The notes beneath the pieces are model-generated. The model searched no databases. It was not told where the DNA came from and saw nothing but the letters and a program-made list of their open reading frames with translations. Position numbers and translations under genes: made by a program. Shown piece after piece: positions 1 to 64,000 of a stretch of DNA of 64,000 nt. Positions within the stretch are counted from its first letter, which is position 1, and each line of letters opens with the position of its first letter. The stretch is from an uncultured bacterium (GTDB lineage Bacteria > Verrucomicrobiota > Kiritimatiellia > RFP12 > UBA1067): NCBI GenBank assembly GCA_902802945.1, contig CADCOC010000002.1, forward strand, positions 9,853 to 73,852, in the 5' to 3' direction.

Positions 1-483
1 TGACAGTTCTTTGTAGTACGGGCAAATGTTGGCAAAGGAGCCGTCCCTCATGCGGAAGCCGTGCGGAATGGTACCGAGCTGTGTGAAGCCAAGGCGCTCG
101 TAGAGGTGCCGTGCATGGACGTTGCCTTCGACGACGGCGTTGAACTGGAGGACTCCGAACCCGTGTTCCTTCGCCTGTGCAAGGCAGTCGAGAACGAGTT
201 TCTCACCGATGTGCCGCCCACGGCATTTCGAGCTGACGGCATAGCTCGCGTTGCAGATGTGTCCGCAGCGTCCGACATTGTTCGGATGGAGGATGTAGAG
301 CCCCACGACCTTCCCGCCTTCGTCCACTGCGACGCCCGTGTAAGTCTGCGCCGCGAAGAATCCCTTGCCGGTGTCGTGCGTCAACGGTTCCTCCTGCGGG
401 AATGCGTCGCCCGCCTCCACGATCTCGTTCCAGACGGCAATCATGCCGTCGATGTCATCCTCTTCGTATTCTCGGATTGTCAT
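1..483 (-). CDS. GNAT family N-acetyltransferase. The 3' end runs off the window, with no stop before position 1.
   Basis: The reverse-strand ATG is at 481-483, which reads 'cat' on the + strand. Translation is MTIREYEEDDIDGMIAVWNEIVEAGDAFPQ...RHIGEKLVLDCLAQAKEHGFGVLQFNAVVEGNVHARHLYERLGF, a typical acetyl-CoA-binding GNAT fold. The ORF track omits it because it has no in-window stop. Confidence 0.7.
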   Translation of the reverse strand, partial: MTIREYEEDDIDGMIAVWNEIVEAGDAFPQEEPLTHDTGKGFFAAQTYTGVAVDEGGKVVGLYILHPNNVGRCGHICNASYAVSSKCRGRHIGEKLVLDCLAQAKEHGFGVLQFNAVVEGNVHARHLYERLGFTQLGTIPHGFRMRDGSFANICPYYKELS

Positions 484-504
484 AGATTCCTCCAAATCGC
501 TGTT

Positions 505-864
505 TCATTCTTCTTCGTCGCAGGGGATGGGCACGCCGAGCTGGGTGAAGAAATCGGCGCCCCACTTATCCATCGCGTGTACGATCGGGACGGTCGCCTT
601 GCCCATGTTGGTCAAGGCGTATTCGGTCTTGGGCGGAACGACGGGATAGACCTTGCGTGAGATGATACCGTCTGCCTCCATCTCGCGGAGCTGCTGGCTC
701 AGCATCTTGGCGGTCGCCTGCGGCACCCTGCGCTGGATCTCGCTGTAGCGCATCACGCCTTTCTCGTTCAGCCACCAGATGATGATGGCCTTGTACTTCC
801 CGCCGATGACGGCAATCGCCGCCTCCACCGTGCAGTGCAGCTTCTTCGCCTCGCTCTTCGTCAT
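505..864 (-). CDS. HxlR-family (MarR-like winged helix) transcriptional regulator
   Basis: MTKSEAKKLHCTVEAAIAVIGGKYKAIIIWWL...RYSEIQRRVPQATAKMLSQQLREMEADGIISRKVYPVVPPKTEYALT is the HxlR signature. The start is taken at the internal Met (864) of ORF 505..903. It is divergent from the NTF2-like gene. Confidence 0.8.
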   Translation of the reverse strand: MTKSEAKKLHCTVEAAIAVIGGKYKAIIIWWLNEKGVMRYSEIQRRVPQATAKMLSQQLREMEADGIISRKVYPVVPPKTEYALTNMGKATVPIVHAMDKWGADFFTQLGVPIPCDEEE

Positions 865-939
865 TTTGCCGACCTTGGTTTCCTTTTGGTTAGTATGATA
901 CAAAAAAGTACATTCTTGCGCTTGCGGCAGATAGTATAG

Positions 940-945
940 TATAAT
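940..945 (+). promoter_or_regulatory. TATAAT -10 element in the HxlR/NTF2-like divergent intergenic region
   Basis: 'atagtatagtataattcg' contains a perfect TATAAT hexamer at 940-945, followed by an inverted repeat (962-980), an RBS 'ggagaag' and the ATG at 1015. Confidence 0.4.
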
Positions 946-961
946 TCGCGCCGTTCCGCAA

Positions 962-980
962 GGACAGGATTGGCCTGTCC
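962..980. promoter_or_regulatory. Perfect 7-bp inverted repeat GGACAGG-attgg-CCTGTCC, a candidate HxlR operator
   Basis: Read directly: 962-968 GGACAGG and 974-980 CCTGTCC. It lies between the -10 and the RBS of the divergently transcribed target gene. Confidence 0.35.
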
Positions 981-1014
981 AAGCAAGGCAACAAACAAAG
1001 ATGGAGAAGATAAA

Positions 1015-1398
1015 ATGAGAGCGAATATCGCAGACTACAACGCGGTCGTCGAGGCCGCTTCAAAATTCACGCGCAGCGTCGCGGAGGGCAACAGCAAGTA
1101 CGCCAAGGAGCTGTTTACGGCAGACGCCTGTCTCTTCGGCTTCCTCAACGGGAAGTTCGAGCGCGGCAGCATCGAGCAGTTCTACCGCAACGTCGACACC
1201 GTCGGCGCGGGCGAGAACTTCAAGACGCGCATCGACGTTCTTGAGCTGGAGGAGACGCTGGCGGTCGTGCGCGTCCTCGAAGAGGGCTGGGGCGGCAAGA
1301 TCGACTTCACGGACGTCCTTCTGCTCCTGAAGATCGACGGCGAATGGAAGTGCGTCGCCAAGGCGTACAACCAGAACTCGAACACGATTGAGAAGTAA
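1015..1398 (+). CDS. NTF2-like / SnoaL-like (DUF4440-type) small protein
   Basis: ORF 970..1398, with the start chosen at ATG 1015 after RBS 'ggagaag'. MRANIADYNAVVEAASKFTRSVAEGNSKYAKELFTADACLFGF...WKCVAKAY matches the NTF2-fold pattern. Divergent pairing with HxlR regulators is common. Confidence 0.55.
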   Translation: MRANIADYNAVVEAASKFTRSVAEGNSKYAKELFTADACLFGFLNGKFERGSIEQFYRNVDTVGAGENFKTRIDVLELEETLAVVRVLEEGWGGKIDFTDVLLLLKIDGEWKCVAKAYNQNSNTIEK

Positions 1399-1407
1399 TC
1401 ACCACAA

Positions 1408-1441
1408 GCCCGCCACGTCGCACCGTGGCGGGCTTTTATTT
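1408..1441 (+). terminator. Rho-independent terminator
   Basis: GCCCGCCACG-tcgcac-CGTGGCGGGC stem-loop, followed by TTTTATTT. Confidence 0.75.
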
Positions 1442-1581
1442 CGTCAGGCATTCAAATAAGCGCAATCGCTCAAACAGTAAAATATAATTGCCGCCTACTA
1501 CTTCACCCTTACGCGCAGGAAGAATGTCTTTGGCGAACCCTTCTTCTTTTCATTTGCCAGTTTCACGATTTGAGATTGGTG

Positions 1582-2466
1582 TTAGAGCGCGGCGATTTCG
1601 TCGGCGGTGAGGCCGGTGAGTTCTGTAATGTCCGCTACGGCAAAGCCTTTGTCTTTCATCTTGCGGGCGGTCTGCCGCAGCTTTTCAACTGCCGCGTCTG
1701 CTTACGCAACTGCCTCATCGCGATTCTTCTTTTCCTCCGCAAGTTCCTCTCTCGCGTCATTGAGCTCGCCTATGATTGTTGCCTCGCGGCGCACCGCGTC
1801 CCAGTATCCTTCGTATGCCGCAATCTCCGCGTCGCTGTAAGCGGACTCCTCGACTATCTCCAGCGCCTTGGAAACTTCGGGATTGTCCAAAAGTTCCTGC
1901 GGGGCGGTGCGCGTCTTCTCGTCTATCTCGGTGAGAAACTTGAGCCACAATATCGCCATCTTCTTCTCTGCGAAGGACTGGGGCTTGAACTTGGGCAATT
2001 CCACGAACACCAGATGAAGGCCGTCAATCTTCTTCTTTGTGTCGAGATTATGAACCATCGAGTAGTGATGGTAGCAGTTGTCCGTGTCGGGCTCGAATAT
2101 CTTGTTGACGAGATTGAGCGAATAGACCGGTTGGAGAAGTTTGTATTTCTCGCTCCTGTCGATCTGCCGCACATACGCCTTTGCGGCATTGAAGAGGACG
2201 CGCTCCTTGAAGGCCGTAGTCCAATTTAATTGCATTTCCACAATGAACTTGCGCCCACCCGTCTCCTCGCAGCGCACGTCAACAATGCTGTTCTTCTTGT
2301 CGGGATTATCTGGCACCATCTCTGGCGGCAGATATTCTATCGACTCGACCTGCTTGCCAGGGTCAAGGGGCAATAAGGCATTAAGGAGGCTTATGACGAG
2401 ATTTTTATGCTCGCCAAAAACCTTCTTGAAGGTCACATCCGCCTTTGGATCAAGGTATTTTGCCAT
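1582..2466 (-). pseudogene. Rpn-family recombination-promoting nuclease / PD-(D/E)XK 'putative transposase' (TIGR01784-like). It is interrupted by an in-frame TAA at 1702-1704.
   Basis: N-terminal 254 aa (1705..2466): MAKYLDPKADVTFKKVFGEHKNLVISLLNALLP...NCYHHYSMVHNL. Directly after the TAA and in the same frame, the conserved family C-terminal tail continues to the stop at 1582-1584: ADAAVEKLRQTARKMKDKGFAVADITELTGLTADEIAAL. Total length is about 293 aa, the normal family size. Confidence 0.7.
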
Positions 2467-2599
2467 GTCTTTTGCCTCGCTTTCCGTTCAAGGGCACAAT
2501 ACCCCTAACGAAAAATAGGTTCCTTTTAGCAGAAATCGTGGCAAAAATCAATCTGGGCGCGGAAATTTTCGGAATTGAAAATTTTGAGTTCTGAAGTTT

Positions 2600-2629
2600 T
2601 GACGGTGAGGGGTAAATGTAGTATAATGC
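2600..2629 (+). promoter_or_regulatory. Sigma70-like promoter TTGACG-N18-TATAAT
   Basis: -35 TTGACG at 2600-2605 and -10 TATAAT at 2624-2629. A GTG lies at 2636, six nt downstream. Confidence 0.5.
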
Positions 2630-2668
2630 CCCTCCGTGAACCACAGGTGGGGCAGATTTAAGGACTGG

Positions 2669-3040
2669 ATGGCGCTGGTCGTCGCCGGTTGCATGGCGCT
2701 TGCGGCAGTTTGCTGCGGGCGAGTGATTTGTTTTTGTTCCGATGATCCTGATGGATGTGGCGAAGAGTGCCATGTGTGTGAGGAGAACCTGCCAGACGGC
2801 GTGTCCTCGTTCGATCCATGCGATCATCTGTCCTTTGGGTTCGTTGATTTCTGGGACGAAGACGGTGAGGTGACGGTTGACGGGAATGGTATCTTCCCCG
2901 TTGCCCCCGCGTGGGCGTCTGGCATCGCCCGAAACCAGATCCTTCTGCCGCGCCGCCCGCCGTCGCGCGCACATGCGCCGCCGGGCACATCTTCAGACTC
3001 CGTTCTTTTCCGAATGCGCAAGATTCTCCTTTTGTCGTGA
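2669..3040 (+). CDS. Hypothetical Cys-rich small protein (MALVVAGCMALAAVCC...CHVCEE...). It may instead start at GTG 2636.
   Basis: ORF 2636..3040. ATG 2669 is preceded by 'aagga'. The product is Cys-rich with a Pro/Arg-rich C-terminus and has no recognisable family. Confidence 0.3.
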   Translation: MALVVAGCMALAAVCCGRVICFCSDDPDGCGEECHVCEENLPDGVSSFDPCDHLSFGFVDFWDEDGEVTVDGNGIFPVAPAWASGIARNQILLPRRPPSRAHAPPGTSSDSVLFRMRKILLLS

Positions 3041-3102
3041 GGAATGCATCGCGTCCGCTCTGCTTTCAAGGAGCGGTTACGTTTCCATCTTCACCTCAAA
3101 CG

Positions 3103-3116
3103 GGACACGTGTCCCA
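3103..3116. promoter_or_regulatory. Perfect 14-bp palindrome GGGACACGTGTCCC immediately upstream of RBS 'aaggaga' and ATG 3130. It is a candidate operator of the former efflux operon.
   Basis: Read directly. It has a CACGTG core and sits 2 nt before the SD sequence. Confidence 0.45.
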
Positions 3117-3129
3117 AAGGAGAATCATC

Positions 3130-3213
3130 ATGTTTAGAATCTTTATTGCTTCATTACTCGTCGTTGGCCTCGTGACATCCGGATGCACAACCGGGGGGAG
3201 TGGGCGTCCGTGA
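3130..3213 (+). pseudogene. Orphan lipoprotein signal-peptide ORF (MFRIFIASLLVVGLVTSGCTTGGSGRP*). It is probably a remnant of the 5' end of an RND membrane-fusion-protein gene.
   Basis: It has a good RBS, a lipobox LVTSG|C and then a stop after 27 codons. It overlaps the start of the RND fragment in another frame. Confidence 0.5.
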
Positions 3214-4496
3214 CGCGCAAGACGGGGCGCGCAGAGCGCGACCAACATGCGGAGCCGGTTTCGGCGTCGGAGCTGATCGTGCGCGTGGACATGAAGCGAA
3301 ATCCGGACGAGCTGCGCGCGGCGATGAACGCCGTGATCAAGTCCGTGCCGGGCGCGTCGTGCATGATCGGCTATCCGATCGCACACCGCATCAGCGCGGT
3401 CCTCTCCGGCAGCGCGGCGGAACTTTCGCTCAACATTTTCGGCGACAAGCCGGAGGACATCCGCGCCGCCGCCGCGCGCGCGAAGGAGCTGCTCGCGACA
3501 ATGCCGGAGGTCGGCGACTTCCAGGCCAACCGCGAGATCCTCGTCGACACCGTGAAGATCGACTACGACCGCGAGCGCCTCGCGCACGAGGGGTTGACGC
3601 TCGCCGACGCGGGCGAGCAGGTCTCCGCCGCGTTCAACGGACGCGTCCTCGGCACGGTCGCGGAAGGGCAGAACCGCCGCGACGTGACGCTGCGCATGGA
3701 GGAGGGCGAGGCGGACGAAGAGGCCGTGAAGAAACTCCTCATCAAGACGCGGACGGGACGGTTCGTGCGGCTCGACGACATCGCGGACGTCCACCGCGAA
3801 GAGGCGTCCAACCTCGTCATCCACGAGAACGGGCGCCGGCAGGCGCTCATCACGCTCAATCCCGCGCCCGGCGTCTCGGTGGGCGAGCTCGTCAGCTCGC
3901 TGGCGCATCGGCTCGGACCGGAGCTTGCCGCGTTCGGCTGCACGGCGGAGTTCGGCGGCACCTACCAGGCGAACATCAGCGCGCGCCGCACGCTCGTGAC
4001 GTTCTCGGTGGTCCTGCTCTTCGTCGTCTTCTTCGTCCTCCTCGTGGCCACGAAGGCGCCGATGCGCGCGTTCACGGTGATGGCGACGCTGCCGCTCGCG
4101 CTCGTAGGGGCCGTCGGCGCGGTGGCGCTCACGGGGCGGATCGTGTCCATCGCCTCGGCCGTGGGACTCATCACCGTGGCCGGCTTTGTGATCCGGAACG
4201 GGCTGTTGCTCGAGAACCGCTATGTCGAGCTAGAACGTGAAGGGCACGGGCCAATCGAGGCGATCCGTTTCGGCAGCCGCGAGCGGATGGTGCCGATCCT
4301 GATGACCTCGCTCACGACCGTGCTCGGACTCGTTCCGATCGTGGTGGCGCTGGACGTCCCGGGCGGCGAGATCCTTGCGCCGCTCGCGGCGGTGCAGCTC
4401 GGCGGGCTGGTCATCGCGACCGTCGCCGCGCTCGTCGTGGTCCCCGCGCTCTCCGTCCTCATCGCCCCGAAAGCCATGGTACTGGTTCCAAAATGA
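3183..4496 (+). pseudogene. C-terminal ~435-aa fragment of a CzcA/CusA-like (heavy-metal efflux family) RND efflux permease. The N-terminal half is missing.
   Basis: IGYPIAHRISAVLSGSAAELSLNIFGDKPEDIR...VLLFVVFFVLLVATKAPMRAF...LMTSLTTVLGLVPIVVAL matches the second periplasmic and transmembrane repeat of CzcA-type pumps. A full pump is about 1030 aa. The ORF begins mid-domain. Confidence 0.7.
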
Positions 4497-4546
4497 GAAG
4501 ATATTCCTAAGTTTGGAACCCGATAGCTGTATTTCACGGCTATCCG

Positions 4547-4576
4547 TTGCCAAAGTCGGATATATTTGATATACTT
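4547..4576 (+). promoter_or_regulatory. Promoter TTGCCA-N18-(TGa)TATACT upstream of the AAA ATPase gene
   Basis: -35 at 4547-4552, extended -10 TGATATACT at 4568-4576, then RBS AAGGAGG at 4592-4598. Confidence 0.45.
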
Positions 4577-4603
4577 TGGCTCGTAACGACAAAGGAGGTA
4601 CAT

Positions 4604-6019
4604 GTGATTGGAAGGAGAGACGAGTCAAAGGCGTTGAGGACGGCTTACGAGTCGTCCTACTCGGAATTCGTGACGCTTTACGGCCGCCGCCGAATAGGCA
4701 AGACGTTTCTGGTCAACGAAACCTTTGGATACGAATTTGCGTTCCATTGTGCCGGTTTGAAAGGCGAGGGGATGGCGCGGCAGCTTGACAACTTTCGTTT
4801 TGCGCTCCGCCGGTACGGGCATGACAAATGCCCCCGGTTGAAGAGCTGGCTTGAGGCTTTCTATGAATTGGAGATGCTTCTTGAACGGCAGGGTGGTGGG
4901 CGTAAGGTCGTGTTCATCGACGAGATGCCGTGGATGGACACGCACAAGTCCGGTTTTCTTGCCGCGCTTGAGGGGTTTTGGAACGGCTGGGCCACTTCAC
5001 GCAAGGACATCCTGCTCATCGCCTGTGGGTCCGCGACCTCGTGGATCGTGAGAAAAATTAACCGCAACAGGGGTGGACTCCACAACCGCGTCGGGGTTCG
5101 CATCAAGCTGAGTCCCTTTACGCTTGCCGAATGCGAGGAGTATGCGAACGAAAGGCGGCTTGGTTACGACAGGCTAAACATTGCGGAATGTTACATGGCA
5201 CTTGGCGGCGTCGCCTACTACTGGAACCAACTGGAGAAAGGAAAGAGTCCGGAACAGAATTTCAACAGACTCTTCTTCGGCCCCGGCGACGGGCTGAGAC
5301 TTGAGTTTGATGAACTGTATTCTTCTCTCTTCAGAAATCCCGAACCGTACATGCGCATCATTACGGCTCTGGACAAGCGGCGCTCCGGGTTGACCCGCGA
5401 CGAGATCATTTCGGAAATCGGCGCAAGCTGTGGCGGCGGAAAACTGTCCGAGATGCTGGCTGACCTTGAGGAGTGCGGATTCGTGCGGCTGGCGCGTCCG
5501 ATCGGCGGAAAGAATGGCGGCGTGTACCAGCTGGTGGACGACTTCTCGTTGTTCTATCTCCAGTTCGTGAAGCGTTGTCAATCAAGGGATGGCGACTACT
5601 GGACGGACGCAGTCTCGTCTGAGACCAAGAACAACTGGCGAGGGCTGGCCTTCGAGCGCCTTTGTCTGGCGCATGTTCGGCAGATCAAGTTCGCGCTAGG
5701 AATATCCGGCGTCCACACGGACGTGTACTCGTGGCGGACCGAACCTACAGACGAATCGCGAGGTGCGCAGGTCGATCTTCTCATCGACAGGAAGGACGGA
5801 ATCGTCAATCTCTGCGAGATGAAGTACTCCCGGGAGAAATACGCCATCTCAAAGGACGAACATGACAGACTGCAGAACAGGGTTGCGGCGTTCGGCAGAA
5901 TCGCAGGGCGCGGCAAGTCGGTACACCTGACGATGGTGACCACATGCGGGCTTGTGCACAACAAGTACTGGAACGACGTCCAGTCCGAGGTTGTGCTGGA
6001 TGACTTGTTCCGCGCTTGA
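4604..6019 (+). CDS. AAA family ATPase (archaeal-type ATPase_2 + DUF234 architecture)
   Basis: GTG start 5 nt after AAGGAGG. VIGRRDESKALRTAYESSYSEFVTLYGRRRIGKTFLV contains a Walker A motif, and the C-terminal DUF234-like region follows. GC content is noticeably lower than in the neighbouring genes. Confidence 0.75.
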   Translation: MIGRRDESKALRTAYESSYSEFVTLYGRRRIGKTFLVNETFGYEFAFHCAGLKGEGMARQLDNFRFALRRYGHDKCPRLKSWLEAFYELEMLLERQGGGRKVVFIDEMPWMDTHKSGFLAALEGFWNGWATSRKDILLIACGSATSWIVRKINRNRGGLHNRVGVRIKLSPFTLAECEEYANERRLGYDRLNIAECYMALGGVAYYWNQLEKGKSPEQNFNRLFFGPGDGLRLEFDELYSSLFRNPEPYMRIITALDKRRSGLTRDEIISEIGASCGGGKLSEMLADLEECGFVRLARPIGGKNGGVYQLVDDFSLFYLQFVKRCQSRDGDYWTDAVSSETKNNWRGLAFERLCLAHVRQIKFALGISGVHTDVYSWRTEPTDESRGAQVDLLIDRKDGIVNLCEMKYSREKYAISKDEHDRLQNRVAAFGRIAGRGKSVHLTMVTTCGLVHNKYWNDVQSEVVLDDLFRA

Positions 6020-6116
6020 TGGCGTACGGTGGCGGTCTTTTAGTTTTTATTCATCCCGTCGCTCCGAGAGCCACTGCACTGCGCGCCCCTAGCCGATTTC
6101 CCGCCCCGCGTTTTTT

Positions 6117-6125
6117 TGGTATACT
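6117..6125 (+). promoter_or_regulatory. Extended -10 TGGTATACT with the ATG only 6 nt downstream, predicting a leaderless transcript
   Basis: 'tttttttggtatactgttgccATG'. There is no SD between the -10 and ATG 6132. Confidence 0.45.
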
Positions 6126-6131
6126 GTTGCC

Positions 6132-9100
6132 ATGTTCAGCCAGTTTTTCATCAACCGTCCGCGCTTCGCGTTCGTGCTCGCGATTGCGCTCTCGCTCTGC
6201 GGCGTGATCGCCCTCATGCAGCTCCCCGTCGAGGAGTATCCCGAAATCGCACCTGTTACTATCCGCGTAAGCGCCAGCTACCCCGGCGCGAGCGCGCAGG
6301 TGGTGGCGGACACGATCGCGCTCCCCGTGGAGGACCAGATCAACGGCGTGGAGAACGTCCTCTACTACTCCTCCACCTGCAACAACTCAGGTTCCTACTC
6401 CTGCTCCGTGACCTTTGCAAGCGGCGCGGACTCCGACATGGCGCTCGTCAACCTCCAGAACGCTGTCAAGCGCGCCGAGGCGAAACTGCCGTCCATCGTG
6501 AAGCAGCAGGGCATCTCCGTGCAGAAACGCAATTCGGACATGCTCGCGATGTACGCGTTCGCGACGGACGGGAGGAAGTACTCCCTCCAGCAGCTCGGCG
6601 ACTTCGTGGAGCAGAACGTGAAGGAGGCCGTGATGCGCCTCGAGGGCGTGTCCGTGGCGGAGGTGGCTGCCTCCCAGGCATACGCGATGCGCGTGTGGCT
6701 GAACCCCGTGCGCATGAGCGGACTCGGCATCTCGATCTCGGACATCTCGCGCGCCATCGAGGCGCAGAACGTGCAGGCGGCCGCCGGCACGGTCGGAAGC
6801 GAATATTCAAACCGCTACCTCTCCTACAAGCTCAACGTGGACGGTCGCCTGAAGACGGCGGAGGAGTTCGCCGCGATCGTGGTGCGCAACGACCCGGAAT
6901 CCGGCGGACAGGTCTTGCTCGGCGACGTGGCGCGCGTGGAGATCGGCTCGAAGAGCTACGCGGGACGGAGCGCGTTCAACGGACGCGAGTCGATCGGCCT
7001 TTCCGTGTACAAGACCCCCGAGGCGAACTCCCTGGAGGTGGTGGACCGCGTGAAGGCGACGCTCGACGACTGGATGAAGCGTCTCCCCGAGGGCGTGACG
7101 TGCGAGATCGCGAACGACGCGACGGCGTTCACGCGCGTGTTCATGCACGAGATCGTGGCCACGCTTTTCATGGCGCTCGGCCTCGTGGTGCTGATCACGT
7201 GGCTGTTCCTCCAGGACCTCCGCGCCACGCTCGTCCCCGCCGTCGCGATCCCGATCTCGCTCCTCGCGGCGTTCGTGTTCATCTGGGCATTCGGCTTCAC
7301 GATCAACATCCTCACGATGTTCGGCCTCATCCTCGTGATCGGGTCTCTCGTGGACGACGCGATCGTTGTGGTGGAGAACACGCAGACGCTGATGGCCACG
7401 GAAGGACTCTCCGCGAAAGAGGCGGCGTCGAAGTCGATGCGCCAGATCACCGGCGCCGTGATCGCGACGACGCTCGTGACGGTGGCCTGCTACATCCCGC
7501 TCGCGTTCTACGGCGGCATGGTGGGGAAGATGTACATCCAGTTCGCGTTCACGATGTGCGTGGCGCTCTGCCTCTCCACGTTCGTGGCGCTCACGCTCTC
7601 GCCAGTGCTCTGCTCGCTCCTGCTGCGTCCGCCAAAGGCTCGTCCGCCGCGTCTCTTCGCCCCCGTCAACTTCGTGATCGACGGCGCGCGGAAGGGGTAT
7701 CTCGCGGTGGTGCGACTTCTCGTGCGCCACGTGGTGATTTCGGCCCTCCTCTTCGCGGCGGCGGTGGGTGGCTGCTGGTTCCTCAAGGACTGCGTGAAGG
7801 AGACGCTTCTCCCCGACGAGGACAAGGGCATGATCATGATGGACGTGGAGCTGCCGCAGGGCGCCACGCTCGAGCGCACGAACCGCGTGCTGGACGACAT
7901 CCAGAAGCGCATCCAGGGCGTGCCGGGCGTGAAGGGCGTGATGCTGATCTCCGGCAACGGGTCGATGTCCGGCAGTGGTGAACACTGTGGCATGGGCGTA
8001 CTCCTGCTCGACCACTGGGACAAGCGCAAGACGCCCGAGACGCAGGTCGGTTCAATCATCGCAGAGATTCGCAAGCGCACGGCGGACGTCTACGCCGCAA
8101 AGGTGACATGCTTCACGACGCCCGCCATCAGCGGACTCGGACGCCTCGGCGGCGTGGGGTTCAACCTCTGCTCCGACGCCGGGTCGGACGCCACCGCGCT
8201 CGCCGCCGCCGCGCAGGCGTTCGTGCGCCGCATCCAGGAACTCCCCGAGGCCGGGCGCGTGACGTGCGGTTTCCGCGCGGACACGCCCCAGCTGCGTCTC
8301 ACGCTCGACCGACAGAAGGCCAAGTCGCTCGGCGTGGACCCGTCCACCGTGTTCTCGACTCTCCAGAACAAGCTTGCGAGCGTGTACGTGAACGACTTCA
8401 ACAAGGACGGCCGCGCCTACGAGGTGCTCGTACAGTCGCAGGCGGACTTCCGCGCGACGCCGGAGGACATCGCCGACCTCCACGTGCCGGGCGCGAACGG
8501 CGCGATGGTGCCGCTTTCGGCGATCGGCACGGTCGCCTACGAGATCGGTTCGCGCGAGGTCACGCGCTTCAACAAGATGCCGTCCGCGAGCATCAACGCG
8601 CAGGTCGCGCCTGGCGTCGCGCCGCTTGAGCTGATCTCCGCGATCGAGCGCGCGGGCGCGCCGGAGGGCTATCACGTCGAGTGGAGCGAGATGTCGCTCC
8701 AGGAGAAGGAGAACCAGGGACGTCTCGGACTCCTGATGGGACTCGCCGCGCTGTTCGCGTACCTCTTCCTCGTCGCGCAGTACGAGAGCTGGACGATCCC
8801 GCTGCCCGTGATGTGTAGCGTCGTCTTCGCGCTCGCCGGCGCGTATCTTGGGCTGTGGATCACCGGCACGCCGATGAGCATCTACGCGCAGCTTGGCCTC
8901 GTGATGCTGATCGGGCTTTCCGCGAAGAACGCGATCCTCATGGTGGAGTTCTCGAAGCAGCAGCGCGAGGAGGCGGGGTTGTCCGTCGCCGATGCGGCGC
9001 TGAAGGGGGCGGACCTCCGCTTCCGCGCCGTGCAGATGACGGCGTGGAGCTTCCTCTGCGGCGTGCTGCCGCTCGTGCTCGCGACGGGTGCGGGCGCGGG

Positions 9101-9233
9101 GTCGCAGAAGGCAATCGGCATCTCCACGTTCTCGGGAATGCTCGCCTCCACGTTCGTGGGCATCTTCTTCACGCCCGCGCTCTACGCCCTCTTCCAGCGC
9201 CTCCGCGAGTTCGTTCGTCCGTTGGCAAAGTAA
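6132..9233 (+). CDS. RND multidrug efflux permease, AcrB/HAE1 family, full length (1033 aa)
   Basis: MFSQFFINRPRFAFVLAIALSLCGVIALMQLPVEEYPEIAPVTI is a canonical AcrB N-terminus. It has 12 TM-type hydrophobic blocks and two large periplasmic loops. No membrane-fusion-protein gene precedes it. Confidence 0.9.
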   Translation: MFSQFFINRPRFAFVLAIALSLCGVIALMQLPVEEYPEIAPVTIRVSASYPGASAQVVADTIALPVEDQINGVENVLYYSSTCNNSGSYSCSVTFASGADSDMALVNLQNAVKRAEAKLPSIVKQQGISVQKRNSDMLAMYAFATDGRKYSLQQLGDFVEQNVKEAVMRLEGVSVAEVAASQAYAMRVWLNPVRMSGLGISISDISRAIEAQNVQAAAGTVGSEYSNRYLSYKLNVDGRLKTAEEFAAIVVRNDPESGGQVLLGDVARVEIGSKSYAGRSAFNGRESIGLSVYKTPEANSLEVVDRVKATLDDWMKRLPEGVTCEIANDATAFTRVFMHEIVATLFMALGLVVLITWLFLQDLRATLVPAVAIPISLLAAFVFIWAFGFTINILTMFGLILVIGSLVDDAIVVVENTQTLMATEGLSAKEAASKSMRQITGAVIATTLVTVACYIPLAFYGGMVGKMYIQFAFTMCVALCLSTFVALTLSPVLCSLLLRPPKARPPRLFAPVNFVIDGARKGYLAVVRLLVRHVVISALLFAAAVGGCWFLKDCVKETLLPDEDKGMIMMDVELPQGATLERTNRVLDDIQKRIQGVPGVKGVMLISGNGSMSGSGEHCGMGVLLLDHWDKRKTPETQVGSIIAEIRKRTADVYAAKVTCFTTPAISGLGRLGGVGFNLCSDAGSDATALAAAAQAFVRRIQELPEAGRVTCGFRADTPQLRLTLDRQKAKSLGVDPSTVFSTLQNKLASVYVNDFNKDGRAYEVLVQSQADFRATPEDIADLHVPGANGAMVPLSAIGTVAYEIGSREVTRFNKMPSASINAQVAPGVAPLELISAIERAGAPEGYHVEWSEMSLQEKENQGRLGLLMGLAALFAYLFLVAQYESWTIPLPVMCSVVFALAGAYLGLWITGTPMSIYAQLGLVMLIGLSAKNAILMVEFSKQQREEAGLSVADAALKGADLRFRAVQMTAWSFLCGVLPLVLATGAGAGSQKAIGISTFSGMLASTFVGIFFTPALYALFQRLREFVRPLAK

Positions 9234-9284
9234 CCCGCTCAAAAATCCCCTCGCCCTAGGGAGACAGCTTCTACCGCGTGGCTT

Positions 9285-9569
9285 TTACCCGAAGAGGTCG
9301 CTGTGGGTGCCAAGGCGGAAACAGATGAGTTGAAGCTGGCCTTCGACAATCCGGTAGATCAGCACAAGGTCGGATTCGACATGGCAGTCGCGGTATCCCG
9401 CATAGTCGCCAGAAAGCGCGTGGTCGTGGAGCGTTGGCGGAAGCGGCTCTTGGGCGCAGAGGAGGTCGATTACTTTCGTGATCTTTTCCAAGTCCTTGCC
9501 GCGTCGGACTGCCAGTTTGAGGTCTCGGGAGAATTGCCTTGTGAAGATGCGGTTGAGCATGGCAGTCAA
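9285..9569 (-). CDS. yafQ: Type II toxin YafQ/RelE-family mRNA interferase
   Basis: MTAMLNRIFTRQFSRDLKLAVRRGKDLEKITKVIDLLCAQEPLPPTLHDHALSGDYAGYRDCHVESDLVLIYR. It overlaps the antitoxin stop by 4 nt (ATGA). Confidence 0.8.
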   Translation of the reverse strand: MTAMLNRIFTRQFSRDLKLAVRRGKDLEKITKVIDLLCAQEPLPPTLHDHALSGDYAGYRDCHVESDLVLIYRIVEGQLQLICFRLGTHSDLFG

Positions 9570-9877
9570 TCCTCCATGTCCAATGCTGCTTTCAACATTT
9601 CCTCGGTGCTGTTGAAGGGGCCGTATGACGGTTCAAGTCCGGCCATGTCGCGATCAAGGACGGCGCGGGTCTCTGCATTGGGGTATTCGTTTGCCTCCTC
9701 CTCATCTGTGCGGGTTTTGCCCAGGGTGATGCCATGCGGGAAACCACGGTGCTCCAAAGTGTACATGAGAAGGATGTTCATGCCCGTCGACGTGGTCATC
9801 CCAAGGCGGGAGAAAAGAGCATCGGCCCGACGCTTGATTTCGGGTTTGACGCGGAAAGCGATTGTTGACGTAGCCAT
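9566..9877 (-). CDS. dinJ: Type II antitoxin DinJ/RelB family
   Basis: MATSTIAFRVKPEIKRRADALFSRLGMTTSTGMNILLMYTLEHRGFP. The start is at the internal Met of ORF 9566..9952. Confidence 0.8.
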   Translation of the reverse strand: MATSTIAFRVKPEIKRRADALFSRLGMTTSTGMNILLMYTLEHRGFPHGITLGKTRTDEEEANEYPNAETRAVLDRDMAGLEPSYGPFNSTEEMLKAALDMED

Positions 9878-10037
9878 TGCAAATGCTCCTATTTGTTTGA
9901 CGGACGTGGACAGTTTAGCACAATCGAATTGCAGATGCAACAGCCAAAACATGCGGACGGCGCGTTGTGCTACGCAGCCTAGTAGAACGGGCTGCCAGCC
10001 CGTTCAAACTTCACCTCAATCTGCAATTATAAATTTT

Positions 10038-10072
10038 CCCCCTTGCAACAGGCAAGGGGGATTTGGTAAACT
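10038..10072 (+). promoter_or_regulatory. Promoter of the giant gene, TTGCAA(10043-48)-N18-(TG)TAAACT(10067-72). It is overlapped by the hairpin CCCCCTTGC-aacag-GCAAGGGGG (10038-10060).
   Basis: Read directly. The same 'TGGTAAACT' extended -10 occurs before tRNA-Ser at 61750-61758. Confidence 0.4.
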
Positions 10073-10171
10073 TCACTTGACTTGGAGAAGGCATGGCCAG
10101 CGGCAGGGCGGCGAAATGGGAGTTTCGTCGGCAGGCAGGTGGCATGGATGATGATAAAAAGGAGCCCAAAC

Positions 10172-13100
10172 ATGAACACGATAATTCGTAAAATCGGCAT
10201 GGGAGGGGGTAAAACCCTAGTTTCCCTCTTTTCCGGAATCGCGAAGGCCGCAAGAGGCGCAGCGCTTCCGCTGTTGATCGCGGCGAGCGCAATCCTTTCG
10301 GCACGAGGGGACGGCCTCGCCATCACGCCCGCCACGCTGCCGGACGGAATGGAGGGCGTGCAATACGACCAGTGGTTCACCGCCACCGGCGGCGGCGACA
10401 GCCCGAGTTGGCAGTGGTACACCGTGCCCGCCAGTTACGCCACAGCTTCGAGCACCTATCAGGTTTCGGGAAACGAAACGCCGCTCTGGGAAGGTCAGAG
10501 CCAGCGGGGCAACGTGGAATACACCTTGCCGTTCGCGTTCCCGTTCGGGGGCCGCATGATCGACAAGGTCTATGTCAGCCCCGTAGGCGCAATCCTCTTC
10601 GAGGACGATTTCATCGACGACAACTACGTTAGAAACAGCTCGCTCTACTACCGCTATGGCATCGCGGTGTTCTGGTGCGAAACGTCGAAGGTGGAGGCCT
10701 ACGTCGATACGAACGTCGCAAACGAGGTGTCGTTCCGCTTCGAGTCGTTTTCGACCGGCACCGGCACGTGGGCTGCGCGCGCGACGCTCAAGAAAGACGG
10801 CACCATCCGCTGCTCCTACCGGCAGACGGGCAACACCTTCTCGGACACGACGCGCGTGATCGGCGTCGCCTTCAGTGGCAACTACCTGCCGGTTGGCGCG
10901 GAGTCGGACGGCATCCCGGCGACGGACATCGTCTTCACCACCTACGGTCTTCCCGCCGGCCTCCAGTTCAGCTCAGGCTCATGGGATCCCGACACCTCCC
11001 TCTATCGCCCCCGTCTCTACGGCAAGGTCGCCGAGGCGTGCGACGTGAAGTTTGCCGTGCGCGTTTACGACGACAACGACAGTTCGGTGGCCGCAACCAA
11101 CTTCTATGCCTTCTCCATCGTCCGCAACCCGAACCGTCCGCCCGTGATCGACGCCTTCGCGCCCGCCGACACGAACGAGGTGATCTTCATCAACCTCGGC
11201 GACACGGTCAACTTCAACGTGGCCGTCACGGACGAGGCGGGCGATCCCTTCGACGTGAAGTGGGAGTTCCTGTCCAGAGGCAACTCCTACTATTCGACGC
11301 CCGAGACCGTCGGCACGGAGACGAACCTCGTCTTCGAGGCGACGCAGGCGCTCTACGTGATGCAGGACTCGGACTACCAGCCTCTTCTCCGGTGTACCGT
11401 CTCGGACGAGTGCTGGACGAACATCGTCACGTGGAAGGTCAACATTCGCCGCGACTGGCATGTGGACGCCGCCGCCGATCCCGGCACCGCCGACGGCTCG
11501 GCGGATCATCCGTGGCCGAGCCCGCACATGGGCGGCCTGCAGCGGGGCGACACGGTCTTCGTCGCGCCCGGCACCTACGTCTGGGGTCCGTCCGACAGCA
11601 CGCAGATCGGCATCGCGGGCGGCGTGACGTTCCGCTCCACCGGCAGCGCCGCCGACACGAAGTTCGTCTTCCAGAAGAAGGGCTACATCCAGGCCCGCTA
11701 CTACAAGAACTCGACGTTCCAGGGCTTCTCCTTCGACGGCATCTGCTTCTACAACTGCGACCTCGTCGACTGCGAGATCCGGAACTACGACAGCGCCAAC
11801 AGCTACGACGGCGCCATCCGCGGCTGCTCGCTCCTGCGCTGCTACGTGACCGGCGGCACGGGCAAATTCCACTGCTACCAGACCGACATCGTCGATTCCA
11901 CCATCGCCGGCAACACGATCAACGTCCCCTCCACCGAGAGCGCGGAGTGCCGTGCCGTCGGCAAGGACTGCACGCTGGCGAACTCCATCGTCGTGAACAA
12001 CCTCGCGCTCGACGGCGTGGAGGCCAACGTCTACACCGACACCACCTATAGCCCGACCGCGGTAACGAACTCCTGCACGATCCCCGCGATGACGAAGCTC
12101 GGCCCCGGCAACTACGAGGCGCAGCCGACGTTCGTCTCGCTCGCGGGCGGCGACCTGCGCCTGCGCGTCGGCTCGGCGTGCATCGACGCGGGCGACCCCG
12201 CGAACAACACGGGCGCGTACAAGGGCCCCGGCGTCGAGGGCTTTGCCGTATACGCGTTCACCGATCCCGTGCGCGGCATCTTCTCGGACGGATCTGAACT
12301 GCAGGTTGTGGCGGCAGGCGCGACGGCCTACGTCATGGTCAAGCCGCTCGCCGACCGCGCGTTCCTCGGCTGGGTGACGAACGGTGTCGAAGTCGCGGGC
12401 GTGACAACTTCGGAACTCGCCATCGAGAACATCGACTGCGACTACGAGGTCGAGGCGCTTTTCGAATACAGGGAATTCTGGGTAAATCCGACCGAGGCGG
12501 ACGACTCCGGCGACGGCACCGCCGCCGCGCCGAAGAAGACCATCGCTGCCGCCGCCGCGCTCGCGATCGACGGCGAGACGATCCGCCTCGCGGAGGGCAC
12601 GTTCGAGCCGTTCGCCCTCCTGGAATCGCCCAAGGTCACGCTCCTCGGCGCGGGCCCGGACAAGACCTTCATCGACGGCGGCGGCACGAACTGGTGCGTC
12701 CGTCTCGGCTCCAACGCGACGCTCAAGAACGTCGCCGTGGTCAACGGCAAATACACGAGCTGGTCCAGCTACGCGGGCGGCGTCACCGGCGGCACGATCG
12801 AGAACTGCGTCGTCTCGAACTGCGTCTCCAGCCAGTCGGCCGGCGGCGTGTCCGGCGCGACGGTCGTGAGCTGCCTCGTCACGGGCAACACCACCGACCA
12901 GGAATATGGTGGCTTCGGAGGCGGCGCGTATCAATGCAAGGTCTACAACTCCACCATCGTCGGCAACGTCCATTCGTTCAACTGCGCCGGCGGTGCCAGT
13001 GTCTGCTACCTCTTCAACAACATCATCACCGGCAACAAGTCCAACGGCGGCAGCGACACGTATGACGTCTACGACCCCAAGGACGCGAATTTCAGTTCCA

Positions 13101-16100
13101 GCGTCAGCTCGAACGTCGCGTATTCCGCCAACCTCATCGGCTCCGATCCGTGGTTCGTCGACGCCGCGAACGGCGACTACCGCCTGATCGCGGGCTCGCC
13201 CGCAATCGACGCGGGCGGCGAGGCGCTCGGCTTCGACTTCGAGCACGCGACCGACCTCTCGGGCGGCCGTCGCATCAAGAACGGTATCGTCGACTACGGA
13301 TGCTACGAAGGCGGCGTCGTGACCGGCGCGCCCGCTGCGCCCGTCGCGACCGGCTCGAGCGCCAAGGCCGTGAAAGGCATTCCGTTCACGTGGGAGGCCG
13401 TGCCGAATGCGGCGGAGTACCGCATCTACCGCGGAACCGCCAACAATGTCGCCGCCGCGACGCTCCTCGGCTCCACGACCGCCACCTCCTACCTCGACCT
13501 CTCTACGACGGGTGGCACGGACTACTTCTACTGGGTCTCGTCCTACAACACCACCTACGGCGAAAGCGAGAAGTGCGGACCCATCGCCGTGACGTCCTAC
13601 GCAGACCTCAAGATCGAAACGGCGTCGCTTCCCGCCGCGACGGAGGCCGTCCCGTATTCGGTGCAGCTCGAATGCTCCGGCAACGTGGGCGAAGCGACGT
13701 GGAGCCTGCCGTATACGGTGGTCACACGTGGCGAGGGCAGCACCTTCAACGGCGACGTGGGTGTCGTGGTCGGCGACGACTGGCCGGAGAAGGACACATC
13801 CTACCAACACAACCCCATCGTTACTCTCCCGTTCTCGTTCACGTGGTTCGGCGAGCAATACGACAAGGTGCGTCTCTCGAAGTTTGGCGCGCTCTATTTC
13901 GGCGTTGGCACAGGAGTGTCCGTTTCGTGGTCTCCCTGGGCCATCGACGAAGAGCCGAAGATTGTCGTCAACGAAGGTCCTTACTCTTCCTACTATTATG
14001 TCGAGACTTCGGAATTTCGCGTCGACAGTCAGGCGGACCATGTGACGATCGTCTGGAAGGGCACGTGCCACGGGAAAACCGTCGAGTTCTCCGCGACGCT
14101 CAATTCCGACAACACCGTCCGTCTCGCCTACGGCTCCAACGAGGTAGGAGCGTATGTGGCCTACTCCAATGGGTCGGCGGACACCGTGAATACGCTCTAC
14201 AGGGCGGAAGGCGACTTCTCCAACGCGGACGACTATGTGATCACGTGCCTCCCGAACGAAAGCCACCTCGTGCTCTCGGAGGGCGGGCTTCTCTCCGGAA
14301 TCGAGGACGACGCGGGAGAGTATCTGGTCTCGGTGCTTGTGACGGACGACGCGAACGGCGACACCGCCTGGAAGACCTTTGCGCTCACCGTGAACGTGAA
14401 CGCGAACAAGCGTCCCGTCATCGACGCGGTCACGCCTGACGAAGACGAGGTGCTCGTCCTCGCGGGCGACAGCCAGGAGTTCACGGTTACGGCGCACGAC
14501 CCCGAAAGCGCGGCGCTCAGCTACAGCTGGTATCTCGACGACGCGCTCGTCTCGACCGCCGGGGCGAACTGGACCTACGCCCCGACCGACGCCGACCGCG
14601 GGAGACATTCGCTCGTCTGCGAAGTGGCCGACGCGCTCTGGACAAATGGACAGGTCTACGCCGAGTGGGAAGTCACCGTGGGCGCCAAGCTTTACGTCGA
14701 CGTCGTCAACGGCACGACGAACGGAACGGGAACGGCCGAGTCGCCGTTCAAGACCCTGCAGCAGGCGGAATCGTGGATCGGCGGAGGTGAAACTGTGTTC
14801 GTCGCGCCGGGCACCTACGCGCCGGTTCGCGTGTGGGGCGGCGGGATGCCCGACCCCGTGACGTTCCGCGCGACGGGAAGCGCGGCGGAGACGATCATCG
14901 ACGGCGGCAGCACCAACATCTGCGTGGACGACTACCACTGCTCGAAGAACTTCACCTTCGTCGGCTTCACCCTGCGCAACGGCGGGGACGAGGATTATGC
15001 CGGCACGGCGTCCTATGGCGTCAACCTGAAGGACTGCGTTGTCACGGGCTGCAAGAGCTGGCGCTGCACGATCTACGGCGCGAACGTCGAGAACTGCCAG
15101 ATCTACGGCAACACGGCGCTTCGCCACGGCGCGGCCGTCGGCTTCTGCAACGTCGTCAACAGTCTCATCTACGGCAACACGTCCGGCGAAACCGGCGTCG
15201 TATACCGCTCCACCCTCGACCGTTGCACCGTCTACGGCAATACCGCCCTGGTCGGCGGCGGTCTGGACGGCCTCTCGACGGCTGACCACTCGATCGTCTG
15301 GGGCAATACCGCGACTGCTGACGCTTCCACGGCCAACTACGAGCCGTCGACGAACGGCGTGCAGTTCACGTACTCCTGCACGACGCCGCTGCCGGAAGGG
15401 GAGGGCAACATCGCGTCCGATCCGCTCTTCGTGAACGCGGCGGGCGGCGACTTCCACCTCGCGGACAGCTCGCCGTGCCTTGCGGCCGGCATGGGCTGCT
15501 ACGCCGAGGGCGGCGGGGAACCGGTCGTGACGCAGTTCACCGTGACGTTCGACGCGAACGGCGGCACGTGCGCCGAGGCCTCGCGCCAGGTCGTGTCCGG
15601 CGCGGCGGTCGGCACTCTCCCGACCCCGACGCGCACGGGCTACACATTTGCCGGCTGGTACACCGCCAAGACGGGCGGGACGCAGGTTACGGCCGCGACG
15701 ACGGTGACGGCGGCCGTCACGTGGTACGCGCGTTGGACGGAACTTCCTCCGGCGTATACGTTGACGATTGAGGACGGCGTGCTGAAGGGCTACACGGGCG
15801 ACCTCCCGGCGACGCTCGCGATTCCGGCGACGGTGACGGCGTTCGGCGCAAACCTCTTCAAGGGCGCGACGGCGCTCACCGCCGTAACGGGCGGCGCGAA
15901 TGTGACGGCCTGCGGCGCGGGCGCGTTCCGCGACTCGGGCATCTGGAAGGCCGCGCCGAACGGACCGGTCGTGGTGTGCGGCGTGCTTGTGGGCTGGAAG
16001 GGGACGGTTCCCGCAACGGCGACCGTGCCATACGGCGTGAAGGTGATCGCGGATGGCGCGCTTGCGGGAGCCGCGAACCTCGCGACGCTCTATCTGCCCG

Positions 16101-19100
16101 ATTCGCTCGTCTCCATCGGCGCGGGCGCGTTCAAGGACTGCACGAAGCTCGACGACGTGTTCGGGCTTGAAGACGGCGTGACCGTTGCGGACAACGCCTT
16201 CGAAGGCACGCTCCGCAACACCTTCCGCTTTACGTGGTCTGGCCTGGTCGTGACCGGCTTCAAGGGTCCGCTCCCTGCCGCGCTCGTCATACCCGCCAAC
16301 GCCACCGGCATTGGCGTGAATGCGTTCAAGGGGCAGACGACGATTACCTCGCTGACAATCGAGGGCGAGAACGCCGTCAACGTCGGCGCAGGCGCGTTTG
16401 AGGGATGCACGGCGCTCGCGACGGCCACCATCGGCGGCGGCGCGACAATTGCCGCGACTTCGTTCAAGGGCTGCGCGGCGCTGACGAATCTCACCGTCGG
16501 CGGTTCGGCCACAATCGCCGCCGAATCGTTCAAGAATTTCGCGGCGCTGAAGACCGTTTCCATCGGTGGCGACGCAACAATCGGCGCGTCGGGGTTCGCG
16601 GGCTGCACGGCGCTTAATACTTTCACGGCCGGCGGTGGCGCAACGGTCGGCGCGTCCGCGTTTGAGGGCTGCACGACCCTTGAGACTTTCACGGCCGGCG
16701 ACACCGTTTCCATCGCCACGAATGCCTTCAAGGGTTGCGTCGCGCTTGCCACCGCAGACTTCGGGAAAGTTTCCGCACTTGGCGAGAGTGCGTTCGAGGG
16801 CTGCTCGTCGCTCGCATCGCTTGAGCTGGCGGAGGGCATCGAGGAGATCGGTGCGGCGTCGTTCAAGGGCTGCGCCTCGCTTAAGGCGATCGATCTCCCG
16901 GCGTCCGTCACGACGATCGGCGTGTCCGCCTTCGAGGGATGCTCGAAGCTGGCGACCGTCACGGGCGGCGAGAACGTGCGCGTTATCCGCACGGACGCCT
17001 TTGCCGGAACGGCGTGGTACGACGCGGCCCCTGCGGAGGGCTTCGAGGAAGTCTCGCTCGGCCACGTGCTCTTGCGCGTGAAGGGCGATGTCCCCGCCTC
17101 TTACGAGATCTCGTCGAACGTCTGGACGGTCGCGAACGGCGCGTTCGCTGGCGTCACCACGCTCACCGAACTCTATATCGGCACGGAGGTGGTCTCGCTC
17201 TGGGATCGCGCGTTTGCGGGTTGCACCTCGCTCGGCAGCGTGACCATTCCGAGCGGCTGCCGCGAGTTCGGCGACTACCTCTTCGACGGCTGCACGTCGC
17301 TCACCAACGTCTTCTTCCGCGGCCACGCACCGACGAACGACGTGCCGCACCTCTTCGCGGGCACGCCCGAGACGCTGAAGGTCCGCATCAAGGAAGGAAG
17401 CCGCGGATGGGTATATCCCGGCGCCGATTCCGACTACCGTCCCGCCCGCTGGCCATACCAGACGGCGGATGGTAGAAGGTGGCAGCGTGTCGCGGACGAC
17501 CTGAACCGCGCCGTTTACGAGCCGGACGACGAGCCCGGTGTCATTCGTAGTGTCATCGTCGACGGCATCATCACGAACGACACGATATGGGTCGGCGGCA
17601 GGGTGTACGAGATTCAGCGCAGTTGCTCTGTCAAAGGGAACGCGACGCTGACGGTCGAGGCCGGCGCAATCGTAAAGTTGCCGTTTGGGAGAGTTTACGC
17701 CTATGACCCAAGAGGGTTGAACGTCTATGATTCGGGCTCGCTTGTGGTCAACGGCACGCTCGCCAATCCCGTGGTGTTCACATCGATCCGCGACGACTCG
17801 TGGGGCGGCGACACGAACGGCGACGGCAACCGCTCCGAACCGTATCCCAGCGAATGCGGGGGCGTGTATGTTTATTCACGGGATGCAACTGTTCACGCGA
17901 CCTACGCGAAGTTCCTGTATGGGCAAGCCGTAAACACCTTTAGCGCTACAGCGTGTCTGATGAGCTATGGCCGGACCAACACCCTTTACGGTTGCGAGTT
18001 CAGCCATTCGGCGATGGACGGATATTTCGGCTGCGGACGGTTGGAGAATTGCGTCTTTACCGACTGCGACCGCGGACTTGTCTCTGTGGATAGGGGTGTT
18101 GTGGCCGTGAACTGCGTCGCATACGGCAACCGTATCGGTTTCTTCTCGCACACGTCGTACATGTACATAACGAACTGCATTTCCGCGTTCAACTCGGAAT
18201 ACGGCATCTCGGGCGACGGTAGCGCCGTCTTTTCCACGCGGAGCTGCCTCTGGACTCCCGGCGGCGAGAACACACGTTATAAGAATGGCGGGAAATCGTG
18301 GAACACCTACAACGTCGACAACATCGAGGCCGATCCGCTCTTCCTCGACGCGGAGAACGGGGACTTCCGGATTTCCGCGAGTTCGCCATGCGTGGACGCG
18401 GCCTGGGGCGACGTGGCGCCGGAGTATGACTACTACGAGCAGCCGCGCATGGATGTGAGGTTCGTCGAGAACACGGGCAAGCCGAACGCGGAGGGAATCT
18501 ATCCCGACATCGGCATCTACGAGGTGCCGGGCACGACGGAGCGTCCCGTGATGAATCTTGAGGTGGAGAGCGTGTCGTTCACGCCCGCGACGGTTGCGCC
18601 GGGCGAGACGCTGGCCGTCACCTACACGATGAAGAACGCGGGAGACGCGGCGGCGACGGGGTCGATCCGCGACGTGGTGCGCATCAAGTCCGCCGCGAAC
18701 GGCGGCACGATGGTGGCTGGCACGGTGACGCAGAACTACAGCCTTGAAACGAACGCCGTCGCCACGTTCACCGCGCGCGTAACGATGCCCGCCGCTCCGG
18801 CCGGCAACTGGTACGTGGGCATCGACGTGAACCCGAACCGCGACGTGTTCGAGCAGAACCTCCAGAGGAATTCGATGTGGACGGAAAATACGGTCGAGGT
18901 GACGCTGCCGGGTCTGACCACTTCGTCCTCGACAAGCGTGACCATCCCGGCCGGAACGACGAAGGGGTGGGCGTTGATCGATCTGCCGGCCGAGGGCGGC
19001 GTGGTGACGGTCACGGGCGCGAACGCGGCGGCGATCCGGGCGATGGTCGCGAACGGACACATGCCGACGGTGGTGATGAACGACGCGGCGTCCTTCGCGC

Positions 19101-22100
19101 AGGGCACGACAACGGCCGTGCTCGTGGTGCCGGCGCGCGCGGCGGGCGAGACGATGTACCTTGCCGTCGAGAACACGGGGATTTCGTCCGCGACGGTGAC
19201 GGTCAAGGTCGAGAAGCTGACGACGCAGCTGTGGTCGGTCTATCCCGAGATTGCGGCGAACGTGGGCGACATGGGCTTCACGTTCACGGGCGCGGGGCTG
19301 ACGGCGACGAGCGACATCCGTCTCGGCGGCATCAAGGCCAAGAGCGTGACGGTCGTAGACTCCGCGAACGTGTACGCTGTCTTCGACATCCACAACATCG
19401 CGGCAGACCGGTACTACGACGTGACGGCGGACGGCAAGACGCTCCGCGACGCGGTGTACATCAACAAGGTGGCGAAGGGGCCGATCCTCGAAGCGAAGCT
19501 GGAACTGCCGGAGCGCACGCGCGACAACCGCATCTATACGGGCTACGTGGTCTATGAGAACACGGGCGACACGCAGATGAACGTGCCGATGTTCATCGTG
19601 AAGCGCGGCAAGGGCGACACGACGACGATGCTGGGGGCGTACGACGCGGAGACGCTGACCTCCAACGCCGTCGTCGTGGCGGGCATCGGCTCGACGCATC
19701 CGGCGGGCATCCTGAAGCCGGGCGACACGGGCCGCCTGCCGTTCAAGTTCAAGCCGGTGGGCGACTACAATCTCTCGCTCAGGAAGTGGGTCAAGACGAA
19801 GGACGACGTGGCGGCGATGGCCACGCGCCTCAACCTCCGCGGCCGCACCGTCTGGAACGGTGACGACATCTACTACTCGGCGCTCAACGTGCGCAACGGC
19901 ACCCCCGTGGCGGGCGTCAGCGGATGGTGTCTCGACTCGCGCACCCGCGAGCCGCTGGAGGGAATCGCGCTCGTATTGGTGGCGACGAACACCGAGGCGT
20001 CGGCGGGAACCGCCAATAGGCGCGCATTCAGCACAACGACCGACGCAAACGGATACTTCCAGTTCGGTCTGCTGCCGGACGGACTCTACGGCTTCACGGC
20101 GTCCGGCAGGGCGCGGGTGGTTTCCACGGCGACCGTCGAGGTCTCTGGCCAGAAGGATGTCAACGGCGTCGAAGTCCTGGCGTTGCCGCCGACGAGGATA
20201 CACGGCTACGTCGTCGGCTCCGACGGCACCCCGGTGCAGTACGGGCATGTCGTGCTGCGCGAAGGGGACATGATGATAGGCGAGACGACCGAGACGGACG
20301 GCTTCGGCGCGTATTCGTTCGAGGGCATCGGCGACGGCACATACGACGTCCTGGCCGAGGCGATCGGCGTGTACGGTGCGGCGATAAAGACGAACGTCGC
20401 GGTGAACGTGACGAACGTCGACGTCAGAGTCGACCTCGAAATGCCGGCGCTCGCGAGCATTGCGGGCACGGTGACGCCCGGCGGCGCTCCCGTGGACGGC
20501 GGTATCGTGTCGGTGCTGTCGCTGGCGGACGGTGAGACGACGACCGTCGGGGTCGACACGAACGGCACGTATTCCGCAGACGGCGTCACGCCGGGCGAAT
20601 GCGAAGTGAAATACTCCGGTGGCGGAAAGTTCTCGCGCATCGCGCTGACGGTCGCGGCCGGCGAGAACAAGCTCGACATCGCCGCGCAGGCCGCGCCGAT
20701 CTTCGGGGCGACGTCCGCCAGGGCGTTCGTGGAGGCGGGCGCGTCCTTCGAGGCGACGTTCTGCGTCCGCGAGCCGTCGACGAACGACGTGTCCTACGCC
20801 TGGGACTTCGGCGACGGAAGCGCAACCGTCGTCACCGCCGCCCCTGTCGTGTCGCATGAATTCACCAGGACGGCGGATGAGAACCGGTTCACGGTCAAGC
20901 TGACCGTCACGAGGGCCGACGGGACGAGCGAGATATGCGTGGTGCGCGAGGCGTTCAGCCTGCTGGCGCCGATCGAGACGGAATACCAGGACAACGCGAT
21001 CATCCTCTCGGTGGCGAACCGCCACAACGCGGGGACGCTGGAGTTCGTGGACTTCGACCCGAACGGCGCGGCCGAGGGCACTGTCATGCGGCTCAAGGGC
21101 GAGGCGGCGATTCCGCTCGACGGAGCTGTCGTGATGGTCGGCTACATAGACGAGAAGACCGGCGACGTCACGAGCGGCATCCGCAGGATCGTCTCGCACA
21201 CGACCGGTACCGACGGGGTGGTCACGTGCACGACGGAGGGCGAAGGGCTCAGTGCCGTGTTCAAGCAGATCGGAGTCAGCACGTCCGACGCCTTGGAGGT
21301 GACGCCGGAGGAGGAACAGGAGTCCGTGGCGTTCAAGGTCAAGTACGCGAATAAATTTAAAGGCGCCATCAGCGACGCCGCGGCGGCGGCGGTAAGCGGA
21401 CTGGGCGAGCTCGCGAAGAAGACCGCTTCGCATCTCAACAAGGGCGGAAAGCTGATCGGTGATGTCAACCTGTCGCTCGGGTGCAAGGTCGGAGAAGACT
21501 GCCTTGCGGGGCGTTTCTCGACGGAAACCGCGAAGATCGAGCGCGAAATCACAGTCCCGACATACGACGAGCCGGACAGCTTCTACAATATGTACAGCGG
21601 CAACGAGTGGGTGCCCTACCGCACGAAGATATACACCAACAACGTGTGGCGCTTCACGTACACGATGCATGTGGACGTCACGCCGTATCTCCAGGCCAAC
21701 GGATCGTTTGGGGTGGGTCTCGAGAAGAGGACGGACAAGTGCGAACTGGACCTTTCCAAGTACCTGAAGAAGAAAAAGGATAAGAATAAGAAGGAAGAAG
21801 TCCAAGAGGTCGACGCCGGACCGGAGGTGCCGATAGTGATCGCGGGGGTCCCCATCGCGAAGTTACGCCCGGTGCTGCAGTTCCGTCCGTATCTCTTCGG
21901 CGGCGTCAACGGTGCGGCGCGGATGAACCTGAGGTTCCACGGCGACCTCGCGTTCACCATTTCGGTCGAGAACGACATAAGGATGCCGACGGCCTCCTGC
22001 GCGGCGCCTGGATTCAAGATCGACAAGTGGATCGAGAACGTCTCGGACGAGTTCTCCGGGTCGTTCGAGGGCGGCGTTGGGGTCGTGCTGGCGTTGAAGT

Positions 22101-24685
22101 TCACGATGGCGCAGTTCGTGGACGTCCTGACCGGCCTCGAGGCTGCCGCACAGTTCAAGGTCGAGAAGAAGTCGAAGGAGCCGCTTATGTTCGAGATGGG
22201 CGCTTCGCTGAACTACATCCTCGAGGCGACGCTCCTCGACCACGAGTTCTTCAAGAAGTTCCTGTCGAGGATCACGATCACGAAATTCTCCGGAACGATC
22301 TACAACATTTTCCGCTACAGGTGGTACGCGCCGAGGCCTGGATTCCTGTGGGAGCAGGAGACCGGCAACGAGAACGACGGCTACGTCGTCCGGTTCGAGG
22401 ACTGGACCGAGCCCGCATACTCCGCCTGGCTCGACAGCGGCTGGAGCGACGGGCTGGCGAAGACGATAAACAAGGTGACGTCGTTCGTAGGCATGTCCAA
22501 GCGTGTCTCGCGCGAAAGGTGGTCAGTCAAGGAATACCCGTTCAAGGAGCTGAAGTGGATGTACGGCGACGAGAAGTCGCTGTTCTCGCGCTGGACGCCC
22601 CGCTACGATCCCGGCGGCCAGCACTGGCACAACTATCCCAAGGCCGGTAAGTACACGGTGCAGCTCGCGCCGTATTCCGACTTCGGCACGTGGCTCCTGA
22701 CCAGCTCCTGCGAAGAGACGATCACGCTCAAGGAGATGGAGGAAGAAGAAGAAAAGGAAGAAGAGAAGGAAGGGGAAAGGAAGTCCGAGGTGGTGGACGA
22801 GAAGGGTGACAGAACCCAGAAATCGGTTGACCCGAACGAGGTGGTCGGACCCGAGGGCGAGGGTGCGAACCGCAGCGTGAAGCCGGGCGACTGGATGAAC
22901 TACACCGTATACTTCGAGAACAAGGCGGATGCGGACGCCGCCGCGCAGGAGGTGTTCGTGGACAGCCAGCTCAGCCAATACCTCGACTGGAGCACGTTCG
23001 AGATGGGCACGGTCTCCATCGCCGGGCAGATCGACAACGGACTCGACGGCCTGAACGCCTACGACCTGATCGCGTTGGGGTCTGCCTCGAGCGAGATGGA
23101 GCAGACGAACGGCCTGTACAGGGTGCGCACTGAAGTCCAGTTCGACGCCGCGACCGGCGCCGCAACCTGGTACATGCGCATAGTCGATCCGTCCAAGACC
23201 GACGGAGAGCAGTGGCCGGACGATCCTGACGCGGGCATCCTCAGTCCGAACGTGACGGTGCCGGAAGGCGAGGGCTACATCACCTACCGCGTGCGGGTGC
23301 GCGAGGACGCACCGGGGAACGTGAGGATCGACAACTCCGCGAACATCGTGTTCGACTACAACGCCCCGATCGTCACGGACCCGGCGTGGTGGAACACGGT
23401 GTTCGAGATGGCGACGGTGCCCATGACGTCGGACGGCGTGACTACGAATCTCCGGTTCGTGGTCGGCGAGCCCTACGGCGAATTGCCGACGCCCGCGCCG
23501 CGCGACGGCTGGACGTTCGAGGGGTGGTTCACGGGGCCGAACGGCACGGGACGCCGCGTGACGGCCGAGACCATCGTCCAATCCGGCGACCATCTCTATG
23601 CATACTGGAAGGCGGTCTGTCGCCTCTACGGCGAGTTGACGGGGGCGGCGCCGACGACAGCGGCAAGCGAGTACTACGGCTACGTCGTGAACACGAACGG
23701 AAACGTGATCATGGGCACGATCCAGGTGAAGGTGGGCAAGCCCAACAAGAAGACCGGTCTCGCCGCCGTGAAGGCGACGCTGATCGGGACGGACGGCAAG
23801 AAGAAGACCCTCAAGGCGGCCGAGAAGGGCAAGGCCAAGATCGAGGGCGACGGCCCGACCACGATCCCGCTCGCAGGCGGAGACGCCTGCGAAGTGATCC
23901 TCGGCGCGAAGGGCATGGGCGGCACGTATGGCGCGTATGTCATCTACGGCGCGCGGAACGTGTTCGCGTCGAAGGACGCGGCGGACAAGTCCGTGGCGGC
24001 GGCGGCACTCGCCAAGTGGAAGGGACCGGTGAACTTGGCGTGGCGGCCGGACGCGACGGAGCGCGTCCCTCCCTATCATACGCTGTCGGTGACCATCGCC
24101 GCGAAGGGCAAGGCGAAGGTGGCCGGGACGCTTGCGGACGGCACGAAGGTGAGCGCGAAGGGGCAGCTGATCGTGGGAGAGGAATGGGGCTGCGTGCCGG
24201 TGGTGGTCTCGAAGAAGGCAAAGCTTGCGTTCAACGTGTGGCTGCCGGTGGCCGCGACAAGCGCGGCCCTCCCGGTAGTGGTTGGGCTTGGCGAGGACGT
24301 GAGGGTCGGGAAGCCGGGGACGTTGAAGGCGGAGGCGACGTTCAAGCTGGGTGGCGAGATGGGCGACGCCAAGTACGGGGCCTACTTGCCGGATGGCGTG
24401 CCGGTGACGGGCGGCGCGAAGTGGAAGCTGCCGAAGGCGGGCAAGGTGCAGCTCGCCAAGGACGGCACCGTGGACGCGGCGAAGGCGGGCGAGAATCCGT
24501 CCGCGCTGAAGCTCACGTACAAGGCGAAGGACGGTTCGTTCAAGGGCTCGTTCAAGGCGTACGCGGATGTGGGCGGCAAGCCGAAGGGCACGACCGTGAA
24601 AGTGACGGGCGTGCTGGTCAACGGTGTCGGCTACGGCGCGGCCACGGTCAAGAAGTCCGGCGGAGTGGCGGTGATGGTGGAGTAG
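10172..24685 (+). CDS. Giant (4838 aa) modular cell-surface protein / adhesin. It has a signal peptide and an N-terminal Ig-like region.
   Basis: ATG 10172 follows 'aaaaaggag'. Modules: 3x DUF1565/pectate-lyase-like right-handed beta-helix; Listeria-Bacteroides (Flg_new) repeats (GYTFAGWYT...WYARW); BspA-type LRR repeats at 15.8-17.3 kb; CarbopepD_reg-like domains; PKD (WDFGDGS); an acidic EEEEKEEEKE linker; DUF11 (VDPNEVVGPEGEG...PGDWMNYTVYFEN); a Lys-rich C-terminal region. Confidence 0.85.
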   Translation: MNTIIRKIGMGGGKTLVSLFSGIAKAARGAALPLLIAASAILSARGDGLAITPATLPDGMEGVQYDQWFTATGGGDSPSWQWYTVPASYATASSTYQVSGNETPLWEGQSQRGNVEYTLPFAFPFGGRMIDKVYVSPVGAILFEDDFIDDNYVRNSSLYYRYGIAVFWCETSKVEAYVDTNVANEVSFRFESFSTGTGTWAARATLKKDGTIRCSYRQTGNTFSDTTRVIGVAFSGNYLPVGAESDGIPATDIVFTTYGLPAGLQFSSGSWDPDTSLYRPRLYGKVAEACDVKFAVRVYDDNDSSVAATNFYAFSIVRNPNRPPVIDAFAPADTNEVIFINLGDTVNFNVAVTDEAGDPFDVKWEFLSRGNSYYSTPETVGTETNLVFEATQALYVMQDSDYQPLLRCTVSDECWTNIVTWKVNIRRDWHVDAAADPGTADGSADHPWPSPHMGGLQRGDTVFVAPGTYVWGPSDSTQIGIAGGVTFRSTGSAADTKFVFQKKGYIQARYYKNSTFQGFSFDGICFYNCDLVDCEIRNYDSANSYDGAIRGCSLLRCYVTGGTGKFHCYQTDIVDSTIAGNTINVPSTESAECRAVGKDCTLANSIVVNNLALDGVEANVYTDTTYSPTAVTNSCTIPAMTKLGPGNYEAQPTFVSLAGGDLRLRVGSACIDAGDPANNTGAYKGPGVEGFAVYAFTDPVRGIFSDGSELQVVAAGATAYVMVKPLADRAFLGWVTNGVEVAGVTTSELAIENIDCDYEVEALFEYREFWVNPTEADDSGDGTAAAPKKTIAAAAALAIDGETIRLAEGTFEPFALLESPKVTLLGAGPDKTFIDGGGTNWCVRLGSNATLKNVAVVNGKYTSWSSYAGGVTGGTIENCVVSNCVSSQSAGGVSGATVVSCLVTGNTTDQEYGGFGGGAYQCKVYNSTIVGNVHSFNCAGGASVCYLFNNIITGNKSNGGSDTYDVYDPKDANFSSSVSSNVAYSANLIGSDPWFVDAANGDYRLIAGSPAIDAGGEALGFDFEHATDLSGGRRIKNGIVDYGCYEGGVVTGAPAAPVATGSSAKAVKGIPFTWEAVPNAAEYRIYRGTANNVAAATLLGSTTATSYLDLSTTGGTDYFYWVSSYNTTYGESEKCGPIAVTSYADLKIETASLPAATEAVPYSVQLECSGNVGEATWSLPYTVVTRGEGSTFNGDVGVVVGDDWPEKDTSYQHNPIVTLPFSFTWFGEQYDKVRLSKFGALYFGVGTGVSVSWSPWAIDEEPKIVVNEGPYSSYYYVETSEFRVDSQADHVTIVWKGTCHGKTVEFSATLNSDNTVRLAYGSNEVGAYVAYSNGSADTVNTLYRAEGDFSNADDYVITCLPNESHLVLSEGGLLSGIEDDAGEYLVSVLVTDDANGDTAWKTFALTVNVNANKRPVIDAVTPDEDEVLVLAGDSQEFTVTAHDPESAALSYSWYLDDALVSTAGANWTYAPTDADRGRHSLVCEVADALWTNGQVYAEWEVTVGAKLYVDVVNGTTNGTGTAESPFKTLQQAESWIGGGETVFVAPGTYAPVRVWGGGMPDPVTFRATGSAAETIIDGGSTNICVDDYHCSKNFTFVGFTLRNGGDEDYAGTASYGVNLKDCVVTGCKSWRCTIYGANVENCQIYGNTALRHGAAVGFCNVVNSLIYGNTSGETGVVYRSTLDRCTVYGNTALVGGGLDGLSTADHSIVWGNTATADASTANYEPSTNGVQFTYSCTTPLPEGEGNIASDPLFVNAAGGDFHLADSSPCLAAGMGCYAEGGGEPVVTQFTVTFDANGGTCAEASRQVVSGAAVGTLPTPTRTGYTFAGWYTAKTGGTQVTAATTVTAAVTWYARWTELPPAYTLTIEDGVLKGYTGDLPATLAIPATVTAFGANLFKGATALTAVTGGANVTACGAGAFRDSGIWKAAPNGPVVVCGVLVGWKGTVPATATVPYGVKVIADGALAGAANLATLYLPDSLVSIGAGAFKDCTKLDDVFGLEDGVTVADNAFEGTLRNTFRFTWSGLVVTGFKGPLPAALVIPANATGIGVNAFKGQTTITSLTIEGENAVNVGAGAFEGCTALATATIGGGATIAATSFKGCAALTNLTVGGSATIAAESFKNFAALKTVSIGGDATIGASGFAGCTALNTFTAGGGATVGASAFEGCTTLETFTAGDTVSIATNAFKGCVALATADFGKVSALGESAFEGCSSLASLELAEGIEEIGAASFKGCASLKAIDLPASVTTIGVSAFEGCSKLATVTGGENVRVIRTDAFAGTAWYDAAPAEGFEEVSLGHVLLRVKGDVPASYEISSNVWTVANGAFAGVTTLTELYIGTEVVSLWDRAFAGCTSLGSVTIPSGCREFGDYLFDGCTSLTNVFFRGHAPTNDVPHLFAGTPETLKVRIKEGSRGWVYPGADSDYRPARWPYQTADGRRWQRVADDLNRAVYEPDDEPGVIRSVIVDGIITNDTIWVGGRVYEIQRSCSVKGNATLTVEAGAIVKLPFGRVYAYDPRGLNVYDSGSLVVNGTLANPVVFTSIRDDSWGGDTNGDGNRSEPYPSECGGVYVYSRDATVHATYAKFLYGQAVNTFSATACLMSYGRTNTLYGCEFSHSAMDGYFGCGRLENCVFTDCDRGLVSVDRGVVAVNCVAYGNRIGFFSHTSYMYITNCISAFNSEYGISGDGSAVFSTRSCLWTPGGENTRYKNGGKSWNTYNVDNIEADPLFLDAENGDFRISASSPCVDAAWGDVAPEYDYYEQPRMDVRFVENTGKPNAEGIYPDIGIYEVPGTTERPVMNLEVESVSFTPATVAPGETLAVTYTMKNAGDAAATGSIRDVVRIKSAANGGTMVAGTVTQNYSLETNAVATFTARVTMPAAPAGNWYVGIDVNPNRDVFEQNLQRNSMWTENTVEVTLPGLTTSSSTSVTIPAGTTKGWALIDLPAEGGVVTVTGANAAAIRAMVANGHMPTVVMNDAASFAQGTTTAVLVVPARAAGETMYLAVENTGISSATVTVKVEKLTTQLWSVYPEIAANVGDMGFTFTGAGLTATSDIRLGGIKAKSVTVVDSANVYAVFDIHNIAADRYYDVTADGKTLRDAVYINKVAKGPILEAKLELPERTRDNRIYTGYVVYENTGDTQMNVPMFIVKRGKGDTTTMLGAYDAETLTSNAVVVAGIGSTHPAGILKPGDTGRLPFKFKPVGDYNLSLRKWVKTKDDVAAMATRLNLRGRTVWNGDDIYYSALNVRNGTPVAGVSGWCLDSRTREPLEGIALVLVATNTEASAGTANRRAFSTTTDANGYFQFGLLPDGLYGFTASGRARVVSTATVEVSGQKDVNGVEVLALPPTRIHGYVVGSDGTPVQYGHVVLREGDMMIGETTETDGFGAYSFEGIGDGTYDVLAEAIGVYGAAIKTNVAVNVTNVDVRVDLEMPALASIAGTVTPGGAPVDGGIVSVLSLADGETTTVGVDTNGTYSADGVTPGECEVKYSGGGKFSRIALTVAAGENKLDIAAQAAPIFGATSARAFVEAGASFEATFCVREPSTNDVSYAWDFGDGSATVVTAAPVVSHEFTRTADENRFTVKLTVTRADGTSEICVVREAFSLLAPIETEYQDNAIILSVANRHNAGTLEFVDFDPNGAAEGTVMRLKGEAAIPLDGAVVMVGYIDEKTGDVTSGIRRIVSHTTGTDGVVTCTTEGEGLSAVFKQIGVSTSDALEVTPEEEQESVAFKVKYANKFKGAISDAAAAAVSGLGELAKKTASHLNKGGKLIGDVNLSLGCKVGEDCLAGRFSTETAKIEREITVPTYDEPDSFYNMYSGNEWVPYRTKIYTNNVWRFTYTMHVDVTPYLQANGSFGVGLEKRTDKCELDLSKYLKKKKDKNKKEEVQEVDAGPEVPIVIAGVPIAKLRPVLQFRPYLFGGVNGAARMNLRFHGDLAFTISVENDIRMPTASCAAPGFKIDKWIENVSDEFSGSFEGGVGVVLALKFTMAQFVDVLTGLEAAAQFKVEKKSKEPLMFEMGASLNYILEATLLDHEFFKKFLSRITITKFSGTIYNIFRYRWYAPRPGFLWEQETGNENDGYVVRFEDWTEPAYSAWLDSGWSDGLAKTINKVTSFVGMSKRVSRERWSVKEYPFKELKWMYGDEKSLFSRWTPRYDPGGQHWHNYPKAGKYTVQLAPYSDFGTWLLTSSCEETITLKEMEEEEEKEEEKEGERKSEVVDEKGDRTQKSVDPNEVVGPEGEGANRSVKPGDWMNYTVYFENKADADAAAQEVFVDSQLSQYLDWSTFEMGTVSIAGQIDNGLDGLNAYDLIALGSASSEMEQTNGLYRVRTEVQFDAATGAATWYMRIVDPSKTDGEQWPDDPDAGILSPNVTVPEGEGYITYRVRVREDAPGNVRIDNSANIVFDYNAPIVTDPAWWNTVFEMATVPMTSDGVTTNLRFVVGEPYGELPTPAPRDGWTFEGWFTGPNGTGRRVTAETIVQSGDHLYAYWKAVCRLYGELTGAAPTTAASEYYGYVVNTNGNVIMGTIQVKVGKPNKKTGLAAVKATLIGTDGKKKTLKAAEKGKAKIEGDGPTTIPLAGGDACEVILGAKGMGGTYGAYVIYGARNVFASKDAADKSVAAAALAKWKGPVNLAWRPDATERVPPYHTLSVTIAAKGKAKVAGTLADGTKVSAKGQLIVGEEWGCVPVVVSKKAKLAFNVWLPVAATSAALPVVVGLGEDVRVGKPGTLKAEATFKLGGEMGDAKYGAYLPDGVPVTGGAKWKLPKAGKVQLAKDGTVDAAKAGENPSALKLTYKAKDGSFKGSFKAYADVGGKPKGTTVKVTGVLVNGVGYGAATVKKSGGVAVMVE
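24248..24275 (+). repeat. In-frame palindromic mini-repeat R4 (GGTGGCCGCGACAAGCGCGGCCCTCCCG), copy 1. It lies inside the giant gene and encodes ...VAATSAALP...
   Basis: The 28-nt string is identical at 29413-29440. The core palindrome GGCCGCG-acaag-CGCGGCC also occurs at 62650-62668. Confidence 0.8.
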
Positions 24686-24737
24686 GTTGCGCGCTAATGT
24701 TTCCACGCGAGTGGCGCATTGCCAGAGGGGGCGGGAT

Positions 24738-24747
24738 ATGGTAGAAT
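24738..24747 (+). promoter_or_regulatory. Extended -10 TGGTAGAAT, with an in-frame GTG 7 nt downstream. This is a candidate leaderless recJ transcript.
   Basis: 'gatatggtagaatatgggacGTGaat'. GTG 24755 is in frame with ORF 24719..26401. Confidence 0.4.
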
Positions 24748-24754
24748 ATGGGAC

Positions 24755-26401
24755 GTGAATTTGCATCCCATAGTTGAGCGCCTGCTTGAGAAGCGGGGAA
24801 TATGCGCGGAAGAGCGAGAGGAGTTCCTCGATCCGTCTCTTGCGCGTCTGGTGCGCGTGGACGCGCTGCCGGGCGTGCGGGAGGCTGCGGAGGTCATTCT
24901 GCCGTTCGTGCGCGACGGACGCAAGATCGTGGTGTACGGCGACTACGACTGCGACGGCGTGTGCGCGAGCGCGATCCTCGTCTCGGCCCTGCGTCGCCTC
25001 GGCGCAGTGGCGGAAGCATTCGTCCCCGACCGTTTCAAAGAGGGCTACGGCCTCACCGCCGCGGCGATCGGACGCCTTTTCTCCGAACACCCCGACGTGG
25101 GGCTTGTGGTGACGGTGGACAACGGAATTTCCTCCGTGCGCGAGATTGCCGACATCAAGGCGCGCGGCGTGTCGGTGGTCGTGACCGACCACCACCTGCC
25201 TGGTCCTGACCTACCCGCCGCCGACGCGCTCGTAAATCCCCGCGTGGCCGCCGCGCCGGGCTGTGCGGACCTCTGCGGCGCCGGCGTGGCGTTCTTCCTC
25301 GCCGGAGCGCTTGTGCAGGCCGCCCAGGCGGCAGGCCTTTATAGCGGCGGAAAGTTCGCCGCGCCGCTGCTCGTCCTGGCGGGACTTGCCACGGTGGCGG
25401 ACATCATGCCGCTCCGGGGACAGAACCGCATCCTCGTGGCGCAGTCGCTCGCGAACTTTTGGCGGTGCGCCCCACTCGGATTGAAGGAGCTCATGCGCTC
25501 CGCGTCCCGCGTGGCCTCATCGACGCCCAACGCCCGCGACTACGGGTTCCTCCTCTCGCCGCGCATCAACGCGACGGGGCGTCTGGAGAGCGCCGCGCTC
25601 GCCTACAACCTCCTCATGGAGCAGGATCGCGAGGTAGCGCGGAACCTCGCCGTGCGCGTGAACGGCATAAATGGACGCCGTCAGACGGAGGAGCGAGAGC
25701 TCGCGTTTGCGTTGCAGAACCAGATCGCATCCGGTCGCCCTGCCTGCGTGGCGCGCCTTGAGACGGGCAACACGGGCGTCGTCGGCATAGTCGCGGCGCG
25801 CCTGATGGAGCGGCTAGGCGTGCCGGTGGCCGTGGCGGTGGGCGATACGGGCAGCGTGCGCGCCCCCGACGGGTACAACGTGCGCGACGCGCTCGCGGCG
25901 GCGACCGACGCGCTGGACCGGTTCGGCGGCCATGCGGCGGCCGGCGGGTTCACGGTGAAGGAAGGCCGTTTCGAGGATTTCCGCCGACTCTTCACCGAGG
26001 CGTGCGCCGCGCAGTATGCGGAGTCACGCGAGACCATAGAACGCGCCAAGGCAGTGGAGCCAGACCTCTGGCTGGAGCCGGGCGACATCACGATGGAGCT
26101 TCTCGACGCGTTGAACGTGCTTGAGCCGTTCGGCGAGGGCAACCCGGAGCCAGTGTTCGGGCTGCAAGGCGTGCGATTCTCGGACGCAAGGCCGATAGGC
26201 GCGGAGGGACAGCATGCCACCTTCGCGTTCGTAAACAAGGCGATTCCGCGAGCCGTCTGGTGGAACCACGGGATTGACGTGGAGGCAATCCGCGCGCACG
26301 ACGTTCCGCGCGACGTGCTGTTCACGCTGATGGAGTCCGATTTCGGCGGCGATTCACATCTGGAGCTGAAATTGCTTGCTGTGCGCGTCCACGGGCAATG
26401 A
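24755..26401 (+). CDS. recJ: Single-stranded-DNA-specific exonuclease RecJ (DHH + DHHA1). The alternative upstream TTG start is at 24719.
   Basis: ...VVYGDYDCDGVCASAILVSALRRLG...VVTVDNGISS...VVVTDHHLPG... contains the DHH motifs. The C-terminal DHHA1 region follows. Confidence 0.85.
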   Translation: MNLHPIVERLLEKRGICAEEREEFLDPSLARLVRVDALPGVREAAEVILPFVRDGRKIVVYGDYDCDGVCASAILVSALRRLGAVAEAFVPDRFKEGYGLTAAAIGRLFSEHPDVGLVVTVDNGISSVREIADIKARGVSVVVTDHHLPGPDLPAADALVNPRVAAAPGCADLCGAGVAFFLAGALVQAAQAAGLYSGGKFAAPLLVLAGLATVADIMPLRGQNRILVAQSLANFWRCAPLGLKELMRSASRVASSTPNARDYGFLLSPRINATGRLESAALAYNLLMEQDREVARNLAVRVNGINGRRQTEERELAFALQNQIASGRPACVARLETGNTGVVGIVAARLMERLGVPVAVAVGDTGSVRAPDGYNVRDALAAATDALDRFGGHAAAGGFTVKEGRFEDFRRLFTEACAAQYAESRETIERAKAVEPDLWLEPGDITMELLDALNVLEPFGEGNPEPVFGLQGVRFSDARPIGAEGQHATFAFVNKAIPRAVWWNHGIDVEAIRAHDVPRDVLFTLMESDFGGDSHLELKLLAVRVHGQ

Positions 26402-26433
26402 TTTTACAAAATCAGAACAGAAGGGCATGGGAA

Positions 26434-28626
26434 ATGAGAACGAAATTCGTAAGACCGGAAATCGGCTCCGGCGGGGACGGGCACACGTTCCCGGGCGCGG
26501 CATATCCGTTCGGGCTTGTGCAGCCGTCTCCCGACACCGGACGCGAGGGATACCGCTACTGCGCCGGATACCGCTACGAGGACGACCGCATCCTCGGTTT
26601 CTCGCAGACGCATCTGAGCGGCACGGGATGCGGCGACCTCGGCGACGTGCGGATCATGCCGTTCGCGGGCGAGCCGTCGCCAGGAGTTTCATCCGCGTTC
26701 CGCAAGGAGACGCAGACCTGCGCTCCCGGCTACTACGCTGTCACTCTTGACGACTGCGACGTGCGCGTGGAGGCGACTGCCGCCGCGCACACTGCGGTCT
26801 ACCGTTTCACGGGTGCGGGGTCGAAGGCGATGCGGCTTCTCCTCGACTGCCAGTGGGGCATCGGCGGGAAGGTGCTCGCGAAGACGATTCTTTCAAGCGA
26901 CGTGCGTGCGCAGGGAAGGCGGATCGTATCCGGCACCAACGTGCGCAAGCATTGGGTAGAGAGACGCTATTCGTTCGTCATCGAGTGTAACCGCGATTTC
27001 GAAGAACCCATAACGCTAGAACCGCTCTCGCCTGATGAGAAGGCACCGCGAATGGTGCTTCAGTTTGTCGCTGGCGACGAGCCTCTGGTCATCAAGATTG
27101 GGTATTCGCTGGTGGATGAGGATGGTGCGCGACGCAACATGGACGCGGAGTGTCCGGGATTCGACTTCGATGCGGTGCGCGCGGCGGCGGATGTCGAATG
27201 GGAGCGACAGCTCGCGCGCATGGATGCCGAGGGAACGGACGACGAGAAGACGAACTTCTACTCCGCGCTCTACCGTCTGCTCATCCAGCCTGCCAACATA
27301 GCGGACGTGGACGGACGCTATCGCGGCGCGGACGGCGAGGTACATGTCGCGCCGGGCGGGCGCTATTATTCGACGCTTTCGCTCTGGGACACGTTCCGCG
27401 CGGCACATCCGCTCCACACGCTGATCTCCTCCGAGATGGGGGATGATTTCGTCGAGACGATGCTCGAGCACCAGAAAGCGGCCGGTTTTCTCCCGATATG
27501 GACGCTCATGGGGCGTGACAACCAGTGCATGATCGGTACGCATTCGGTGCCGGTCATTGTCGACTGGTTCCTGAAGACAGAGGCGATCTCGCGTCCCACC
27601 GCACCCGGCGGGGCGGACGCCGCGTCGCGTCATGCGCGCGACCGCGCGTTCTGGGAGGCGGCGTTCGCGGCGATAAAGGACTCGCTCACCAACCTTCACA
27701 AGGGACGCATCCTCGAGGACTGGCCAGCCCTCGACAAGTACGGGTACTACCCGAACGACATTGTGACGAGCGAATCCGTCTCGCGTCTCCTCGAGTGCTG
27801 CTACGACGACTGGTGCGCGGCGCGGATGGCGGAGCGTCTCGGTTTCGCGGACGACGCGGCTTTCTTCCTGAAGCGTTCGCGCAACTGGCGGAACGTGGTT
27901 GATCCCGAGACGCATTTCGTGCGCGGACGCGACACCAAGGGAAACTGGACTACGCCGTTCAACCCGCTTGCGCTCGGACGCAACGCCGGGACGGGAAGCG
28001 ATTTCACGGAGGGGAATGCCTGGCAGTGGACGTGGCATGTCCTGCACGAGCCCGAGGCGCTCATTGAGGCTGTCGGAGGTAAGGACGTCGCCGGCGAACG
28101 GCTTTGCCGCCTCTTCACGCTTGAGGCCGACGAGTCCGAGACCGGCACGTGCGACGACGTGACGGGGCTCATGGGACAGTACTGCCACGGCAACGAGCCG
28201 AGCCACCACGTCATCTATCTTCTGCGGTATGCCGACCGCACGGCGCGTCAGGCGGAACTCGTGAGGGATGTCTTTGAGAAGTTCTACGTCAACAGACCCG
28301 ACGGGCTCTGCGGCAACGACGACTGCGGACAGATGAGCGCCTGGTATCTCTTCTCCGCGATGGGTTTCTATCCGATGAACCCCGCGAGCGGCGAGTACGT
28401 GCTTGGCGCGCCGCAGCTGCCGAAGGTGGTGATGCGGGTGACGAGAGACGAGGGACGCGAGACGAGCTGTGGCGTGAAGACCTTCACAGTCATTGCAAAG
28501 AACCTTTCGGCAGAAAACAAATACGTCAAGTCGGTCACGCTCAACGGTGTGCCGCTGGAAGGATTCACCATCCGCCACGAGGATATCCTGAATGGCGGCG
28601 AGCTGGTGTTCGAGATGAAAAGCTAG
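26434..28626 (+). CDS. Glycoside hydrolase family 92 (alpha-1,2-mannosidase-like). No signal peptide is evident.
   Basis: MRTKFVRPEIGSGGDGHTFPGAAYPFGLVQPSPDT...GFSQTHLSGTGCGDLGDV is the GH92 N-terminal signature. Confidence 0.8.
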   Translation: MRTKFVRPEIGSGGDGHTFPGAAYPFGLVQPSPDTGREGYRYCAGYRYEDDRILGFSQTHLSGTGCGDLGDVRIMPFAGEPSPGVSSAFRKETQTCAPGYYAVTLDDCDVRVEATAAAHTAVYRFTGAGSKAMRLLLDCQWGIGGKVLAKTILSSDVRAQGRRIVSGTNVRKHWVERRYSFVIECNRDFEEPITLEPLSPDEKAPRMVLQFVAGDEPLVIKIGYSLVDEDGARRNMDAECPGFDFDAVRAAADVEWERQLARMDAEGTDDEKTNFYSALYRLLIQPANIADVDGRYRGADGEVHVAPGGRYYSTLSLWDTFRAAHPLHTLISSEMGDDFVETMLEHQKAAGFLPIWTLMGRDNQCMIGTHSVPVIVDWFLKTEAISRPTAPGGADAASRHARDRAFWEAAFAAIKDSLTNLHKGRILEDWPALDKYGYYPNDIVTSESVSRLLECCYDDWCAARMAERLGFADDAAFFLKRSRNWRNVVDPETHFVRGRDTKGNWTTPFNPLALGRNAGTGSDFTEGNAWQWTWHVLHEPEALIEAVGGKDVAGERLCRLFTLEADESETGTCDDVTGLMGQYCHGNEPSHHVIYLLRYADRTARQAELVRDVFEKFYVNRPDGLCGNDDCGQMSAWYLFSAMGFYPMNPASGEYVLGAPQLPKVVMRVTRDEGRETSCGVKTFTVIAKNLSAENKYVKSVTLNGVPLEGFTIRHEDILNGGELVFEMKS

Positions 28627-28691
28627 TTCCCCGCATGGCGAACGAAGGCATGGATTTGCAACCCGTTTGAGAAAAGTAGGACATGCTGCTC

Positions 28692-28721
28692 TTGACTTTG
28701 AAACGGAGGGTATTGTAGAAT
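28692..28721 (+). promoter_or_regulatory. Sigma70 promoter TTGACT-N18-(TG)TAGAAT
   Basis: -35 at 28692-28697 and -10 at 28716-28721. Gene start ATG 28804 follows RBS 'aaagga'. Confidence 0.5.
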
Positions 28722-28803
28722 ATTCGGCGCAGGGGCGAGTGGTGCCCGTGCGCGGAAGAACTGTGAAATTATGGTTAAAGGACAATCGAAAAGGACATAC
28801 AAA

Positions 28804-31800
28804 ATGAACAAAACGATTCTGTCGCTCGCGGTAGTTCTTACATCGGCGTGCTCGGGGTTTGCGGCGTTTCGTCCGCCCGCCGTGCCGCTCGTATCATGCG
28901 ACCCGTTCTTCAGCGTGTGGAGCGCGGCGGATACGCTCACGGAGAAGGAGACGACCCACTGGGCCGGCGCGAAACAGCCGATCTCCATCACCCTCACTGC
29001 CGATGGCAAGACGTGGCGTCTCTGCGGCCTCGAGCCGCAATCTATTCCAGCGTTGCCACAGACGGGCGTGAAAGTGATGCCGCTCCAAACCCGCTATGCC
29101 TTCGCTGGCAACGGCCTAAGAGTTTCGCTAGTATTCTCGACGGCGAAATTGACCGATGACTTGGATGTATTTTCGCGCCCGGTCACCTACGTGACCGCCT
29201 ACGTGGAGGGCGCGAAGGAGTGGAAGCTCAGCGCCACGATTTCGCCCGCGCTCGCGACGAACAACGACAAGGCGCAGATGGTCACCAACCGTTGCACAGT
29301 GGCGGGGCTGCCTGCAATCTCGATCGGACGGAAGGAGCAGCGTCCGCTTGCCTACAGCGGTGACCGCGTGCGCTGCGACTGGGGTTATGCGTGGCTCGTG
29401 GGCCCGAGCAAGGTGGCCGCGACAAGCGCGGCCCTCCCGCAGAGTGGCGGGGATGGCGTGGTTGAGGAATCGCATTTCCTCCTCGCCTACGACGACGTGA
29501 AGGCGATCCAGTTCTTTGGCGACGATCTCCCCGCGTGGTGGCGTCGCGACGGACTTTCCTTCACGGCTATGCTGGAGAAAGCCGAGGCGGAACGCGCCGC
29601 GCTCCTGAAGAAAATGGATGCGTTCGATGCAGAACTTTACGCCGATCTCGTAAAGGTCGGCGGCGAGAAGTACGCGGCGCTCGCGAGCCTCGCCTACCGC
29701 CAGACGTTCGCCGCGTGCAAGCTCGCGGCGGACCGCAACAACCAGCCGCTCTACTTCTCGAAGGAACAGGACTCCAACGGCTGCATCGGGACGGTGGATA
29801 TCCTCTATCCGCAGTCGCCGCAGATGCTGTTTGTCAGTCCTACGCTCATGCGTGCCATGCTCGCGCCTGTGCTCGTCTACGCCTCCCATTCGCGCTGGCC
29901 GTGGCCGTTTGCGCCGCATGACCTCGGGCAGTACCCCCTCGCCAACCAACAGCGCTACGGTGGCGGCGAGAAGGGGAAGAGGGAATCGCTGCTGATGCCC
30001 GTGGAGGAGAGCGGTAACATGATCATCTGCCTCGCGGCACTCGCGCAGATCGAAGGCACGGCCGAGTTCGCGTCGTACTGGTGGCCCACCGTCACGAAGT
30101 GGGCGGAGTACCTCGCGAAGTTCGGCTTCGATCCCGGCAACCAGCTCTGCACGGACGACTTTGCGGGACACCTCGCACACAACGCGAACCTCGCCGCGAA
30201 GTCCATCGTGGCCCTCGCCTGCTACGCCCGCCTCGCGGAGGCGCTCGGCTACTTCGACGTCGCCGCGAAGTACGCCAAGATGGCGAAGGACATGGTGCCG
30301 AAGTGGATGGAGGCCGCAAAGGGCGGCGCGGAGGGCGCGTACCGTCTCGCCTACGACCGTCCCGGCACATGGTCGATGAAGTACAACCTCGTGTGGGACC
30401 GCGTGCTCGGCCTCGGGCTCTTCCCGCAGTCCGTGTTCGACGCGGAGGCCAACGCCTACTGCCGTCTCGCACGCCCCTTCGGTCTGCCGCTCGACAACCG
30501 CAAGCTCTGGACGAAAACCGACTGGGAGCTCTGGTGCGCCGCGTTCACCGACCGCCGCGAGTGTTTCGACGCCATCGTCGACCGCGTCTATCGCTTCGCC
30601 AACGAGACGCCGAGCCGCGTGGCGTTCTCCGACTGGTACTGGACCCACAACTCGAAGTACGTCCACTTCATCGGGCGCAGCGTGATCGGCGGCGTGTTCA
30701 TGCCGATGCTTCGCAGCGGGGCGATGTGGAAGAAGTACGCCTCGCGCGACAAGGCAAAGACAGGTGTCTATGCCCCGCTCAAGGAGCGGGCAAGGTGCAA
30801 GATCATCGCCCCGGAAGGGCGTATGTCGGCGGACATCAAATGGAAGTACACCTTCACGAAGCCGCCGGCGGGATGGGAGCAGCCGGGATTCGACGATTCC
30901 GGGTGGCAGACCGGCGCGGGCGGATTCGGATTGGCCGGCACGCCGGGCGCAAGCGTCCGCACGAAGTGGGACACGAAGAACATCTGGTTGCGCCGCCATG
31001 TGTCGCTTGACGCCGTGCCTGCCGAGCCGTTCCTTTCAATCCACCACGACGACGACACGAAGGTGTGGTTCAACGGCGTGCTGGCCGGAGACTTCCATTG
31101 CTACTCGTGCGACTACGAGCCGCAGAATGTGTCCGCTGCCGCCGTAAAGGTGCTCAAGCCCGGCGACAACGTGATCGCCTCGACCACGTACCAGGACTAC
31201 GGCGGACAGTACATCGACTACGGTCTTGCGGCGTCCAACGACGAAGAGGACGCCTTCAACCTCGCGTCGTTCAACATCCGCTGTCCGAGTCCGTCGGATA
31301 CGGAAAACAATTTCTGGTCCAACCGCTTCCCGTACGTCGTCCAGGTGATCAACAACCGTCGTTTCGACATCGTGGGCATGCAGGAGCTCGCGCCCAAGCA
31401 GAGGAAATACCTCGACGAGGCGTTGGGCGATGGCTGGGGACGTATTGGCATCGGGCGTCTGCCGGATGACAAGGGCGAGTCGATGACCATCTACTATCGC
31501 AAGGACCGGTTCGAGTGCCTGGACACAGACACCTTCTGGCTCTCCGAGACGCCGCGCGAGCCTGGGTCGGAGTCGTGGAACACGGCCTGCCCGCGCATCT
31601 GCACGTGGGGCCTTTTCCGCGACAAGCGCACGGGCCGGAAGTTCCGCTACTACAACACGCACCTCGACCACATCAGTAACGAGGCGCGCGTGAAGGGCAT
31701 GAGAATTATCCTATCGGAAATGCGCCGCCTCTCGCAGGGCGAGACCGTCTTCCTCACCGGCGACATGAACGCGCACTACAAGCACGTCCCGGCGGAAGAC

Positions 31801-32094
31801 CGTGCACGTCTCGAGGCGGGCGGCGGACCCGTCATCGACGATCCCGAGACGATTGGTGGCCCGATTGCCGCCGCGCTGCACACGCTCTACGACACGCGCC
31901 TCATGAGCGAGACGCCGCACGAAGGACCGCTCTTCACGTTCAGCGGGTACAGGCCGCGCAACGTCTGCCTCATCGACTTCATCTTCGCGACGGGCAACGT
32001 GCGCGTGCTGCGCCACGTCACGTGCAACGAGCGTCCAGACGGCATCCACCCGAGCGACCACGACGCCGTGATGGCGCGGATGGTGATCAAATGA
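28804..32094 (+). CDS. Secreted fusion protein: glutaminase-A-like (DUF5127/DUF4965/DUF1793) catalytic region + jelly-roll domain + C-terminal endonuclease/exonuclease/phosphatase (EEP) domain
   Basis: Signal peptide MNKTILSLAVVLTSACSG. FRPPAVPLVSCDPFFSVWSAADTLTE is the glutaminase-A-family N-terminus. The C-terminal FNIRCPSPSD...DIVGMQEL...YNTHLDH...SDHDAVMARMVI carries the EEP motifs. The gene contains an R4 repeat copy at 29413-29440. Confidence 0.7.
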   Translation: MNKTILSLAVVLTSACSGFAAFRPPAVPLVSCDPFFSVWSAADTLTEKETTHWAGAKQPISITLTADGKTWRLCGLEPQSIPALPQTGVKVMPLQTRYAFAGNGLRVSLVFSTAKLTDDLDVFSRPVTYVTAYVEGAKEWKLSATISPALATNNDKAQMVTNRCTVAGLPAISIGRKEQRPLAYSGDRVRCDWGYAWLVGPSKVAATSAALPQSGGDGVVEESHFLLAYDDVKAIQFFGDDLPAWWRRDGLSFTAMLEKAEAERAALLKKMDAFDAELYADLVKVGGEKYAALASLAYRQTFAACKLAADRNNQPLYFSKEQDSNGCIGTVDILYPQSPQMLFVSPTLMRAMLAPVLVYASHSRWPWPFAPHDLGQYPLANQQRYGGGEKGKRESLLMPVEESGNMIICLAALAQIEGTAEFASYWWPTVTKWAEYLAKFGFDPGNQLCTDDFAGHLAHNANLAAKSIVALACYARLAEALGYFDVAAKYAKMAKDMVPKWMEAAKGGAEGAYRLAYDRPGTWSMKYNLVWDRVLGLGLFPQSVFDAEANAYCRLARPFGLPLDNRKLWTKTDWELWCAAFTDRRECFDAIVDRVYRFANETPSRVAFSDWYWTHNSKYVHFIGRSVIGGVFMPMLRSGAMWKKYASRDKAKTGVYAPLKERARCKIIAPEGRMSADIKWKYTFTKPPAGWEQPGFDDSGWQTGAGGFGLAGTPGASVRTKWDTKNIWLRRHVSLDAVPAEPFLSIHHDDDTKVWFNGVLAGDFHCYSCDYEPQNVSAAAVKVLKPGDNVIASTTYQDYGGQYIDYGLAASNDEEDAFNLASFNIRCPSPSDTENNFWSNRFPYVVQVINNRRFDIVGMQELAPKQRKYLDEALGDGWGRIGIGRLPDDKGESMTIYYRKDRFECLDTDTFWLSETPREPGSESWNTACPRICTWGLFRDKRTGRKFRYYNTHLDHISNEARVKGMRIILSEMRRLSQGETVFLTGDMNAHYKHVPAEDRARLEAGGGPVIDDPETIGGPIAAALHTLYDTRLMSETPHEGPLFTFSGYRPRNVCLIDFIFATGNVRVLRHVTCNERPDGIHPSDHDAVMARMVIK
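29413..29440 (+). repeat. R4 in-frame palindromic mini-repeat, copy 2 (identical 28-mer), encoding KVAATSAALPQS
   Basis: Identical to 24248-24275. Confidence 0.8.
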
Positions 32095-32113
32095 GTTTGA
32101 AAAGGAGAAACAA

Positions 32114-33331
32114 ATGAAGAATGCAGTTCTAGCATTGACGGCGGCTGTTTCCACATTGTGCGCCACGGCAACGGAGTATGACGTGACTCGCTACGGCGCG
32201 AAGCCGGACGGCGCGACGGACAACACCGCCGCCATCCAGAAGGCGATCGACGACTGCGCCGCGAAGGGCGGCGGACGCGTCCTCGTGCCCGGCGGCGGCA
32301 AGTACGTGACCTACACCCTCAACCTCAAGAACAACGTGGAGCTGCACGTCGACCGCGGCGCGACGCTCCTCGGCGGCGAGGATCCGTTCAAGTACCCCGT
32401 GTTCGAGACAAACGCCGTGTGGAACGCCGAGCGTTCCCCGCGCTTCAACCGCCGCGCGATGTTCTACACAGTCGGGCAGACGAACGTGGCCATCACCGGT
32501 TCGGGCACGATCGACGGCAACGCGGAGAAGTTCCATCACGAGGAGAAGCATAACAACTGGACCGGCTACCGCTGGTTCCGCAACAGCCACACGAACATCA
32601 CGGGACGCTGCGTGTTCTTCGTGGGCTGCCGCGACGTGCGCCTCGACGACGTGCTGATCCTGCATCCCGCCGGGTGGAGCACGTGGTTCCTCGACTGCGA
32701 CCGCGTGGGCGTGCGCGGCGTGCGCATCGAGGCGGACAGGCGCTTCCCCAACGGTGACGGACTCCACTTCGGCGGCTGTCGTGACGTGGTCGTCTCGGAC
32801 TGCATCGTCCATTCCCAGGACGACGCGCTCATCCTGCGCACGCACCAGGAGCAGATGAAGAAGCCGCGTCCCTGCGAGCGCGTGGTCGTGAACAACTGCA
32901 TCCTCAACTCCTACGGCGCGTATGCGATCCGCATCGGCTGGACGGGAGACGGCCCCGTGCGCGACATCACGGTGAACAACATCGTGAGTACGATTTCCCG
33001 GGCCGGCGTCGGCTTCACGCTGCCGCCCGAGCCGCCCGCGCCGAAGGAGTACATGGACCCGCCGCGCGGACGCGGACTCGTCCCGCCCCCGCTTTCGGAG
33101 CGGCTGCCGTTCTACGCCGAGAACATCCACTTCTCGAACATGACGATATACGGCTCCCGCGCCCCGCTCGACATCTCCATCGGCGACAACCAGCGCGTGG
33201 ACTACATCAAGAACATCTCCTTCTCGCACTGCCGCTTCAAGTCGCCGAACCTGCCGCGCACCAGGTTCCACGAGCGGAACAACGTCCGCGACTGGTGCTT
33301 CAGCGACGTCGTCTTCGAGATCGGCGAGTGA
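32114..33331 (+). CDS. Glycoside hydrolase family 28 / pectate-lyase-fold (polygalacturonase-like) secreted enzyme
   Basis: Signal peptide. YDVTRYGAKPDGATDNTAAIQKAIDDCAAKGGGRVLVPGG is the GH28 N-terminal signature. Beta-helix repeats follow. RBS 'aaaaggagaaac'. Confidence 0.75.
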   Translation: MKNAVLALTAAVSTLCATATEYDVTRYGAKPDGATDNTAAIQKAIDDCAAKGGGRVLVPGGGKYVTYTLNLKNNVELHVDRGATLLGGEDPFKYPVFETNAVWNAERSPRFNRRAMFYTVGQTNVAITGSGTIDGNAEKFHHEEKHNNWTGYRWFRNSHTNITGRCVFFVGCRDVRLDDVLILHPAGWSTWFLDCDRVGVRGVRIEADRRFPNGDGLHFGGCRDVVVSDCIVHSQDDALILRTHQEQMKKPRPCERVVVNNCILNSYGAYAIRIGWTGDGPVRDITVNNIVSTISRAGVGFTLPPEPPAPKEYMDPPRGRGLVPPPLSERLPFYAENIHFSNMTIYGSRAPLDISIGDNQRVDYIKNISFSHCRFKSPNLPRTRFHERNNVRDWCFSDVVFEIGE

Positions 33332-33397
33332 CCGCAGCACGACGCGGGGATATTGTGATACGGCATGTCCAAATCTAAAACGGAGACCTGTTGAAAG

Positions 33398-34042
33398 ATG
33401 CGGCTTTACCATGGATCTAAATCTGGCTTGACGGGGACGATCGCCCCCGTTAGCCGTGATGTCTGCGACTTCGGACGTGGCTTCTACATGGGCACGGAGA
33501 AGACGCAGCCGCTTACGCTCATCTGCCATGGCGAGTCGCCTAAGTTCTACGAGATCGACTATGATCTTGACGGGTTGCGTGTATATCGTTTTGAGGCAAA
33601 CTTGGACTGGGCCATGTTCGTGGTGTGGAACAGACGGGCGATTCCTGAACGGCTCAAGCCGTATTACGACGAAAAGTTCCTGCCAATAGTGCAATCGAAC
33701 GACGTGATTGTCGGCAAGATCGCCAATGACCGCATGGTTGTGGTGTTGGACTGGTTCTTTCAGGGATTCATTTCCGACATCGGACTTCTGGAGTCGCTTC
33801 AGGCGCTTAACCTCGGCGACCAGTACTGCGCAAAGACGGCGGAGGCTTGTACGCGCGTCAGAATCGTGAACGAAAAGTCGCTTTCGCCCAACGAATGCGA
33901 AATGTTGCGCGTCAAATCAGAGAATCAGCGCAAACTCGCCGTAAGGATGGTGGATCGCATCAGGCTCCTCCATCGCCGCGATGGAATGATCTTTCAGGAA
34001 ATCATCGAGCGAGACACGGGGAGGAAATGGGATGAACCTTGA
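33398..34042 (+). CDS. DUF3990 domain protein
   Basis: MRLYHGSKSGLTGTIAPVSRDVCDFGRGFYMGTEKTQPLT matches the DUF3990 N-terminal signature (LYHGS...DFG.GFY). This is the first gene of the low-GC island. Confidence 0.7.
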   Translation: MRLYHGSKSGLTGTIAPVSRDVCDFGRGFYMGTEKTQPLTLICHGESPKFYEIDYDLDGLRVYRFEANLDWAMFVVWNRRAIPERLKPYYDEKFLPIVQSNDVIVGKIANDRMVVVLDWFFQGFISDIGLLESLQALNLGDQYCAKTAEACTRVRIVNEKSLSPNECEMLRVKSENQRKLAVRMVDRIRLLHRRDGMIFQEIIERDTGRKWDEP

Positions 34043-34466
34043 CGTGTTCCAGATGCAGCAATGCGAGAACCAGGGACGGCTCTTCGAGAGCCTTGACCGG
34101 CGTCCCGTCGACGCGAAGGCGTTTATCAAGGCGTTCATGAACTCGCGTGCGGCGGCGGGGCTGGACTCGACCTTCGATCATTTCCAGTGGGCTGGCATCG
34201 AATACATCTACGAGGATGTCGTGGAGGAGTTCAACCTCCAGCCAGATCCGAACCCGCCGCGCTACAACACCGAGGCGCTTTGGTACGGCGGCTATATCAC
34301 GCGCTACTGGCACTATCTCACGGGCGAGACGATGAAGGAAATCTACTCCCAGTGCGATGAGAATCTTCTGCTTCAGTGCTACGGTTTCCATTCCGAAGCC
34401 AACGAATTGGCCATCGAGGACATCAAGGCGATAGCACAAAACAGGATCGGGGATAATATGGTATAA
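34032..34466 (+). CDS. Hypothetical protein with a DUF3791-like C-terminal region. It is a partner of DUF3990 and overlaps it by 11 nt.
   Basis: The C-terminal ...MKEIYSQCDENLLLQCYGFHSEANELAIEDIKAI resembles the DUF3791 pattern seen in the 36681 and 37381 proteins. Confidence 0.45.
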   Translation: MNLDVFQMQQCENQGRLFESLDRRPVDAKAFIKAFMNSRAAAGLDSTFDHFQWAGIEYIYEDVVEEFNLQPDPNPPRYNTEALWYGGYITRYWHYLTGETMKEIYSQCDENLLLQCYGFHSEANELAIEDIKAIAQNRIGDNMV

Positions 34467-34467
34467 T
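34459..34467 (+). promoter_or_regulatory. Extended -10 TGGTATAAT, overlapping the stop of the upstream gene and ahead of the ATPase gene
   Basis: 'ataatatggtataatact', then 'gaaagga' and ATG 34498. Confidence 0.35.
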
Positions 34468-34497
34468 ACTTCCCGGTTTAGAAAGGAATTCTTGCCA

Positions 34498-35802
34498 ATG
34501 GCATGTACAACTCTTACATTGAAATTAGAGAACTACAAGGCGATAAGGGATGCCACCATCGCACTTGATGACATCACTGTACTTTCGGGAGTCAATGCAT
34601 CTGGGAAGAGTACCATTGCTCATGTATTCCACGGTATCATAAACCTCAGCGCAACTTATAATGAATGGGCGATCAGGTCTGCATGGTCAATGCTCGCGCC
34701 GCTCGTATGGGAGATAGCAAGTTTGGTTGGAAGGTTGTCCAATGGGAATGGTTATGAAGGAGGTGCGCTGAACAATGCCATCGTTGATGATTTTGATCGC
34801 AATCTGCTCGTGCGTCCGTATTCCGATACGATCAAGGCCGTGAGTGATGTTTTGTCCAATATCGGAGACCAGATCGTCGCTCGTAAGGAAGATGAAAGTG
34901 CAATAAGGGCTTTTGACGTTTTCCTTAGAAACATCTCTAAGCACAATGAGATATCGGCCGAAAACTATGCCGCACGAGTCAGAAACCTGTTGGGCGAGTC
35001 GCAGGCGAAATACGAGGAATTGATTCGCCAACGTGTTTATACGGCATACAATGTTGCTGCTCCTAAGATGCGCGATTGGCTGATGTTTCCCGGGACAATT
35101 CGTTTTTCAGAGGGCGATACGGTCGTATATCATACGAAGAAGACCCAAACGAGCAATGCCCAGCCGATGTCGGACTTGAAAGAAATCTACGGCGTAAAGA
35201 GGGCAATCTACATTGAGTCGCCGTGGACAAGCATTCCGACACTACAGAAAGACGGGCGGCTTGATATGCACGACGGGTATGTTTATCCTGTCGGGAAATT
35301 GAGTAATCAACCGAAAGCTGGATTGTTTGAAGTCTTAGGCGGTAGCTTGAAAAACGAAGATGGACATTGGCAGTATTTGCGTAAAGATGGCTTGCCGCCT
35401 ATCGACCTTTCAATATGTGCGACCGGCATGAAGGCGCTGTCCATCCTCGAGATTTTGCATGATGGCGGGTATTTGGACGACGACACGCTCTTGATCGTTG
35501 ACGAGCCAGAAGCCCACTTGCACCCGCAATGGGTATTTGAGTATGCCAAGATTCTCGTGGCTTTGAACCGCAAGTACCAAGTGCGCCTGCTCATTACCAG
35601 TCACAATCCCGACATGGTCAACGCCATCAGGACAATAGCAGATGAAGAAGGAGTGGAGGGTTTGCGCTTTTATGTGTCGGAACCCGTCAACGACAGTCCA
35701 TACGATTTCACCTATCGAGACCTTGGGCGCGATATCGAACCGATCTTCGCGACTTTCAACAAGGCGCTTGATAGCATAGAGTCTTACCGGGGGCGCGCTT
35801 GA
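34498..35802 (+). CDS. ABC/AAA_21-type (SMC/RecF-like) ATPase. It is a component of a candidate two-gene defence or abortive-infection-like module.
   Basis: Walker A LSGVNASGKSTI, a signature-like CATGMKALSILEIL, Walker B LLIVDEPEAHLHPQ and an H-loop ITSHNPD. The architecture is typical of defence-island ATPases. Confidence 0.65.
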   Translation: MACTTLTLKLENYKAIRDATIALDDITVLSGVNASGKSTIAHVFHGIINLSATYNEWAIRSAWSMLAPLVWEIASLVGRLSNGNGYEGGALNNAIVDDFDRNLLVRPYSDTIKAVSDVLSNIGDQIVARKEDESAIRAFDVFLRNISKHNEISAENYAARVRNLLGESQAKYEELIRQRVYTAYNVAAPKMRDWLMFPGTIRFSEGDTVVYHTKKTQTSNAQPMSDLKEIYGVKRAIYIESPWTSIPTLQKDGRLDMHDGYVYPVGKLSNQPKAGLFEVLGGSLKNEDGHWQYLRKDGLPPIDLSICATGMKALSILEILHDGGYLDDDTLLIVDEPEAHLHPQWVFEYAKILVALNRKYQVRLLITSHNPDMVNAIRTIADEEGVEGLRFYVSEPVNDSPYDFTYRDLGRDIEPIFATFNKALDSIESYRGRA

Positions 35803-36425
35803 TGCGTATTTTATCGGGACAGGGCGGCAGGATTTTCCTCACGGATGCGATTCACCCAGTATCCAATGAGTGCATTGGGTTGAGGGATGGAATGCAGAAG
35901 ATGTTTGACGAAGGCATTTCCGCGCTTGACACCAATGAAGACCTCGACGAGACCGTGCGTGCTGTCGCACGGAATGACCTTGAACAGGAACGACCCGCCT
36001 GCAATGAAATCGCGGATTCGCTTTATGTGGTCAATGGCGACGCATGGTCGAACCGCATTGACGCCGAGGCCGGCCAGCCCTTTGCCAAATCTGTCGATTT
36101 GCTCGTGCCAGTTGAGGAGGACGGCTCTTCGTCTATCCTGTTTGTCGAGGGCAAGTTGGGGCTTGCACCTCGCGAACGGCGAAGCCGGCTGCGAAATCCG
36201 CGCTATGCCGATGTGGTAGAGAAATACTGCGCGACAAAATCAAAGGTCTGTCGAGAACATCCCGTCATGCTCTGTCGGACAATGAATCTGATCGTGCCAG
36301 CAGCCGTGCGTGAAGTGGCGCGGAACACATTCTCCCGTCGAAACATGACGAATCAAGTTTGCAGCATCATGCCAATTGACGCACGTGGATTCCTTTTCGG
36401 AATTGGAGTGCCAACCGTCAACTAA
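35802..36425 (+). CDS. Hypothetical 207-aa protein translationally coupled to the ATPase (1-nt TGATG overlap). It is the candidate effector subunit.
   Basis: No confident family. It contains an acidic 'SSILFVEGKLG' motif reminiscent of TOPRIM/DUF4276 (ilvEG) motifs, and a C/H-rich CATKSKVCREHPVMLC stretch. Confidence 0.4.
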   Translation: MRILSGQGGRIFLTDAIHPVSNECIGLRDGMQKMFDEGISALDTNEDLDETVRAVARNDLEQERPACNEIADSLYVVNGDAWSNRIDAEAGQPFAKSVDLLVPVEEDGSSSILFVEGKLGLAPRERRSRLRNPRYADVVEKYCATKSKVCREHPVMLCRTMNLIVPAAVREVARNTFSRRNMTNQVCSIMPIDARGFLFGIGVPTVN

Positions 36426-36497
36426 AGAAAGAGGGAAAATTGAAATGAACGGGCGTGCGCGCATCATTCTTCATACTTGTGCTACATGGGTCGAAAA

Positions 36498-36506
36498 TGG
36501 TATAAT
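36498..36506 (+). promoter_or_regulatory. Extended -10 TGGTATAAT upstream of the DUF3791/DUF3990/LRR operon
   Basis: 'aaaatggtataattaaa', then 'gagggaag' and ATG 36533. Confidence 0.4.
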
Positions 36507-36532
36507 TAAAGCCGTCTGAGGGAAGTGACTGA

Positions 36533-36706
36533 ATGAGCGAAGAGGAAAAGAACAATCTATTCTACGTCTGCTCCCTGATCGAGTATGTGGGGCGCAGGAC
36601 CGCAGGACGAAGAACCGTCGCGGCGACGTGGTCGCCGCGATGGACGACGCTTGCCTCAAAAACAAGTCGGAGGTGCTGCCGTGAGCACAACTTCCATAAC
36701 GAATAA
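36533..36706 (+). CDS. Small ORF (57 aa) with a DUF3791-like N-terminus (NLFYVCSLIEYVG). It is possibly a decayed DUF3791 paralog.
   Basis: Good RBS. The C-terminal half is Arg-rich and low-complexity, and it overlaps the next gene. Confidence 0.3.
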   Translation: MSEEEKNNLFYVCSLIEYVGRRTAGRRTVAATWSPRWTTLASKTSRRCCREHNFHNE

Positions 36707-36917
36707 GCGCGAATTGGAATTCGCCGTGTTCTGCATTGAAAACGTCGCTGCAGCTTGTGGAAAGTCGTCAGGCGATGTCTATCGGGCGTTGTCCGGTGAG
36801 GACGGCATCCTTCATCAATACATCGTGCCGAGTTATGATGTTCTTCACACGCAAGGGAAGGACTACATCGTCAACGACATCCGCGAGGTCATGGCGGAGA
36901 GAGGTGTCGTCGTATGA
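36681..36917 (+). CDS. DUF3791 domain protein
   Basis: GTG start after 'ggaggtg'. LEFAVFCIENVAAACGKSSGDVYRALSGEDGILHQYIVPSYDVLHTQGKDYIVNDIREVM is a canonical DUF3791. Confidence 0.7.
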   Translation: MSTTSITNKRELEFAVFCIENVAAACGKSSGDVYRALSGEDGILHQYIVPSYDVLHTQGKDYIVNDIREVMAERGVVV

Positions 36918-37384
36918 TTCTCTACCATGGCGGAGCCGTTGCGATTGCAGCGCCAGATCTCCTACACTCTCGTAGGGCTGTTGACTTTGGCCCTGGATTC
37001 TACGTGACGCCCATATATGATCAAGCGAGAAGGTGGAGCGAAAAACGGAAAAGGCGCTTGGGCGCTGCCGTCGTATCGAAGTATGAGTTTGATGAAGACG
37101 CTGCCGCAAACCTTAAGATTTTGCGGTTCGATTCATATTCCGAGGCATGGCTTGATTTCATCGTAAAATGCCGCGCGATTGAAGATGATTCTGATTGGGA
37201 TGTCGTATCCGGAGGCGTTGCCAATGACAAGGTGTTTGACACGCTTGAAGCATTCTTTGATGGCTTCGCAACGAAAGCTCAGACCATTGACAGGTTGCGG
37301 ATGGAATCGCCAAACATGCAGTATTGCTTTCGAACTCAGGCTGCTTTGGGCATGCTGCATTTCACGGGGAGCGAGCAGATATGA
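36914..37384 (+). CDS. DUF3990 domain protein (second copy)
   Basis: MILYHGGAVAIAAPDLLHSRRAVDFGPGFYVTPIYDQARRWSEKR. It overlaps the upstream gene by 4 nt. Confidence 0.7.
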   Translation: MILYHGGAVAIAAPDLLHSRRAVDFGPGFYVTPIYDQARRWSEKRKRRLGAAVVSKYEFDEDAAANLKILRFDSYSEAWLDFIVKCRAIEDDSDWDVVSGGVANDKVFDTLEAFFDGFATKAQTIDRLRMESPNMQYCFRTQAALGMLHFTGSEQI

Positions 37385-37602
37385 CGGCGAACAAGAACCT
37401 GCTTCGGATGAAATTCGCCCGTGTGATCGAGGCGTATGCCGCCCGCACTGGCTGTTCGCTTGACGAGGCGCTGGATTGCTTCTATCGCTCGCAGACCTAC
37501 GAGTTGATGCGTGATGGCATATCAGACATGCATTGCATGAGCGACGAGTATCTCGTAGATGAATTGATTGATGAAAAAAACTTGAAAGGAACGGGAAAAT
37601 GA
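37381..37602 (+). CDS. DUF3791-like small protein
   Basis: ATGA overlap with the upstream gene. LRMKFARVIEAYAARTGCSLDEALDCFYRSQTYELMRDGISDMHCMSDEYLVDELI follows the DUF3791 pattern. Confidence 0.55.
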   Translation: MTANKNLLRMKFARVIEAYAARTGCSLDEALDCFYRSQTYELMRDGISDMHCMSDEYLVDELIDEKNLKGTGK

Positions 37603-39383
37603 AAAAGGCAATTTTGTTTTTTGCCGCGATGGCGGCAACAATGGCGGCACTCACCGCGCACGCCGATAACTGGACCGATCCCTCAACGGGCATCACGTGG
37701 ACGTACACGGTCAGCAGTGGCAATGCGTCGTTGGGACGTGGGTGGGATTCTCCCGCCGTACCAACCACAACAACTGGCGCATTGACCATCCCATCCACAA
37801 TCAACGGCCATTCCGTGACTAGCATAGGGGAACGTGCGTTCTCTAGTTGCAGTGGGCTTACGAGCGTGATGATACCCGACAGCGTGACGAGCATCGGGCC
37901 TTCTGCGTTCCGCAATTGCAGCGGTCTTACGAACATGACGATACCTGACTCGGTGACGAGCATCGGGGATGGGGCGTTCGATTGTAGTGGATTGACGAAT
38001 GTTACGATACCTGACGGCGTGACGAGCATTGGTAATGAAGCGTTCTTCTATTGCAGCGGTCTTACAAGCGTGACGATACCGGACAGCGTGACGAGCATCG
38101 GGTATCGGGCATTTTCCTACTGTAGCGGGCTTCTGTCTTTTACTGTCGGCGATGGCAATGTAAACTACAAGTCGGTAAACGGCTTGTTGTTGTCTAAGGA
38201 TGACAAGACGCTTATTGCAGGCGTAAATGGCGACGTGATGATACCGGATGGCGTGACGAGTATAGATGATGCGGCGTTTAGCGATCGTAGCGGGCTTACG
38301 AGCGTGACGATACCGAACAGTGTGACAAACATCGGGTATTCTGCGTTCTCCAGCTGCAGCGGTCTTACGAGCGTGACGATACCTGACTGCGTGACGAACA
38401 TCGGTAATGAAGCGTTCAGGGGTTGCAGTGGGCTTAAGAGTGTGAAGATCGGCAACGGCGTTATGAGCATCGGGATTAATGCGTTCTACAATTGCAGCGG
38501 ACTTACGAGCGTGACATTCCTTGGACATCCTCCGCAGGGAGTATCAGATTCCTGCCTGGGTACTTATGCCTGTAGTTTCAAGTGTCCGAGACAATTAGGC
38601 TCTGAATATATCAGTTTATTAGGCAGGTCAAAGTTTTCGGGATTTGTTGAGGACCTGCCATTGACGGTTGTGCAGATTATATCTTCTGGCATTCGCGAAA
38701 ACGATCCGACGGTGATGGATGTGGTATATAAGGTTACGAGCGCAAAACCGACGGTCAAAGTGCGGGCGTTGGCGTTTGAGGATGGCGAGCGGAGTTTTGC
38801 CAAGGTAGTACGTCCGGAAGCATTCGTGAACGACTCCGATGGTAATTCTACGGCGCAGAACATCGGTGATGCGGTTGTGGCCAATGTGCCGCATAAACTT
38901 TCATGGAAAGTGTCGAGCGAATGGGCTACGAGACTTGCAAAGGTGAAGTTCGAGGTGCTGGCGTGTGAGGGCGAACCATTGCGTTTGGAGTTGCGCACGA
39001 TTCCCGCATCAGACCAATACGGCAAGATGAAGATTTCTTGGAATGTTATTTCAGACGCCCAATTTTTGGATGCAATGTTTTGGCTGTATGCTGATAAGGA
39101 TAGTGGATTTAAAGTGGAGAATGGAATCATAAAGCGTACATCGGATAATTTCTTGATGTCCTATGATGGGTGCGCTATCTCGACATTTTCTCGTAATTCT
39201 AGGCAGTATGTCAATGGCGTGCGGAATTACTATGATTTTGCATCCGTTCCAGAGTATGTTTTTGCGAAGATGGGGTATTCTTTGCTTTCGGGCGATACGC
39301 TGACCTACGCCAATCAGGAGACCCGCCTTGGCTTGTCGCCGAGTGGCGCACGCCAATATGCCTACAAGATCGTGGAGGAGTAA
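37599..39383 (+). CDS. Secreted BspA-type leucine-rich-repeat (LRR_5) cell-surface protein with a C-terminal domain of unknown function
   Basis: Signal peptide MKKAILFFAAMAATMAALTAHA. There are more than 10 repeats of IPDSVTSIG..AF..CSGLTSV. The start overlaps the stop of the upstream DUF3791 gene (ATGA). GC is low. Confidence 0.8.
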   Translation: MKKAILFFAAMAATMAALTAHADNWTDPSTGITWTYTVSSGNASLGRGWDSPAVPTTTTGALTIPSTINGHSVTSIGERAFSSCSGLTSVMIPDSVTSIGPSAFRNCSGLTNMTIPDSVTSIGDGAFDCSGLTNVTIPDGVTSIGNEAFFYCSGLTSVTIPDSVTSIGYRAFSYCSGLLSFTVGDGNVNYKSVNGLLLSKDDKTLIAGVNGDVMIPDGVTSIDDAAFSDRSGLTSVTIPNSVTNIGYSAFSSCSGLTSVTIPDCVTNIGNEAFRGCSGLKSVKIGNGVMSIGINAFYNCSGLTSVTFLGHPPQGVSDSCLGTYACSFKCPRQLGSEYISLLGRSKFSGFVEDLPLTVVQIISSGIRENDPTVMDVVYKVTSAKPTVKVRALAFEDGERSFAKVVRPEAFVNDSDGNSTAQNIGDAVVANVPHKLSWKVSSEWATRLAKVKFEVLACEGEPLRLELRTIPASDQYGKMKISWNVISDAQFLDAMFWLYADKDSGFKVENGIIKRTSDNFLMSYDGCAISTFSRNSRQYVNGVRNYYDFASVPEYVFAKMGYSLLSGDTLTYANQETRLGLSPSGARQYAYKIVEE

Positions 39384-39386
39384 GGG

Positions 39387-39480
39387 GCCAAAGAGACAAA
39401 AGGGAGGAACGTGACAAAAGAGACGATAGTGATTGGAGGAGCTGAGGCCAAAGAGGCTTGCAGTCGCTTTTGTCTCTTGG
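39387..39480. repeat. Intergenic cluster of 'CAAAGAGAC' 9-mer repeats forming an inverted repeat (CCAAAGAGACAAAAG ... CTTTTGTCTCTTGG)
   Basis: Read directly at 39389-39403 and 39467-39480. Related 9-mers (GAAGCGACT/AAAGGGACT and their reverse complements) recur at 40201-40304, 41661-41745 and 58364-58391. Confidence 0.6.
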
Positions 39481-39492
39481 AGGGTAATGCCC

Positions 39493-40182
39493 ATGGCTGA
39501 GATACCGAAAATCGTGCTGCCTCATGGCGGCTACCGCAATCTCGTGGCCTACAAAAAGAGCGAAATCGTGTATCAGGGCACGGCGCTCTTCTGTCGCCGC
39601 TTTCTGCCGCCGAATGGCGACCGCACCGTTGACCAGATGCCCCAGGCCGCCCGCAGCTGCAAGCAGAACATCGCCGAAGGCTCGGCCGCAAGCGGTACGT
39701 CGAAGGAAACCGAGCTTAAGCTTACCAACGTCGCGCGGGCAACGCTTGACGAACTGCTGGAAGATTACCTTGATTGGCTCAAGTCACACGGCGAAAGCGA
39801 ATGGACCGCTCGCGACGAGCGCAAGATCAAGGCCCGCGACCTCGGCAAGGAGCACGACGACTGGGAGTTCTGGCAGCCGCTCCTTGAATCGCGTCCGGCG
39901 GAGGTTGTCGCCAACCTGATGATCGTGATCATCTACCAGACGCGCTACCTCCTTGATCGCATGATCGCCTTTCAGGAAGCGGATTTCACGAAACACGGCG
40001 GTGTGCGCGAGCGGATGCACGCCGCCCGCACGGTAGCTCGCGGCGATGAATGGGATAAGGCGATCTACTCGCGGCTCGACGGCGCCGCGAACGCCGCAGA
40101 ACTCGCCGAAAGACTGGCCGAGATCAAACGCCAGGCCGAAAAGGCCGCCTGGGGCATTAGGAAGCGGAGGGGTTGGCAATGA
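39493..40182 (+). CDS. Four-helix-bundle protein (TIGR02436, the '23S rRNA intervening sequence protein' / bAvd-like family) with a C-terminal extension
   Basis: PHGGYRNLVAYKKSEIVYQGTALFCRRFLP...DQMPQAARSCKQNIAEGSA is the family signature. RBS 'ggaggg'. Confidence 0.65.
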   Translation: MAEIPKIVLPHGGYRNLVAYKKSEIVYQGTALFCRRFLPPNGDRTVDQMPQAARSCKQNIAEGSAASGTSKETELKLTNVARATLDELLEDYLDWLKSHGESEWTARDERKIKARDLGKEHDDWEFWQPLLESRPAEVVANLMIVIIYQTRYLLDRMIAFQEADFTKHGGVRERMHAARTVARGDEWDKAIYSRLDGAANAAELAERLAEIKRQAEKAAWGIRKRRGWQ

Positions 40183-42914
40183 GAATTAGAAGGGCGGAAG
40201 AAGCGACGGAAGCGACTAAAGGGACTAAAGCGACGGAAGCGACCAAAGCGACTGCTAGGGGCTTTCGCAGGAGTCGCTTGGGTCTCTTGAGTCTCTTTGG
40301 TCTCTTGATTCCCATGGGGCTTTTTGCCGATATCGTGCATGTTTACGAGCGGTCGCTGGCTGGCGGCGTAGCCAGCCAGATGAGCGACCGTACGCTCGAC
40401 ACCGGCAATACCTACTCAACCCAAAGCGCCCCCGCGAAGAGCGGCTACATCTTCACCCACTGGTCGATTTCGGTTGCGCAGCCAATCGATAACCGCGACC
40501 GTTTGGGTCGGGCGAAAGAAGTTACATCATTCACGCTCTACGAGGAAACCACGCTCACGGCCAACTATCTGGCTGAAGGTGAGGATTCCGACAACGACGG
40601 CATCGCCGACGGCTGGGAAATCTATTGGTATGGCGACCTTTCAAAGAATGCTTCGAGCGATACCGACAACGACGGCTTCACCTTCGCTGAGGAACTCGCG
40701 GCGGGTACCGACCCGCTTATGCCCGACGAATCGCTTCCCGGAGGCATCGTTTGGCAGGATGGCGCGCTTGTGCAGTACAATCCCGACAACCTTCAGCCCT
40801 ATACGATTCGCAGCGAGCCGGAAGGCGCGCTCTTCGCGACGGTAAGAGACTATCTGAAGCCGGGGCAGGTGATACCTATACCATATTCAGGGACACAAGG
40901 AACGCAAGGGACAGGTTTTGCATACTGGACGATCGACGGCGTGCGTCAGGCCGATAGGCACGGAAGGGCGCTTGACACGCTTTCGGTGACGATGCCGAAC
41001 ACTGCAATCGAGATTGTTGCCGTCTCCGAGAGCGACGAGGCGAAGCGCAATTCGCTCTACTGGTACGGCACCGCTTCCGTTGCGCAGAACAGCGACACCG
41101 ACAACGACGGCTTCACCTTTGCCGAGGAACTGGCGGCGGGCACCGATCCGCTAATGCCCGACGAATCGCTTCCCGGAGGCATCGTCTGGCAGGATGGCGC
41201 GCTTTTGGAAATGAACCTCCAGCCCTACGAGCAGGTGCTAGGCGCAGTCGTTGGCGGGGCGTATTCGCAGGTGTTTACTTCGCCAGTCGCTGGCAACGCC
41301 GCCACGAGCGCGACCTTCGGCAACGGCGGCGCCGTGTGGCCGGTGGTGGCCGATGTGAATGGCGATGGGCTGTGGGATTTGGTGGTGTGTTGGGAAGGTG
41401 AAGGGGAAGAGACGCAAGGGACTGCACCGCTTACACAATCGCTGACCATTTTCATCAATGTGGGCACCAAGGGCAACCCCGAGTTTGAGGTTGATGTGAG
41501 CGGCGCGCTCGGCGAGCGCGCCCTACCGTGGCTGGCGATGAACTCGCCCGAGAAGCTTGCCGGGCTTTCGCTCGACGTGCCTGCGCCGGGTGATGCGCTT
41601 TCGGCCACCACCAACGGCACCGCGCTTCTGGTGAGCGATAGCGAGGGCCGAATCTGGTATTATAAAGGGACGCAAGCGACAGAAGCGACTGAAGGGACTT
41701 CACCAACATCCCAGTCGCTTGAGTCTCTTGAGTCTCTTTCGTCGCTTTCCTTCACCCTCCAGCACAAGGTGTGGGGGGGCTCACACGCCGGCTTTGCGCA
41801 GGGGCTACGGCTCGCGGCGGTTGACTGGGATGATGATGGCGATCTCGACTGCCTTGCGGGTACCGCCGACGGCAAGCTGATGCTGTTGCGCGATCCGAAG
41901 GTGGGGCGGCCCACGAACCTGAAGGCGCTCGCTGGCGTGGATAACGTGCTGCTCACGTGGGATCCGAACGCGCAGAGCCGCATCAGGGGGTATAGGGTTT
42001 ATCGTGCGGAGGGGGAAGGAACAGCAAGCGTACAACAACAAGGTGGGGAGTCGACTTCGGGGACTGAGGGCTTTACGCGGATTGCGCAGCCGCAGCTGCC
42101 GACTTACCGCGATTTCCCGAACGGCGGTCACGGGGTGACCGCCCTACCGGAATACGCCTACAAGGTATCATCGGTGAGCCGGTTCTACACCGCCGGCAAC
42201 TCGACGCCCACGGAAACGGAATCGCCCGCGACCGAGGCGGTGACGGCGCGGCTGGGCAGCGTGCGCTTCTTCTGGAACGACGCGGCTACGAAGGTGGGCG
42301 AGCAGTTCGAGGTGATGCTTTCAATAGAAAACTCGATGAACTACTCCGTGACTGGCCAGACTGAGGTGGTTGCCTACGATCCAGAGTATTTGACGCCCGT
42401 GAAGGTGGTGAAAACGGGGCTCACGGAGGAGTGTGTGATTGAAGAGACTCACGGGACGAAAGAGACGCAAGGGACAGGGACGGAAGTGACCGGCGAGTGG
42501 CGGATCACGGTGAGTGGCGCGAGCGGGACAGCAAGCGTACAACAGCAAGGTGGGGCGGTCATTTTGCCGGCTGGCGGCGGGAAGTTCCTTTCGCTCGTTT
42601 TTGAAGCGAAGAAGGAGGGCGTGACGACGGTCGGCGGTCGCGGGGCGACCGCCCTGCCGGCGAGCGATGGGGCGTATGCCACGGTGAGCATTGCGGCGCG
42701 CTCGGTGATCGCGCCCTACCAGCTCGGCGACGTGGATGGCGACGGCGATGTGGATGAGGCCGATTTGCGGCTTCTGGCGAAGCTGTATAGTTCGCAGGGG
42801 GGCGCATCTATCGATGACAATCAGCGCAAGGCAGGCGATTTCAACGGAAACGGTAAGCTCGACAATGCTGATTACCAGGCGTTGAGGGCGTTGTTGAAAG
42901 AAAGGGGACTTTGA
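40179..42914 (+). CDS. Large secreted protein with TSP3-like (DTDNDG) repeats, FG-GAP/VCBS repeats, an Fn3 domain, a cohesin-like domain and a C-terminal type-I dockerin
   Basis: Dockerin DVDGDGDVDEADLRLLAKLY...DFNGNGKLDNADYQALRALL. FG-GAP ADVNGDGLWDLVV and VDWDDDGDLDCLAG. Cohesin-like YDPEYLTPVKVVKTGL. The N-terminal signal anchor is encoded through 9-mer tandem repeats. The gene contains R1, R2 and R3 mini-repeats. Confidence 0.7.
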   Translation: MRIRRAEEATEATKGTKATEATKATARGFRRSRLGLLSLFGLLIPMGLFADIVHVYERSLAGGVASQMSDRTLDTGNTYSTQSAPAKSGYIFTHWSISVAQPIDNRDRLGRAKEVTSFTLYEETTLTANYLAEGEDSDNDGIADGWEIYWYGDLSKNASSDTDNDGFTFAEELAAGTDPLMPDESLPGGIVWQDGALVQYNPDNLQPYTIRSEPEGALFATVRDYLKPGQVIPIPYSGTQGTQGTGFAYWTIDGVRQADRHGRALDTLSVTMPNTAIEIVAVSESDEAKRNSLYWYGTASVAQNSDTDNDGFTFAEELAAGTDPLMPDESLPGGIVWQDGALLEMNLQPYEQVLGAVVGGAYSQVFTSPVAGNAATSATFGNGGAVWPVVADVNGDGLWDLVVCWEGEGEETQGTAPLTQSLTIFINVGTKGNPEFEVDVSGALGERALPWLAMNSPEKLAGLSLDVPAPGDALSATTNGTALLVSDSEGRIWYYKGTQATEATEGTSPTSQSLESLESLSSLSFTLQHKVWGGSHAGFAQGLRLAAVDWDDDGDLDCLAGTADGKLMLLRDPKVGRPTNLKALAGVDNVLLTWDPNAQSRIRGYRVYRAEGEGTASVQQQGGESTSGTEGFTRIAQPQLPTYRDFPNGGHGVTALPEYAYKVSSVSRFYTAGNSTPTETESPATEAVTARLGSVRFFWNDAATKVGEQFEVMLSIENSMNYSVTGQTEVVAYDPEYLTPVKVVKTGLTEECVIEETHGTKETQGTGTEVTGEWRITVSGASGTASVQQQGGAVILPAGGGKFLSLVFEAKKEGVTTVGGRGATALPASDGAYATVSIAARSVIAPYQLGDVDGDGDVDEADLRLLAKLYSSQGGASIDDNQRKAGDFNGNGKLDNADYQALRALLKERGL
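42126..42150 (+). repeat. R1 in-frame palindromic mini-repeat (GGTCACGGGGTGACCGCCCTACCGG), encoding GHGVTALP
   Basis: Family consensus is GGYC(R)(S)rGGGc(K)GRCC-GCCCTRCCG. Other copies are at 42636-42660, 42973-42996, 47245-47317 (an inverted pair) and 48799-48823. Confidence 0.75.
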
Positions 42915-42915
42915 T

Positions 42916-44307
42916 ATGGTGAGAGAGATAGAGATGCGGAATACAACAAGCGTACAACAGCAAGTTGGCGGCGGTCGCGGGGCGACCGCCCTACCGTGGT
43001 GGCGTGTTGCGGCGCGCTCGGGGATCGCGCCCTACCGGTGGTGGGTGGCACTTCTGGCGATGGTTGTTGCGCCGGTGGCGTTGGCCTATCAGGTTTCAGT
43101 GGGCACGTATGTGGCGAATGCGGGGCGGCAAATCACCGTGCCGGTTGCGCTGGATTCGGCGGCGGGGCTTTCCTACGCGAGCGCCACGATTACCTACGAT
43201 CCGCAGGTGCTAGTGGTCACGAAGGCCGAGGCGGGGTCGCTCAAGTCGCTGATGGCGGAGGATTTCGTGGCGGTTGATACGAACGGCATGCTGACGGTCT
43301 CGATCTTCGGTTCGACGGACGCGAACGTTGCAAGCGGCTCCGGCTCGATTGCCAACGTCACGTTCGCGGTGCGCGAAGGGACGGCGGGGCTCTACTCCGA
43401 CTTGGCCGTGAGCAGCGTCGAACTCGGCGAGAAGTCGGGTGTGAAGGATGTCACGGCGGGGAATCCGGTTCAGACAGTGAGCGGAATGGTGCGCGTGATG
43501 GGCGAGACCGCCGAGGTGACGCGTCTGGAGAACGCCGAAATCGTCGTTGCCGATACCGCTTTGGGTGCGCTGTCGCTCAGCGCGGGCGATGCGATTCAGG
43601 CGAGCGATGCGCAAACGGCGATTCGGGTGTCCGGCGCGGTGTCGGCATCGGGCGCAATCGCCGTCAAGGCACCGGCGAACGGATGGGCAAGCGGAACCTA
43701 CGCGCTTCTCTCCACGACCACGGCGGGGTTGGCGTTCAGCCTGGAAGGGGTGGACGGCGCGACGTTCTCCACCGAGACGGCGAATGGCGTGACGACGTAC
43801 TACGCGGCGGTTTCCGTTGCTGGCGAGATTCCCGTGACCTGTGCGGCGGAGGTATTGTCCGCCGGGGCGAAGAACCAGATTCGGTCGCTTCTTGCCGGTC
43901 AGTTGTCCGGCGTGACGGAGATTGTCGTGTCGGGTCCGCAGGGGAATGTGGGCTTGATTGCGGACATGGGCATCGCGCCGTCCTGCACGCGCGACGGAAC
44001 GCGTCTGCTGGCAAACTATACGATGCCGGAACTGCGCATCACGCAGTTCGATCCCAAGACGGGGGCGGTGCGCTTCAAGGTGACGCCCGGCGCTGGCAAT
44101 CAGATCGTTTCTGAAATCGCAACGGGGTACATCCACATGTACGGCACGAACAGCCTGAGCGAGAAGATGAAGTACATCTCGCAGGTCGGATTCGACCTCA
44201 CGCCGTATCTCAAGGCCGAAACCAAGGGCGAGGGTACGCTCTACGTTACCCTCGGCACGCATACTTTCCTGAAAGTCAAGATTGAAGCAGAAGTAAAGGA
44301 AGACTGA
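42916..44307 (+). CDS. Cohesin-domain surface protein (N-terminal signal/TM, then a cohesin module)
   Basis: YQVSVGTYVANAGRQITVPVALDSAAGLSYASATITYDPQVLVV...VTFAVREGTAG is cohesin-like. Its first ~40 codons are built from the R3+R1+R2 repeat units. Confidence 0.6.
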   Translation: MVREIEMRNTTSVQQQVGGGRGATALPWWRVAARSGIAPYRWWVALLAMVVAPVALAYQVSVGTYVANAGRQITVPVALDSAAGLSYASATITYDPQVLVVTKAEAGSLKSLMAEDFVAVDTNGMLTVSIFGSTDANVASGSGSIANVTFAVREGTAGLYSDLAVSSVELGEKSGVKDVTAGNPVQTVSGMVRVMGETAEVTRLENAEIVVADTALGALSLSAGDAIQASDAQTAIRVSGAVSASGAIAVKAPANGWASGTYALLSTTTAGLAFSLEGVDGATFSTETANGVTTYYAAVSVAGEIPVTCAAEVLSAGAKNQIRSLLAGQLSGVTEIVVSGPQGNVGLIADMGIAPSCTRDGTRLLANYTMPELRITQFDPKTGAVRFKVTPGAGNQIVSEIATGYIHMYGTNSLSEKMKYISQVGFDLTPYLKAETKGEGTLYVTLGTHTFLKVKIEAEVKED

Positions 44308-44309
44308 CC

Positions 44310-46460
44310 ATGCATAAGAAAGCAATAACGTTTGCAGCCGGGATTCTCTCGGCGGCCGCCCTTGCCGTGACGGCAAGGCCGACGGCGCAGGAGGTGTTCA
44401 AGGGCATCAAGAACGTGGAGTTCGACAATGTGAAGATTGTCTATGCTCCGGAAAAGGTGTTCTGGAACATGGAGGTCGAGGTCGATGGCGAGAAGGCGCC
44501 GCTTGTGGTGGAGAGCATCGCGCAGGAGTGCCGCAGGGAAGGCGGCAAGCTCATGTATGGCCCGCTCACGTGCGGCGACAAGACGTTCGACATGAAGGTG
44601 GTCGTGAACGTGCGCGACACGCCGTCCGGCAAGGCCTATTCAGGCATCGTGGAGAACAACGACAAGCGCGTGCGCGTGACGATGTTCAACGGGCCGAAGC
44701 TCGACGCGGTCGCCCTCGACCCCGCCAAGGCGCACATCTACATCCCCGCCGGGTTCGGACGCCGCCTCAACTACTTCCCGACCGACCAGAAGAAGCTCGA
44801 ACCGTGGGAGAAGAAGTCCAACGAGATCATGTACCTCGAGACAAGCCCCTATCCCTCGCGTCACCTCTCGATGCCGTGGATCGCGATCGACACGGGAAAA
44901 GGCACATGGTACGCGGCCGTGCATGACGCCCAGGAGCGCTTCAAGCGCATCGGTGTCAGGTGGTATAACCGCGCGAAGAAAACCGACGTGCGCTTCCGCC
45001 ATCCGGTGTCCATCCGCGCGGGCGACAAGTGGGAGCTCCCCGAGACGGTGTTCGAGAAGGTCGACGGCGACTGGCACGCCGCGGCGAAGCGCTACCGCGC
45101 CTGGTTCGACTCCGCGCATAAGGCGGTGAGGTCCGCCGCGCCGGACTGGACGCGCGACCTCACGGGTTGGCTGCTCGTGATCATGAAGCAGCAGAACGAG
45201 GAGCTGATGTGGCCCTATGCCGATATTCCGAAGCTCTGCGACGTCGCCGAGCGCAACGGACTCAACTCCATCGGGCTCTTCGGCTGGACGGTGGGCGGGC
45301 ACGACCACCTCTATCCCGACTACGACGCCGACCCGAAGATGGGCGGCGCGGAGGCGCTCAAGGCCGGCATCGCCGAGGCGCACCGGCGCGGCATCCGCGT
45401 GTGCATCTACGCGAACGGACAGCTCCAGCAGATCGGCGCGACGAAGTTCTGGGGTGAACACGGCGAGAAGATCGCCATTCGCAAGCGCGACGGTTCGCCG
45501 TACATCCAGACGTACCACAAGTACAGGAACATCCCCGTTTACAGGTTCGCCCTTGGCTGCCTGCACGCCGAGCCGTGGCACGACCGGATGCTCGCGCTCG
45601 CCAGACAGGCGCGGGGCTTCGGCGCGGATGCGATCCTCTACGACCAGCTGGGCGTGACGACGCCGTTCGAGTGCTGGGGCAAGGGGCACGGACATCCCGT
45701 CCCGTGGCACAGCCACTGCGAGGAGCGTCCCGGATTCGTCCGGCGCATCGCGGACGAAATGCACGCGACCGACAAGGACTTCGCCGTCTTCACCGAAGGG
45801 CTCCACGACGGGCTTCTCGACACCATCGGCATGTTCCACGCGTGCCAGCCCAGCTCGTTCATGTGGGACGTCAACGCGCTGAAGGCGAGCCGCGCCACGT
45901 CGCGCGCGAATGCCGAGCCGTTCCCCGAACTCTTCCGCTACACGTTCCCGGAACTCGTCACCACCACGCGCAACCCCACGCCGATGACGCTCCGCTCCTT
46001 CGTGAACTACGCCGCCGTGTTCGGTCTCCGGCACGAGATCGAAATCCGCTACATGCCCGACCGCACGTACGCGCTCGACGGCAAGGTGCCGACGAAGAAG
46101 GACTACGGCGAGGTGAAGAACCTGCCGTCGCTCGCGGCGATGCACGCCGAACCGCCCACCGTCGCGAGTGCCTACATGAAGGCCGTGGCCGACTTCCAGC
46201 GTACGCACGCGAAGTACCTCCTGCGCGGCAAATTCGTCGATGACGAAGGGATCACATGTCGGAGCAGGGTCGTCGCCAAGCGCTTCATCGCCGATGACGG
46301 CACGAGCGCCGTGTGCGTGTGGAACATCACGAACAAGCCTGCCGATGTCATGATCAACGGATTAGGCAAGCCGACAGGCGTATTTGCTCCCGGAAGTGAA
46401 TCCACGAACGGACAGATTCGCCCAGATTCGCTGAGACTGTACGTCTATGGCGTGAAGTAA
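44310..46460 (+). CDS. Secreted hypothetical protein, possibly a TIM-barrel glycoside-hydrolase-like enzyme
   Basis: Signal peptide MHKKAITFAAGILSAAALA. GWTVGGHDHLYPDYD...RVCIYANGQL is suggestive of a GH-like barrel. There is no confident family. Confidence 0.4.
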   Translation: MHKKAITFAAGILSAAALAVTARPTAQEVFKGIKNVEFDNVKIVYAPEKVFWNMEVEVDGEKAPLVVESIAQECRREGGKLMYGPLTCGDKTFDMKVVVNVRDTPSGKAYSGIVENNDKRVRVTMFNGPKLDAVALDPAKAHIYIPAGFGRRLNYFPTDQKKLEPWEKKSNEIMYLETSPYPSRHLSMPWIAIDTGKGTWYAAVHDAQERFKRIGVRWYNRAKKTDVRFRHPVSIRAGDKWELPETVFEKVDGDWHAAAKRYRAWFDSAHKAVRSAAPDWTRDLTGWLLVIMKQQNEELMWPYADIPKLCDVAERNGLNSIGLFGWTVGGHDHLYPDYDADPKMGGAEALKAGIAEAHRRGIRVCIYANGQLQQIGATKFWGEHGEKIAIRKRDGSPYIQTYHKYRNIPVYRFALGCLHAEPWHDRMLALARQARGFGADAILYDQLGVTTPFECWGKGHGHPVPWHSHCEERPGFVRRIADEMHATDKDFAVFTEGLHDGLLDTIGMFHACQPSSFMWDVNALKASRATSRANAEPFPELFRYTFPELVTTTRNPTPMTLRSFVNYAAVFGLRHEIEIRYMPDRTYALDGKVPTKKDYGEVKNLPSLAAMHAEPPTVASAYMKAVADFQRTHAKYLLRGKFVDDEGITCRSRVVAKRFIADDGTSAVCVWNITNKPADVMINGLGKPTGVFAPGSESTNGQIRPDSLRLYVYGVK

Positions 46461-46482
46461 AAAACTGATTGAGGAATATGCA

Positions 46483-49428
46483 ATGACAACAGAAAATACA
46501 ATCACGAAAAACAAGTGTGTGAGAAGTGCTCACGGCAGAGCAGCCATCCTGGCATTAGCCTTAGGGGTTGCGTCATGCGTGTTGGCATACGCCCCTGCGC
46601 CGGTCGTGTTCGATACGCCGGCCAAAGACGAGAAAGGCATCATGGTGCTCGGCAACGGCGAGGTGGGCGCGACCGCGTGGCTGGACGCCGCCGGCACGTT
46701 GCACACCGTGCTGCAGAACTCCGATTCGTGGAACGAGGGCGGACGCCATGTGAAGACCGGCGCGATCGACTACGAGACGAAGTCGCCTGTCGACGCGGGC
46801 ACGTACCGTCAGGAGCTTTCGATGGAACGTGGCGAGTTCGAGGCCACGTGGAAGAGCGGCGGAAGGGCGGTGTCGCTGCGGTACCGCATCCAGCAGGGGA
46901 CGGACTCGATCGCCGTGTGCGACGTGAAGGGCGCGCCGGACGTCGAGGCGAAGGTGATCAACTGGCGTCTCTATCCCGGCGGGTCGAAGGAGTTCGGTGT
47001 CGGCGAGTACGAGCTCGGCAACAGGTTCTGCGAGGGCGGTCCTTTTGGGAAGGTGCTGAGCAAGAAGAAGTTCACCATCAGCGCCGACCGTCTTGTGCCG
47101 GGCGGCTGGTGCCACGTGAACCGCAACGAGACGGTTGCCGACCTGATGAAGGTGTATGACTTCTACCAGGCGACGGGCGATCTCGGCAAGCCGGATTTGC
47201 TTTCGGACCGCGCGTTCGGTGGCGTGACGCGAAAGTATTGCGGCGGTCAGAGGGCTGACCGCCCTACCTCTGGTAACATCGGTTCGGTAGGGCGGTCGCC
47301 CCGCGACCGCCGTACCCTCTTCCTTACCGCGATCACGTGCTATCATCCGTGCAAGGACGCGGACGAATGGCTGCGCCGCACGAACGAGATGCTCGACCGC
47401 GACGGCTGGAACATCGACGGCGAGGAGGCGAAGCGCGCGGCGCACATCGCCTGGTGGCGCACGTTCTGGAACCGCAGCCACATCGCGGTCACGCCGTCCG
47501 AAACGGCGAAGAACGCGCCGCCCAAGCCCTACGACTTTCCCACCAACAGCAAGCTGCCGCTCAGCTTCGGCGTGGATTCCAGGGGCGGCAACAAGTTCCT
47601 CGGAACGTTCGCGTCCGCCGAAGTGTCGTTCGACGGGAAGGTTGTGTATTCGGGCGTCCCGAAGGTGGGAGAGGTTATTGCAACGGGCAAGATGCCCGTT
47701 GTCCCAGTTGCGGGCGAGACGCCCGCCACCCCAGCAACGGGCAAGATGCCCGTTGTCCCAGGTTTTCACTTCAGGTGCAAATTCACGACGGATCATCTTG
47801 AGAAGCCGCAGCGGCTTCTCGACAACATGACGCCCGGCGGAAGCGACGGTTTCATCGTCGACGTCTATCTCGGGCGCCCGCGCGCGATTTTCGGTCCGGT
47901 GCAGATGCACCACTCCTCGAAGATCGCGGCAGGACGCGAGACGACACTCGAGGTGAGCGTGTCGAAGTACGGTACGGCGGAGATCGTCGTGAACGGCAAA
48001 AGTGAGAAGAAGGAGCTGGGGCGTCCCGTCATCCCGCTTGCCGACGAGTGCGCGGCGATCACCACGGCCTACGCCGCGCAGCGCTACCTCACCGCGTGCG
48101 CGTCGCGCGGACGCCTCCCGATCCGCTTCAACGGCACGCTCTTCACGATCTCCCACAGGGGCGATCCCGACTACCGCCGCTGGGGCAACGGCTACTGGTG
48201 GCAGAACACGCGCCTGCCGTACTACCCGATGTTCGCCGCCGGCGACATTGACGGCACCGACGCGCTCTTCGACATGTACTTCGGGAAGCTGGAGTTCTTC
48301 AAGAAGCGCACGAAGAAGTATTTCGGACACGACGGCGCGTACTTCCCCGAGTGCATGCAGCCGTGGGGCGACCACTTCATGGGCTGTTACGGTCCGGAAT
48401 GCGAGTGGAAGTACCGCAAGGACAAGCACCAGTACCATCACTGCCACAAGTACGCATGGGTGGGCCAACTGGAACTCTCGCTCATGGCCATCATGCGCTG
48501 GCAGCACACGCGCGACGATGGATGGTTCAAGAAAAATGCGCTGCCGTCCATCCGCGAGTACGTGCGCTACTTCGACGGACACTTCAAGCTGGACGCGAAG
48601 GGCCGCTATCACATGTACCCCGCGCAGGCGATCGAGACGTGGCAGGACTGCACGAACCCGATGACCGAAGTGGCCGGCCTCACCCGCGTCACGGACCTCC
48701 TCCTCGCGATGCCCGACAACGTGGTCTCGGCGGACGACCACGCGTTCTTCGCGAAGATCCGCGCGCGCCTGCCGGAGCTGCCTACGCGCACGCTCGGCGG
48801 CCAGAGGGCTGGCCGCCCTACCGAGTCGGCGATCGTGTTCGCGCCGGCGGAGATATTCAAGCGCCACGGCAACGTCGAGACGCCGGAGCTCTACTGCGTG
48901 TTCCCGTTCCGTCTCAGCTCGTTCGAGAAGCCGAATGCGGAGATCGGCCGACGCACGTACACCGATGGGCGTTTTCATAAGCTCTACTTCGGCTGGGCGC
49001 AGGACGAGTTGAACGCGGCGTACCTCGGCATGGCGGAGGAGGCGCGCGAGCACATCGTCGACCGCGTGTTCAAGAACACGCCCACGCTTGGCCGGACGAT
49101 CGCCTGCAACGAGGAGAACATCGCCGAGCGCGCGTACAGGCCCTCCGAATATCGCTGGCCGGCGTACTGGGGCCCGAACTACAACTGGCGTCCCGACCAG
49201 GACGAGGGCGGCGTGTTCCAGAACACGATCCAGTCGATGCTCCTGCAGTACGAGGGCGACAAAATCTTCCTCCTGCCTGCGTGGCCGAAGGAGTGGAACT
49301 GCGACTTCAAGCTCAACGCCCCCGGTAACACCACCGTCGAGGGCCGCGTGGAGAACGGCGAGCTGAAGGATCTTGTCGTGACGCCCGCCTTCCGCCGCGC
49401 CGACGTGGTCAACGCCGCAGTGCGATAG
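46483..49428 (+). CDS. GH95-like (DUF5703 / alpha-L-fucosidase-family six-hairpin) glycoside hydrolase
   Basis: The N-terminal MVLGNGEVGATAWLDAAGTLHTVLQNSDSWNEGG parallels the GH95 LGNGrlGa...LNedtlW motif. The gene contains R1 copies and an R6 duplicated 27-mer at 47680-47761. Confidence 0.5.
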   Translation: MTTENTITKNKCVRSAHGRAAILALALGVASCVLAYAPAPVVFDTPAKDEKGIMVLGNGEVGATAWLDAAGTLHTVLQNSDSWNEGGRHVKTGAIDYETKSPVDAGTYRQELSMERGEFEATWKSGGRAVSLRYRIQQGTDSIAVCDVKGAPDVEAKVINWRLYPGGSKEFGVGEYELGNRFCEGGPFGKVLSKKKFTISADRLVPGGWCHVNRNETVADLMKVYDFYQATGDLGKPDLLSDRAFGGVTRKYCGGQRADRPTSGNIGSVGRSPRDRRTLFLTAITCYHPCKDADEWLRRTNEMLDRDGWNIDGEEAKRAAHIAWWRTFWNRSHIAVTPSETAKNAPPKPYDFPTNSKLPLSFGVDSRGGNKFLGTFASAEVSFDGKVVYSGVPKVGEVIATGKMPVVPVAGETPATPATGKMPVVPGFHFRCKFTTDHLEKPQRLLDNMTPGGSDGFIVDVYLGRPRAIFGPVQMHHSSKIAAGRETTLEVSVSKYGTAEIVVNGKSEKKELGRPVIPLADECAAITTAYAAQRYLTACASRGRLPIRFNGTLFTISHRGDPDYRRWGNGYWWQNTRLPYYPMFAAGDIDGTDALFDMYFGKLEFFKKRTKKYFGHDGAYFPECMQPWGDHFMGCYGPECEWKYRKDKHQYHHCHKYAWVGQLELSLMAIMRWQHTRDDGWFKKNALPSIREYVRYFDGHFKLDAKGRYHMYPAQAIETWQDCTNPMTEVAGLTRVTDLLLAMPDNVVSADDHAFFAKIRARLPELPTRTLGGQRAGRPTESAIVFAPAEIFKRHGNVETPELYCVFPFRLSSFEKPNAEIGRRTYTDGRFHKLYFGWAQDELNAAYLGMAEEAREHIVDRVFKNTPTLGRTIACNEENIAERAYRPSEYRWPAYWGPNYNWRPDQDEGGVFQNTIQSMLLQYEGDKIFLLPAWPKEWNCDFKLNAPGNTTVEGRVENGELKDLVVTPAFRRADVVNAAVR
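47245..47317 (+). repeat. Composite R1 element: two R1 units in inverted orientation (GGTCAGAGGGCTGACCGCCCTACC ...17 nt... GGTAGGGCGGTCGCCCCGCGACC), in-frame inside the GH95-like gene
   Basis: Read directly. The second half is the exact reverse complement of the 42973-type unit. It encodes GGQRADRPTSGNIGSVGRSPRDRR. Confidence 0.75.
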
Positions 49429-49470
49429 ACGCACTTTTCTCGCCGGTGCAGTTGCGGGCGGGGGAGTATA

Positions 49471-49479
49471 TGGTATAAT
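49471..49479 (+). promoter_or_regulatory. Extended -10 TGGTATAAT
   Basis: 'agtatatggtataataacc', 29 nt before ATG 49508 with an A-rich RBS region. Confidence 0.4.
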
Positions 49480-49507
49480 AACCTCAATCCCAAAAAAGGA
49501 AAAAAGA

Positions 49508-50644
49508 ATGAAAGCAATGCTTGGAAAGTGCGCCCTGTGCGCTGTAACGGCCGCCATTGTGGCGGGAGACCTCTTCGCGAAGACGGAGACCTGGGGTGAC
49601 GAGCAGTATCGTCCTAAGCTCTTCAAGCGCTTCGGCGACATCGTGAACGTCCCCGACGGACTCACCAAGGACCCGCAGGGCAACATCTACCACTCTGCGC
49701 CGAACCTCGTGAAACCCGAATACCCCGGCGTCATCGTGAAGCGCGACTTCAAGAACGGACGCTGGAACGTCCTGTGCGCCGGACTACGTTCGCCCAAGAC
49801 CGGTTTCGGGCGTCCCATGGGGCTCGAGTTCTGTGAGGAGGACGGCAACCTCTACTACTGCGACAACCAGTACTTCGACTCCAAGGACTACGCGAGCCGC
49901 GTGATGCGCGTGGTCCTCGACAAGAAGGGCGAGGTCCTGCGCATCGAGACGGCGGTGGACAACGTGAAGCTCGCGAACGCGATCCGCTTCTACAAGGGCG
50001 ACATGTTCATCACCGACACCTACTTCGACCTCGGCCGCAAGGACGGCATCGGCGTGGGCGGCGTCTACCGCATTCCGCTCGCGGCGTGCAAGACGAAGAC
50101 GGTTTCGCTCCTTCCCAAGAAAGATTACATGAAGGACCCCTACTTCCTTTGCGCCACCGAGACGAAGCCTCTTGAGCGCAAGGACAACTCCGGCGCGGAC
50201 GGGCTCGCAATCACGAAGGAAGGCCATCTCTACTTCGGCACGTTCGGCTCCGGCCGCTTCTACACGGCAAAGCGCAAGGCCGACGGTTCCTACGAGCCCG
50301 CGAAGCTCATCTTCGAGGATCCGAAGCGCTTCCCGTGCTGCGACGGCATCTGCTACGACGAGGTTGCCAACCGCATCATCATGAGCGACAGCTGTCTCAA
50401 CGCGCTCCACACCTGGGACATCGCGAAGGAGCAGAAGGGCGAGTGCGGGTTCGGCGAGCTCTGGCGTAATGGTGACGACTCCGGTGCGCACGGTCTCCTC
50501 GACCAGCCCTGCGAGCCGATGATCTGGAAGGACAAGAAGGGCAACCGCAAGCTCATCATTGCTAACTTCGACATGACCTTCCCTGGCCTCACGAACCGGA
50601 AGAACGACAAGTTCCACACGCTCTCGGTCATCAACCTTGACTGA
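49508..50644 (+). CDS. SMP-30/gluconolactonase/LRE-like beta-propeller protein, secreted
   Basis: The signal peptide and the NIYHSAPN...GLEFCEEDGNLYYCDNQYF...AITKEGHLYFGTFG pattern indicate six-bladed propeller repeats. Confidence 0.55.
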   Translation: MKAMLGKCALCAVTAAIVAGDLFAKTETWGDEQYRPKLFKRFGDIVNVPDGLTKDPQGNIYHSAPNLVKPEYPGVIVKRDFKNGRWNVLCAGLRSPKTGFGRPMGLEFCEEDGNLYYCDNQYFDSKDYASRVMRVVLDKKGEVLRIETAVDNVKLANAIRFYKGDMFITDTYFDLGRKDGIGVGGVYRIPLAACKTKTVSLLPKKDYMKDPYFLCATETKPLERKDNSGADGLAITKEGHLYFGTFGSGRFYTAKRKADGSYEPAKLIFEDPKRFPCCDGICYDEVANRIIMSDSCLNALHTWDIAKEQKGECGFGELWRNGDDSGAHGLLDQPCEPMIWKDKKGNRKLIIANFDMTFPGLTNRKNDKFHTLSVINLD

Positions 50645-50670
50645 CAGAGCCGCCATTGTGCGGGCCATCC

Positions 50671-50699
50671 TTGCGCCGTCTGGGACGATTTGGTAGAAT
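50671..50699 (+). promoter_or_regulatory. Promoter TTGCGC-N17-(TG)TAGAAT
   Basis: 'ttgcgccgtctgggacgatttggtagaatag'. RBS 'caggaga' before ATG 50751. Confidence 0.4.
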
Positions 50700-50750
50700 A
50701 GTGAACGGAAAGCGACAGGTGCATGAAGATGACCAAACAGGAGAAATGAG

Positions 50751-52181
50751 ATGCAGATCACAAAGCGCGAGTTTTTGAAGCGGCTGGGACTTGGTGGCGC
50801 GGCCCTGGCGGGCGGCGCCGTACTGGGCGACCAGGCCGTCAAGACGAAGAGCGCCTTGCCGGCTGGAAGCTGCGGCGACCCGGACAACGTGGCGTTCGGT
50901 AAGAACATCTTCCCGATCGAACACACGATGACGGACGGCCCGAGCTGCGTGTTGAAGGACGGCAAGATCCTCCAGCCCGCGCGTGAGATTCCGATCTTCC
51001 ACACGACGGACGTCGTGGTCGTGGGTGGAGGTTCTGCGGGCTTTGCCGCTGCTGTCGCCGCCGCGCGCACGGGCGCGAAGGTGGCCCTCGTCGAGCGCTA
51101 CGGGTCGCTGGGAGGTCTCTTCACAAACGGCATGGTACTCATCATGCTCTGCACGAGCGCGCGCGAGGGCAAGAATTTCCGCCTCGTGACGAAGGGCATC
51201 GTCGAGGAATTCGCCAAGCGCGCCCGCGCGCTCGGCGACTGGGTGTGTACCGGACCCGTGCCGCCGAACCGCCACTGGCAGCCAACGGTCGATCCCGAGG
51301 GCGCGAAGTACCTCATGGACAAGATGGTCGCCGAGGAGAAGATCGACATGTTCTTCCACTGCTGGGGCGTCGACACGATCCAGGACGGCGACAAGGTGCT
51401 GGGCATCGTGTTCGAGTCGAAGCAGGGCCGCCAGGCGATTCTCGCGAAGCAGGTGGTGGACTGCACGGGCGACGCGGACGTGCTCTTTCAGGCCGGCGGC
51501 GACTACAAGCAGATCACCCACGGCATCGGACACGTCGTGCGCCTCGCGAACATGGACCGCATCACGGCGAAGAAGCCACCGAGGGGGCCGGACGGCAAGG
51601 TGAAGGGCAAGCTCGGCAGGTGGCCTCTGCGCTCGAACGAGGCGAACCCCTCGACGTGGTGGGGCAACTTCGGGACGGGCCCGAAGGGCAACGGACTCGA
51701 CGTGCGCGACCTCACGGCGGCGGAGATCGACTTCCGCAAGCGCTGGTGGGAGCATGTGGCGGAGATGCGCCAGGAGCCGGGCTGGGAGGAGGTGTTCATC
51801 GCGAACACGTGCTCGCAGATCGGTCCGCGCGCCTCGCGTCTCGTGGACGCGGAGCTCGTGGTGAGCCGCGCGACGCTGCGCGGCGCGTTCAAGCCGGACG
51901 ACGTGGTCGGCTGGTTCGGCCAGGACGGCCGCCACGCGGCCTTCCCCGTGCCGTACCGCCAGCTCGTGCCGAAGAAGGTGGAGAACCTCCTCTGCGCGGG
52001 ACGCTGCCTCGGGACGGGCGACACGATCGACACGTTCCGGCTCATTTGTCCGTGCTTCGTGACCGGCCAGGCCGCGGGAACGGCGGCCGCGCTCGCCGCG
52101 CAGGCGGGCGTCACGCCGCGCGCGCTGCCTTATTCAACTCTGCGCCAAGCCCTCGAGAAGGGCGGCGTGTATCTCGGCTAA
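50751..52181 (+). CDS. FAD-dependent oxidoreductase (FAD_oxidored family) with an N-terminal TAT-like signal (KR variant)
   Basis: TKREFLKRLGLGGAALAGGA is the signal. VVVVGGGSAGFAAAVAAARTGAKVALVE is a Rossmann FAD-binding GxGxxG motif. Confidence 0.7.
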   Translation: MQITKREFLKRLGLGGAALAGGAVLGDQAVKTKSALPAGSCGDPDNVAFGKNIFPIEHTMTDGPSCVLKDGKILQPAREIPIFHTTDVVVVGGGSAGFAAAVAAARTGAKVALVERYGSLGGLFTNGMVLIMLCTSAREGKNFRLVTKGIVEEFAKRARALGDWVCTGPVPPNRHWQPTVDPEGAKYLMDKMVAEEKIDMFFHCWGVDTIQDGDKVLGIVFESKQGRQAILAKQVVDCTGDADVLFQAGGDYKQITHGIGHVVRLANMDRITAKKPPRGPDGKVKGKLGRWPLRSNEANPSTWWGNFGTGPKGNGLDVRDLTAAEIDFRKRWWEHVAEMRQEPGWEEVFIANTCSQIGPRASRLVDAELVVSRATLRGAFKPDDVVGWFGQDGRHAAFPVPYRQLVPKKVENLLCAGRCLGTGDTIDTFRLICPCFVTGQAAGTAAALAAQAGVTPRALPYSTLRQALEKGGVYLG

Positions 52182-52193
52182 AGGAGAACGACG

Positions 52194-52391
52194 ATGAAAG
52201 TGACGCTCAATCCAGACGCGGAGGTCGTGAAGACCGTCCAGGAAGGCCTCAAGCGCACGGGCGGGTATTGTCCGTGCCGCCTCCAGCGCACGCCCGAGAC
52301 GAAATGCATGTGCCAGGAGTTCCGCGACCAGATCAAGGATCCGAAATTCGAGGGCTTCTGCCATTGCCTCCTCTACTACAAAAGCCTCTAA
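52194..52391 (+). CDS. Ferredoxin-thioredoxin reductase catalytic-subunit-like (FeThRed_B) small Cys-rich protein
   Basis: The CPC-x10-CMC-x15-CHC spacing (CPCRLQRTPETKCMCQEFRDQIKDPKFEGFCHCLLY) matches the FTR catalytic chain 4Fe-4S/disulfide motif. RBS 'aaaggaga'. Confidence 0.6.
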   Translation: MKVTLNPDAEVVKTVQEGLKRTGGYCPCRLQRTPETKCMCQEFRDQIKDPKFEGFCHCLLYYKSL

Positions 52392-52406
52392 GGAAAGAAC
52401 AAAGAA

Positions 52407-52718
52407 ATGGAAATCGAACTGACGAACGAAAACTTCGCCGCCGAGGTGCTCCAGTCGGAGCTGCCCGTGCTGGTTGACTTCTGGGCCACGTGGTGCGGGC
52501 CGTGCAAGATGCTCGCGCCGACCGTTGCGGAGATCGCGGAGGAGTACGCGGGCCGCGTGAAGGTGGGCAAGGTGAACGTGGACAACGCGCCGGAGATCGC
52601 CGCGAGCTACGGCATCACGAGCATTCCTGCGCTGCTCCTCTTCCGCAAGGGCGAGGTGGCGAAGACGTCTGTGGGCTTCGTGCCGAAGGCGGACGTTGTG
52701 GCTATGCTCGGTCTCTAG
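52407..52718 (+). CDS. trxA: Thioredoxin
   Basis: WCGPC active site. The 103-aa length and fold pattern are typical. Confidence 0.9.
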   Translation: MEIELTNENFAAEVLQSELPVLVDFWATWCGPCKMLAPTVAEIAEEYAGRVKVGKVNVDNAPEIAASYGITSIPALLLFRKGEVAKTSVGFVPKADVVAMLGL

Positions 52719-52735
52719 GCAAACGGAACCATCAC

Positions 52736-53902
52736 ATGTTTACCTTGCCCTTTACGAAAGCCGCGCGCGAGAAGAAACAGCAGAAGGTAGTCCTCAAGGC
52801 CGCGCGTGAATTCATCTACGCCCACGAGGACCTTCCGGCGTTCGATGCGTCGAACGAGCAGATGGCCGAACTGCGCTTGGCCCTTGCCGCAGGCAACGGG
52901 GAAAAGTGCGCGGAGCTCCTCGGCGTACTCGACCCGCCGAAGAGCTTCCAGGGATGCCGCGAGTGGCTGGACATCCTCGTCGTCTCCATTTCCGTGGCGA
53001 TGGCGTTCCGCGCGTACTTCTACGAGCCTTTCAACATCCCCACGGGGTCGATGCAGCCCACGCTTTACGGCAACCACTCCGAAACTATCGCGCCCGAACA
53101 GGTGAGCGCGTGGGACACTACGCCGCTCAAGTGGGGCAAGTGGCTCATGACGGGCAAGATGTACGAATGCTTCAAGGCGCCGTTTTCGGGCATCCTCGCG
53201 TTTCAGCCCACGAACACAGGACACTACGACATGCGCGTGGTGGACGCGATGGGCAAGCCGAGCGACTCGATGCTCGTGCCAACGGACGTGCTCCATCCTT
53301 TCGAGACGGGCGACGGGCCGTACCGCCGGCAGGGGTACGCGCTGCCGAACGGGCTGCGTCCGGGCGACCGCGTGGAGGCGGGCCAGCTGCTGTGGAGCGG
53401 ACTCGTCGTGACGGGCGACTTCCTTTTCGTGAACCGGTGGCTGTGGAACTTCCGCCATCCGCGCCGCGGCGACGTGATGATATTCTCCACTACGGGCATC
53501 GAGGGCCTCCAACAGGGCACGCACTACATCAAGCGCATGACCGGCACGCCCGGCGAGACGCTGACGATCAAGGACGGACATTTGCTTGTGGACGGCAAGC
53601 AGCCCATGGAGCCGCTTCGCATCCGCCAGATACAGAACCACGAGAAGTGGCACGAGAAGGCATATCCTTTTGCGGGATACCGTCCTAACGGCGACGCGCG
53701 GTACAACGTGCCGGGGCGTACGATCTTTGCCGAAGGCGACGAAGTGAAGCTGGGGCCGGACGAATACTATGCCTGCGGCGACAACTCGCCGTCAAGTTAC
53801 GACAGCCGCTACTGGGGGCCTGTCCCCGCGCGCAACCTCTGCGGCATTGCGGGCGGCGTGTTCTGGCCCTTCTTCAGCCATCGCTGGGGGCCGATCAAGT
53901 AA
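52736..53902 (+). CDS. lepB: Signal peptidase I (S26)
   Basis: IPTGSMQPTL is the catalytic Ser box, and GDNSPSSYDSRYWGPVP is box E. The internal ATG 52736 is chosen. The upstream part of ORF 52490 is the alternative frame over trxA. Confidence 0.85.
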   Translation: MFTLPFTKAAREKKQQKVVLKAAREFIYAHEDLPAFDASNEQMAELRLALAAGNGEKCAELLGVLDPPKSFQGCREWLDILVVSISVAMAFRAYFYEPFNIPTGSMQPTLYGNHSETIAPEQVSAWDTTPLKWGKWLMTGKMYECFKAPFSGILAFQPTNTGHYDMRVVDAMGKPSDSMLVPTDVLHPFETGDGPYRRQGYALPNGLRPGDRVEAGQLLWSGLVVTGDFLFVNRWLWNFRHPRRGDVMIFSTTGIEGLQQGTHYIKRMTGTPGETLTIKDGHLLVDGKQPMEPLRIRQIQNHEKWHEKAYPFAGYRPNGDARYNVPGRTIFAEGDEVKLGPDEYYACGDNSPSSYDSRYWGPVPARNLCGIAGGVFWPFFSHRWGPIK

Positions 53903-54568
53903 TCACCGGCCGCCACGGAAGAATATCGCCTCGGCGACAGGCCCGAAGCTCTGTCGGTGCTCTGGACACGGGCCGAGGCGGTTGAGCGCCTCGAAGTGTG
54001 CCGCCGTGGGATAGCCCTTGTGGACGGCGAAGCCGTAGCCGGGGTATTTCGCTTCCATTTCGACGCAGTAGGCGTCGCGGGAGGTTTTGGCGAGAATCGA
54101 GGCCGCTGCGATGAAGAGGGACTTCGCATCGCCTTTCACCACGTTCTGCGAGGGAAAGGGCAGCGTTGGGACGGCCAGACCATCTACGAGGATGGCGAAG
54201 GAATGCGGTGGATCAGAGGAAATTTTTTCCGCAAGGGCTAGGGCGGCTCGGCGCATGGCGAGATGGGTGGCGCGGAGGATGTTCAGCTGGTCGATCTCGA
54301 GGGCCGAGGCGGAGGCGACGGCCCATGTGCATAAAGGCGTGGACTTGATGATTTGCGCGAGCGCGTCGCGTTTTTTCTCCGAGAGTTTCTTCGAGTCGTT
54401 GATGGCCGCCCACGGTCCGGCCAGCAAGGCGTCCGCCGCTTCGAGCGGCACGGATACGGCAGCTGCGAACACTGGACCCGCAAGGGGTCCGCGTCCTGCC
54501 TCGTCAATCCCCATTACCGTGGTGCCGGGCTGGTGGGCGTGTTCTAGGTCGAGGGAGACGGTGTTCAT
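53903..54568 (-). CDS. rnhB: Ribonuclease HII
   Basis: MGIDEAGRGPLAGPVFAAAV is the RNase HII active-site motif. The start is at the internal Met. Confidence 0.85.
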   Translation of the reverse strand: MNTVSLDLEHAHQPGTTVMGIDEAGRGPLAGPVFAAAVSVPLEAADALLAGPWAAINDSKKLSEKKRDALAQIIKSTPLCTWAVASASALEIDQLNILRATHLAMRRAALALAEKISSDPPHSFAILVDGLAVPTLPFPSQNVVKGDAKSLFIAAASILAKTSRDAYCVEMEAKYPGYGFAVHKGYPTAAHFEALNRLGPCPEHRQSFGPVAEAIFFRGGR

Positions 54569-56547
54569 TTTTTCTGGGGGGAGATGATTTTCGCCGGTAG
54601 GGAGATGATGTCCTTCGATCGGGAAATTATCTCGTCGGAGCTGGGGATGATGTTCTGCTCGTAGGACCATGAGGGGTCGTCGATCTTCCCTTTTATGCGG
54701 AAGCCGAATATCTTGCCGCCGGTCCAGCGGATTGGAGAAGTGGCAAGCTGCATGAGGAAGTTTTTGTTGTCCTTCAGCGTGATGTTGCCGGTGAGCGCAA
54801 GGTCGTCCTTGGGAATGTCGTATGTTCCGGTTGCGGCTATGGTCAGCACATCGCTTGACACAACGGCGTTGGTGGCGTAGAGAGTGCCGTTTGTGATCGT
54901 GAAGCCGAGGGAGGCATCTGAGAGGTTGACGAGCGACTTGACGCCGGGGACGTGCTTTGCGAAGAATTCGGTGGCGCCGTAGAAGAAGGGCATCTGCTCA
55001 AGGCGCTCGTCCGTGCAGGAGACAAGTCCGTTGCCGTTGAGCTGGCTGGTGAGGTTGGTCGAGAGGGGGCCGGAGAGGCTGACGTTTCCTTTCAACATCC
55101 CGTGCTTGTCGTCGCGCTTGAGCTTGAAGATGTCCGCCAAATTGGCGCGGGCGATGTCCTTGCCCGACACCTCCACGCGGAAAGACGCTTTCTCCTGCTG
55201 GAAATCGGGGATGGAAATCGTGGCGTTTCCGGCAATGTCGCCGCCTAGCTCTGCCGTTGCGCGCGCATCCGAGAATGAAACGTCTGTTCCGCGCATGGAG
55301 AAGTGGGCGGAGGCGTCGCGGATCGGCACGGTGAAGATGGAACCGCGGGCGAATCCGATGTCTCCGGAAAGGCTGTTCGCGTCGGCGTGCGCGGGATCGA
55401 CGGCGAGTCGGCCATGGAGCCGTATGGATGGGGGCGTGGCGGGAACGAGACAGTCGAGCGTGCCGTCGTTCATCACGTCGGCGACGGCGAGCGCGTTTGA
55501 GAGCGAAGTGTTGGACCTGATGTCGAGAAAATCCACATAGCCGACGTCGTTGGTGTTCTCGTAGATGATGGTCCCGGACATGCGGCTGCCGTCCGCAAGG
55601 TTGGCGACGAGGGGTCCGACGGTGATTCGGGCGTTCTGGTAAGTGTCGCGCACGAACACGCGGATGTCCACGGGACCGCGGGCGTTCTCAAGGGGGACGC
55701 GGTTGTAGAATCCTCCCTCCGGCGCGAGGTCGAGGTGGATGTGGAGGTCGTTGTTGCGAAGGTTCACGTCAAACGCGCACGAGGCGTCCACGGGCTTCTC
55801 CACGCGCGTGAAGCTGTCGATGAAAGCGTAGGAGTTGGTGATGTCGAGCGCCACGAGCATCGGGCGGATGTGGTGCTGGCGGGCGAGTCCGTGGACTTCA
55901 CCCTCTGCGCGCTGCGTCTCGAGGTTGAGCTCGAATACTCCGTCCAGCGACATCTGCGCGTCGGCGTCCGGCCAGTCAAGACGGATGCCGTCCACGCGGA
56001 TGCCTTCCGGCGAGACGGATACGGACGCCGCGGCGACCTTCCTGGGCGTCACGCCCAAGACTTCGGGGCGGACAAGCGTAAGCTTGAAGGGCTGGAGGGT
56101 GGGCAGGTCGAGTTCCAGCGGTTCGTTCTGCTCCTGGAAATCCGGGCGGCCTGGGAATTCAACGGAATCAGGGATGTAGTAGCTGTCTGGGAGGCGCGGA
56201 TACCTGAGGTCGGTGACGGTGACAGACCTGACCAGCGTGCTTTTCGACCACGGAATGCGGCGCAAGTTGAGCGCGATGTCCACGCATGACGCCGAGATGA
56301 CTGGATGCGATGCGGGCTTCCTGCGGTCGAGGACGCGGAGGTTGTTGATCTTCAGGCCACGCGAGAAACGGAAGGAGGCGGAGTTTGCCCGCACGAGGTA
56401 GTCGGCGTTCGAGAGGGACTGGGTGATCTGGCGCAGCAGGGAATCGGGAACAGGCTGTTCAAAAATGAGAAGGGCGGCGATGGCGAGGATTAGAAGGCCG
56501 AGGAGACAGAAAAGCGTGTATTTTATGATCTTACCGAAAGTCCGCAT
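54565..56547 (-). CDS. AsmA-like / DUF748-like membrane-anchored protein
   Basis: N-terminal TM LFCLLGLLILAIAALLIF. The long beta-rich body is typical of AsmA/TamB-like proteins. The assignment is tentative. Confidence 0.45.
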   Translation of the reverse strand: MRTFGKIIKYTLFCLLGLLILAIAALLIFEQPVPDSLLRQITQSLSNADYLVRANSASFRFSRGLKINNLRVLDRRKPASHPVISASCVDIALNLRRIPWSKSTLVRSVTVTDLRYPRLPDSYYIPDSVEFPGRPDFQEQNEPLELDLPTLQPFKLTLVRPEVLGVTPRKVAAASVSVSPEGIRVDGIRLDWPDADAQMSLDGVFELNLETQRAEGEVHGLARQHHIRPMLVALDITNSYAFIDSFTRVEKPVDASCAFDVNLRNNDLHIHLDLAPEGGFYNRVPLENARGPVDIRVFVRDTYQNARITVGPLVANLADGSRMSGTIIYENTNDVGYVDFLDIRSNTSLSNALAVADVMNDGTLDCLVPATPPSIRLHGRLAVDPAHADANSLSGDIGFARGSIFTVPIRDASAHFSMRGTDVSFSDARATAELGGDIAGNATISIPDFQQEKASFRVEVSGKDIARANLADIFKLKRDDKHGMLKGNVSLSGPLSTNLTSQLNGNGLVSCTDERLEQMPFFYGATEFFAKHVPGVKSLVNLSDASLGFTITNGTLYATNAVVSSDVLTIAATGTYDIPKDDLALTGNITLKDNKNFLMQLATSPIRWTGGKIFGFRIKGKIDDPSWSYEQNIIPSSDEIISRSKDIISLPAKIISPQKK

Positions 56548-56568
56548 GTTGATTCAATCCTCTTGGAT

Positions 56569-56643
56569 TGGCAGCCCCTAGGAGAGTCGAACTCCTCTTC
56601 TCAGGATGAGAACCTGATGTCCTAGCCGATAGACGAAGGGGCC
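56569..56643 (-). tRNA. tRNA-Glu (anticodon CTC)
   Basis: GGCCCCTTCGTCTATCGGCTAGGACATCAGGTTCTCATCCTGAGAAGAGGAGTTCGACTCTCCTAGGGGCTGCCA is a cloverleaf with anticodon loop TTCTCAT and an encoded CCA. It closely resembles E. coli tRNA-Glu. There is a G1-U72 wobble. Confidence 0.85.
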
Positions 56644-56647
56644 AGCC

Positions 56648-56732
56648 TGGTGCACCCGGTGGGATTTGAACCCACACACCTTGCGGCACTAGAACCTGAA
56701 TCTAGCGTGTATGCCAATTTCACCACGGGTGC
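56648..56732 (-). tRNA. tRNA-Leu (anticodon CAG)
   Basis: GCACCCGTGGTGAAATTGGCATACACGCTAGATTCAGGTTCTAG...GGGTTCAAATCCCACCGGGTGCACCA has a long variable arm and an encoded CCA. Confidence 0.85.
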
Positions 56733-56744
56733 GTGACGGGGGTA

Positions 56745-56753
56745 TAGTATGCC
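56745..56753 (-). promoter_or_regulatory. Extended -10 (TGGCATACT on the minus strand) about 12 nt upstream of tRNA-Leu(CAG)
   Basis: The reverse complement of 'agtatgcca'. Confidence 0.35.
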
Positions 56754-57028
56754 AAAATCCTTCGCGCCCGTCAAGGGGGCAAATTTGAAAATCGTAATCG
56801 CGCCGAAACTTGCCGAAACTGGCTGAAACCGGTGCGTTCAGTTCCCGGCGTCTATGGGATATTGGGTACAGACCTTCGGCGGCGGCCCGAATGATACCCG
56901 CCACCCCGAATGCGTGTGAGTCCAAACGCGAAGTAGGTTAGCGGACTTTTTGGGTCTTGGCGGGAGGGCTTGGTTTTGGTATCATAAACAGCACCCAATA
57001 CAAGGTAATTTTGAACAGAAAGGATAAT

Positions 57029-58318
57029 ATGAAGATTTCCAGAAGGGCGTTTCTTGGCGGGGCGGGTGGTGCGATTGCGCTGCCGTGGCTCGTGCCCGCG
57101 TCGGCGCTCGGGCGCGATGGCGCTGTTGCGCCGTCCAACCGCATCACCGTGGCAGGCATCGGCCTGGGCGGACGCGGACAGTCCGTCCTGCGCAGCTGGG
57201 TGTTGCCGGGAAAAGACGTGCAGTTCATCGCCATCTGCGACGTGTGGAAGCCGCGCCGCGAAGCCGTGAAGAATATCGTCGATACGTATTACGGCAACCA
57301 CGACTGCAAAACTTACATTGACATGCGCGAGCTGCTGGCGCGTCCCGATATCGATGTGATCCACACCGCGACAGGCGACCGCTGGCACGCGGGCGTTTCC
57401 ATCGCCGCGATGAAGGCGGGCAAGGACGTCTACACCGAGAAGCCCGCTTCCATGACCATCCGCGAAGGGCAGGCCGTGGTGGCGACCGCCGCCAAGTACG
57501 GCCGTGTCTACCAGGCCGGAATGCAGCGCCTGAGCGAACCTAACTTCGTCGTGTGCAACGAGCTCATGCGTCTCGGACGCCTCGGCAAGGTGCATACCGT
57601 GTACGCCCATCTGGCGCCATGGTCAGGCGCTCTCCACCGCGACTGGCTGCCGGCCGAGCCGCTGCCGCCGCGCGACGTCATCGACTGGGATGCGTGGCTC
57701 GGACCGTGTCCGTGGCGCCCCTACAACCACAAGTACCTGCCGAGCGGCTGGCATCGCGACCACGACCTCTACACCGGTCGGATCGGCGAATGGGGTTCGC
57801 ACACCTTCGCGCAGTGCCATGACGCCGTCGGCGCGGAATCGACGTCGCCGGTTTACTATCAGTACGTGAACGGACCCGTGCCGGACGGGCAGCGGATGCG
57901 CTTCGCGAACGGCATCGAGATGGTGTCGGTGCGCAAGGGTTGGCACGGGTCGTGCGGCGTGAGGTACGTGGGCACGGAGGGATGGGTGTCGTGCGCGGAC
58001 GGCTATTCGCGTCCGGAGGCGTCGCGTCCGTCGCTCCTCGCCGACTACGACAAGATCCTCGCCGACTACTGCGTGCGCACGGGCTACACCGGACAGAACC
58101 ACATGCGCCAGTTCTTCAATTCAGTGAGGTCACGCACGAAGACCGTTGCCAATCCCGTGATGATGCACCGCTCCATGACGACGGTCCACTGCGCCAACAT
58201 CGCGCAGTGGCTCGGCCGCGACATGAAGTGGGATCCCGTGAAGGAGCGCTTCATCGGCGACGACGAGGCGAATCGCATGCTCTCCCGCACCCAGCGCGCG
58301 GGTTGGGAGATCGTTTAG
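57029..58318 (+). CDS. Gfo/Idh/MocA-family oxidoreductase with a TAT signal
   Basis: MKISRRAFLGGAGGAIALPWLVPASA is a twin-arginine signal. A Rossmann region ITVAGIGLGGRG follows. Confidence 0.8.
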   Translation: MKISRRAFLGGAGGAIALPWLVPASALGRDGAVAPSNRITVAGIGLGGRGQSVLRSWVLPGKDVQFIAICDVWKPRREAVKNIVDTYYGNHDCKTYIDMRELLARPDIDVIHTATGDRWHAGVSIAAMKAGKDVYTEKPASMTIREGQAVVATAAKYGRVYQAGMQRLSEPNFVVCNELMRLGRLGKVHTVYAHLAPWSGALHRDWLPAEPLPPRDVIDWDAWLGPCPWRPYNHKYLPSGWHRDHDLYTGRIGEWGSHTFAQCHDAVGAESTSPVYYQYVNGPVPDGQRMRFANGIEMVSVRKGWHGSCGVRYVGTEGWVSCADGYSRPEASRPSLLADYDKILADYCVRTGYTGQNHMRQFFNSVRSRTKTVANPVMMHRSMTTVHCANIAQWLGRDMKWDPVKERFIGDDEANRMLSRTQRAGWEIV

Positions 58319-58411
58319 TGATTTGTGGCTAGTGGTTAGTGGTTCGAGATTAAAAAGATCCTTTGTCTTTTGTCTTCTGTCCTCTGTCCTCCAAAAATAA
58401 AAAGGTTAAAA

Positions 58412-58522
58412 ATGAAGAAAGCTTTTTTGATAAGTCTTTGTGTCGCTCTTGTCCTGGTCGCGTCGGCGGCGGAGTTGAAGGAGCCTGTGTTCCGTATGAC
58501 CGAGCCGGAGGAAGAAAACTAA
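58412..58522 (+). pseudogene. 36-codon ORF duplicating the 5' end of the downstream gene: an alternative signal peptide plus the shared mature N-terminus SAAELKEPVFRMTEPE, then a stop
   Basis: MKKAFLISLCVALVLVASAAELKEPVFRMTEPEEEN*. The 49-nt segment 58462-58510 repeats at 58647-58695 with 2 mismatches. Confidence 0.5.
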
Positions 58523-58596
58523 CGAAGCGTACTTGATTCTTTGCGATCTTTGCGTTCTTTGCGGCAAAAAGTTAAACGACAAGAGAGTAGGTAAAA

Positions 58597-60426
58597 ATGA
58601 AAGTAGTAATTCTTACAATGGCTTGTGGAATGTTCATGTTAATGACGTCGGCGGCGGAGCTGAAGGAGCCTGTGTTCCGCATGACCGAGCCGGAGCTGCT
58701 GGCCGTGCTGAAGGAAAACGGCCTCAACGACAAGGTGACGGCCTGTCAGGAACTCAGCCATGTCGGCTCGTCCGCCGCCGTGCCTGCGCTCGCGGCGTTT
58801 CTGACGGATGCCACCGAACCGGCCCTGTTCCTCGCCGCCCGCTATGCGCTTGAGAACATCCCCGGCGTCGAGGCCGAAACTGCGTTGAAGCGTGCGCGTG
58901 CCGTCGTCACGGACGCCAAACGCCGCGGCGGGATTGAAAAGTCGCTTCGCGCGCGCACCAACCCAATCCCGGACGGCTACGCCGGCGCGAGCGAGAAGTT
59001 GACCGCGTTTCCGCCGAAGAACGCCGTCCAGAAGGGCGACCTCGCCGCCGTGCCGGCGCTCGTGGAGACGGCGCTCGGTACGGGTCCCGCGGCCACGCTC
59101 GCACGCCGCCATCTGGTCGGCTTCCCGAACGACGGTATTGTGGACGTGCTGCTGGGTTTGTTGGAAGGCGCAGATGTGAAGAAGGCCCGGCTCGCGCTGG
59201 ACGTCCTGGGTACCCGCCGCGTGCGCGTGGAGATGTCAAGGTTGTTTGCGTTCGCGCGCACGACGAAACAAGAGGGACTTCGCATGGAGGCGTTCAAGGC
59301 ATTTGCCACGCTGTGCGATCCGGAAGACCTGCCGCAGCTGCTGGCCCTGCTGAAGGAGTTCCCGAAGGCGGACCGTCTGTCTGGAAGCATCATCCGCGTC
59401 GTCGCGCGCGCGTTTGAGATGGACACGACGCCGATAACGGTCATTAAGGCCGAATACGGATTCTTCGGGACTCCGCGTCAGGTTGCAGACATCATTGGGG
59501 GGGTACGTGCGCTTGTCGGGGGTGGCTCGCGTACCATCATGGCGAGCAACCATCTGGCGGGACAAGGCGGTTTCCCGTTCGATCCCGCGCCGGGCAAGCA
59601 CAAGGAGCTCCATCTCACATACCGTCTCGGCGACGGACCTGAACTCTCGGCCATCGTGCAGGAGTGCGGCCAAATCAAGTTTACGGACTGCCGTCTTCCC
59701 GAATCGCTGGCGAAGCAGCTCGTCTCAGCCGCACAAGCGGCGACGGGCGACGAGCGGGCCGCGCTCGTGAACATCCTCGACACGCTCGACCGGCGCGGCA
59801 TCGTGCCCGGGGCGGACACGGTGCTGTTCCGTCCGATCTTCAACGGCAAGGACCTCACGGGCTGGAGCCAGCAGGACGGCTATTTCTCCGTCAAGGACGG
59901 CGTGATCACCGGCGAATCCACGCCAGATCACCTGTGCAAGCCCAACCACCACCTCGTCTATACCGCCGAAGAGCTGACCGACTTCGAGCTCCGCGCGGAG
60001 TTCCGTCTTTCAAAGGGCGCCAACAGCGGCATCCAGCTGCGCTGCAAGCCGCAGTTCATCGGCGACAACTGCTACCAGGCGGACATGAACGGCGGCGGCA
60101 ACTTCGTGGGGTTCCTCTACCATCCCAAGCAGCACCTCATTGGCGCGCGCGGGTCGGACGTGGTGATCGACGCGGCGGGCAAGAAGACCGTCACGCGCTT
60201 CGCAGACGGCAAGGCGCTCCAGGACCTCTACCGCGTGGAGCAGTGGAACGACATGCGCGTGAAGGTGGAAGGGCGTGCGATTACGGTGTGGGTCAACGGC
60301 GTGCGCATGACCTCGGTGGAGGATCAGCGTGAGGCGTTCTTCCCGGCGAAGGGACACATCGCGCTCCAGCTCCACCAAGGTCCGCCGATGAAAGTAGAGT
60401 TCCGCAATATCCGCCTTCGACGCTAG
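58597..60426 (+). CDS. Secreted HEAT-repeat + DUF1080 (3-keto-disaccharide hydrolase / LamG-like jelly-roll) protein
   Basis: Signal MKVVILTMACGMFMLMTSAA. The C-terminal FNGKDLTGWSQ...WNDMRVKVEGRAITVWVNGV...GHIALQLHQGPPMKVEFRNIRL is DUF1080. It typically partners Gfo/Idh/MocA genes. Confidence 0.7.
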   Translation: MKVVILTMACGMFMLMTSAAELKEPVFRMTEPELLAVLKENGLNDKVTACQELSHVGSSAAVPALAAFLTDATEPALFLAARYALENIPGVEAETALKRARAVVTDAKRRGGIEKSLRARTNPIPDGYAGASEKLTAFPPKNAVQKGDLAAVPALVETALGTGPAATLARRHLVGFPNDGIVDVLLGLLEGADVKKARLALDVLGTRRVRVEMSRLFAFARTTKQEGLRMEAFKAFATLCDPEDLPQLLALLKEFPKADRLSGSIIRVVARAFEMDTTPITVIKAEYGFFGTPRQVADIIGGVRALVGGGSRTIMASNHLAGQGGFPFDPAPGKHKELHLTYRLGDGPELSAIVQECGQIKFTDCRLPESLAKQLVSAAQAATGDERAALVNILDTLDRRGIVPGADTVLFRPIFNGKDLTGWSQQDGYFSVKDGVITGESTPDHLCKPNHHLVYTAEELTDFELRAEFRLSKGANSGIQLRCKPQFIGDNCYQADMNGGGNFVGFLYHPKQHLIGARGSDVVIDAAGKKTVTRFADGKALQDLYRVEQWNDMRVKVEGRAITVWVNGVRMTSVEDQREAFFPAKGHIALQLHQGPPMKVEFRNIRLRR

Positions 60427-60442
60427 GCGTATGAGGTAAAAA

Positions 60443-61141
60443 ATGAAACTAGAGCGTATTACAAAATGGCTTGACGATGTCTTGGACGTGAAATCGTTCT
60501 CGGACGTCTCCAACAATGGCGTGCAGATCGCGCGCACGGGGGACGACGTAAAGAAGGTCGCTTTCGGCGTCGATGCGTCCGTCGCCTTCATAGAGGCGGC
60601 GGCCGAGGCGGGCGCGCAGCTCGCCGTGGTACACCACGGCATCTCGTGGGGCGGCGGCATCGCGCGGATCGTTGACGGCGTGTACAACGTGGTCGCGGCG
60701 GCCATGCGGCACAATGTGGCGCTCTACGGCGTACACCTGCCGCTTGATGCGAGCCACGCCTACGGCAACAACTACGAGCTTGCGCGCTATCTGGGACTCA
60801 AGAACATCAAACCTGCCTTCGTGTACCATGGCGAGACTATAGGCTGCACGGGTACGTTGCCGAGCGGGAAGAAGGTCGGTGTCTGCTCCGGCGGCGCGGG
60901 CGAGTTCGCCACGGACGCGAAGAACCTCGGCTGCGACCTCTACATCACGGGCGAGGCGTCGTGGGGCGAGGTTATCATGGCGGAGAACGCGGGCATGCAG
61001 ATGATATGCGCCGGACACTACGCCACGGAGACTTTCGGCGTGAAGGCTCTCGCGAAGGCGATGAAAAAGTCTCTCCGAGTTGATACTGTGTTCATTCCAC
61101 GTCCAGACATCCCCAACCTGCAACCTCCGAGGCTCCCATGA
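60443..61141 (+). CDS. Nif3-like dinuclear metal centre protein (YqfO/YbgI family)
   Basis: The N-terminal ...FSDVSNNGVQIA... and C-terminal ...DLYITGEASWGEV...ICAGHYATE motifs are present. Confidence 0.75.
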   Translation: MKLERITKWLDDVLDVKSFSDVSNNGVQIARTGDDVKKVAFGVDASVAFIEAAAEAGAQLAVVHHGISWGGGIARIVDGVYNVVAAAMRHNVALYGVHLPLDASHAYGNNYELARYLGLKNIKPAFVYHGETIGCTGTLPSGKKVGVCSGGAGEFATDAKNLGCDLYITGEASWGEVIMAENAGMQMICAGHYATETFGVKALAKAMKKSLRVDTVFIPRPDIPNLQPPRLP

Positions 61142-61605
61142 AAATCTCTCTCAACAAAGAATACGCCATCCGTCATCTTGGTGTGGCAGCACTCTTTTTC
61201 GGCCTGTCGCTCTACTTCCTGTATGACGCGATCTTCGTATATCCGTACCTGCCTGCGGACGGAGCGCACCACACGACGGTGGAGTTCCAGTACTCGTCGG
61301 CTGCACTGCTGGCGTTGATGTCGTTCGTGGTCGCATTCCGTGTGTTCCTTAACTGGCGTGCGACGCTTTCGTGGGACGAAGAGCAGATGACGGGCACGCT
61401 CACATGTGGCGTGCCGCTCAAGTTTGACGCCATAGACCACTTGGACGTAGGAAAATGGGAACCGAAGCAGATTCTCGTCGTGTGCGCGAAGGACGGCCGT
61501 CGCGTGACACTGGACGCCTGGCATCACGCAGGTGCGCGCGAACTGGCGGAGCGGCTTCTTTCCCATGAACCGCCGTATGCGGTTACACCCGACGGAAAAA
61601 TGTGA
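61138..61605 (+). CDS. Hypothetical small membrane protein
   Basis: ATGA overlap with the Nif3 gene. Two hydrophobic helices (VAALFFGLSLYFLY and LLALMSFVVAFRVFL). Confidence 0.4.
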   Translation: MKISLNKEYAIRHLGVAALFFGLSLYFLYDAIFVYPYLPADGAHHTTVEFQYSSAALLALMSFVVAFRVFLNWRATLSWDEEQMTGTLTCGVPLKFDAIDHLDVGKWEPKQILVVCAKDGRRVTLDAWHHAGARELAERLLSHEPPYAVTPDGKM

Positions 61606-61611
61606 TATACT
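61603..61611 (+). promoter_or_regulatory. Extended -10 TGATATACT about 12 nt upstream of tRNA-Leu(TAG)
   Basis: Read directly. Confidence 0.35.
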
Positions 61612-61623
61612 ATATTCCTCTCC

Positions 61624-61707
61624 GGGCGCGTGGTGAAATGGCAGACACGCTGGATTTAGGTTCCAGTTCCGCAAGGAGTGGGGGTTCAAGTCCCCCCGCG
61701 CCCACCA
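61624..61707 (+). tRNA. tRNA-Leu (anticodon TAG)
   Basis: GGGCGCGTGGTGAAATGGCAGACACGCTGGATTTAGGTTCCAG...GGGGGTTCAAGTCCCCCCGCGCCCACCA has a long variable arm. Confidence 0.85.
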
Positions 61708-61729
61708 TCAAATTTCAATCGCCAGGTGC

Positions 61730-61758
61730 TTGACGGCGGGGCGGGGACTTGGTAAACT
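61730..61758 (+). promoter_or_regulatory. Sigma70 promoter TTGACG-N17-(TG)TAAACT upstream of tRNA-Ser
   Basis: Read directly. The extended -10 TGGTAAACT is identical to the one before the giant gene. Confidence 0.5.
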
Positions 61759-61774
61759 ATTCCCCGCTTTCCAC

Positions 61775-61864
61775 GGAGAGGTGGCAGAGCCTGGTTGAAT
61801 GCACATGACTCGAAATCATGCATACCGCAAGGTATCGGGGGTTCGAATCCCTCCCTCTCCGCCA
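61775..61864 (+). tRNA. tRNA-Ser (anticodon CGA)
   Basis: GGAGAGGTGGCAGAGCCTGGTTGAATGCACATGACTCGAAATCATG...GGGGGTTCGAATCCCTCCCTCTCCGCCA has a long variable arm. Confidence 0.8.
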
Positions 61865-61866
61865 AG

Positions 61867-61940
61867 GCGGGCGTAATTCAATGGCAGAATAGGAGCTTCC
61901 CAAGCTTCTTACGTGGGTTCGATTCCCATCGCCCGCTCCA
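61867..61940 (+). tRNA. tRNA-Gly (anticodon CCC), followed by a T7 run
   Basis: GCGGGCGTAATTCAATGGCAGAATAGGAGCTTCCCAAGCTTCTTACGTGGGTTCGATTCCCATCGCCCGCTCCA. Confidence 0.85.
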
Positions 61941-61961
61941 TTTTTTTGTCTGGAGAGAGTC

Positions 61962-62621
61962 ATGGCCGTTCAGATTCTTCCATCACTGCTCGCCGCCGAC
62001 TACGGCGCGCTGGCCGCAGATATCACGCGCGCCTTCCGTTCGGGCGCGGATGCGCTCCACCTTGACATCATGGACGCGCACTTCGTACCCAACCTCTCGT
62101 TCGGTCCGGACATCGTGAAACTCTGTCGCCGCGTTGAGCCTGAGTTCTACCGCCACGTACACCTGATGATGACACGTCCCGACCTCTACCTCGAGGTCTT
62201 CGCCAATGCCGGCGCGCAGACGATTCAGATCCACGTGGAGGCGGACTGCGACCTCCACGCCGAACTCCCGCGCATTCGCGCGCTCGGCGTGCGTCCGGCC
62301 ATCGTGCTCAATCCCGAGACGCCCGTGGAGGCCGTCTACCCCTATCTCGCCCTCTGCGACGAGGTGCTCGTGATGACCGTCCATCCCGGCTACGGCGGAC
62401 AGTCCTTCATCGCGGACTGTCTTCCGAAGGTCGCCGCGCTTCGCGCGCGCGCACCGCACCTCGACATCATGGTGGATGGCGGCGTGAACGCCCAGACGGC
62501 CCTCGATGCGGTGCGCACCGGTGCAAACCAGCTGGTGGCCGGAAGCTTTCTCTTCAAGCAGGCGGACATGGCGTCCGCCGTTTCCGCCCTCCGCGCCGCC
62601 TGTGACGCCGCCGCATGCTGA
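61962..62621 (+). CDS. rpe: Ribulose-phosphate 3-epimerase
   Basis: ILPSLLAADYGALAADI...HLDIMDAHFVPNLSFG...MTVHPGYGGQSF...DGGVN are the RPE signature blocks. Confidence 0.9.
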   Translation: MAVQILPSLLAADYGALAADITRAFRSGADALHLDIMDAHFVPNLSFGPDIVKLCRRVEPEFYRHVHLMMTRPDLYLEVFANAGAQTIQIHVEADCDLHAELPRIRALGVRPAIVLNPETPVEAVYPYLALCDEVLVMTVHPGYGGQSFIADCLPKVAALRARAPHLDIMVDGGVNAQTALDAVRTGANQLVAGSFLFKQADMASAVSALRAACDAAAC

Positions 62622-64000
62622 CCCTGCACCTGGACATTCTCGAAGGGCAGGCCGCGACAAGCGCGGCCCTCACGCGTGAAGCGGCAAGAGTGCCGCTTCC
62701 CCGAACGGCGGCTGCGTTTCGCGGGGAGCGGTCCGTGGGGGTGGATGGCAATCTCGTGCCGCTTGTCGGGGATGAGTTGCTGGAGGCGGTGTGCGAGGTG
62801 GTCTGGTTCAAGGATGAGGTCCGGTTGGAAGGGGAGTGCGTCATCCCCTCCATGCGCAATCTCCTGATGTTCCTTTCCGACGTGCGGACGCGCCGTTTCA
62901 AGGCGGGCGTGTTCCTTGGGGACGACGTGCTGACGGCGGCGGAGACGTTCCGCGCCGCCGCACGCACTGTCGCTGACGGCGCCTACCTGCCGCATCTCGT
63001 GGAGGAGGCGGGCGGATTCGCCGCGCGGTGGTTGCCGCTCGATACGTCGCGCGGCGCGTTCTTCGCGTGGCTTGTGGACGGCCTTGCGCGCTTCGGCGGA
63101 CGCACCCCGCTTGAAACGGGAGCGGCGCGTCCGGATACCGTCCATGATGCCTGGCTCTTCGCGCTACGAAGCGACGACGGGCGCATCGCGTGGACGGACG
63201 AAGACGACATCCGTGCGCTCATGCACGACCTCGCCGTGTGGCGCGCGCCACTGCGCGTCTCCGCCGCCGACCGCGCCGCGCTACGCTTCTCCCTTGAACC
63301 GCCAGCCGAAGAGGACGGCATCTGGCGGCTTCGCCTCGCATCCGTACCCCGCACGCGCGCTGGACTCGTCTCGCTCGGACAGGCCGTCTCCCTCTTTCCT
63401 CCGCTTGCCGCGCTCCGCGGAACAGAGGCCGAACTCGACCGTGCGGCGGCGGAGTCGTTCCTCCGCACGGGCGCGCAGGCGCTCGTCGGTGCCGGCTACG
63501 CGGTGGAACCACCGCCCGGACTGCTCGGCGAACATGTGGACGCCGAGGCCGACCTCGCGCCCGTCTCCGACGAGCCGTCCGCGCCCGTCACGACGAAACT
63601 CACGATTCGTGTGGACGGAGAGGTCGTCACCGAACAGGAAATCCAGTTCCTCCTCGACCAGAACTCGCCGTTCGTGTTTTTCCGCGACCGCTGGATCGAG
63701 GTCGACCGCGCCGTGTTGCGTGAGGCCCTGCGCGCGCTGCGCGACGTGAAGGGGAAGAAGGTGTCCGTCCACGACGCCATCGCGCTCGCCTTCGGACTCC
63801 GCCGAGCCGGGGGACTCCGCGTGGACCGCGTGCGCGCGCACGGCTGGCTGCGTGGCCTTATCAACGAACTGCGCGGTGAGCAGCGTTTCCGCGTGCTGGA
63901 TGCCCCCGTCGGTTTCAACGGCACACTACGCGACTACCAGCTCCGCGGCGCGAGCTGGCTTGCCTTCCTCGCGAAGTGGGGATTCGGGGCGTGTCTTGCG
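62615..64000 (+). CDS. SNF2-family helicase (N-terminal helicase-associated region up to the start of the SNF2_N domain). The 3' end runs off the window.
   Basis: The ATG overlaps the rpe stop (ATGCTGA). The window ends in ...LRDYQLRGASWLAFLAKWGFGACLA, the SNF2 DEXH-box entry motif. It contains an R4 core repeat at 62650-62668 (encoding AATSAAL). It is absent from the ORF track because there is no in-window stop. Confidence 0.7.
   Translation, partial: MLTLHLDILEGQAATSAALTREAARVPLPRTAAAFRGERSVGVDGNLVPLVGDELLEAVCEVVWFKDEVRLEGECVIPSMRNLLMFLSDVRTRRFKAGVFLGDDVLTAAETFRAAARTVADGAYLPHLVEEAGGFAARWLPLDTSRGAFFAWLVDGLARFGGRTPLETGAARPDTVHDAWLFALRSDDGRIAWTDEDDIRALMHDLAVWRAPLRVSAADRAALRFSLEPPAEEDGIWRLRLASVPRTRAGLVSLGQAVSLFPPLAALRGTEAELDRAAAESFLRTGAQALVGAGYAVEPPPGLLGEHVDAEADLAPVSDEPSAPVTTKLTIRVDGEVVTEQEIQFLLDQNSPFVFFRDRWIEVDRAVLREALRALRDVKGKKVSVHDAIALAFGLRRAGGLRVDRVRAHGWLRGLINELRGEQRFRVLDAPVGFNGTLRDYQLRGASWLAFLAKWGFGACLA

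Follow-up and report, generated by a model that had tools for sequence, protein, structure and literature searches.

The low-GC stretch described here, on a rumen Kiritimatiellae chromosome, is a nested mosaic of three separate candidate toxin-type modules and an exported LRR protein. Its insertion point is the linker of a former single two-domain gene, GH28-X, GH28 being a pectinase family. We consider it probable that the whole is a horizontally acquired, nested islet in that linker, made up of three autonomous modules, the LRR cargo and a four-helix/dockerin/cohesin block.

Across the window (the entire 64,000-nucleotide stretch that was analysed), GC fell from about 0.64 (flank range 0.61-0.68) to 0.47-0.56 over 33.3-39.4 kb, in agreement with the drop reported in a sequence-only reading of this DNA. 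The codon-usage profile also deviated from the flanks: GC3 was 0.84-0.91 in the host genes there and 0.53-0.77 in the island genes, with 0.53-0.62 in the ATPase, nuclease-like partner, DUF3791a, short DUF3990 and LRR genes and 0.635 in DUF3791b. Island genes all ran in one direction, overlapping or separated by short gaps, and the genes listed in that reading were all present, together with the three ATGA overlaps (36914, 37381 and 37599). Its limits of 33332-39480 correspond to the low-GC part, but the closest relatives lack a longer segment, 33328-44380. This 11-kb segment runs 4.9 kb further, over a part with near-native GC. Its features are as follows.

33328..33397, no strand: left junction of the insert; alignment with L005 and L006 diverges at ~33327.
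33398..34042, +: module 1, long-form DUF3990, 214 aa, predicted ART-fold toxin, PDC-M42A-like (Pfam DUF3990 E 7.5e-28).
34032..34466, +: module 1, 144-aa partner, PDC-M42B-like, presumed antitoxin (PADLOC PDC-M42B E 5.7e-5).
34458..34467, +: extended -10-like motif ATGGTATAAT, with the start codon of the ATPase 31 nt downstream.
34498..35802 (start also given as 34492), +: module 2, ABC-type ATPase, 434 aa, AAA_15/AAA_21 (E 2.8e-17 and 2.2e-11), presumed sensor or motor.
35802..36425, +: module 2, ATPase partner, 207 aa, presumed PD-(D/E)xK-type nuclease effector; start overlaps the ATPase stop (TGATG).
36497..36506, +: extended -10-like motif ATGGTATAAT upstream of module 3.
36533..36706, +: frameshifted remnant mini-ORF, 57 aa, DUF3791-like/PDC-M10B N-terminus (PADLOC PDC-M10B E 7.5e-9, residues 1-28 only).
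36681..36917, +: module 3, DUF3791 protein, 78 aa, PDC-M13A, presumed antitoxin (Pfam E 1.8e-18; PADLOC PDC-M13A E 3.3e-32).
36914..37384, +: module 3, short DUF3990, 156 aa, PDC-M13B, predicted ART-fold toxin (Pfam E 3e-49; PADLOC E 9e-60).
37381..37602, +: module 3, second DUF3791 protein, 73 aa, PDC-M13C (Pfam E 4e-7; PADLOC PDC-M13C E 1.5e-33).
37599..39383, +: exported BspA-type LRR protein, 594 aa (Pfam LRR_5 E 3e-65; Sec signal peptide MKKAILFFAAMAATMAALTAHA).
39433..44307, +: rest of the insert, near-native GC; L005, L006 and L008-L011 lack it between GH28 and X.
39433-40182, +: four-helix-bundle protein (NCBIfam 4helix_suffix E 8e-19).
40173-42914, +: TSP3/dockerin-type protein, 913 aa (Pfam label from the L001 gene calls).
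42916-44307, +: cohesin-domain protein (Pfam label from the L001 gene calls).
44310..44380, +: right junction, at which the X716 gene has a new start codon and signal peptide; homology to the L005/L006 fused genes resumes at ~44381.

In eight related Kiritimatiellae loci (L005, L006, L009, L010, L014, L016, L017 and L024), spanning 52-95% identity in X, GH28 was fused in frame to the gene found at 44310 in the window (X), and the site is therefore empty there. The GH28 stop codon was created within 33328..33397, at a point where the reading frame of relatives continues into the fused X domain, as in the fused ORF of L005. Two further relatives, L008 and L011, carried only the PDC-M42-type pair at the GH28/X site, and the X gene of L008 had a similar new N-terminus (MKKAIT...). 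The deviant composition and the absence of the segment from the eight fusion loci support the earlier suggestion of horizontal acquisition.

Module 3 matched all components of PDC-M13 in order (genes 36681-37602; E 3e-32, 9e-60 and 1.5e-33 for A, B and C), with M13A starting at GTG rather than ATG and M13C scoring 30.3 bits for Pfam DUF3791 against a cutoff of 25. PDC-M13, PDC-M42 and PDC-M10 are PADLOC candidate systems (Payne et al. 2024, guilt-by-embedding), so that the description of DUF3990/DUF3791 pairs as functionally uncharacterised holds for experiments, but the pairs are already catalogued. The window cassettes differ from these systems in their setting: instead of being embedded in BREX, DISARM or type I R-M, they have an ABC-ATPase module and an LRR gene as neighbours. 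The mini-ORF ahead of the triplet matched only the N-terminus of PDC-M10B; in the close relative L149 it was intact (48 aa, GTGA overlap with the next gene), relative to which the window copy is frameshifted, bearing out its description as a decayed DUF3791 fragment. The DUF3791-DUF3990-DUF3791 order was kept in about 44 distinct loci at identities down to 56%, and M13 stood without the other two modules in more than 40 loci. Its neighbours were mostly unrelated, largely housekeeping genes rather than defence islands, some of them on the opposite strand.

The LRR protein carries the motif WTDPxTGxxWTY at its N-terminus and ends in a domain of no known family. Its gene start overlaps the M13C stop (ATGA), no TGGTATAAT promoter-like motif was found between the two genes, and it is probably co-transcribed cargo of module 3. 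The coupling had been called unusual; the overlap is real but not unique, because the M13C-LRR junction also overlaps or abuts in L121 and L124, thus recurring in two diverged lineages, and the LRR orthologue lies directly 3' of the ATPase pair, without M13, in L092-94. The DUF3990/DUF3791 genes might be addiction or regulatory cassettes that stabilise or drive variable surface-protein genes downstream (exported LRR or other repeat proteins), and not phage defences. In a small and phylogenetically non-independent sample, an LRR gene was immediately downstream at 5/33 loci versus 3/85 for other neighbours (p = 0.038), against a background of 2 LRR regions per about 290 kb. In L117 and L130 an LRR gene lay no more than about 0.5 kb away, LRR-linked cassettes were scattered over the DUF3990 tree, other downstream genes encoded Sel1, Flg_new/GLUG or FGE-sulfatase secreted proteins, and the same LRR subfamily followed other TA/defence-like genes in L092-94 and L164-167. 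However, most M13 loci have unrelated or opposite-strand neighbours; the downstream gene in L107 has its own TGGTATAAT motif, and a cytoplasmic toxin-antitoxin pair has no obvious physical link to an exported LRR protein. We regard this explanation as unlikely, although the recurring LRR adjacency is left unaccounted for by the nested-islet model.

Module 1 matched PDC-M42A and PDC-M42B over their full length (33398-34466), yet the two genes have diverged strongly (A, E 2e-9; B, E 5.7e-5), with ~30% identity to the canonical pair that L011 carries at the GH28/X site (PDC-M42B, E 7e-48). The long DUF3990 was 96% identical to its counterpart in L008 and 80% to that in L086. The 144-aa partner gene overlaps it by 11 nt, and residues 8-131 of the protein align to positions 10-135/138 of the PDC-M42B profile. 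A Pfam search of this protein returned no DUF3791 match and no other Pfam match, and its designation as DUF3791-like draws solely on the PDC-M42B match and a weak profile-profile similarity (P about 0.003-0.005). The two DUF3990 genes in the window shared only 30% identity and fall into separate families (PDC-M42-like and canonical PDC-M13), which rules out a cassette duplication. The proposed duplication around a defence-like module was thus not upheld, each module also occurring alone elsewhere (L008/L011, L092/L090 and more than 40 M13 loci).

In module 2, the ATPase matched the PADLOC models NsnB (3.5e-20), AriA (2e-19) and HEC-02A (1e-17), AriA was its nearest solved structure (E 1.6e-5), and the translation contains Walker A (GVNASGKST) and Walker B (LLIVDEPE). 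Known models fitted only the Walker A end and the C-terminal signature/Walker B end, which marks the central insert of ~250 aa as distinct. The 207-aa partner had no match in Pfam, PADLOC, NCBIfam or PHROG and belongs to a very rare family (10 clusters in 5.8e9 proteins; 20 clusters in 1.84e9). Within this family D99, E116, K118, G120 and K141 were invariant at 20-28% identity, the first three forming a nuclease-like D…E-x-K motif, and the structure model (pLDDT 79.5) placed D99 and ExK on a beta-hairpin. Foldseek matches were individually non-significant (best E 0.04, TM about 0.3) yet enriched for restriction-endonuclease folds, and the protein is presumed to be a PD-(D/E)xK-like nuclease effector. 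Wherever the upstream sequence could be read, an ABC ATPase gene lay directly 5' of the partner homologue, across partner identities of 25% to 100% and at host GC 0.39-0.57; the contigs of the remote homologues L155-L159 are 1-2 kb, placing their neighbours out of range. HEC-02, an ABC ATPase with a NERD PD-(D/E)xK protein, has been validated experimentally as a defence that requires both genes. It resembles module 2 in being a two-gene operon that pairs an AAA_15/AAA_21-type ABC ATPase with a small presumed nuclease carrying a (D/E)xK motif, and Septu, PARIS, Gabija and OLD share the architecture more broadly, but the window partner matches no NERD, TOPRIM, HNH or other model and represents a separate very rare family.

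Module breakpoints fell at 34398-34439 and about 36408. The extended -10-like motif ATGGTATAAT occurred in 3 copies in the window versus 0.02 expected, upstream of ATPase genes in L085-L090 and L092, and ahead of either M13A or the mini-ORF in L124, L149 and L131-133; it may act as a promoter. The TGGTATAAT motif preceded modules 2 and 3 and not module 1 in the window, and in L011 it preceded PDC-M42A; in relatives it also stood ahead of the ATPase and M13 genes. The occurrence of each module on its own elsewhere, and the separate TGGTATAAT motifs of modules 2 and 3, mark the three as autonomous. One integrated defence system of seven or eight co-oriented genes (33398-37602 or -39383), with DUF3990 ART effectors under ABC ATPase control, would fit the single strand, the short gaps and overlaps, and the four-gene block of long DUF3990, partner, ATPase and nuclease-like gene conserved at 75-86% identity in L085-L089. 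It is improbable, however, given the M42-type pair alone at the GH28/X site in L008 and L011, the promoter-like motifs ahead of modules 2 and 3, and the ATPase pair with no detectable DUF3990 gene in L092 (a complete context) and in L090 as far as its contig reaches, where the ORF 5' of the ATPase, truncated by the contig end, has no family match. Likewise, this ATPase was nearby in none of about 44 distinct PDC-M13 loci.

Both DUF3990 copies keep every residue invariant in the family alignment. For the AF2 model of the short copy (pLDDT 89), Foldseek listed ART-superfamily structures almost throughout, with RES toxin 9r35 at the top (prob 0.97) and VPA0770, ParT and RhsP2 toxin among the other neighbours; scores were moderate (best E 0.013, TM 0.49) and the match is to the overall fold, not to mapped catalytic residues. 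DUF3990 is hence predicted to have an ART fold, most like that of the toxins RES and ParT from toxin-antitoxin systems. Other likenesses to Xre-RES/ParST are the compact operon, the overlapping small partner gene and the mobile, patchy distribution. In contrast, a DUF3990 sequence search of the PDB gave no match and so no sequence similarity to RES, the motifs are YHG...GFY...ND...QxC and not R-E-S, the partner is DUF3791 and not an Xre-HTH/DUF2384 antitoxin, and in PDC-M13 the toxin gene lies between two partner genes. DarTG, which pairs the ART-clan toxin DarT with the macrodomain antitoxin DarG and has a demonstrated anti-phage role, is similar in having an ART-clan toxin in a small operon; the DUF3791 partner, unlike DarG, is no macrodomain enzyme and would have to neutralise the toxin by binding it, since it could not reverse the modification. 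DUF3990 belongs to the Pfam ART clan, as does DarT (PMC7955679). In Serratia the T6SS effector Rhs5 has DUF3990 as its C-terminal domain, and a small immunity gene lies downstream (PMC4524185). Clan membership, structural neighbours and the Rhs-effector domain are consistent with the TA-like role suggested earlier. The Rhs5 arrangement and the RhsP2 neighbour would also suit orphan polymorphic-toxin/immunity modules like those used in Rhs or contact-dependent competition, in place of intracellular TA or defence, but this is slightly less credible still than an integrated system: both DUF3990 proteins stand alone (156 and 214 aa) with the catalytic-domain motif M-x-L-Y-H-G at the very start and no trafficking or Rhs/PAAR region, Rhs, VgrG and secretion genes were not found in the island, and a DUF3791 gene lies 5' of the toxin, as is typical of type II toxin-antitoxin systems.

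Least likely of all is that the low GC is a local quirk of fast-evolving, vertically inherited accessory genes lost by deletion in relatives: near-native GC over 39.4-44.3 kb, the four-helix-bundle/dockerin/cohesin block at another position in L020, and the finding of no integrase, transposase, other mobility gene, flanking direct repeat or att-like repeat to account for the insertion would fit it, but the intact fusion in eight relatives is hard to obtain by repeated precise deletion, PDC-M13 cassettes (56-94%) and ATPase-partner pairs (25-75% identity) occur in unrelated contexts at host GC 0.39-0.66, and GC3 is 0.53-0.635 in the ATPase, partner, DUF3791a/b, short DUF3990 and LRR genes versus 0.84-0.91 in the host.

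Under the nested-islet model, DUF3990 would be an ART-fold enzyme that arrests growth, either by NAD+-dependent ADP-ribosylation of a cellular or phage target or by NAD+ depletion. By analogy with Xre-RES and ParST antitoxins, the small helical DUF3791 proteins may bind DUF3990 and hold it inactive, and toxicity would follow once the antitoxin supply fails, for example when the cell is infected or loses the locus. The ATPase may sense a trigger and license nuclease activity of its partner, as proposed for HEC-02, Septu and PARIS, and the LRR protein would be expressed from the transcript of module 3. The island content is mostly ordinary, the exceptions being the very rare ATPase–nuclease-like pair and the recurring, unexplained link to an LRR gene. 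Any anti-phage role is conjectural, and the position of most M13 copies among housekeeping genes is as compatible with a selfish toxin-antitoxin module as with defence.

GC content was 0.61-0.68 in both flanks and fell to 0.47-0.56 across ~33.3-39.4 kb, in agreement with the low-GC island proposed by the sequence-only reading. Third-position GC was likewise non-uniform: GC3 was 0.53-0.77 in the islet genes vs 0.84-0.91 in the flanking genes (a 1107-aa gene, GH28, X716 and Y981). Within the islet, GC3 was 0.69-0.77 in the first cassette, 0.55 in the ATPase gene, 0.59 in its 207-aa partner, 0.53-0.64 in the PDC-M13 genes and 0.58 in the LRR gene. All of the genes that had been listed from the sequence were found, arranged as follows:

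33398-34042, long DUF3990 (Pfam PF13151, 97.6 bits; gathering cutoff 32.2)
34032-34466, 144-aa partner of the long DUF3990
34498-35802, AAA_15/AAA_21 ATPase (Pfam)
35802-36425, 207-aa partner of the ATPase
36533, 57-aa fragment
36681-36917, DUF3791 (Pfam PF12668, 66.7 bits; gathering cutoff 25), start codon GTG; M13A
36914-37384, short DUF3990 (Pfam PF13151, 167 bits; gathering cutoff 32.2); M13B
37381-37602, DUF3791 (Pfam PF12668, 30.3 bits; gathering cutoff 25); M13C
37599-39383, BspA LRR_5 protein with a Sec signal peptide

The ATGA overlaps said to chain the last four genes were read in the sequence at 36914, 37381 and 37599. The 144-aa gene at 34032, taken at first for a DUF3791 member, had no match to Pfam DUF3791 (PF12668), nor had the 36533 fragment. 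The description of this segment as a horizontally acquired, nested toxin/defence islet is correct. Its components belong to known kinds or are variants of them, and only two features go beyond the catalogue: the rare partner family of the ATPase and the repeated proximity of LRR genes. The functions of all islet genes are predicted ones.

The islet combined deviant composition with absence from close relatives, as a genomic island does. The closest relatives of the GH28 protein (66-92% identity) came from rumen Kiritimatiellae/Lentisphaerae MAGs, and four metagenome contigs (L001-L004) represented the same strain as the window (99.7-100% identity). In eight relatives (L005, L006, L009, L010, L014, L016, L017 and L024) the site was empty, and GH28 ran in frame into the protein of 44310-46460 (X) through a link of 18-72 nt without a stop codon. 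We infer from these gene structures that the ancestral state is a single GH28-X fusion gene with an empty site. Relative L008 carried GH28, the long DUF3990 (96% identity), its partner (90%) and then X, whose gene here has a ribosome-binding site and a signal peptide of its own. At exactly the same site, L011 carried a canonical PDC-M42 pair (PADLOC, E = 3e-79 and 7e-48), ~30% identical to the window partner. In the window, 11 kb (33328-44380) separated the GH28 and X halves.

The insertion has split GH28 (32114-33331) and the 716-aa downstream protein (44310-46460) in the window, L008 and L011, leaving a downstream half that acquired a start codon and a signal peptide of its own (MHKKAITFAAGILSAAALAVTA, 44310-44380). 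No integrase or transposase gene was found within 33.3-44.4 kb, no att-like direct repeats flanked the island, no tRNA target lay at it (nearest tRNAs at 56.5 kb), and an Rfam scan of the island returned no RNA family. The window holds two tRNA clusters, at 56572-56732 (minus strand, 2 tRNAs) and 61624-61937 (plus strand, 3 tRNAs), neither of which adjoins the island. Relative L005 had ~1.8 kb extra (8202-10049) between the 1107-aa gene and GH28, absent from the window, and its 1107-aa gene was shorter by about 450 nt.

Loci related to the ATPase pair differed in gene order. In L085-L089 (partner 74-75% identity), the long DUF3990, 144-aa, ATPase and partner genes were followed by an FGE-sulfatase protein, not by PDC-M13 and LRR. 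L090 had the ATPase and partner only, as far as its contig reaches, and L092-L094 (partner 58% identity) had a YhcG fragment, the ATPase, the partner and then an LRR protein, with no DUF3990 present. Nucleotide homology of the window to these loci started at 34398-34439, within the 3' end of the 144-aa gene and coinciding with the breakpoint seen in L008, and stopped at ~36408. These limits, together with the gene orders in L085-L094, indicate that PDC-M13 was inserted between the ATPase pair and the gene for an exported protein. The ATPase block was, in turn, inserted behind an older PDC-M42-type pair.

The remainder of the inserted segment (39.4-44.3 kb) holds four-helix-bundle, dockerin-type and cohesin genes at near-native GC, a block found at another position in L020. 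The four-helix-bundle gene is of the 23S_rRNA_IVP family, relatives of which include the DGR Avd proteins; in L085-L089 (about 4696-5778) its position was occupied by a 360-aa IS200-like Y1_Tnp-domain gene. A diversity-generating retroelement, as might be suggested by the four-helix-bundle gene together with FGE-sulfatase/Lcl_C-type genes in relatives, was considered; no ORF of reverse-transcriptase size was present within 33.3-44.4 kb. Arrays of the 9-nt unit AAGSGACNN and its reverse complement occurred at 39382-42476 (16 matches vs 0.15 expected). Some of these arrays fall within the 913-aa dockerin-type ORF and there code for EATEATKGTKAT... and SLGLLSLFGLL. A long hairpin lies at 40183-40335 (-61 kcal/mol, z = -3.8). 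Five or six copies of a 28-nt palindrome (CGGCGGTCGCGGGGCGACCGCCCTACCG) were present at 41500-43044; they resemble REP elements but lie inside genes, the dockerin-type and cohesin ORFs, where they specify GGRGATALP-type peptides. Within the 913-aa gene, a 435-nt tandem unit (40656-41207) differed in copy number between near-identical strains, with one extra copy in L001 (7895-8007) giving a 1050-aa product.

The two DUF3990 cassettes had been interpreted as a duplication bracketing the ATPase module. This was wrong: the two DUF3990 copies share 30% identity, which rules out a recent duplication. The downstream cassette matched PADLOC PDC-M13 A, B and C in order at 36681-37602 (E = 3.3e-32, 9.3e-60 and 1.5e-33), with co-oriented genes and 4-nt overlaps, and the overlapping A-B-C triplet was kept in ~44 distinct loci, down to 56% identity, wherever the contig allowed. 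More than 1250 close homologues were found. The upstream cassette was assigned weakly to PDC-M42: its DUF3990 matched the PDC-M42A model (E = 2.2e-9), with the generic M13B model matching best (1.2e-19), and the 34032 gene matched PDC-M42B over its full length (E = 5.7e-5). M13A and M13C were distant paralogues (hhalign P 0.002; common motif LHTQGKDYIVNDI vs MHCMSDEYLVDEL), and the 144-aa protein showed weak hhalign likeness to them (P 0.003-0.005). The 36533 fragment had an N-terminal match to PDC-M10B (PADLOC); its counterpart in L149 is an intact 48-aa ORF ending in a GTGA overlap with M13A, and the window copy is frameshifted. Scans of PHROGs and viral contigs revealed no phage-borne relatives of DUF3990 or DUF3791. 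The neighbours of PDC-M13 were mostly housekeeping genes, and defence genes occurred at only ~10% of M13 loci. PDC systems number 145; they are predicted and untested, and were recognised inside BREX, DISARM and type I R-M loci. One survey of rumen genomes reports 3324 calls of PDC-M13, which places it among the most abundant of the predicted defence loci (PMC13356809). No experimental or functional study of these cassettes was found in the literature searched.

DUF3990 is a member of the Pfam ART clan (PMC7955679), and a Serratia Rhs effector carries it as C-terminal domain (PMC4524185). The AF2 model of the 156-aa DUF3990 had a pLDDT of 89 and a pTM of 0.84, and its Foldseek neighbours in the PDB were almost all of the ART superfamily, at moderate scores. 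The top matches were toxins of toxin-antitoxin systems, namely RES (prob 0.97, E 0.013, TM 0.49), VPA0770 and ParT, followed by PARP catalytic domains, the RhsP2 toxin, exotoxin A, diphtheria, pertussis and cholera toxins, and Tpt1. The invariant residues H5, G6, R20, D24, F25, G28, F29, Y30, N104, D105, Q136 and C138 were kept in both DUF3990 proteins of the window. As modelled, DUF3990 has the ART fold; NAD+-dependent activity is predicted only. The likeness to RES and ParT systems lies in this predicted fold, and small overlapping partner genes are also present here. The TA-like role suggested from the sequence alone is reasonable as to gene organisation and RES/ParT analogy, with the function itself a prediction. 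A sharper statement, also reasonable by analogy, would be an ART-fold toxin with DUF3791 antitoxins.

The translated ATPase displayed Walker A, signature and Walker B motifs of the ABC type. It matched NsnB (3.5e-20), AriA (2e-19) and HEC-02A (1e-17) in PADLOC and AriA in the PDB (1.6e-5), resembling known ABC-type defence ATPases at its ends only. Its 207-aa partner had no match in Pfam, NCBIfam, PADLOC or PHROGs, and with the threshold relaxed to E<10 there was still no hit to NERD or any other HMM. Screening all 10 homologues of the partner against Pfam at lenient settings returned nothing, and a PDB profile search with the family gave nothing useful. The family is very small, with 10 clusters among 5.8 billion proteins and 20 representatives among 1.84 billion, and even its remote members, from hosts with a GC of 0.39 and 0.56, have a homologous, overlapping ATPase gene in front of them. 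Among members 20-28% identical, D99, E116, K118, G120 and K141 were the sole invariants, and D80 was nearly invariant. In the partner model (pLDDT 79.5), D99 opens one strand of a beta-hairpin and E116-G-K118 closes the next; this modelled D99...E116-x-K118 arrangement is the PD-(D/E)xK layout. Foldseek gave no significant match to the model (best FokI, E 0.04), and the non-significant list was dominated by restriction-endonuclease folds (BamHI, HincII, MspJI, Cap4, Can2, Mus81 and SPARDA). Among validated systems the closest analogue is HEC-02, which pairs an ABC ATPase with a NERD nuclease and requires both genes; the window pair shares the ABC-type ATPase and has a putative PD-(D/E)xK partner that no NERD HMM matched. 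Such a rare ABC-ATPase/nuclease-like pair is modelled in no current defence catalogue.

The coupling to a surface LRR protein held in part: it recurred beyond the window, although most PDC-M13 neighbours were unrelated housekeeping genes. An LRR_5 gene lay directly downstream of, and co-oriented with, PDC-M13 in the window (ATGA overlap), L121 (1-nt overlap), L124 (abutting), L117 (~430 nt) and L130 (~210 nt), and these cassettes were dispersed over the DUF3990 tree. LRR genes followed PDC-M13 at 5/33 loci vs 3/85 for other neighbours (p = 0.038 in a crude test), against a background of 2 other LRR regions in ~290 kb. The association is real but small. Other genes downstream of PDC-M13 encoded Sel1, GLUG/Flg_new or FGE-sulfatase secreted proteins. 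The LRR N-terminus in L092-L094 (ATWTDPATGINWTYTVSGGKASLG) was clearly orthologous to that of the window. A homology search with the LRR N-terminus yielded mostly contig-end fragments, and three further contexts were examined. The WTDPxTGxxWTY / GITWTYTVS subfamily stood right behind TA/defence-like genes, namely the ATPase-nuclease pair, PDC-M13, or YhcG plus DUF2442, in 5/6 informative contexts (L092-L094, L121, L124, L164-L167; the exception being L160), and the WTDP motif was absent from the rest of the 1.74 Mb of fetched loci.

The C-terminal domain of the LRR protein (38676-39380, residues ~360-594) belongs to no known family. It shared 46-48% identity with the N-terminal region of FGE-sulfatase-domain proteins that stand at this position in L085-L091 and L107, as if domains had been shuffled among the exported proteins of a single locus. 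Elsewhere in the window, 10082-24685 is a single 4867-aa ORF, presumably for a giant surface protein, with an LRR_5-like segment at 15815-17332.

The motif TGGTATAAT was first spotted by eye and then tested. The extended -10-like sequence ATGGTATAAT had 3 copies in the window vs 0.02 expected (34458-34467, 36497-36506 and 49470-49479). Among relatives, TGGTATAAT lay just ahead of the ATPase genes (L085-L090 and L092), ahead of PDC-M42A (L011) and ahead of either M13A or the mini-ORF (L124, L149 and L131-133). No such motif preceded module 1, the long DUF3990 and its partner, in the window, and none lay between M13C and the LRR gene. A promoter/terminator consensus scan did no better than on shuffled sequence. 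The placement of the motif is consistent with one promoter per module, module 1 of the window excepted, and ATGGTATAAT is probably a strong promoter element of this lineage.

A bolder reading, which we consider unlikely, has two separate parts. The ATPase with its D...ExK partner would constitute a two-gene defence family that is very rare and has not been described before. A subfamily of exported BspA-type LRR proteins, with xWTDPxTGxxWTY at the mature N-terminus, would be encoded by the conserved last gene, lacking a promoter of its own, of toxin/defence operons whose upstream modules include PDC-M13, the ABC-ATPase-nuclease pair and YhcG/DUF2442 genes. If true, the LRR protein would be either an exported functional partner, acting for instance as a surface shield or receptor decoy, or cargo mobilised and stabilised by the toxin modules.

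The locus leaves current concepts unchanged and extends those of ART toxins, ABC-ATPase defences and defence islets. Genomes with an empty, partly filled and fully filled site form a natural series on how modules stack up. They also record the break-up of a two-domain glycoside hydrolase gene by an insertion, after which its downstream half came to carry a separate signal peptide. For PDC-M13, the locus gives a testable model in which an ART-fold toxin would be checked by two DUF3791 paralogues.

Follow-up and report, generated by a model that had tools for sequence, protein, structure and literature searches.

The window (the whole stretch of 64,000 nucleotides of DNA that was analysed) contains a pair of genes, the first encoding an OLD-type ABC ATPase and the second a small protein with a predicted PD-(D/E)xK restriction-endonuclease-like core. 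The two genes form an operon and are translationally coupled; by analogy with validated systems of this design, they probably specify an ATPase-controlled nuclease that defends against phages or other mobile elements, with the ATPase acting as sensor and the nuclease as effector. The pair represents a new sequence family of known architecture, uncatalogued but widespread. The preliminary description of this DNA had proposed an uncharacterised defence system, which stands for the sequence family but not for the kind of system, as WonAB and PD-T4-4 are validated and share the same design; its defensive role is inferred.

Gene layout and genomic context

The pair and the elements next to it are arranged as follows.

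33398-34042, + strand: DUF3990 protein of an adjacent, separate module (Pfam DUF3990, 7.5e-28; PADLOC PDC-M13B and PDC-M42A)
34032-34466, + strand: 144-aa ORF of the same adjacent module, overlapping the DUF3990 gene (PADLOC PDC-M42B, 5.7e-5)
34459..34467, + strand: extended -10-like element TGGTATAAT, a consensus match only, 31 nt 5' of the ATPase ATG
34481-34486: AAAGGA, a ribosome-binding-like site 3' of TGGTATAAT
34498..35802, + strand: ATPase gene, 434 aa, ATG start (ORF list)
35802..36425, + strand: partner gene, 207 aa, ATG start (ORF list)
36585-36917, + strand: DUF3791 protein of a downstream separate module (Pfam)
36914-37384, + strand: DUF3990 protein of the downstream module (Pfam)
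37324-37602, + strand: DUF3791 protein of the downstream module (Pfam)

An upstream TTG (34492) is an unlikely start for the ATPase because its homologues are also 434 aa long. The junction between the two genes reads ...GCT TGATG CGT, with one base common to the ATPase stop and the partner start, which confirms the 1-nt overlap noted earlier. The promoter previously ascribed to the pair is present as a consensus match only: TGGTATAAT overlaps with the stop of the preceding 144-aa ORF, and a two-hexamer promoter scan did not list it, while the window contains three copies of the 9-mer where 0.09 would be expected, all of them lying 26-35 nt upstream of an ATG.

The pair lies in a segment of ~6 kb (~33.25-39.5 kb) with a GC content of 0.47-0.56, compared with 0.60-0.67 on either side, and Pfam matches upstream and downstream place DUF3990/DUF3791 cassettes on both sides of it. 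The upstream DUF3990 gene and 144-aa ORF (33398..34466) are a separate module outside the pair, being found beside it only in the close relatives L001-L004 and absent in L005, L010 and L014. The downstream module (36585..37602) matches PADLOC PDC-M13B (9e-60) and PDC-M13C (1.5e-33). The DUF3990 cassettes bounding the low-GC island belong to the ART clan, and the DUF3990/DUF3791 cassettes are probably of the toxin/immunity type. The context is that of a small, low-GC island of conflict genes, in support of the setting first proposed. Neither a tRNA, an integrase or mobility gene nor flanking repeats were found bounding the island, and an explanation of the island as a mobile element was accordingly rejected.

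The ATPase

The product of the first gene is an OLD-type ABC ATPase, matching Pfam AAA_15 (2.8e-17, 63.9 bits against a cut-off of 32.1) and AAA_21 (2.1e-11, 44.9 bits against a cut-off of 27). Its ATP-binding and hydrolysis motifs are intact, and all four motifs listed in the preliminary description are present and conserved in an alignment of 20 homologues (A3; 34-86% identity).

34588..34614, + strand: Walker A GVNASGKST, residues 31-39; G31, N33, S35, G36, K37 and S38 invariant
35416..35433, + strand: degenerate ABC signature CATGMK, residues 307-312
35488..35529, + strand: Walker B and D-loop LLIVDEPEAHLHPQ, residues 331-344, including D335 and E336
35593..35613, + strand: H-loop ITSHNPD, residues 366-372; H369 and P371 invariant, D372 at least 90% conserved

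In the same alignment, A308 and G310 of the signature segment are invariant and C307 and T309 at least 90% conserved, while L331, L332, D335, E336, P337, E338, H340, L341, H342, P343 and Q344 of LLIVDEPEAHLHPQ are all invariant. The protein additionally contains a helical and beta-rich insertion (~residues 54-300) and a C-terminal extension (~389-432) whose conserved residues include F391, G410, I416, F417 and N421. Foldseek searches with its AlphaFold model (pLDDT 86) returned an SMC head, retron Eco8, PtuA, Rad50 and AriA, with E values from 7e-6 to 1e-3. Together with the Pfam matches, these hits agree with the earlier grouping of the ATPase with those of OLD, PARIS, Septu and AbiL. Matches to PADLOC were partial only (NsnB, AriA, HEC-02A, PD-T4-4_A and Old; 54-71 bits). 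The match to RecF reached only 1e-3, over the Walker A region alone.

The partner protein

The second gene encodes a small protein with an N-terminal three-helix region (~1-70) followed by a predicted PD-(D/E)xK core, suggesting a nuclease effector. Four sites of the core, as judged from the model and the alignments, could contribute to the active site.

36039..36041, + strand: D80 (NGD), candidate extra acidic active-site residue at the start of helix 79-89, role putative
36090..36098, + strand: S97-V98-D99, predicted 'D' of PD-(D/E)xK at the start of strand 100-106
36147..36155, + strand: E116-G117-K118, predicted '(D/E)xK' at the end of strand 109-117, part of the ILFVEGK segment noted earlier
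36222..36224, + strand: K141 (EKY), in the helix after the core hairpin, role putative

D99, E116 and K118 are invariant in an alignment of 21 partner sequences sharing 13-28% identity (A2). In a wider set of 82 family members, position 80 is D or E in 76, position 97 is S or T in 73, and D99 is retained in 78; position 116 is E or D in 80, position 118 is K in 60 and R in 13, and K141 is kept in 80. The D99 and (D/E)xK elements are therefore family-conserved and located on consecutive strands, as in the PD-(D/E)xK superfamily. The AlphaFold model (pLDDT 81) follows the order beta(75-78)-alpha-beta-beta-alpha-beta-alpha-beta and includes an alpha-beta-beta-beta-alpha-beta core similar to that of solved nucleases. 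Among known structures, the partner has its best matches with DNA restriction enzymes; Foldseek of the model against the PDB gave no significant match.

The partner of the window had no match in Pfam, NCBIfam, PADLOC or PDB sequences, a profile search of the PDB was empty, and neither 20 divergent relatives nor 10 partners from GTDB loci (mostly Bacteroidales) matched any library. The sole hints from the libraries were sub-threshold single matches on the partner side to Hjc (0.018) and CARF_PDDEXK (0.024). The protein thus belongs to no described sequence family, in line with the original observation, and matches no housekeeping family. Two other early impressions of it need revision. The ILFVEGK segment had been likened to TOPRIM/DUF4276 motifs, but neither a profile nor a fold match to TOPRIM-type domains was obtained, and the segment instead corresponds to the (D/E)xK of a restriction-endonuclease fold. 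Likewise, the C/H-rich C-terminal stretch is weak, comprising four Cys and one His in 65 residues, of which C187 and C150 alone are conserved, and then only among close homologues.

Linkage and distribution of the pair

Where a genome has one of the two genes, the other nearly always adjoins or overlaps it. In 80 GTDB species loci with the ATPase family, mostly from gut or rumen Bacteroidales, the ORF directly after the ATPase matches the partner HMM in 63 at E<1e-3 and in 73 at E<10. The pair is syntenic in the close relatives L001-L008, in L014 and L015, and in a Kiritimatiellae genome (L010/L016) whose ATPase is 38% identical, and reverse searches from two distant partners (P0131 and P0133) led back to the same ATPase family. 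The preliminary description had named three observations that would speak against defence, namely a housekeeping family for the partner, a pair syntenic nowhere else and a RecF-like ATPase, and none of these was made.

The ATPase family occurs in at least 267 GTDB species. Most of these are Bacteroidales of the gut and rumen, and further carriers belong to Kiritimatiellae, Lentisphaerae, Cloacimonadota, WOR-3 and Firmicutes. The distribution of the pair is patchy across phyla and falls in variable regions, and partner identity is 58-84% among the closest relatives and below 30% beyond them. The close partner alignment found no relative in 185,579 GTDB species representatives, and a scan of IMG/VR with strict patterns from the ATPase alignment gave no confirmed relative. 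In tblastn searches of phage and plasmid collections, the partner had no match and the ATPase partial matches only. Separately, the gut phage contig MT835532.1 encodes a candidate distant relative of the ATPase, and the ORF after it contains an S-x-D...E-F-K motif. The immediate neighbours of homologous pairs include type I, IIG and IV restriction genes, PglX/PglZ (BREX), AbiLi, PD-T4-4_A (a genuine match, 7.5e-75, beside one pair), T5orf172 and integrase-type genes, and many others are housekeeping or capsule-sugar genes; as these are family matches among 127 immediate neighbours, the enrichment in defence genes is qualitative.

Comparison with WonAB

WonAB is a validated defence system that pairs an OLD-type ABC ATPase with a PD-(D/E)xK nuclease; it acts by abortive infection and requires both genes as well as the catalytic residues; inactivation of WonA leads to the loss of WonB, and the ATPase therefore controls the nuclease (Nat Microbiol 2025, PMC12137116). 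Both WonAB and the window pair are two-gene operons with the ATPase first and the small PD-(D/E)xK protein second, and both ATPases are of the OLD type with a C-terminal extension. Furthermore, S-x-D99...E116-x-K118 of the window partner aligns with C-D...E-L-K71 on the WonB side, and hhalign of the partner alignment A2 against A5 paired the E-x-K hairpin with the CD...ELK hairpin of WonB and Novel REase. However, this alignment covers 22 columns at the catalytic hairpin only (E 0.3, probability 0.2), and beyond these no homology to either protein was seen at the profile level. At 207 aa it is also larger than its WonB counterparts (~135-190 aa), has an extra N-terminal helical region and carries K141 where the WonB side has an invariant Q.

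On the ATPase side, the WonA sequences compared were those of the paper's supplement, shortened there to 400 aa, and they match the window ATPase only at Walker A and at the signature/Walker B/H-loop (29-72 bits), no better than NsnB or AriA do. Homology over the full length, inserts included, was thus not seen with these 400-aa sequences, only similarity in the conserved-motif segments, and membership of WonAB at the sequence level was rejected on the supplement sequences. WonA-family sequences contain '(F/Y)IPA.R(S/N)', with R182 in WonA, whereas the window ATPase has YIESPW at 238-243, the equivalence being our own unaligned reading. Signature peptides of the window pair were absent from the part of the paper's hit tables that was compared.

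Comparison with other ATPase-nuclease systems

PD-T4-4, a validated two-gene system of E. coli, also combines an ABC ATPase with a small nuclease with predicted PD-(D/E)xK residues (PMC12137116), as the window pair appears to do. Yet the PD-T4-4_A models match the window ATPase only partially (54 bits) and PD-T4-4_B does not match the partner, so that membership was rejected. PARIS similarly has an AAA_15/AAA_21 ATPase followed by a nuclease, and in its model an ATPase scaffold frees the nuclease upon sensing a trigger. In both PADLOC and the PDB sequences, AriA ranks with the top matches of the window ATPase, but the match is partial, being confined to residues 310-375 in the PDB comparison and to two stretches in the PADLOC one. 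In addition, AriB is a TOPRIM/DUF4435 protein, whereas the window partner has a predicted restriction-endonuclease fold with neither a DUF4435 nor an AriB match, which excludes the pair from PARIS.

The ATPase-nuclease layout is shared with Septu (PtuA/PtuB) and the PtuAB of retron I-A/Ec78, and PtuA has a fold close to that of the window ATPase (Foldseek E ~5e-5). However, PtuB is an HNH nuclease, the window pair has no HNH match, and the NCBIfam PtuA model scored 33.9 bits against a cut-off of 500, and Septu was set aside. NsnB of Menshen (NsnABC) is the best single PADLOC match of the ATPase (3.4e-20). Menshen requires NsnA (ParB-DUF262), and NsnB has DUF3696 with degenerate Walker B and Q motifs; the window ATPase has an intact Walker B, and NsnA-type and DUF3696 domains are absent from the pair, which also lacks DUF262, and from its neighbours, arguing against membership. 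Finally, OLD, Gabija GajA and the retron Eco8 effectors belong to the same ATPase clade. In these the ATPase is fused to a TOPRIM nuclease, unlike the window ATPase, which has no nuclease domain and is accompanied by a separate, predicted restriction-endonuclease-fold protein, and a Gabija/OLD fusion was likewise discounted. Since the partner has no match in defence libraries and the PADLOC matches of the ATPase are partial, assignment of the pair to a validated system is unsupported.

Proposed function and alternatives

By analogy with WonAB, PARIS and Septu, the ATPase would dimerise or oligomerise and keep the nuclease inactive, possibly on the C-terminal extension (~389-432). Release or activation would follow when an infection cue coincides with ATP binding or hydrolysis, and the nuclease would then cut phage or host nucleic acid, either DNA or RNA, with direct restriction or abortive infection as the outcome.

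An unlikely alternative is direct, non-abortive restriction of the McrBC/type IV kind, in which the NTPase, as a motor or clamp, would load the nuclease onto foreign, perhaps modified DNA that is cut without a sequestration or release step. McrBC also consists of an NTPase and a PD-(D/E)xK partner. No methyltransferase adjoins the window pair, the best structural matches of its partner are DNA restriction enzymes, and some homologous pairs adjoin type I, IIG and IV restriction genes, all compatible with such a role. Nevertheless, the ATPase is of the ABC/SMC-head type rather than the AAA+ McrB type, neither protein has a recognisable DNA-reader domain, and PARIS, Septu and WonAB, with the same type of ATPase, use regulated effectors, WonAB by abortive infection.

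Somewhat less probable still is an addiction module resembling toxin-antitoxin systems, where a nuclease toxin checked by the ATPase would mainly stabilise the island without responding to phages. The tight coupling of the overlapping genes, their position between probable toxin/immunity cassettes, and the control exerted by the ATPase in WonAB, where WonB is lost upon ATPase inactivation, would all fit. Against this, tested pairs of the same design do act in phage defence, the island has no mobile-element hallmarks, and plasmids and phages, on which addiction modules thrive, carry the family rarely or not at all.

It is highly improbable that the pair is a housekeeping DNA repair or recombination unit, in which a resolvase-type nuclease would work with a miniature ATPase of the Rad50/Mre11 or RecF kind. 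While Rad50 and SMC heads are among the fold matches of the ATPase, which also has weak N-terminal matches to RecF and Rad50, and one partner relative has a sub-threshold match to the Hjc resolvase (E 0.018), the RecF and Rad50 matches are confined to the Walker A region (E ~1e-3) and there is no coiled coil. Moreover, the family is patchy across phyla with strongly diverging partners (58-84% identity for the closest, <30% for others), its close members are absent from the GTDB representatives searched, and its context is low-GC and accessory. Equally remote is a catalytically dead partner serving as nucleic-acid binder or adaptor to an ATPase that forms the functional core, for although inactive restriction-endonuclease sensor domains are documented in Menshen NsnA, such domains lack the PD-(D/E)xK residues, whereas the D99, E116, K118 (K or R) and K141 positions have been retained in 73-80 of the 82 highly divergent members, a conservation that argues for selection on catalysis.

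Implications

ATPase-nuclease defence thus remains the preferred reading of the pair, and no concept is overturned by it. OLD-type ABC ATPases with a separate nuclease, as in PARIS, Septu, WonAB and PD-T4-4, constitute an emerging large class of defence systems, and how such ATPases sense infection and control their nucleases is still being worked out in the field. The inserts of the window ATPase differ from those of WonA, AriA and PtuA, and the pair, if defensive, may sense another trigger or cut another target than WonAB, PARIS and Septu. PADLOC 2.0, Pfam and NCBIfam miss its lineage entirely, although hundreds of species carry it; many of these are abundant Bacteroidales of the gut and rumen, whose defences against phages have been little mapped. 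We consider the chances evenly balanced that this is an unnamed, widespread defence family with a PD-(D/E)xK effector outside any described sequence family. If validated, the pair would offer a fresh ATPase-nuclease pairing for comparative mechanism, a new PD-(D/E)xK family to classify and better annotation of gut microbiome immunity, and, if this reading is true, a further major system, so far uncatalogued, would have to be counted among the immune defences of gut Bacteroidales.

Organization of the module

The module comprises two overlapping genes, encoding an ATPase and a smaller partner protein, with DUF3990/DUF3791 cassettes on both sides.

Features of the module and its flanks
33398-34042, upstream of the pair: DUF3990 protein, then an overlapping 144-aa ORF (cassette to 34466)
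34459-34467, + strand: perfect extended -10 element TGGTATAAT, 31 nt 5' of the ATPase start
34498-35802, + strand: ATPase ORF, ATG start, 434 aa (ORF table)
35802-36425, + strand: partner ORF, ATG start, 207 aa (ORF table)
36585-37602, downstream of the pair: DUF3791, DUF3990 and DUF3791 ORFs

The junction sequence, GCT-TGATG-CGT, gives the ATPase stop and the partner start one base in common. A TTG two codons 5' of ATG 34498 is a possible alternative start for the ATPase, but the homologues are likewise 434 aa long. GC content is 0.47-0.56 across ~33.25-39.5 kb versus 0.60-0.67 on either side, and the downstream cassette is followed by a BspA-type LRR protein and then a four-helix-bundle protein. 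The extended -10 9-mer occurs three times in the window, compared with 0.09 expected copies, each 26-35 nt 5' of an ATG. All three belong to the 10-mer ATGGTATAAT (extended -10, TGnTATAAT) at 34458-34467, 36497-36506 and 49470-49479, all on the + strand and all accompanied by a purine-rich stretch at the ATG. Given this excess and placing, the 9-mer is probably a real promoter element of the source organism, and the pair thus probably has its own promoter. The two-gene overlap, low-GC segment, DUF3990/DUF3791 flanks and extended -10 reported in the preliminary description are therefore borne out by the ORF table, GC profile and profile matches.

The ATPase

The ATPase scores above the Pfam cut-offs of AAA_15 and AAA_21 and partially matches the PADLOC models NsnB (71 bits), AriA (69), HEC-02A (62), PD-T4-4_A (54) and Old (53), all OLD-type ABC ATPases from defence systems, with matches confined to Walker A and to the stretch from the signature to the H-loop. 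The NCBIfam equivalogs PtuA, MAD3, RecF and Rad50 all score far under their cut-offs. K37, D335/E336 and H369 are kept in 20 homologues of 34-86% identity, which also share a conserved C-terminal extension with invariant F391, G410, I416, F417 and N421. The AlphaFold model (pLDDT 86) displays a split ABC head with a helical, beta-rich insertion, and its Foldseek neighbours include SMC heads, retron Eco8, PtuA (Septu, retron I-A), Rad50 and AriA. Taken together, these matches, motifs and predicted fold place the protein in the OLD/PARIS/Septu-type clade of ABC ATPases as an active-looking member that by sequence matches no catalogued family over its full length.

The partner protein

No match to the partner was found in Pfam, NCBIfam, PADLOC or PDB sequences. 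Its close family is tiny, with ten clusters at ≥58% identity among 5.8 billion proteins, and has no member among the GTDB species representatives. A further ~20 relatives of 200-220 aa (E 1e-15 to 1e-4) came from a profile search of 1.84 billion representatives. In a 21-protein alignment, where identity to the window protein is 13-28% outside its close subfamily, only M1, D99, E116, K118 and K141 are invariant, and D80, S97, G120 and P133 are near-invariant.

Conservation at five partner positions among 82 family members
Position 80: D or E, 76/82
Position 99: D, 78/82
Position 116: E or D, 80/82
Position 118: K (60) or R (13), 73/82
Position 141: K, 80/82

With background identity at ~20%, conservation of this kind argues that the active site works. 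In the AlphaFold model (pLDDT 81, pTM 0.82), three N-terminal helices precede a beta-alpha-beta-beta-alpha-beta-alpha-beta core, in which D99 opens one strand and E116-x-K118 closes the next, forming a classic PD-(D/E)xK hairpin. The ILFVEGK segment, previously likened to a TOPRIM or DUF4276 motif, is by its hairpin position and invariance instead the (D/E)xK motif of a restriction-endonuclease fold. The C/H-rich C-terminus also ascribed to the partner proved slight and poorly conserved.

Many distant relatives carry a CxxC ~15 residues before an NGD/DGD motif (P0132-P0147 in the alignment of distant relatives) and two more Cys close to the C-terminus, a pattern suggestive of a structural zinc site; the window's subfamily retains only C67 and C187 of this set.

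Linkage and distribution

On every sufficiently long contig with a close partner, the ATPase gene lies directly 5' with a 1- or 4-nt overlap, and the flanking genes vary (FGE-sulfatase and Y1 transposase in loci L001-L004, DUF1016_N and LRR in L005). Proteins of 202-212 aa bearing the motif also directly follow ATPase homologues of 35-38% identity (Kiritimatiellae MAG RGIG2266, loci L014 and L015). Pattern scanning across GTDB, with each species represented by one genome, yielded at least 267 ATPase relatives. Most of those listed are Bacteroidales (Bacteroides, Prevotella, Parabacteroides, Alistipes, Muribaculaceae, Paludibacteraceae), with Kiritimatiellae, Lentisphaeraceae, Cloacimonadota, WOR-3, Lachnospiraceae, Oscillospiraceae, Ruminococcus and Lactobacillales among the other carriers. 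Synteny elsewhere, a check proposed at the outset, was found: at the 80 loci retained, the ORF directly 3' of the ATPase matches the partner HMM in 63 at E<1e-3 and in 73 at E<10, and reverse searches from the distant partners P0131 and P0133 recovered the same ATPase family (E 1e-113 and 1e-164). The linkage is obligate or nearly so, and the distribution is patchy, cross-phylum and in variable regions. The family was not evident in IMG/VR or on plasmids.

An unverified human-gut phage contig (MT835532.1, locus L103, 3107-5036) holds a distant ATPase relative (HMM E 1.5e-47) and an overlapping 194-aa ORF with the motif S-I-D...F-V-E-F-K...H-K, which may represent the module in phage-borne form. 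The metagenome contig ERZ15610161 NODE_964 (locus L012, 1-11326) has four distinct AAA_15/AAA_21 ATPase genes in 11 kb, and a DUF4435 (PARIS/AbiL-like) gene comes after one of them; the window ATPase has a homologue there, with no partner ORF behind it.

Genomic neighbourhood

Several metagenome contigs from cattle rumen carry the island at 100% identity, and no tRNA, integrase or flanking repeats were found at it. Among PADLOC's candidate systems, PDC-M42 and PDC-M13 are matched by the cassettes at 33398-34466 and 36585-37602. DUF3990 falls within the ADP-ribosyltransferase clan and is found as an Rhs toxin tip, so the cassettes are probably toxin/immunity-like modules. The neighbourhood is therefore a small conflict-gene island. 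The upstream DUF3990 and 144-aa pair accompanies the module only in its closest relatives and is thus a separate neighbour. In other species, the 127 immediate neighbours include type I, IIG and IV restriction enzymes, PglX, PglZ, AbiLi, PD-T4-4_A, PDC-S57, SWI2/SNF2 and ResIII helicases, T5orf172 proteins and integrases; such defence and mobility genes are some of the 127, many others being ordinary and a noticeable number capsule or sugar-nucleotide genes.

Several homologous pairs (L014 5001-6940; L015 489-2404; the neighbour census) lie inside polysaccharide/capsule biosynthesis clusters, adjoining glycosyltransferase, Wzy, DegT, RmlD and epimerase genes. Such clusters could be insertion hot spots or functionally linked to the pair. 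BspA-type LRR and TSP3/dockerin/cohesin proteins recur downstream (window 37599-39383 and 40173-42914; L001, L005, L008, L010) in related Kiritimatiellae-like rumen genomes with varying intervening genes, and the locus thus behaves as a variable hot spot in a conserved frame.

Within 36533-36720 of the window, a short ORF starting at ATG 36533 (MSEEEKNNLFYVCSLIEYVGRRT...) holds a perfect 8-bp tandem duplication (CGCAGGAC x2, 36593-36608), present in all five identical rumen contigs; deleting one copy shifts the frame to ...KNRRGDVVAAMDD..., and the ORF may be either a DUF3791-like gene in decay or a small gene in its own right. Repeats containing GAC, with a 9-nt period, at 39382-39425 and 40192-40253 bracket the gene at 39433-40182 for the four-helix-bundle protein, which resembles the '23S rRNA intervening sequence protein'; the downstream set encodes a EATKATEATKGTKATEAT repeat at the N-terminal end of a dockerin-type protein of 913 aa.

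Comparison with known systems and proposed function

PARIS, Septu and Menshen membership was rejected, as PARIS has a TOPRIM partner, Septu an HNH partner, and Menshen requires ParB-DUF262 and DUF3696; so was OLD/Gabija identity, those being fusions. In WonAB, a two-gene operon carried by a prophage, an OLD-type ABC ATPase (WonA) is paired with a PD-(D/E)xK nuclease (WonB), and protection against ICP1 and E. coli Vequintavirinae requires both genes and their catalytic residues (PMC12137116). The stability of WonB depends on the ATPase activity of WonA, the predicted binding site of WonB is the dimerised C-terminal extensions of WonA, and defence proceeds as lysis-independent abortive infection without bulk DNA degradation (PMC12137116). 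Its authors tied WonAB to PD-T4-4 and to an 'OLD-ABC ATPase + novel REase' operon in 0.96% of genomes (PMC12137116). Against 12 nuclease and 9 ATPase sequences from that supplement, the partner is alignable only along the catalytic hairpin (22 columns, hhalign E 0.3) with nucleases whose invariant residues are VDG, CD, ELK and Q, and the ATPase scores 29-72 bits over nucleotide-binding motifs only, no closer than to NsnB or AriA. NASGKST, DEPEAHLH, VEGKLG and other peptides of the pair's family are absent from the portion of the PMC12137116 hit tables that was covered. The pair therefore shares the WonAB architecture, and probably its logic, and is by sequence comparison a separate family.

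Both proteins have established domain identities and conserved catalytic residues. By analogy, an ATPase dimer or higher oligomer would bind the nuclease, possibly via the conserved C-terminal extension, and hold it inactive or stable; its release or activation would follow an infection cue that is coupled to the ATP cycle. The substrate could be either DNA or RNA, and the module could act by abortive infection or by direct restriction. A defence system is the somewhat favoured reading, and the remaining probability is shared by direct restriction as in McrBC, a role as an addiction module, a function in repair and a partner that is catalytically dead, the last having the conservation of the active-site positions against it. 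The pair first described is a real find and the reading proposed for it is largely right, the TOPRIM/DUF4276 motif giving way to the PD-(D/E)xK fold. The pair belongs to a class with validated members, is common among bacteria of the gut and rumen, is missing from the catalogues, and merits an experimental test, offering no conceptual surprise.

Follow-up and report, generated by a model that had tools for sequence, protein, structure and literature searches.

The window, by which we mean the whole 64,000-nt stretch of DNA that was analysed, belongs to a rumen Kiritimatiellae genome and carries a small module built around a four-helix-bundle 'suffix' gene, with an LRR gene on one side and a secreted-protein gene on the other (Table 1). 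Upstream of the suffix gene lies the hairpin array E1, which stops 12 nt short of the start codon and whose inverted repeat comprises CCAAAGAGACAAAAG (39388-39402) and CTTTTGTCTCTTGG (39467-39480). The stop codon of the gene overlaps the downstream ATG at 40179 (ATGA), and no promoter or terminator signal of its own was seen. The downstream gene, which has 246 homologs, carries E2, E2b, E2c, E3, and E4 in frame. E2 is inside its 5' end, with a forward arm of six phased units GAAGCGACN (40200-40253) and the reverse-complement run AGTCGCTTGGGTCTCTTGAGTCTCTTTGGTCTCTTG (40272-40307), and encodes EEATEATKGTKATEATKAT...SRLGLLSLFGLL. The decamer found after E1 has a counterpart, ATTCCCATGG, immediately following E2 at 40308-40317, so that both arrays share one junction, of which the decamer is part.

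Table 1. Features of the locus, with positions counted from the first letter of the window
Feature	Position	Strand	Description
E1 intergenic hairpin array	39382-39480	.	~5 degenerate forward units AAGNGACNN, 36-nt loop, 2 reverse units GTCNCTTNN
Decamer ATGCCCATGG	39487-39496	+	directly after E1
Four-helix-bundle 'suffix' gene, 229 aa	39493-40182	+	TIGR04258 profile match
Secreted host gene, 911 aa	40179-42914	+	TSP3-repeat / FG-GAP / cohesin / dockerin Pfam matches
E2 hairpin array	40192-40307	.	6-7 forward units, 19-nt loop, 4 reverse units
E2b short forward-only copy GGGACACAAGGAACGCAAGGGACAGG	40890-40915	+	encodes GTQGTQGT
E2c in-frame insertion	41400-41447	+	2 forward units, loop, one degenerate reverse unit
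E3 in-frame full hairpin	41664-41750	.	4 forward units, 14-nt loop, 4 reverse units
E4 in-frame forward-only array	42442-42490	+	encodes EETHGTKETQGTGTEVT, cohesin-like region

The 9-mer tandem and inverted repeats described in an earlier, sequence-only reading of this DNA were recovered to within 1 nt, with one exception: what it placed at 58364-58391 as a recurrence consists of pyrimidine repeats (TTTGTCT/TCCTCTG) of period 7 and is outside the 9-mer family. Its recurrences near 41661-41745 and 42455-42495 correspond to the full hairpin E3 and to E4, respectively, and two small copies, E2b and E2c, were found beyond those first listed. The family has the layout (NN-AAG-N-GAC)n, unique loop, (GTC-N-CTT-NN)n, in which the forward unit AAGNGACNN is followed by its reverse complement, the period is 9, and the core G(N)GAC is universal. 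With at most one mismatch, the dimer AAGNGACNNAAGNGAC matched at 25 places in the window, where dinucleotide shuffles lead one to expect 0.25 +/- 0.5, and 24 of the 25 matches are inside 39382-42490. The 9-mers are the units of a widespread and apparently undescribed family of hairpin-array repeats.

Folded as RNA, E1, E2, and E3 reached -30.7, -53.7, and -36.8 kcal/mol (z -2.7, -3.9, and -4.1, respectively), and the folds of E2c and E4 were no better than those of shuffles. At the spacer positions, complementarity between the arms is weak (45% vs 31% in shuffles), which oriented binding sites fit equally well as a hairpin. No Rfam covariance model matched 39300-42600 at E<=1, nor did any match the arrays at 18 other loci. 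Over the window, Rfam detected only tRNAs and no rRNA, and the element is located between protein-coding genes, not in 23S helix 25/45. Because its position is not in any rRNA gene, its identity as a 23S rRNA intervening sequence (IVS) was rejected.

The product of the suffix gene scored 67.6 bits against the TIGR04258 profile (4helix_suffix; cut-off 40), and fell below the cut-offs of PF05635 (a weak match, 22.2 vs 33.8) and TIGR02436 (23.8 vs 24). The AlphaFold model of the 229-aa protein is all-helical (pLDDT 81.6), and its best fold matches by Foldseek were 2gsc (probability 0.99-1.0) and 2rld, with weak E-values (~0.5). The protein belongs to the PF05635/23S-rRNA-IVS-protein/Avd fold family. 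It has at least 7934 close homologs, and the homologs at E<=1e-10 form 1563 clusters at 50% identity; the C-terminal extension is specific to rumen Kiritimatiellae. No recognisable catalytic domain is present in the protein, and PF01797 (Y1 transposase) gave no match. Neither a transposase nor a recombinase was found near the element, no integrase domain was found among the genes adjoining it, and neither a reverse transcriptase nor a template/variable repeat pair was noticed in the ~3 kb on either side of the gene. Searches of phage and viral collections did not find the suffix gene, and in plasmids it is almost absent.

Comparison with relatives showed that occupancy of this locus by the gene varies. 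It is missing from the slot in L132, L130, L215, and L214, and L129 and L102 are arranged as in the window. In L132, the LRR gene is followed after 13 nt by an ordinary signal peptide, with neither arrays nor gene; in L130, a Y1_Tnp-like gene fills the slot, without arrays; and in L215, there is no gene and a single unsplit array composed of the left half of E1 and the right half of E2. This last state could equally be the product of a RecA-mediated or a slippage deletion between E1 and E2. Between the filled site of the window and the empty site of L132, the signal-peptide region is replaced, and no target-site duplication was found. These comparisons bear on the proposal that the repeats are the terminal repeats of a small mobile unit carrying the four-helix-bundle gene. 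The mobile unit itself is broadly supported in a modified form, as the gene is absent in relatives and is array-flanked in many phyla, but the flanks E1 and E2 are each a complete hairpin array, not a simple terminal inverted repeat. A MITE or TIR transposon was rejected on the same ground, together with the lack of a target-site duplication and of a transposase. Arrays occur as solitary copies too.

A search for the arrays in other genomes revealed more of them in many phyla: an exact search for the hairpin pattern, in which at least 2 units per arm were demanded, yielded at least 118 array loci. The matches listed come from Kiritimatiellia, Victivallales, Verrucomicrobia, Planctomycetota, Parachlamydiaceae, Acidobacteria, delta-proteobacteria, and others, with many copies per single genome. 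About 4 units per arm are commonest above the search minimum of 2, and the spacer is unique and 12-35 nt long. The pattern is not exclusive, since ~6 matches are AAGCGAC arrays, probably replication-origin iterons, adjoining PrimPol/DUF3987 primase-helicase genes. Among the listed array loci, a 4HB-suffix homolog lies no more than 300 nt away in 21 of the 118 (18%), with arrays on both sides of the gene in about half of these, and many gene loci have an upstream array only. In L077, array and gene are at the edge of a 3.9-kb insertion with unrelated genes.

The association also holds in the reverse direction. When 69 suffix genes were fetched from an unbiased metagenome sample by protein similarity alone, 46% had a hairpin array, scored as two or more forward plus two or more reverse G(N)GAC cores in the 170 nt upstream. 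Control windows reached 2.9% and within-gene windows 4%, which makes a 16-fold enrichment over controls; at least 2 reverse units were present upstream of 60 of 90 genes. The distance from the last upstream unit to the start codon is fixed (median 16.5 nt, IQR 13-25). The unit type differs by protein clade (AAGGGAC/AAGGAC, ATGGGAC/ATAGGAC, and xGGGGAC), with other types in L127 (CCGGGAC/CGCGACC) and Prevotella nigrescens (TAGGAA). In the genome CAYTFC, the array beside the 4HB gene has solitary counterparts that share 87% identity with it across 127 nt, a span that includes the loop. The loops of E1, E2, and E3 differ from one another, as do those of the Planctomycetota copies, so simple copy-and-paste is not general.

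The fixed distance and the co-variation of protein clade and unit type would also be found if the arrays were double-stranded-DNA sites bound by the four-helix protein, autoregulating its own gene with no mobility involved. The units converging on the unique spacer, commonly four or so per arm, and the weak spacer complementarity agree with such operators, and the like architecture beside PrimPol-helicase genes resembles origins. The arrangement would then resemble an iteron-type origin or the pair of iteron clusters in plasmid parC, with solitary arrays as extra regulated sites or decayed remains. In a variant, a 5'-UTR hairpin would stabilise or process the mRNA; the full-length RNA fold pairs the outer arm of E1 with that of E2, in the style of an rRNA intervening sequence. 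However, such a model leaves unexplained why one locus exists with the gene, without it, or as a solo array, and it does not account for the dispersed near-identical copies or the in-frame copies in unrelated ORFs; no promoter-like signal was seen in or near the loops. We consider the operator explanation rather unlikely, and extend the same judgment to its variant; it is compatible with, and not exclusive of, the mobile system that we favour below.

In eight independent conspecific metagenome contigs (99-100% identical), E1, E2, E2b, E2c, E3, and E4 had the same length, and the only sequence variation was one SNP, in E2. Whole-unit changes appear only at ~5-10% divergence, and the indels are all multiples of 9 nt: L102 has 18 additional nt in E1 and 36 (4 units) in E2, and L129 and L130 have two extra E2c units. 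Repeat number thus varies between species and not among the eight conspecific contigs. The sequence-only reading had also offered a slippage-prone contingency locus, in which the N-terminal 9-mer tract would vary a surface protein by rapid length change. As in contingency loci, a short tandem repeat occupies the 5' part of a surface-protein gene, here that of a secreted protein, and its unit number varies between related species. Nevertheless, the 9-nt unit is divisible by 3, so frame switching is impossible, and, being fixed in the species, the arrays are no phase-variation switch. A contingency simple-sequence locus was rejected on these two grounds, and, with the same arrays found in intergenic DNA and cytoplasmic enzymes of many phyla, we regard it as very improbable.

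Changes of unit number in multiples of 9 are likewise in agreement with the arrays being a tolerated mutational by-product, arising locally when GNGAC-like seeds undergo slippage and quasi-palindrome (template-switch) mutation; the four-helix gene would then be a mere insertion favouring hairpin-rich intergenic DNA. Also in line with this are the unique loops of most sites and the other simple repeats (CCAACTA x6, SVQQ, and ATALP) hosted by the same protein loops in relatives. A by-product does not account for an identical 7-nt core in distant phyla, an enrichment of arrays at the gene in a fixed position, a unit type that follows the protein clade, or loop-sharing copies in one genome, and this origin seems distinctly doubtful to us.

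In surface loops of the downstream protein, E2c, E3, E4, and probably E2b are insertions that contain no stop codon and whose length is a multiple of 3 nt. E2c, which encodes EGEETQGTAPLTQSL in an FG-GAP loop, is missing from 27 of the 35 aligned homologs, L132 included, and 3 more have a short different insert; in L129 and L130 it has 4 forward units. E3, encoding KGTQATEATEGTSPTSQSLESLESLSSLS, is missing in many homologs, whose loop is either minimal or occupied by other repeats (the heptamer CCAACTA x6 in L129), and E4 is not present in most homologs. At the module matching E2b, P0004 has a shorter GTQGT, and the alignment has a TSP3-module copy-number gap there. Elsewhere, the orthologous DNA methyltransferases of L051, L077, and L117 have different arrays in the same loop. 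In an N-terminal alignment, the reverse arm of E2, SRLGLLSLFGLL, coincides with the hydrophobic core of the homologs' signal peptides, and has been co-opted as the corresponding core in the downstream protein.

Forward units in ORFs use one frame, with 139 [KEQ][GAEV]T dimers vs 0 in the second frame. Such single-frame, hydrophilic [KEQ][GA]T repeats, and a reverse arm serving as signal-peptide core, might reflect selection at the protein level only, for T/E/A/K-rich linkers and Leu-rich segments, the palindromy of the DNA being incidental. In contrast, reverse arms use two different reading frames, a crude ORF call places E1 and ~80% of the arrays elsewhere outside coding sequence, and the DNA hairpin and core are conserved across phyla regardless of coding status, which makes protein-level selection extremely unlikely as the explanation.

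By a narrow balance of probability, we favour a selfish system, REPIN/RAYT-like or cassette-like, whose protein partner is a helical member of the Avd/IVS family and in which the arrays would be the cis-acting partner of the TIGR04258 suffix gene. The canonical module would consist of a hairpin array, ~16 nt holding the ribosome-binding site, and the gene. E1 and E2 may be hybrid arrays, formed when the array belonging to the module recombined with one already resident in the chromosome, and the reverse reaction would leave a single E1-left::E2-right array, as in L215. The helical protein, a relative of Avd, probably binds the G(N)GAC repeats in oligomeric form, with (AAGGGACNN)n, as DNA or RNA, as its candidate target. 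Such binding would conserve the units, array-by-array recombination would move the gene and seed solitary arrays, and the arrays would gain or lose whole 9-nt units over species-level time. We infer this mechanism of mobility from sequence, and the binding, the recombination, and a circular intermediate of the module are all putative. Counted against the selfish system are the small share (18%) of listed pattern arrays that adjoin the gene, the differing loops, the weak arm complementarity, and the many loci with an upstream array only. To these are added the L077 insertion, the non-exclusive AAGCGAC matches, the lack of phage and scarcity of plasmid copies despite an apparent cross-phylum spread, and a protein with no catalytic domain and no recombinase nearby.

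Several known systems can be compared with this module. Like the iteron clusters of plasmid/SaPI-type origins and parC, it has inverted sets of phased repeats around a unique spacer, adjoined by the gene of a presumed binding protein; unlike them, there are no replication or partition genes near the four-helix gene, and the arrays are dispersed and also inside ORFs. An integron gene cassette is a promoterless ORF with an attC hairpin site. The module is similarly a small unit with no promoter signal, comprising an ORF and an imperfect hairpin site, and its site is found occupied, solo, or empty, a pattern that suggests site-by-site recombination. However, no IntI integrase or attI platform was seen beside the element, the hairpin site is upstream of the ORF and not downstream, and, by description, its periodic arrays are set apart from the R/L boxes of attC.

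The intervening sequences of 23S rRNA reportedly contain an S23p/PF05635 ORF, which is bracketed by stem-forming inverted repeats, and Avd, the accessory protein of DGRs, is a nucleic-acid-binding oligomer. The suffix protein has its fold family in common with the IVS ORF product and Avd, although the element is not in rRNA as an IVS is. To our knowledge, 9-nt periodic arrays and a suffix domain are both undescribed for IVSs or DGRs. PF05635 genes are known as insertions within operons, one example lying between cmr3 and cmr2 (PMC3936711).

With REP/REPIN elements and their RAYT gene (Bertels and Rainey 2011, PMC3116915; PMC3337134; Di Nocera 2013, PMC3733652), the arrays share being short hairpin-forming repeats, mainly intergenic and biased to gene 3' ends, that flank one gene and whose sequence co-varies with it across lineages. 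They are dispersed, palindromic, multi-copy in each genome, and mostly extragenic. The flanked gene, however, is TIGR04258, an all-helical PF05635-family protein of ~190-230 aa, and not the Y1 (HUH, IS200-like) tyrosine transposase of RAYTs. The fixed 20-40-nt palindrome of REPs is here a variable-length array of 9-nt units, often with a unique loop, and copies are also found in frame within ORFs. The last feature recalls the Rickettsia palindromic elements (RPEs), which are reportedly palindromic repeats in frame inside protein-coding genes. Each RPE is a 100-150-nt copy derived from a master sequence; no gene is known to accompany these elements, and they are not known outside Rickettsia. 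E2c, E3, E4, and the arrays of the methyltransferase orthologs are, like RPEs, in-frame palindromic insertions that add peptide segments at tolerated surface sites. By description, what sets the present family apart from RPEs is that its arrays are modular, built of 9-mers, present across phyla, and tied to a gene.

The 9-nt tandem and inverted repeats that the sequence-only reading had noticed around the four-helix-bundle gene were present as described. Their forward unit, AAGGGACNN, carries the core GGAC (more generally G(N)GAC), the reverse unit is its reverse complement, and forward units, a loop and reverse units together make up a hairpin array. Besides the pair that brackets the gene (E1 and E2), further copies lie within the big ORF downstream, two of which (E2b and E2c) had not been listed before. 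A two-unit pattern with at most one mismatch was matched 25 times in the window, against 0.25 times in dinucleotide shuffles, and with one exception all the matches fell within 39.38–42.49 kb. E1, E2 and E3 folded much better than shuffles, both as RNA and as DNA. Spacer complementarity between the arms was only slightly above shuffles, and therefore selection for a strict hairpin was rejected and no conserved RNA structure is claimed. No Rfam family matched the arrays of the window or of 18 other loci at the gathering and E-value thresholds, and a promoter and terminator scan of 39200–40500 gave no signal at the arrays.

Repeat copies, genes and neighboring features in the window
Feature	Position	Description
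Four-helix gene	39493–40182 (+)	229-aa four-helix-bundle "suffix" protein
Big ORF	40179–42914 (+)	911-aa frame
E1	39382–39480	5' of the four-helix gene; ~5 degenerate forward units of the form AAGNGACNN; 36-nt loop; 2 reverse units GTCNCTTNN
E2	40192–40307	3' of the four-helix gene; 6 clean and 1 degenerate forward units; 19-nt loop; 4 reverse units
E2b	40890–40915	small copy
E2c	41400–41447	small copy
E3	41664–41750	third full hairpin, built from units of the E1/E2 type
E4	42442–42490	run of forward units only
DUF3990/DUF3791 gene pairs	36914–37602	just upstream of the LRR gene
TSP3-repeat module	40656–41204	435 bp, 2 copies
CAAGCGTACAAC family	42020–42050, 42527–42557, 42940–42965	encodes, with the GGTCRCGGGGYGACCGCCCTRCC family, GTASVQQQGG and G(R/H)G(A/V)TALP
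GGTCRCGGGGYGACCGCCCTRCC family	42126–42148, 42636–42658, 42973–42995	small palindrome GGTCGC-GGG-GCGACC
Repeat-bearing ORF	46483–49428	in-frame repeats at 47247–47320 and 47680–47761
Other short repeats	58315–58344, 58359–58391, 58538–58563	period-7 arrays TTAGTGG (x4) and TTTGTCT/TCCTCTG (x4.7); 9-mer TCTTTGCGA (x3)

The protein encoded between E1 and E2 scored 67.6 bits against TIGR04258 (cut-off 40) and matched PF05635 weakly. Its AlphaFold model is all-helical (pLDDT 81.6), and the closest structures are those of the S23p/IVS proteins 2gsc and 2rld. The stop codon of the gene overlaps the ATG (ATGA) of the big ORF, whose frame includes E2 and continues as a secreted TSP3/FG-GAP/cohesin/dockerin protein. 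The four-helix protein is very conserved, with ~60–70% identity across phyla, and its suffix family comprises at least 7934 close matches (1563 clusters at 50% identity, E ≤ 1e-10). The wider family also holds the nucleic-acid-binding factor Avd of diversity-generating retroelements (DGRs) and ORFs located inside stem-bounded rRNA intervening sequences. Neither the PADLOC defence models nor a PDB sequence search with the protein gave a useful match. No phage record and none of 2.9 million viral contigs carried the gene, and among plasmids it was found on a single Prevotella megaplasmid, so a phage or plasmid vehicle is unsupported.

The association between gene and array was seen from both sides. 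A close homolog of the window's four-helix protein was encoded within 300 nt of an array in 21 of the 118 listed array loci, about half of these 21 having arrays on both sides of it. In the reverse direction, 80 metagenome loci were fetched by protein similarity alone, and 69 had enough upstream sequence; two or more G(N)GAC cores in each orientation were present within 170 nt upstream of 46% of these genes, and the corresponding values were 2.9% for 594 control windows and 4% for windows within the gene. Many of the remaining genes have one-armed arrays, and at least two reverse units were found upstream of 60 of 90 four-helix genes. The last unit precedes the start codon by a median of 16.5 nt (IQR 13–25); the position of the array relative to the start is fixed. 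An operator or iteron, or a hairpin in the 5' UTR, is a live alternative role for arrays so placed, and one compatible with binding by the protein and recombination between arrays.

The sequence of the units also tracks the clade of the protein. The main clade has AAGGGAC, AAAGGAC or CAAGGAC, a second clade ATGGGAC or ATAGGAC, and the low-GC clades xGGGGAC, while the units are CCGGGAC/CGCGACC at the compared locus L127 and TAGGAA in Prevotella nigrescens. Extra arrays were denser near the gene (0.041 vs 0.007 per kb); because each group contained only five arrays, this clustering was left out of the argument.

Further arrays of this type exist well beyond the window. In a scan of one genome per species for the exact pattern of two forward units, a gap of 5–35 nt and two reverse units, we detected at least 118 array loci in many phyla, ~6 of which are AAGCGAC-only arrays of a separate class. 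Among the matches listed are Kiritimatiellia, Victivallales, Verrucomicrobia, Planctomycetota, Parachlamydiaceae, Acidobacteria, delta-proteobacteria, Bacteroidota, Binatia and others, with up to 16 loci from one MAG and up to 17 forward and 12 reverse units per array. In the same listed set, AAGGGAC is the commonest core, two or four units per arm are most frequent, the median loop is 25 nt, and ~80% of the arrays are intergenic by a crude ORF-based classification, the surrounding gene pairs being convergent in 35 cases and divergent in 11. The AAGCGAC-only arrays (L037, L038, L050, L078, L095 and L106, in Planctomycetota, Acidobacteria and Actinobacteria MAGs) consist of three forward and three reverse units with a short loop, directly 3' of PrimPol/PriCT/DUF3987 primase-helicase genes, and are probably iteron-type origins of integrated elements, distinct from the four-helix arrays.

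The window is from a rumen Kiritimatiellae genome. The slot between the LRR gene and the big ORF differs among relatives, and the four-helix gene is variably present there. Two relatives, L129 and L102 (89% and 84% identity to the window in the big ORF), show the same state as the window. In L215 (83%), the LRR gene is followed directly by the big ORF, with one array and no four-helix gene; in L214 (56%), the gene is likewise absent and the solo array is long. L132 (77%) has neither array nor gene, the LRR stop being followed after 13 nt by an ATG and an ordinary signal peptide. L130 (78%), also with an ordinary signal peptide, carries instead a 395-aa gene (L130 3817–5004) with an IS200-like Y1_Tnp domain (27.5 bits) and no surrounding arrays. 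The left part of the single L215 array aligns with E1 and the right part with the loop and reverse arm of E2, the junction lying within ...GGCCAAAGCGACTG... What the window has and L215 lacks is the loop and reverse arm of E1, the RBS, the four-helix gene and the forward arm of E2, which, if circularised, give exactly the canonical module, in which ~12 nt separate a hairpin array from the start codon that follows it. This alignment is the pattern expected if the array of a module recombined with a resident array, and could reflect integration or, in reverse, excision or deletion. The proposal that a small mobile unit carries the four-helix gene is broadly supported, in modified form, by these empty, solo and occupied alleles. 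No target-site duplication was found at the boundaries of the cassette, nor at E2c or E3. The genes within a 3.9-kb insertion at L077, in another rumen Kiritimatiellae genome, are of the Fic/DOC, TSCPD and flavin-reductase types, and the insertion encodes no recombinase. Just 5' of the LRR gene, relatives differ in their gene content; repeated DUF3990/DUF3791 pairs also occur there in L001–L005 and L129–L132, and an AAA_15/AAA_21 ATPase was seen in relatives.

In-frame insertion of repeats, classically known from Rickettsia, was observed in the big ORF. An alignment of 35 homologs showed that E2c, E3 and E4 are insertions confined to particular lineages and placed in loops of conserved domains; some homologs have a two-residue loop in GRIWYY...LQHKVW. 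E2b sits where a difference in TSP3-module copy number breaks the alignment, and in P0004 alone the matching module contains GTQGT, a shorter form. The loops that host arrays carry other repeats in other relatives, such as the heptamer CCAACTA (x6, 42 nt, in frame, encoding TTNYQSPTTNYQ) in place of E3 at L129 6888–6968. Orthologous DNA methyltransferases of L051, L077 and L117, also from rumen Kiritimatiellae, have differing arrays at one loop, and in two of the three the C-terminus extends into the array preceding a four-helix gene. Within ORFs, forward units are read in a single frame, [KEQ][GAEV]T, whose dimer occurred 139 times in 120 homologs, compared with none for the second frame. The reverse arm of E2 encodes SRLGLLSLFGLL, lines up with the hydrophobic core that array-less homologs have in their signal peptides and is kept in L215, L129 and L102; an array arm has therefore been recruited to serve as a signal peptide. 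In the databases, many representatives of the suffix family (P0253, P0264, P0279, P0290, P0335 and others) have N-terminal extensions of 50–90 aa ahead of the conserved start, probably from gene callers reading through stop-free upstream arrays; such arrays lead to wrong annotation of starts and N-termini (P0005 and P0008, set beside the window, are examples). They may also break up assemblies, since many four-helix genes are on contigs of 1–3 kb.

The other role proposed by the sequence-only reading, that of slippage-prone contingency repeats, is contradicted by the stability of the arrays. In eight contigs from independent metagenomes, 99–100% identical to the window and with an identical four-helix protein, E1, E2, E2b, E2c, E3 and E4 were all equal in length (8/8), the sole array difference being a single SNP in E2, carried by two of the contigs. 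Repeat number thus did not vary among conspecific contigs, and differences in whole units appeared at 5–10% divergence. At L102, the syntenic locus of the Kiritimatiellae MAG RGIG1307, E1 is longer by two reverse units and E2 by four forward units, and E2c is two units longer in L129 and L130. Because the period is 9, such changes leave the reading frame intact. Given the equal lengths and the frame-neutral period, these are slowly evolving unit arrays and not a phase-variation switch. Separately, the TSP3 module is present in three copies in the conspecific contigs L001–L003, whose protein has 1050 aa; either the copy number truly differs or the assembly has collapsed.

Hairpin repeats in coding sequence seem common in this genome. 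The CAAGCGTACAAC and GGTCRCGGGGYGACCGCCCTRCC families are in-frame insertions in the same two ORFs and are absent together from many homologs, and another repeat-bearing ORF contains both an inverted pair of the unit GGTCRC...GCCCTACC, a REPIN-like doublet, and three tandem 27-nt units, each a small hairpin CAACGGGCA-AGA-TGCCCGTTG. The stretch at 58364–58391, previously taken for another copy of the 9-mer family, is a different, period-7 repeat; the short repeats of 58315–58563, which precede a neighboring pair of paralogous, small secreted ORFs with ...AAELKEPVFRMTEPE in common, are other sequences and not of the AAGNGAC family.

Some copies within one genome also resemble each other, loop included. 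In the MAG CAYTFC, the solitary arrays L026, L035, L014 and L023 share the loop and the irregular unit spacing with the array at its four-helix gene (87% identity over 127 nt for L026). Loops differ among the copies in the genome of the window and in a Planctomycetota MAG, and copy-and-paste is therefore only part of the story. We infer that the four-helix protein would bind the G(N)GAC repeats in oligomeric form, that this binding would keep the core conserved, and that array-by-array recombination would move the gene, with solitary arrays left behind or seeded. Tentatively, and at somewhat less than even chances, we suggest a selfish system that spans phyla and has so far gone unrecognised, in which a four-helix protein of the Avd/IVS family would recognise hairpin arrays of G(N)GAC units with a 9-nt period and would drive or license their recombination and spread. 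One 9-nt unit would then correspond to each subunit of the oligomer, the gene cassette would enter and leave resident arrays, and solitary arrays would be seeded and subsequently colonise protein-coding genes in frame, making new loops and even signal peptides.

There is a real chance that the arrays and the four-helix gene are a new kind of system. Full-text searches yielded no description of the unit strings, of "four helix bundle suffix" or of TIGR04258/TIGR02436. PF05635 genes have been found inserted within cas operons (PMC3936711), and the PF05635 papers that the searches turned up mention the family incidentally and do not describe the arrays. Sequence-specific binding to a defined repeat would be the first concrete functional hypothesis for the thousands of members of TIGR04258, and touches the wider PF05635 family, including the Avd and rRNA intervening-sequence proteins. 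In gut and rumen bacteria, too, proteins are altered by in-frame insertion of repeats, and one such insertion supplies a signal peptide. The closest analogue of the partnership is REPIN/RAYT (PMC3116915, PMC3337134), in which the partner is a Y1 transposase, whereas the partner gene here is not; the arrays would represent a second, architecturally different repeat-plus-gene partnership, spanning the PVC superphylum, Acidobacteria and delta-proteobacteria. The in-frame copies resemble the Rickettsia palindromic elements, the unit of ORF plus hairpin with solo sites recalls integron cassettes, and the gene family with its bracketing stem recalls the intervening sequences of 23S rRNA.
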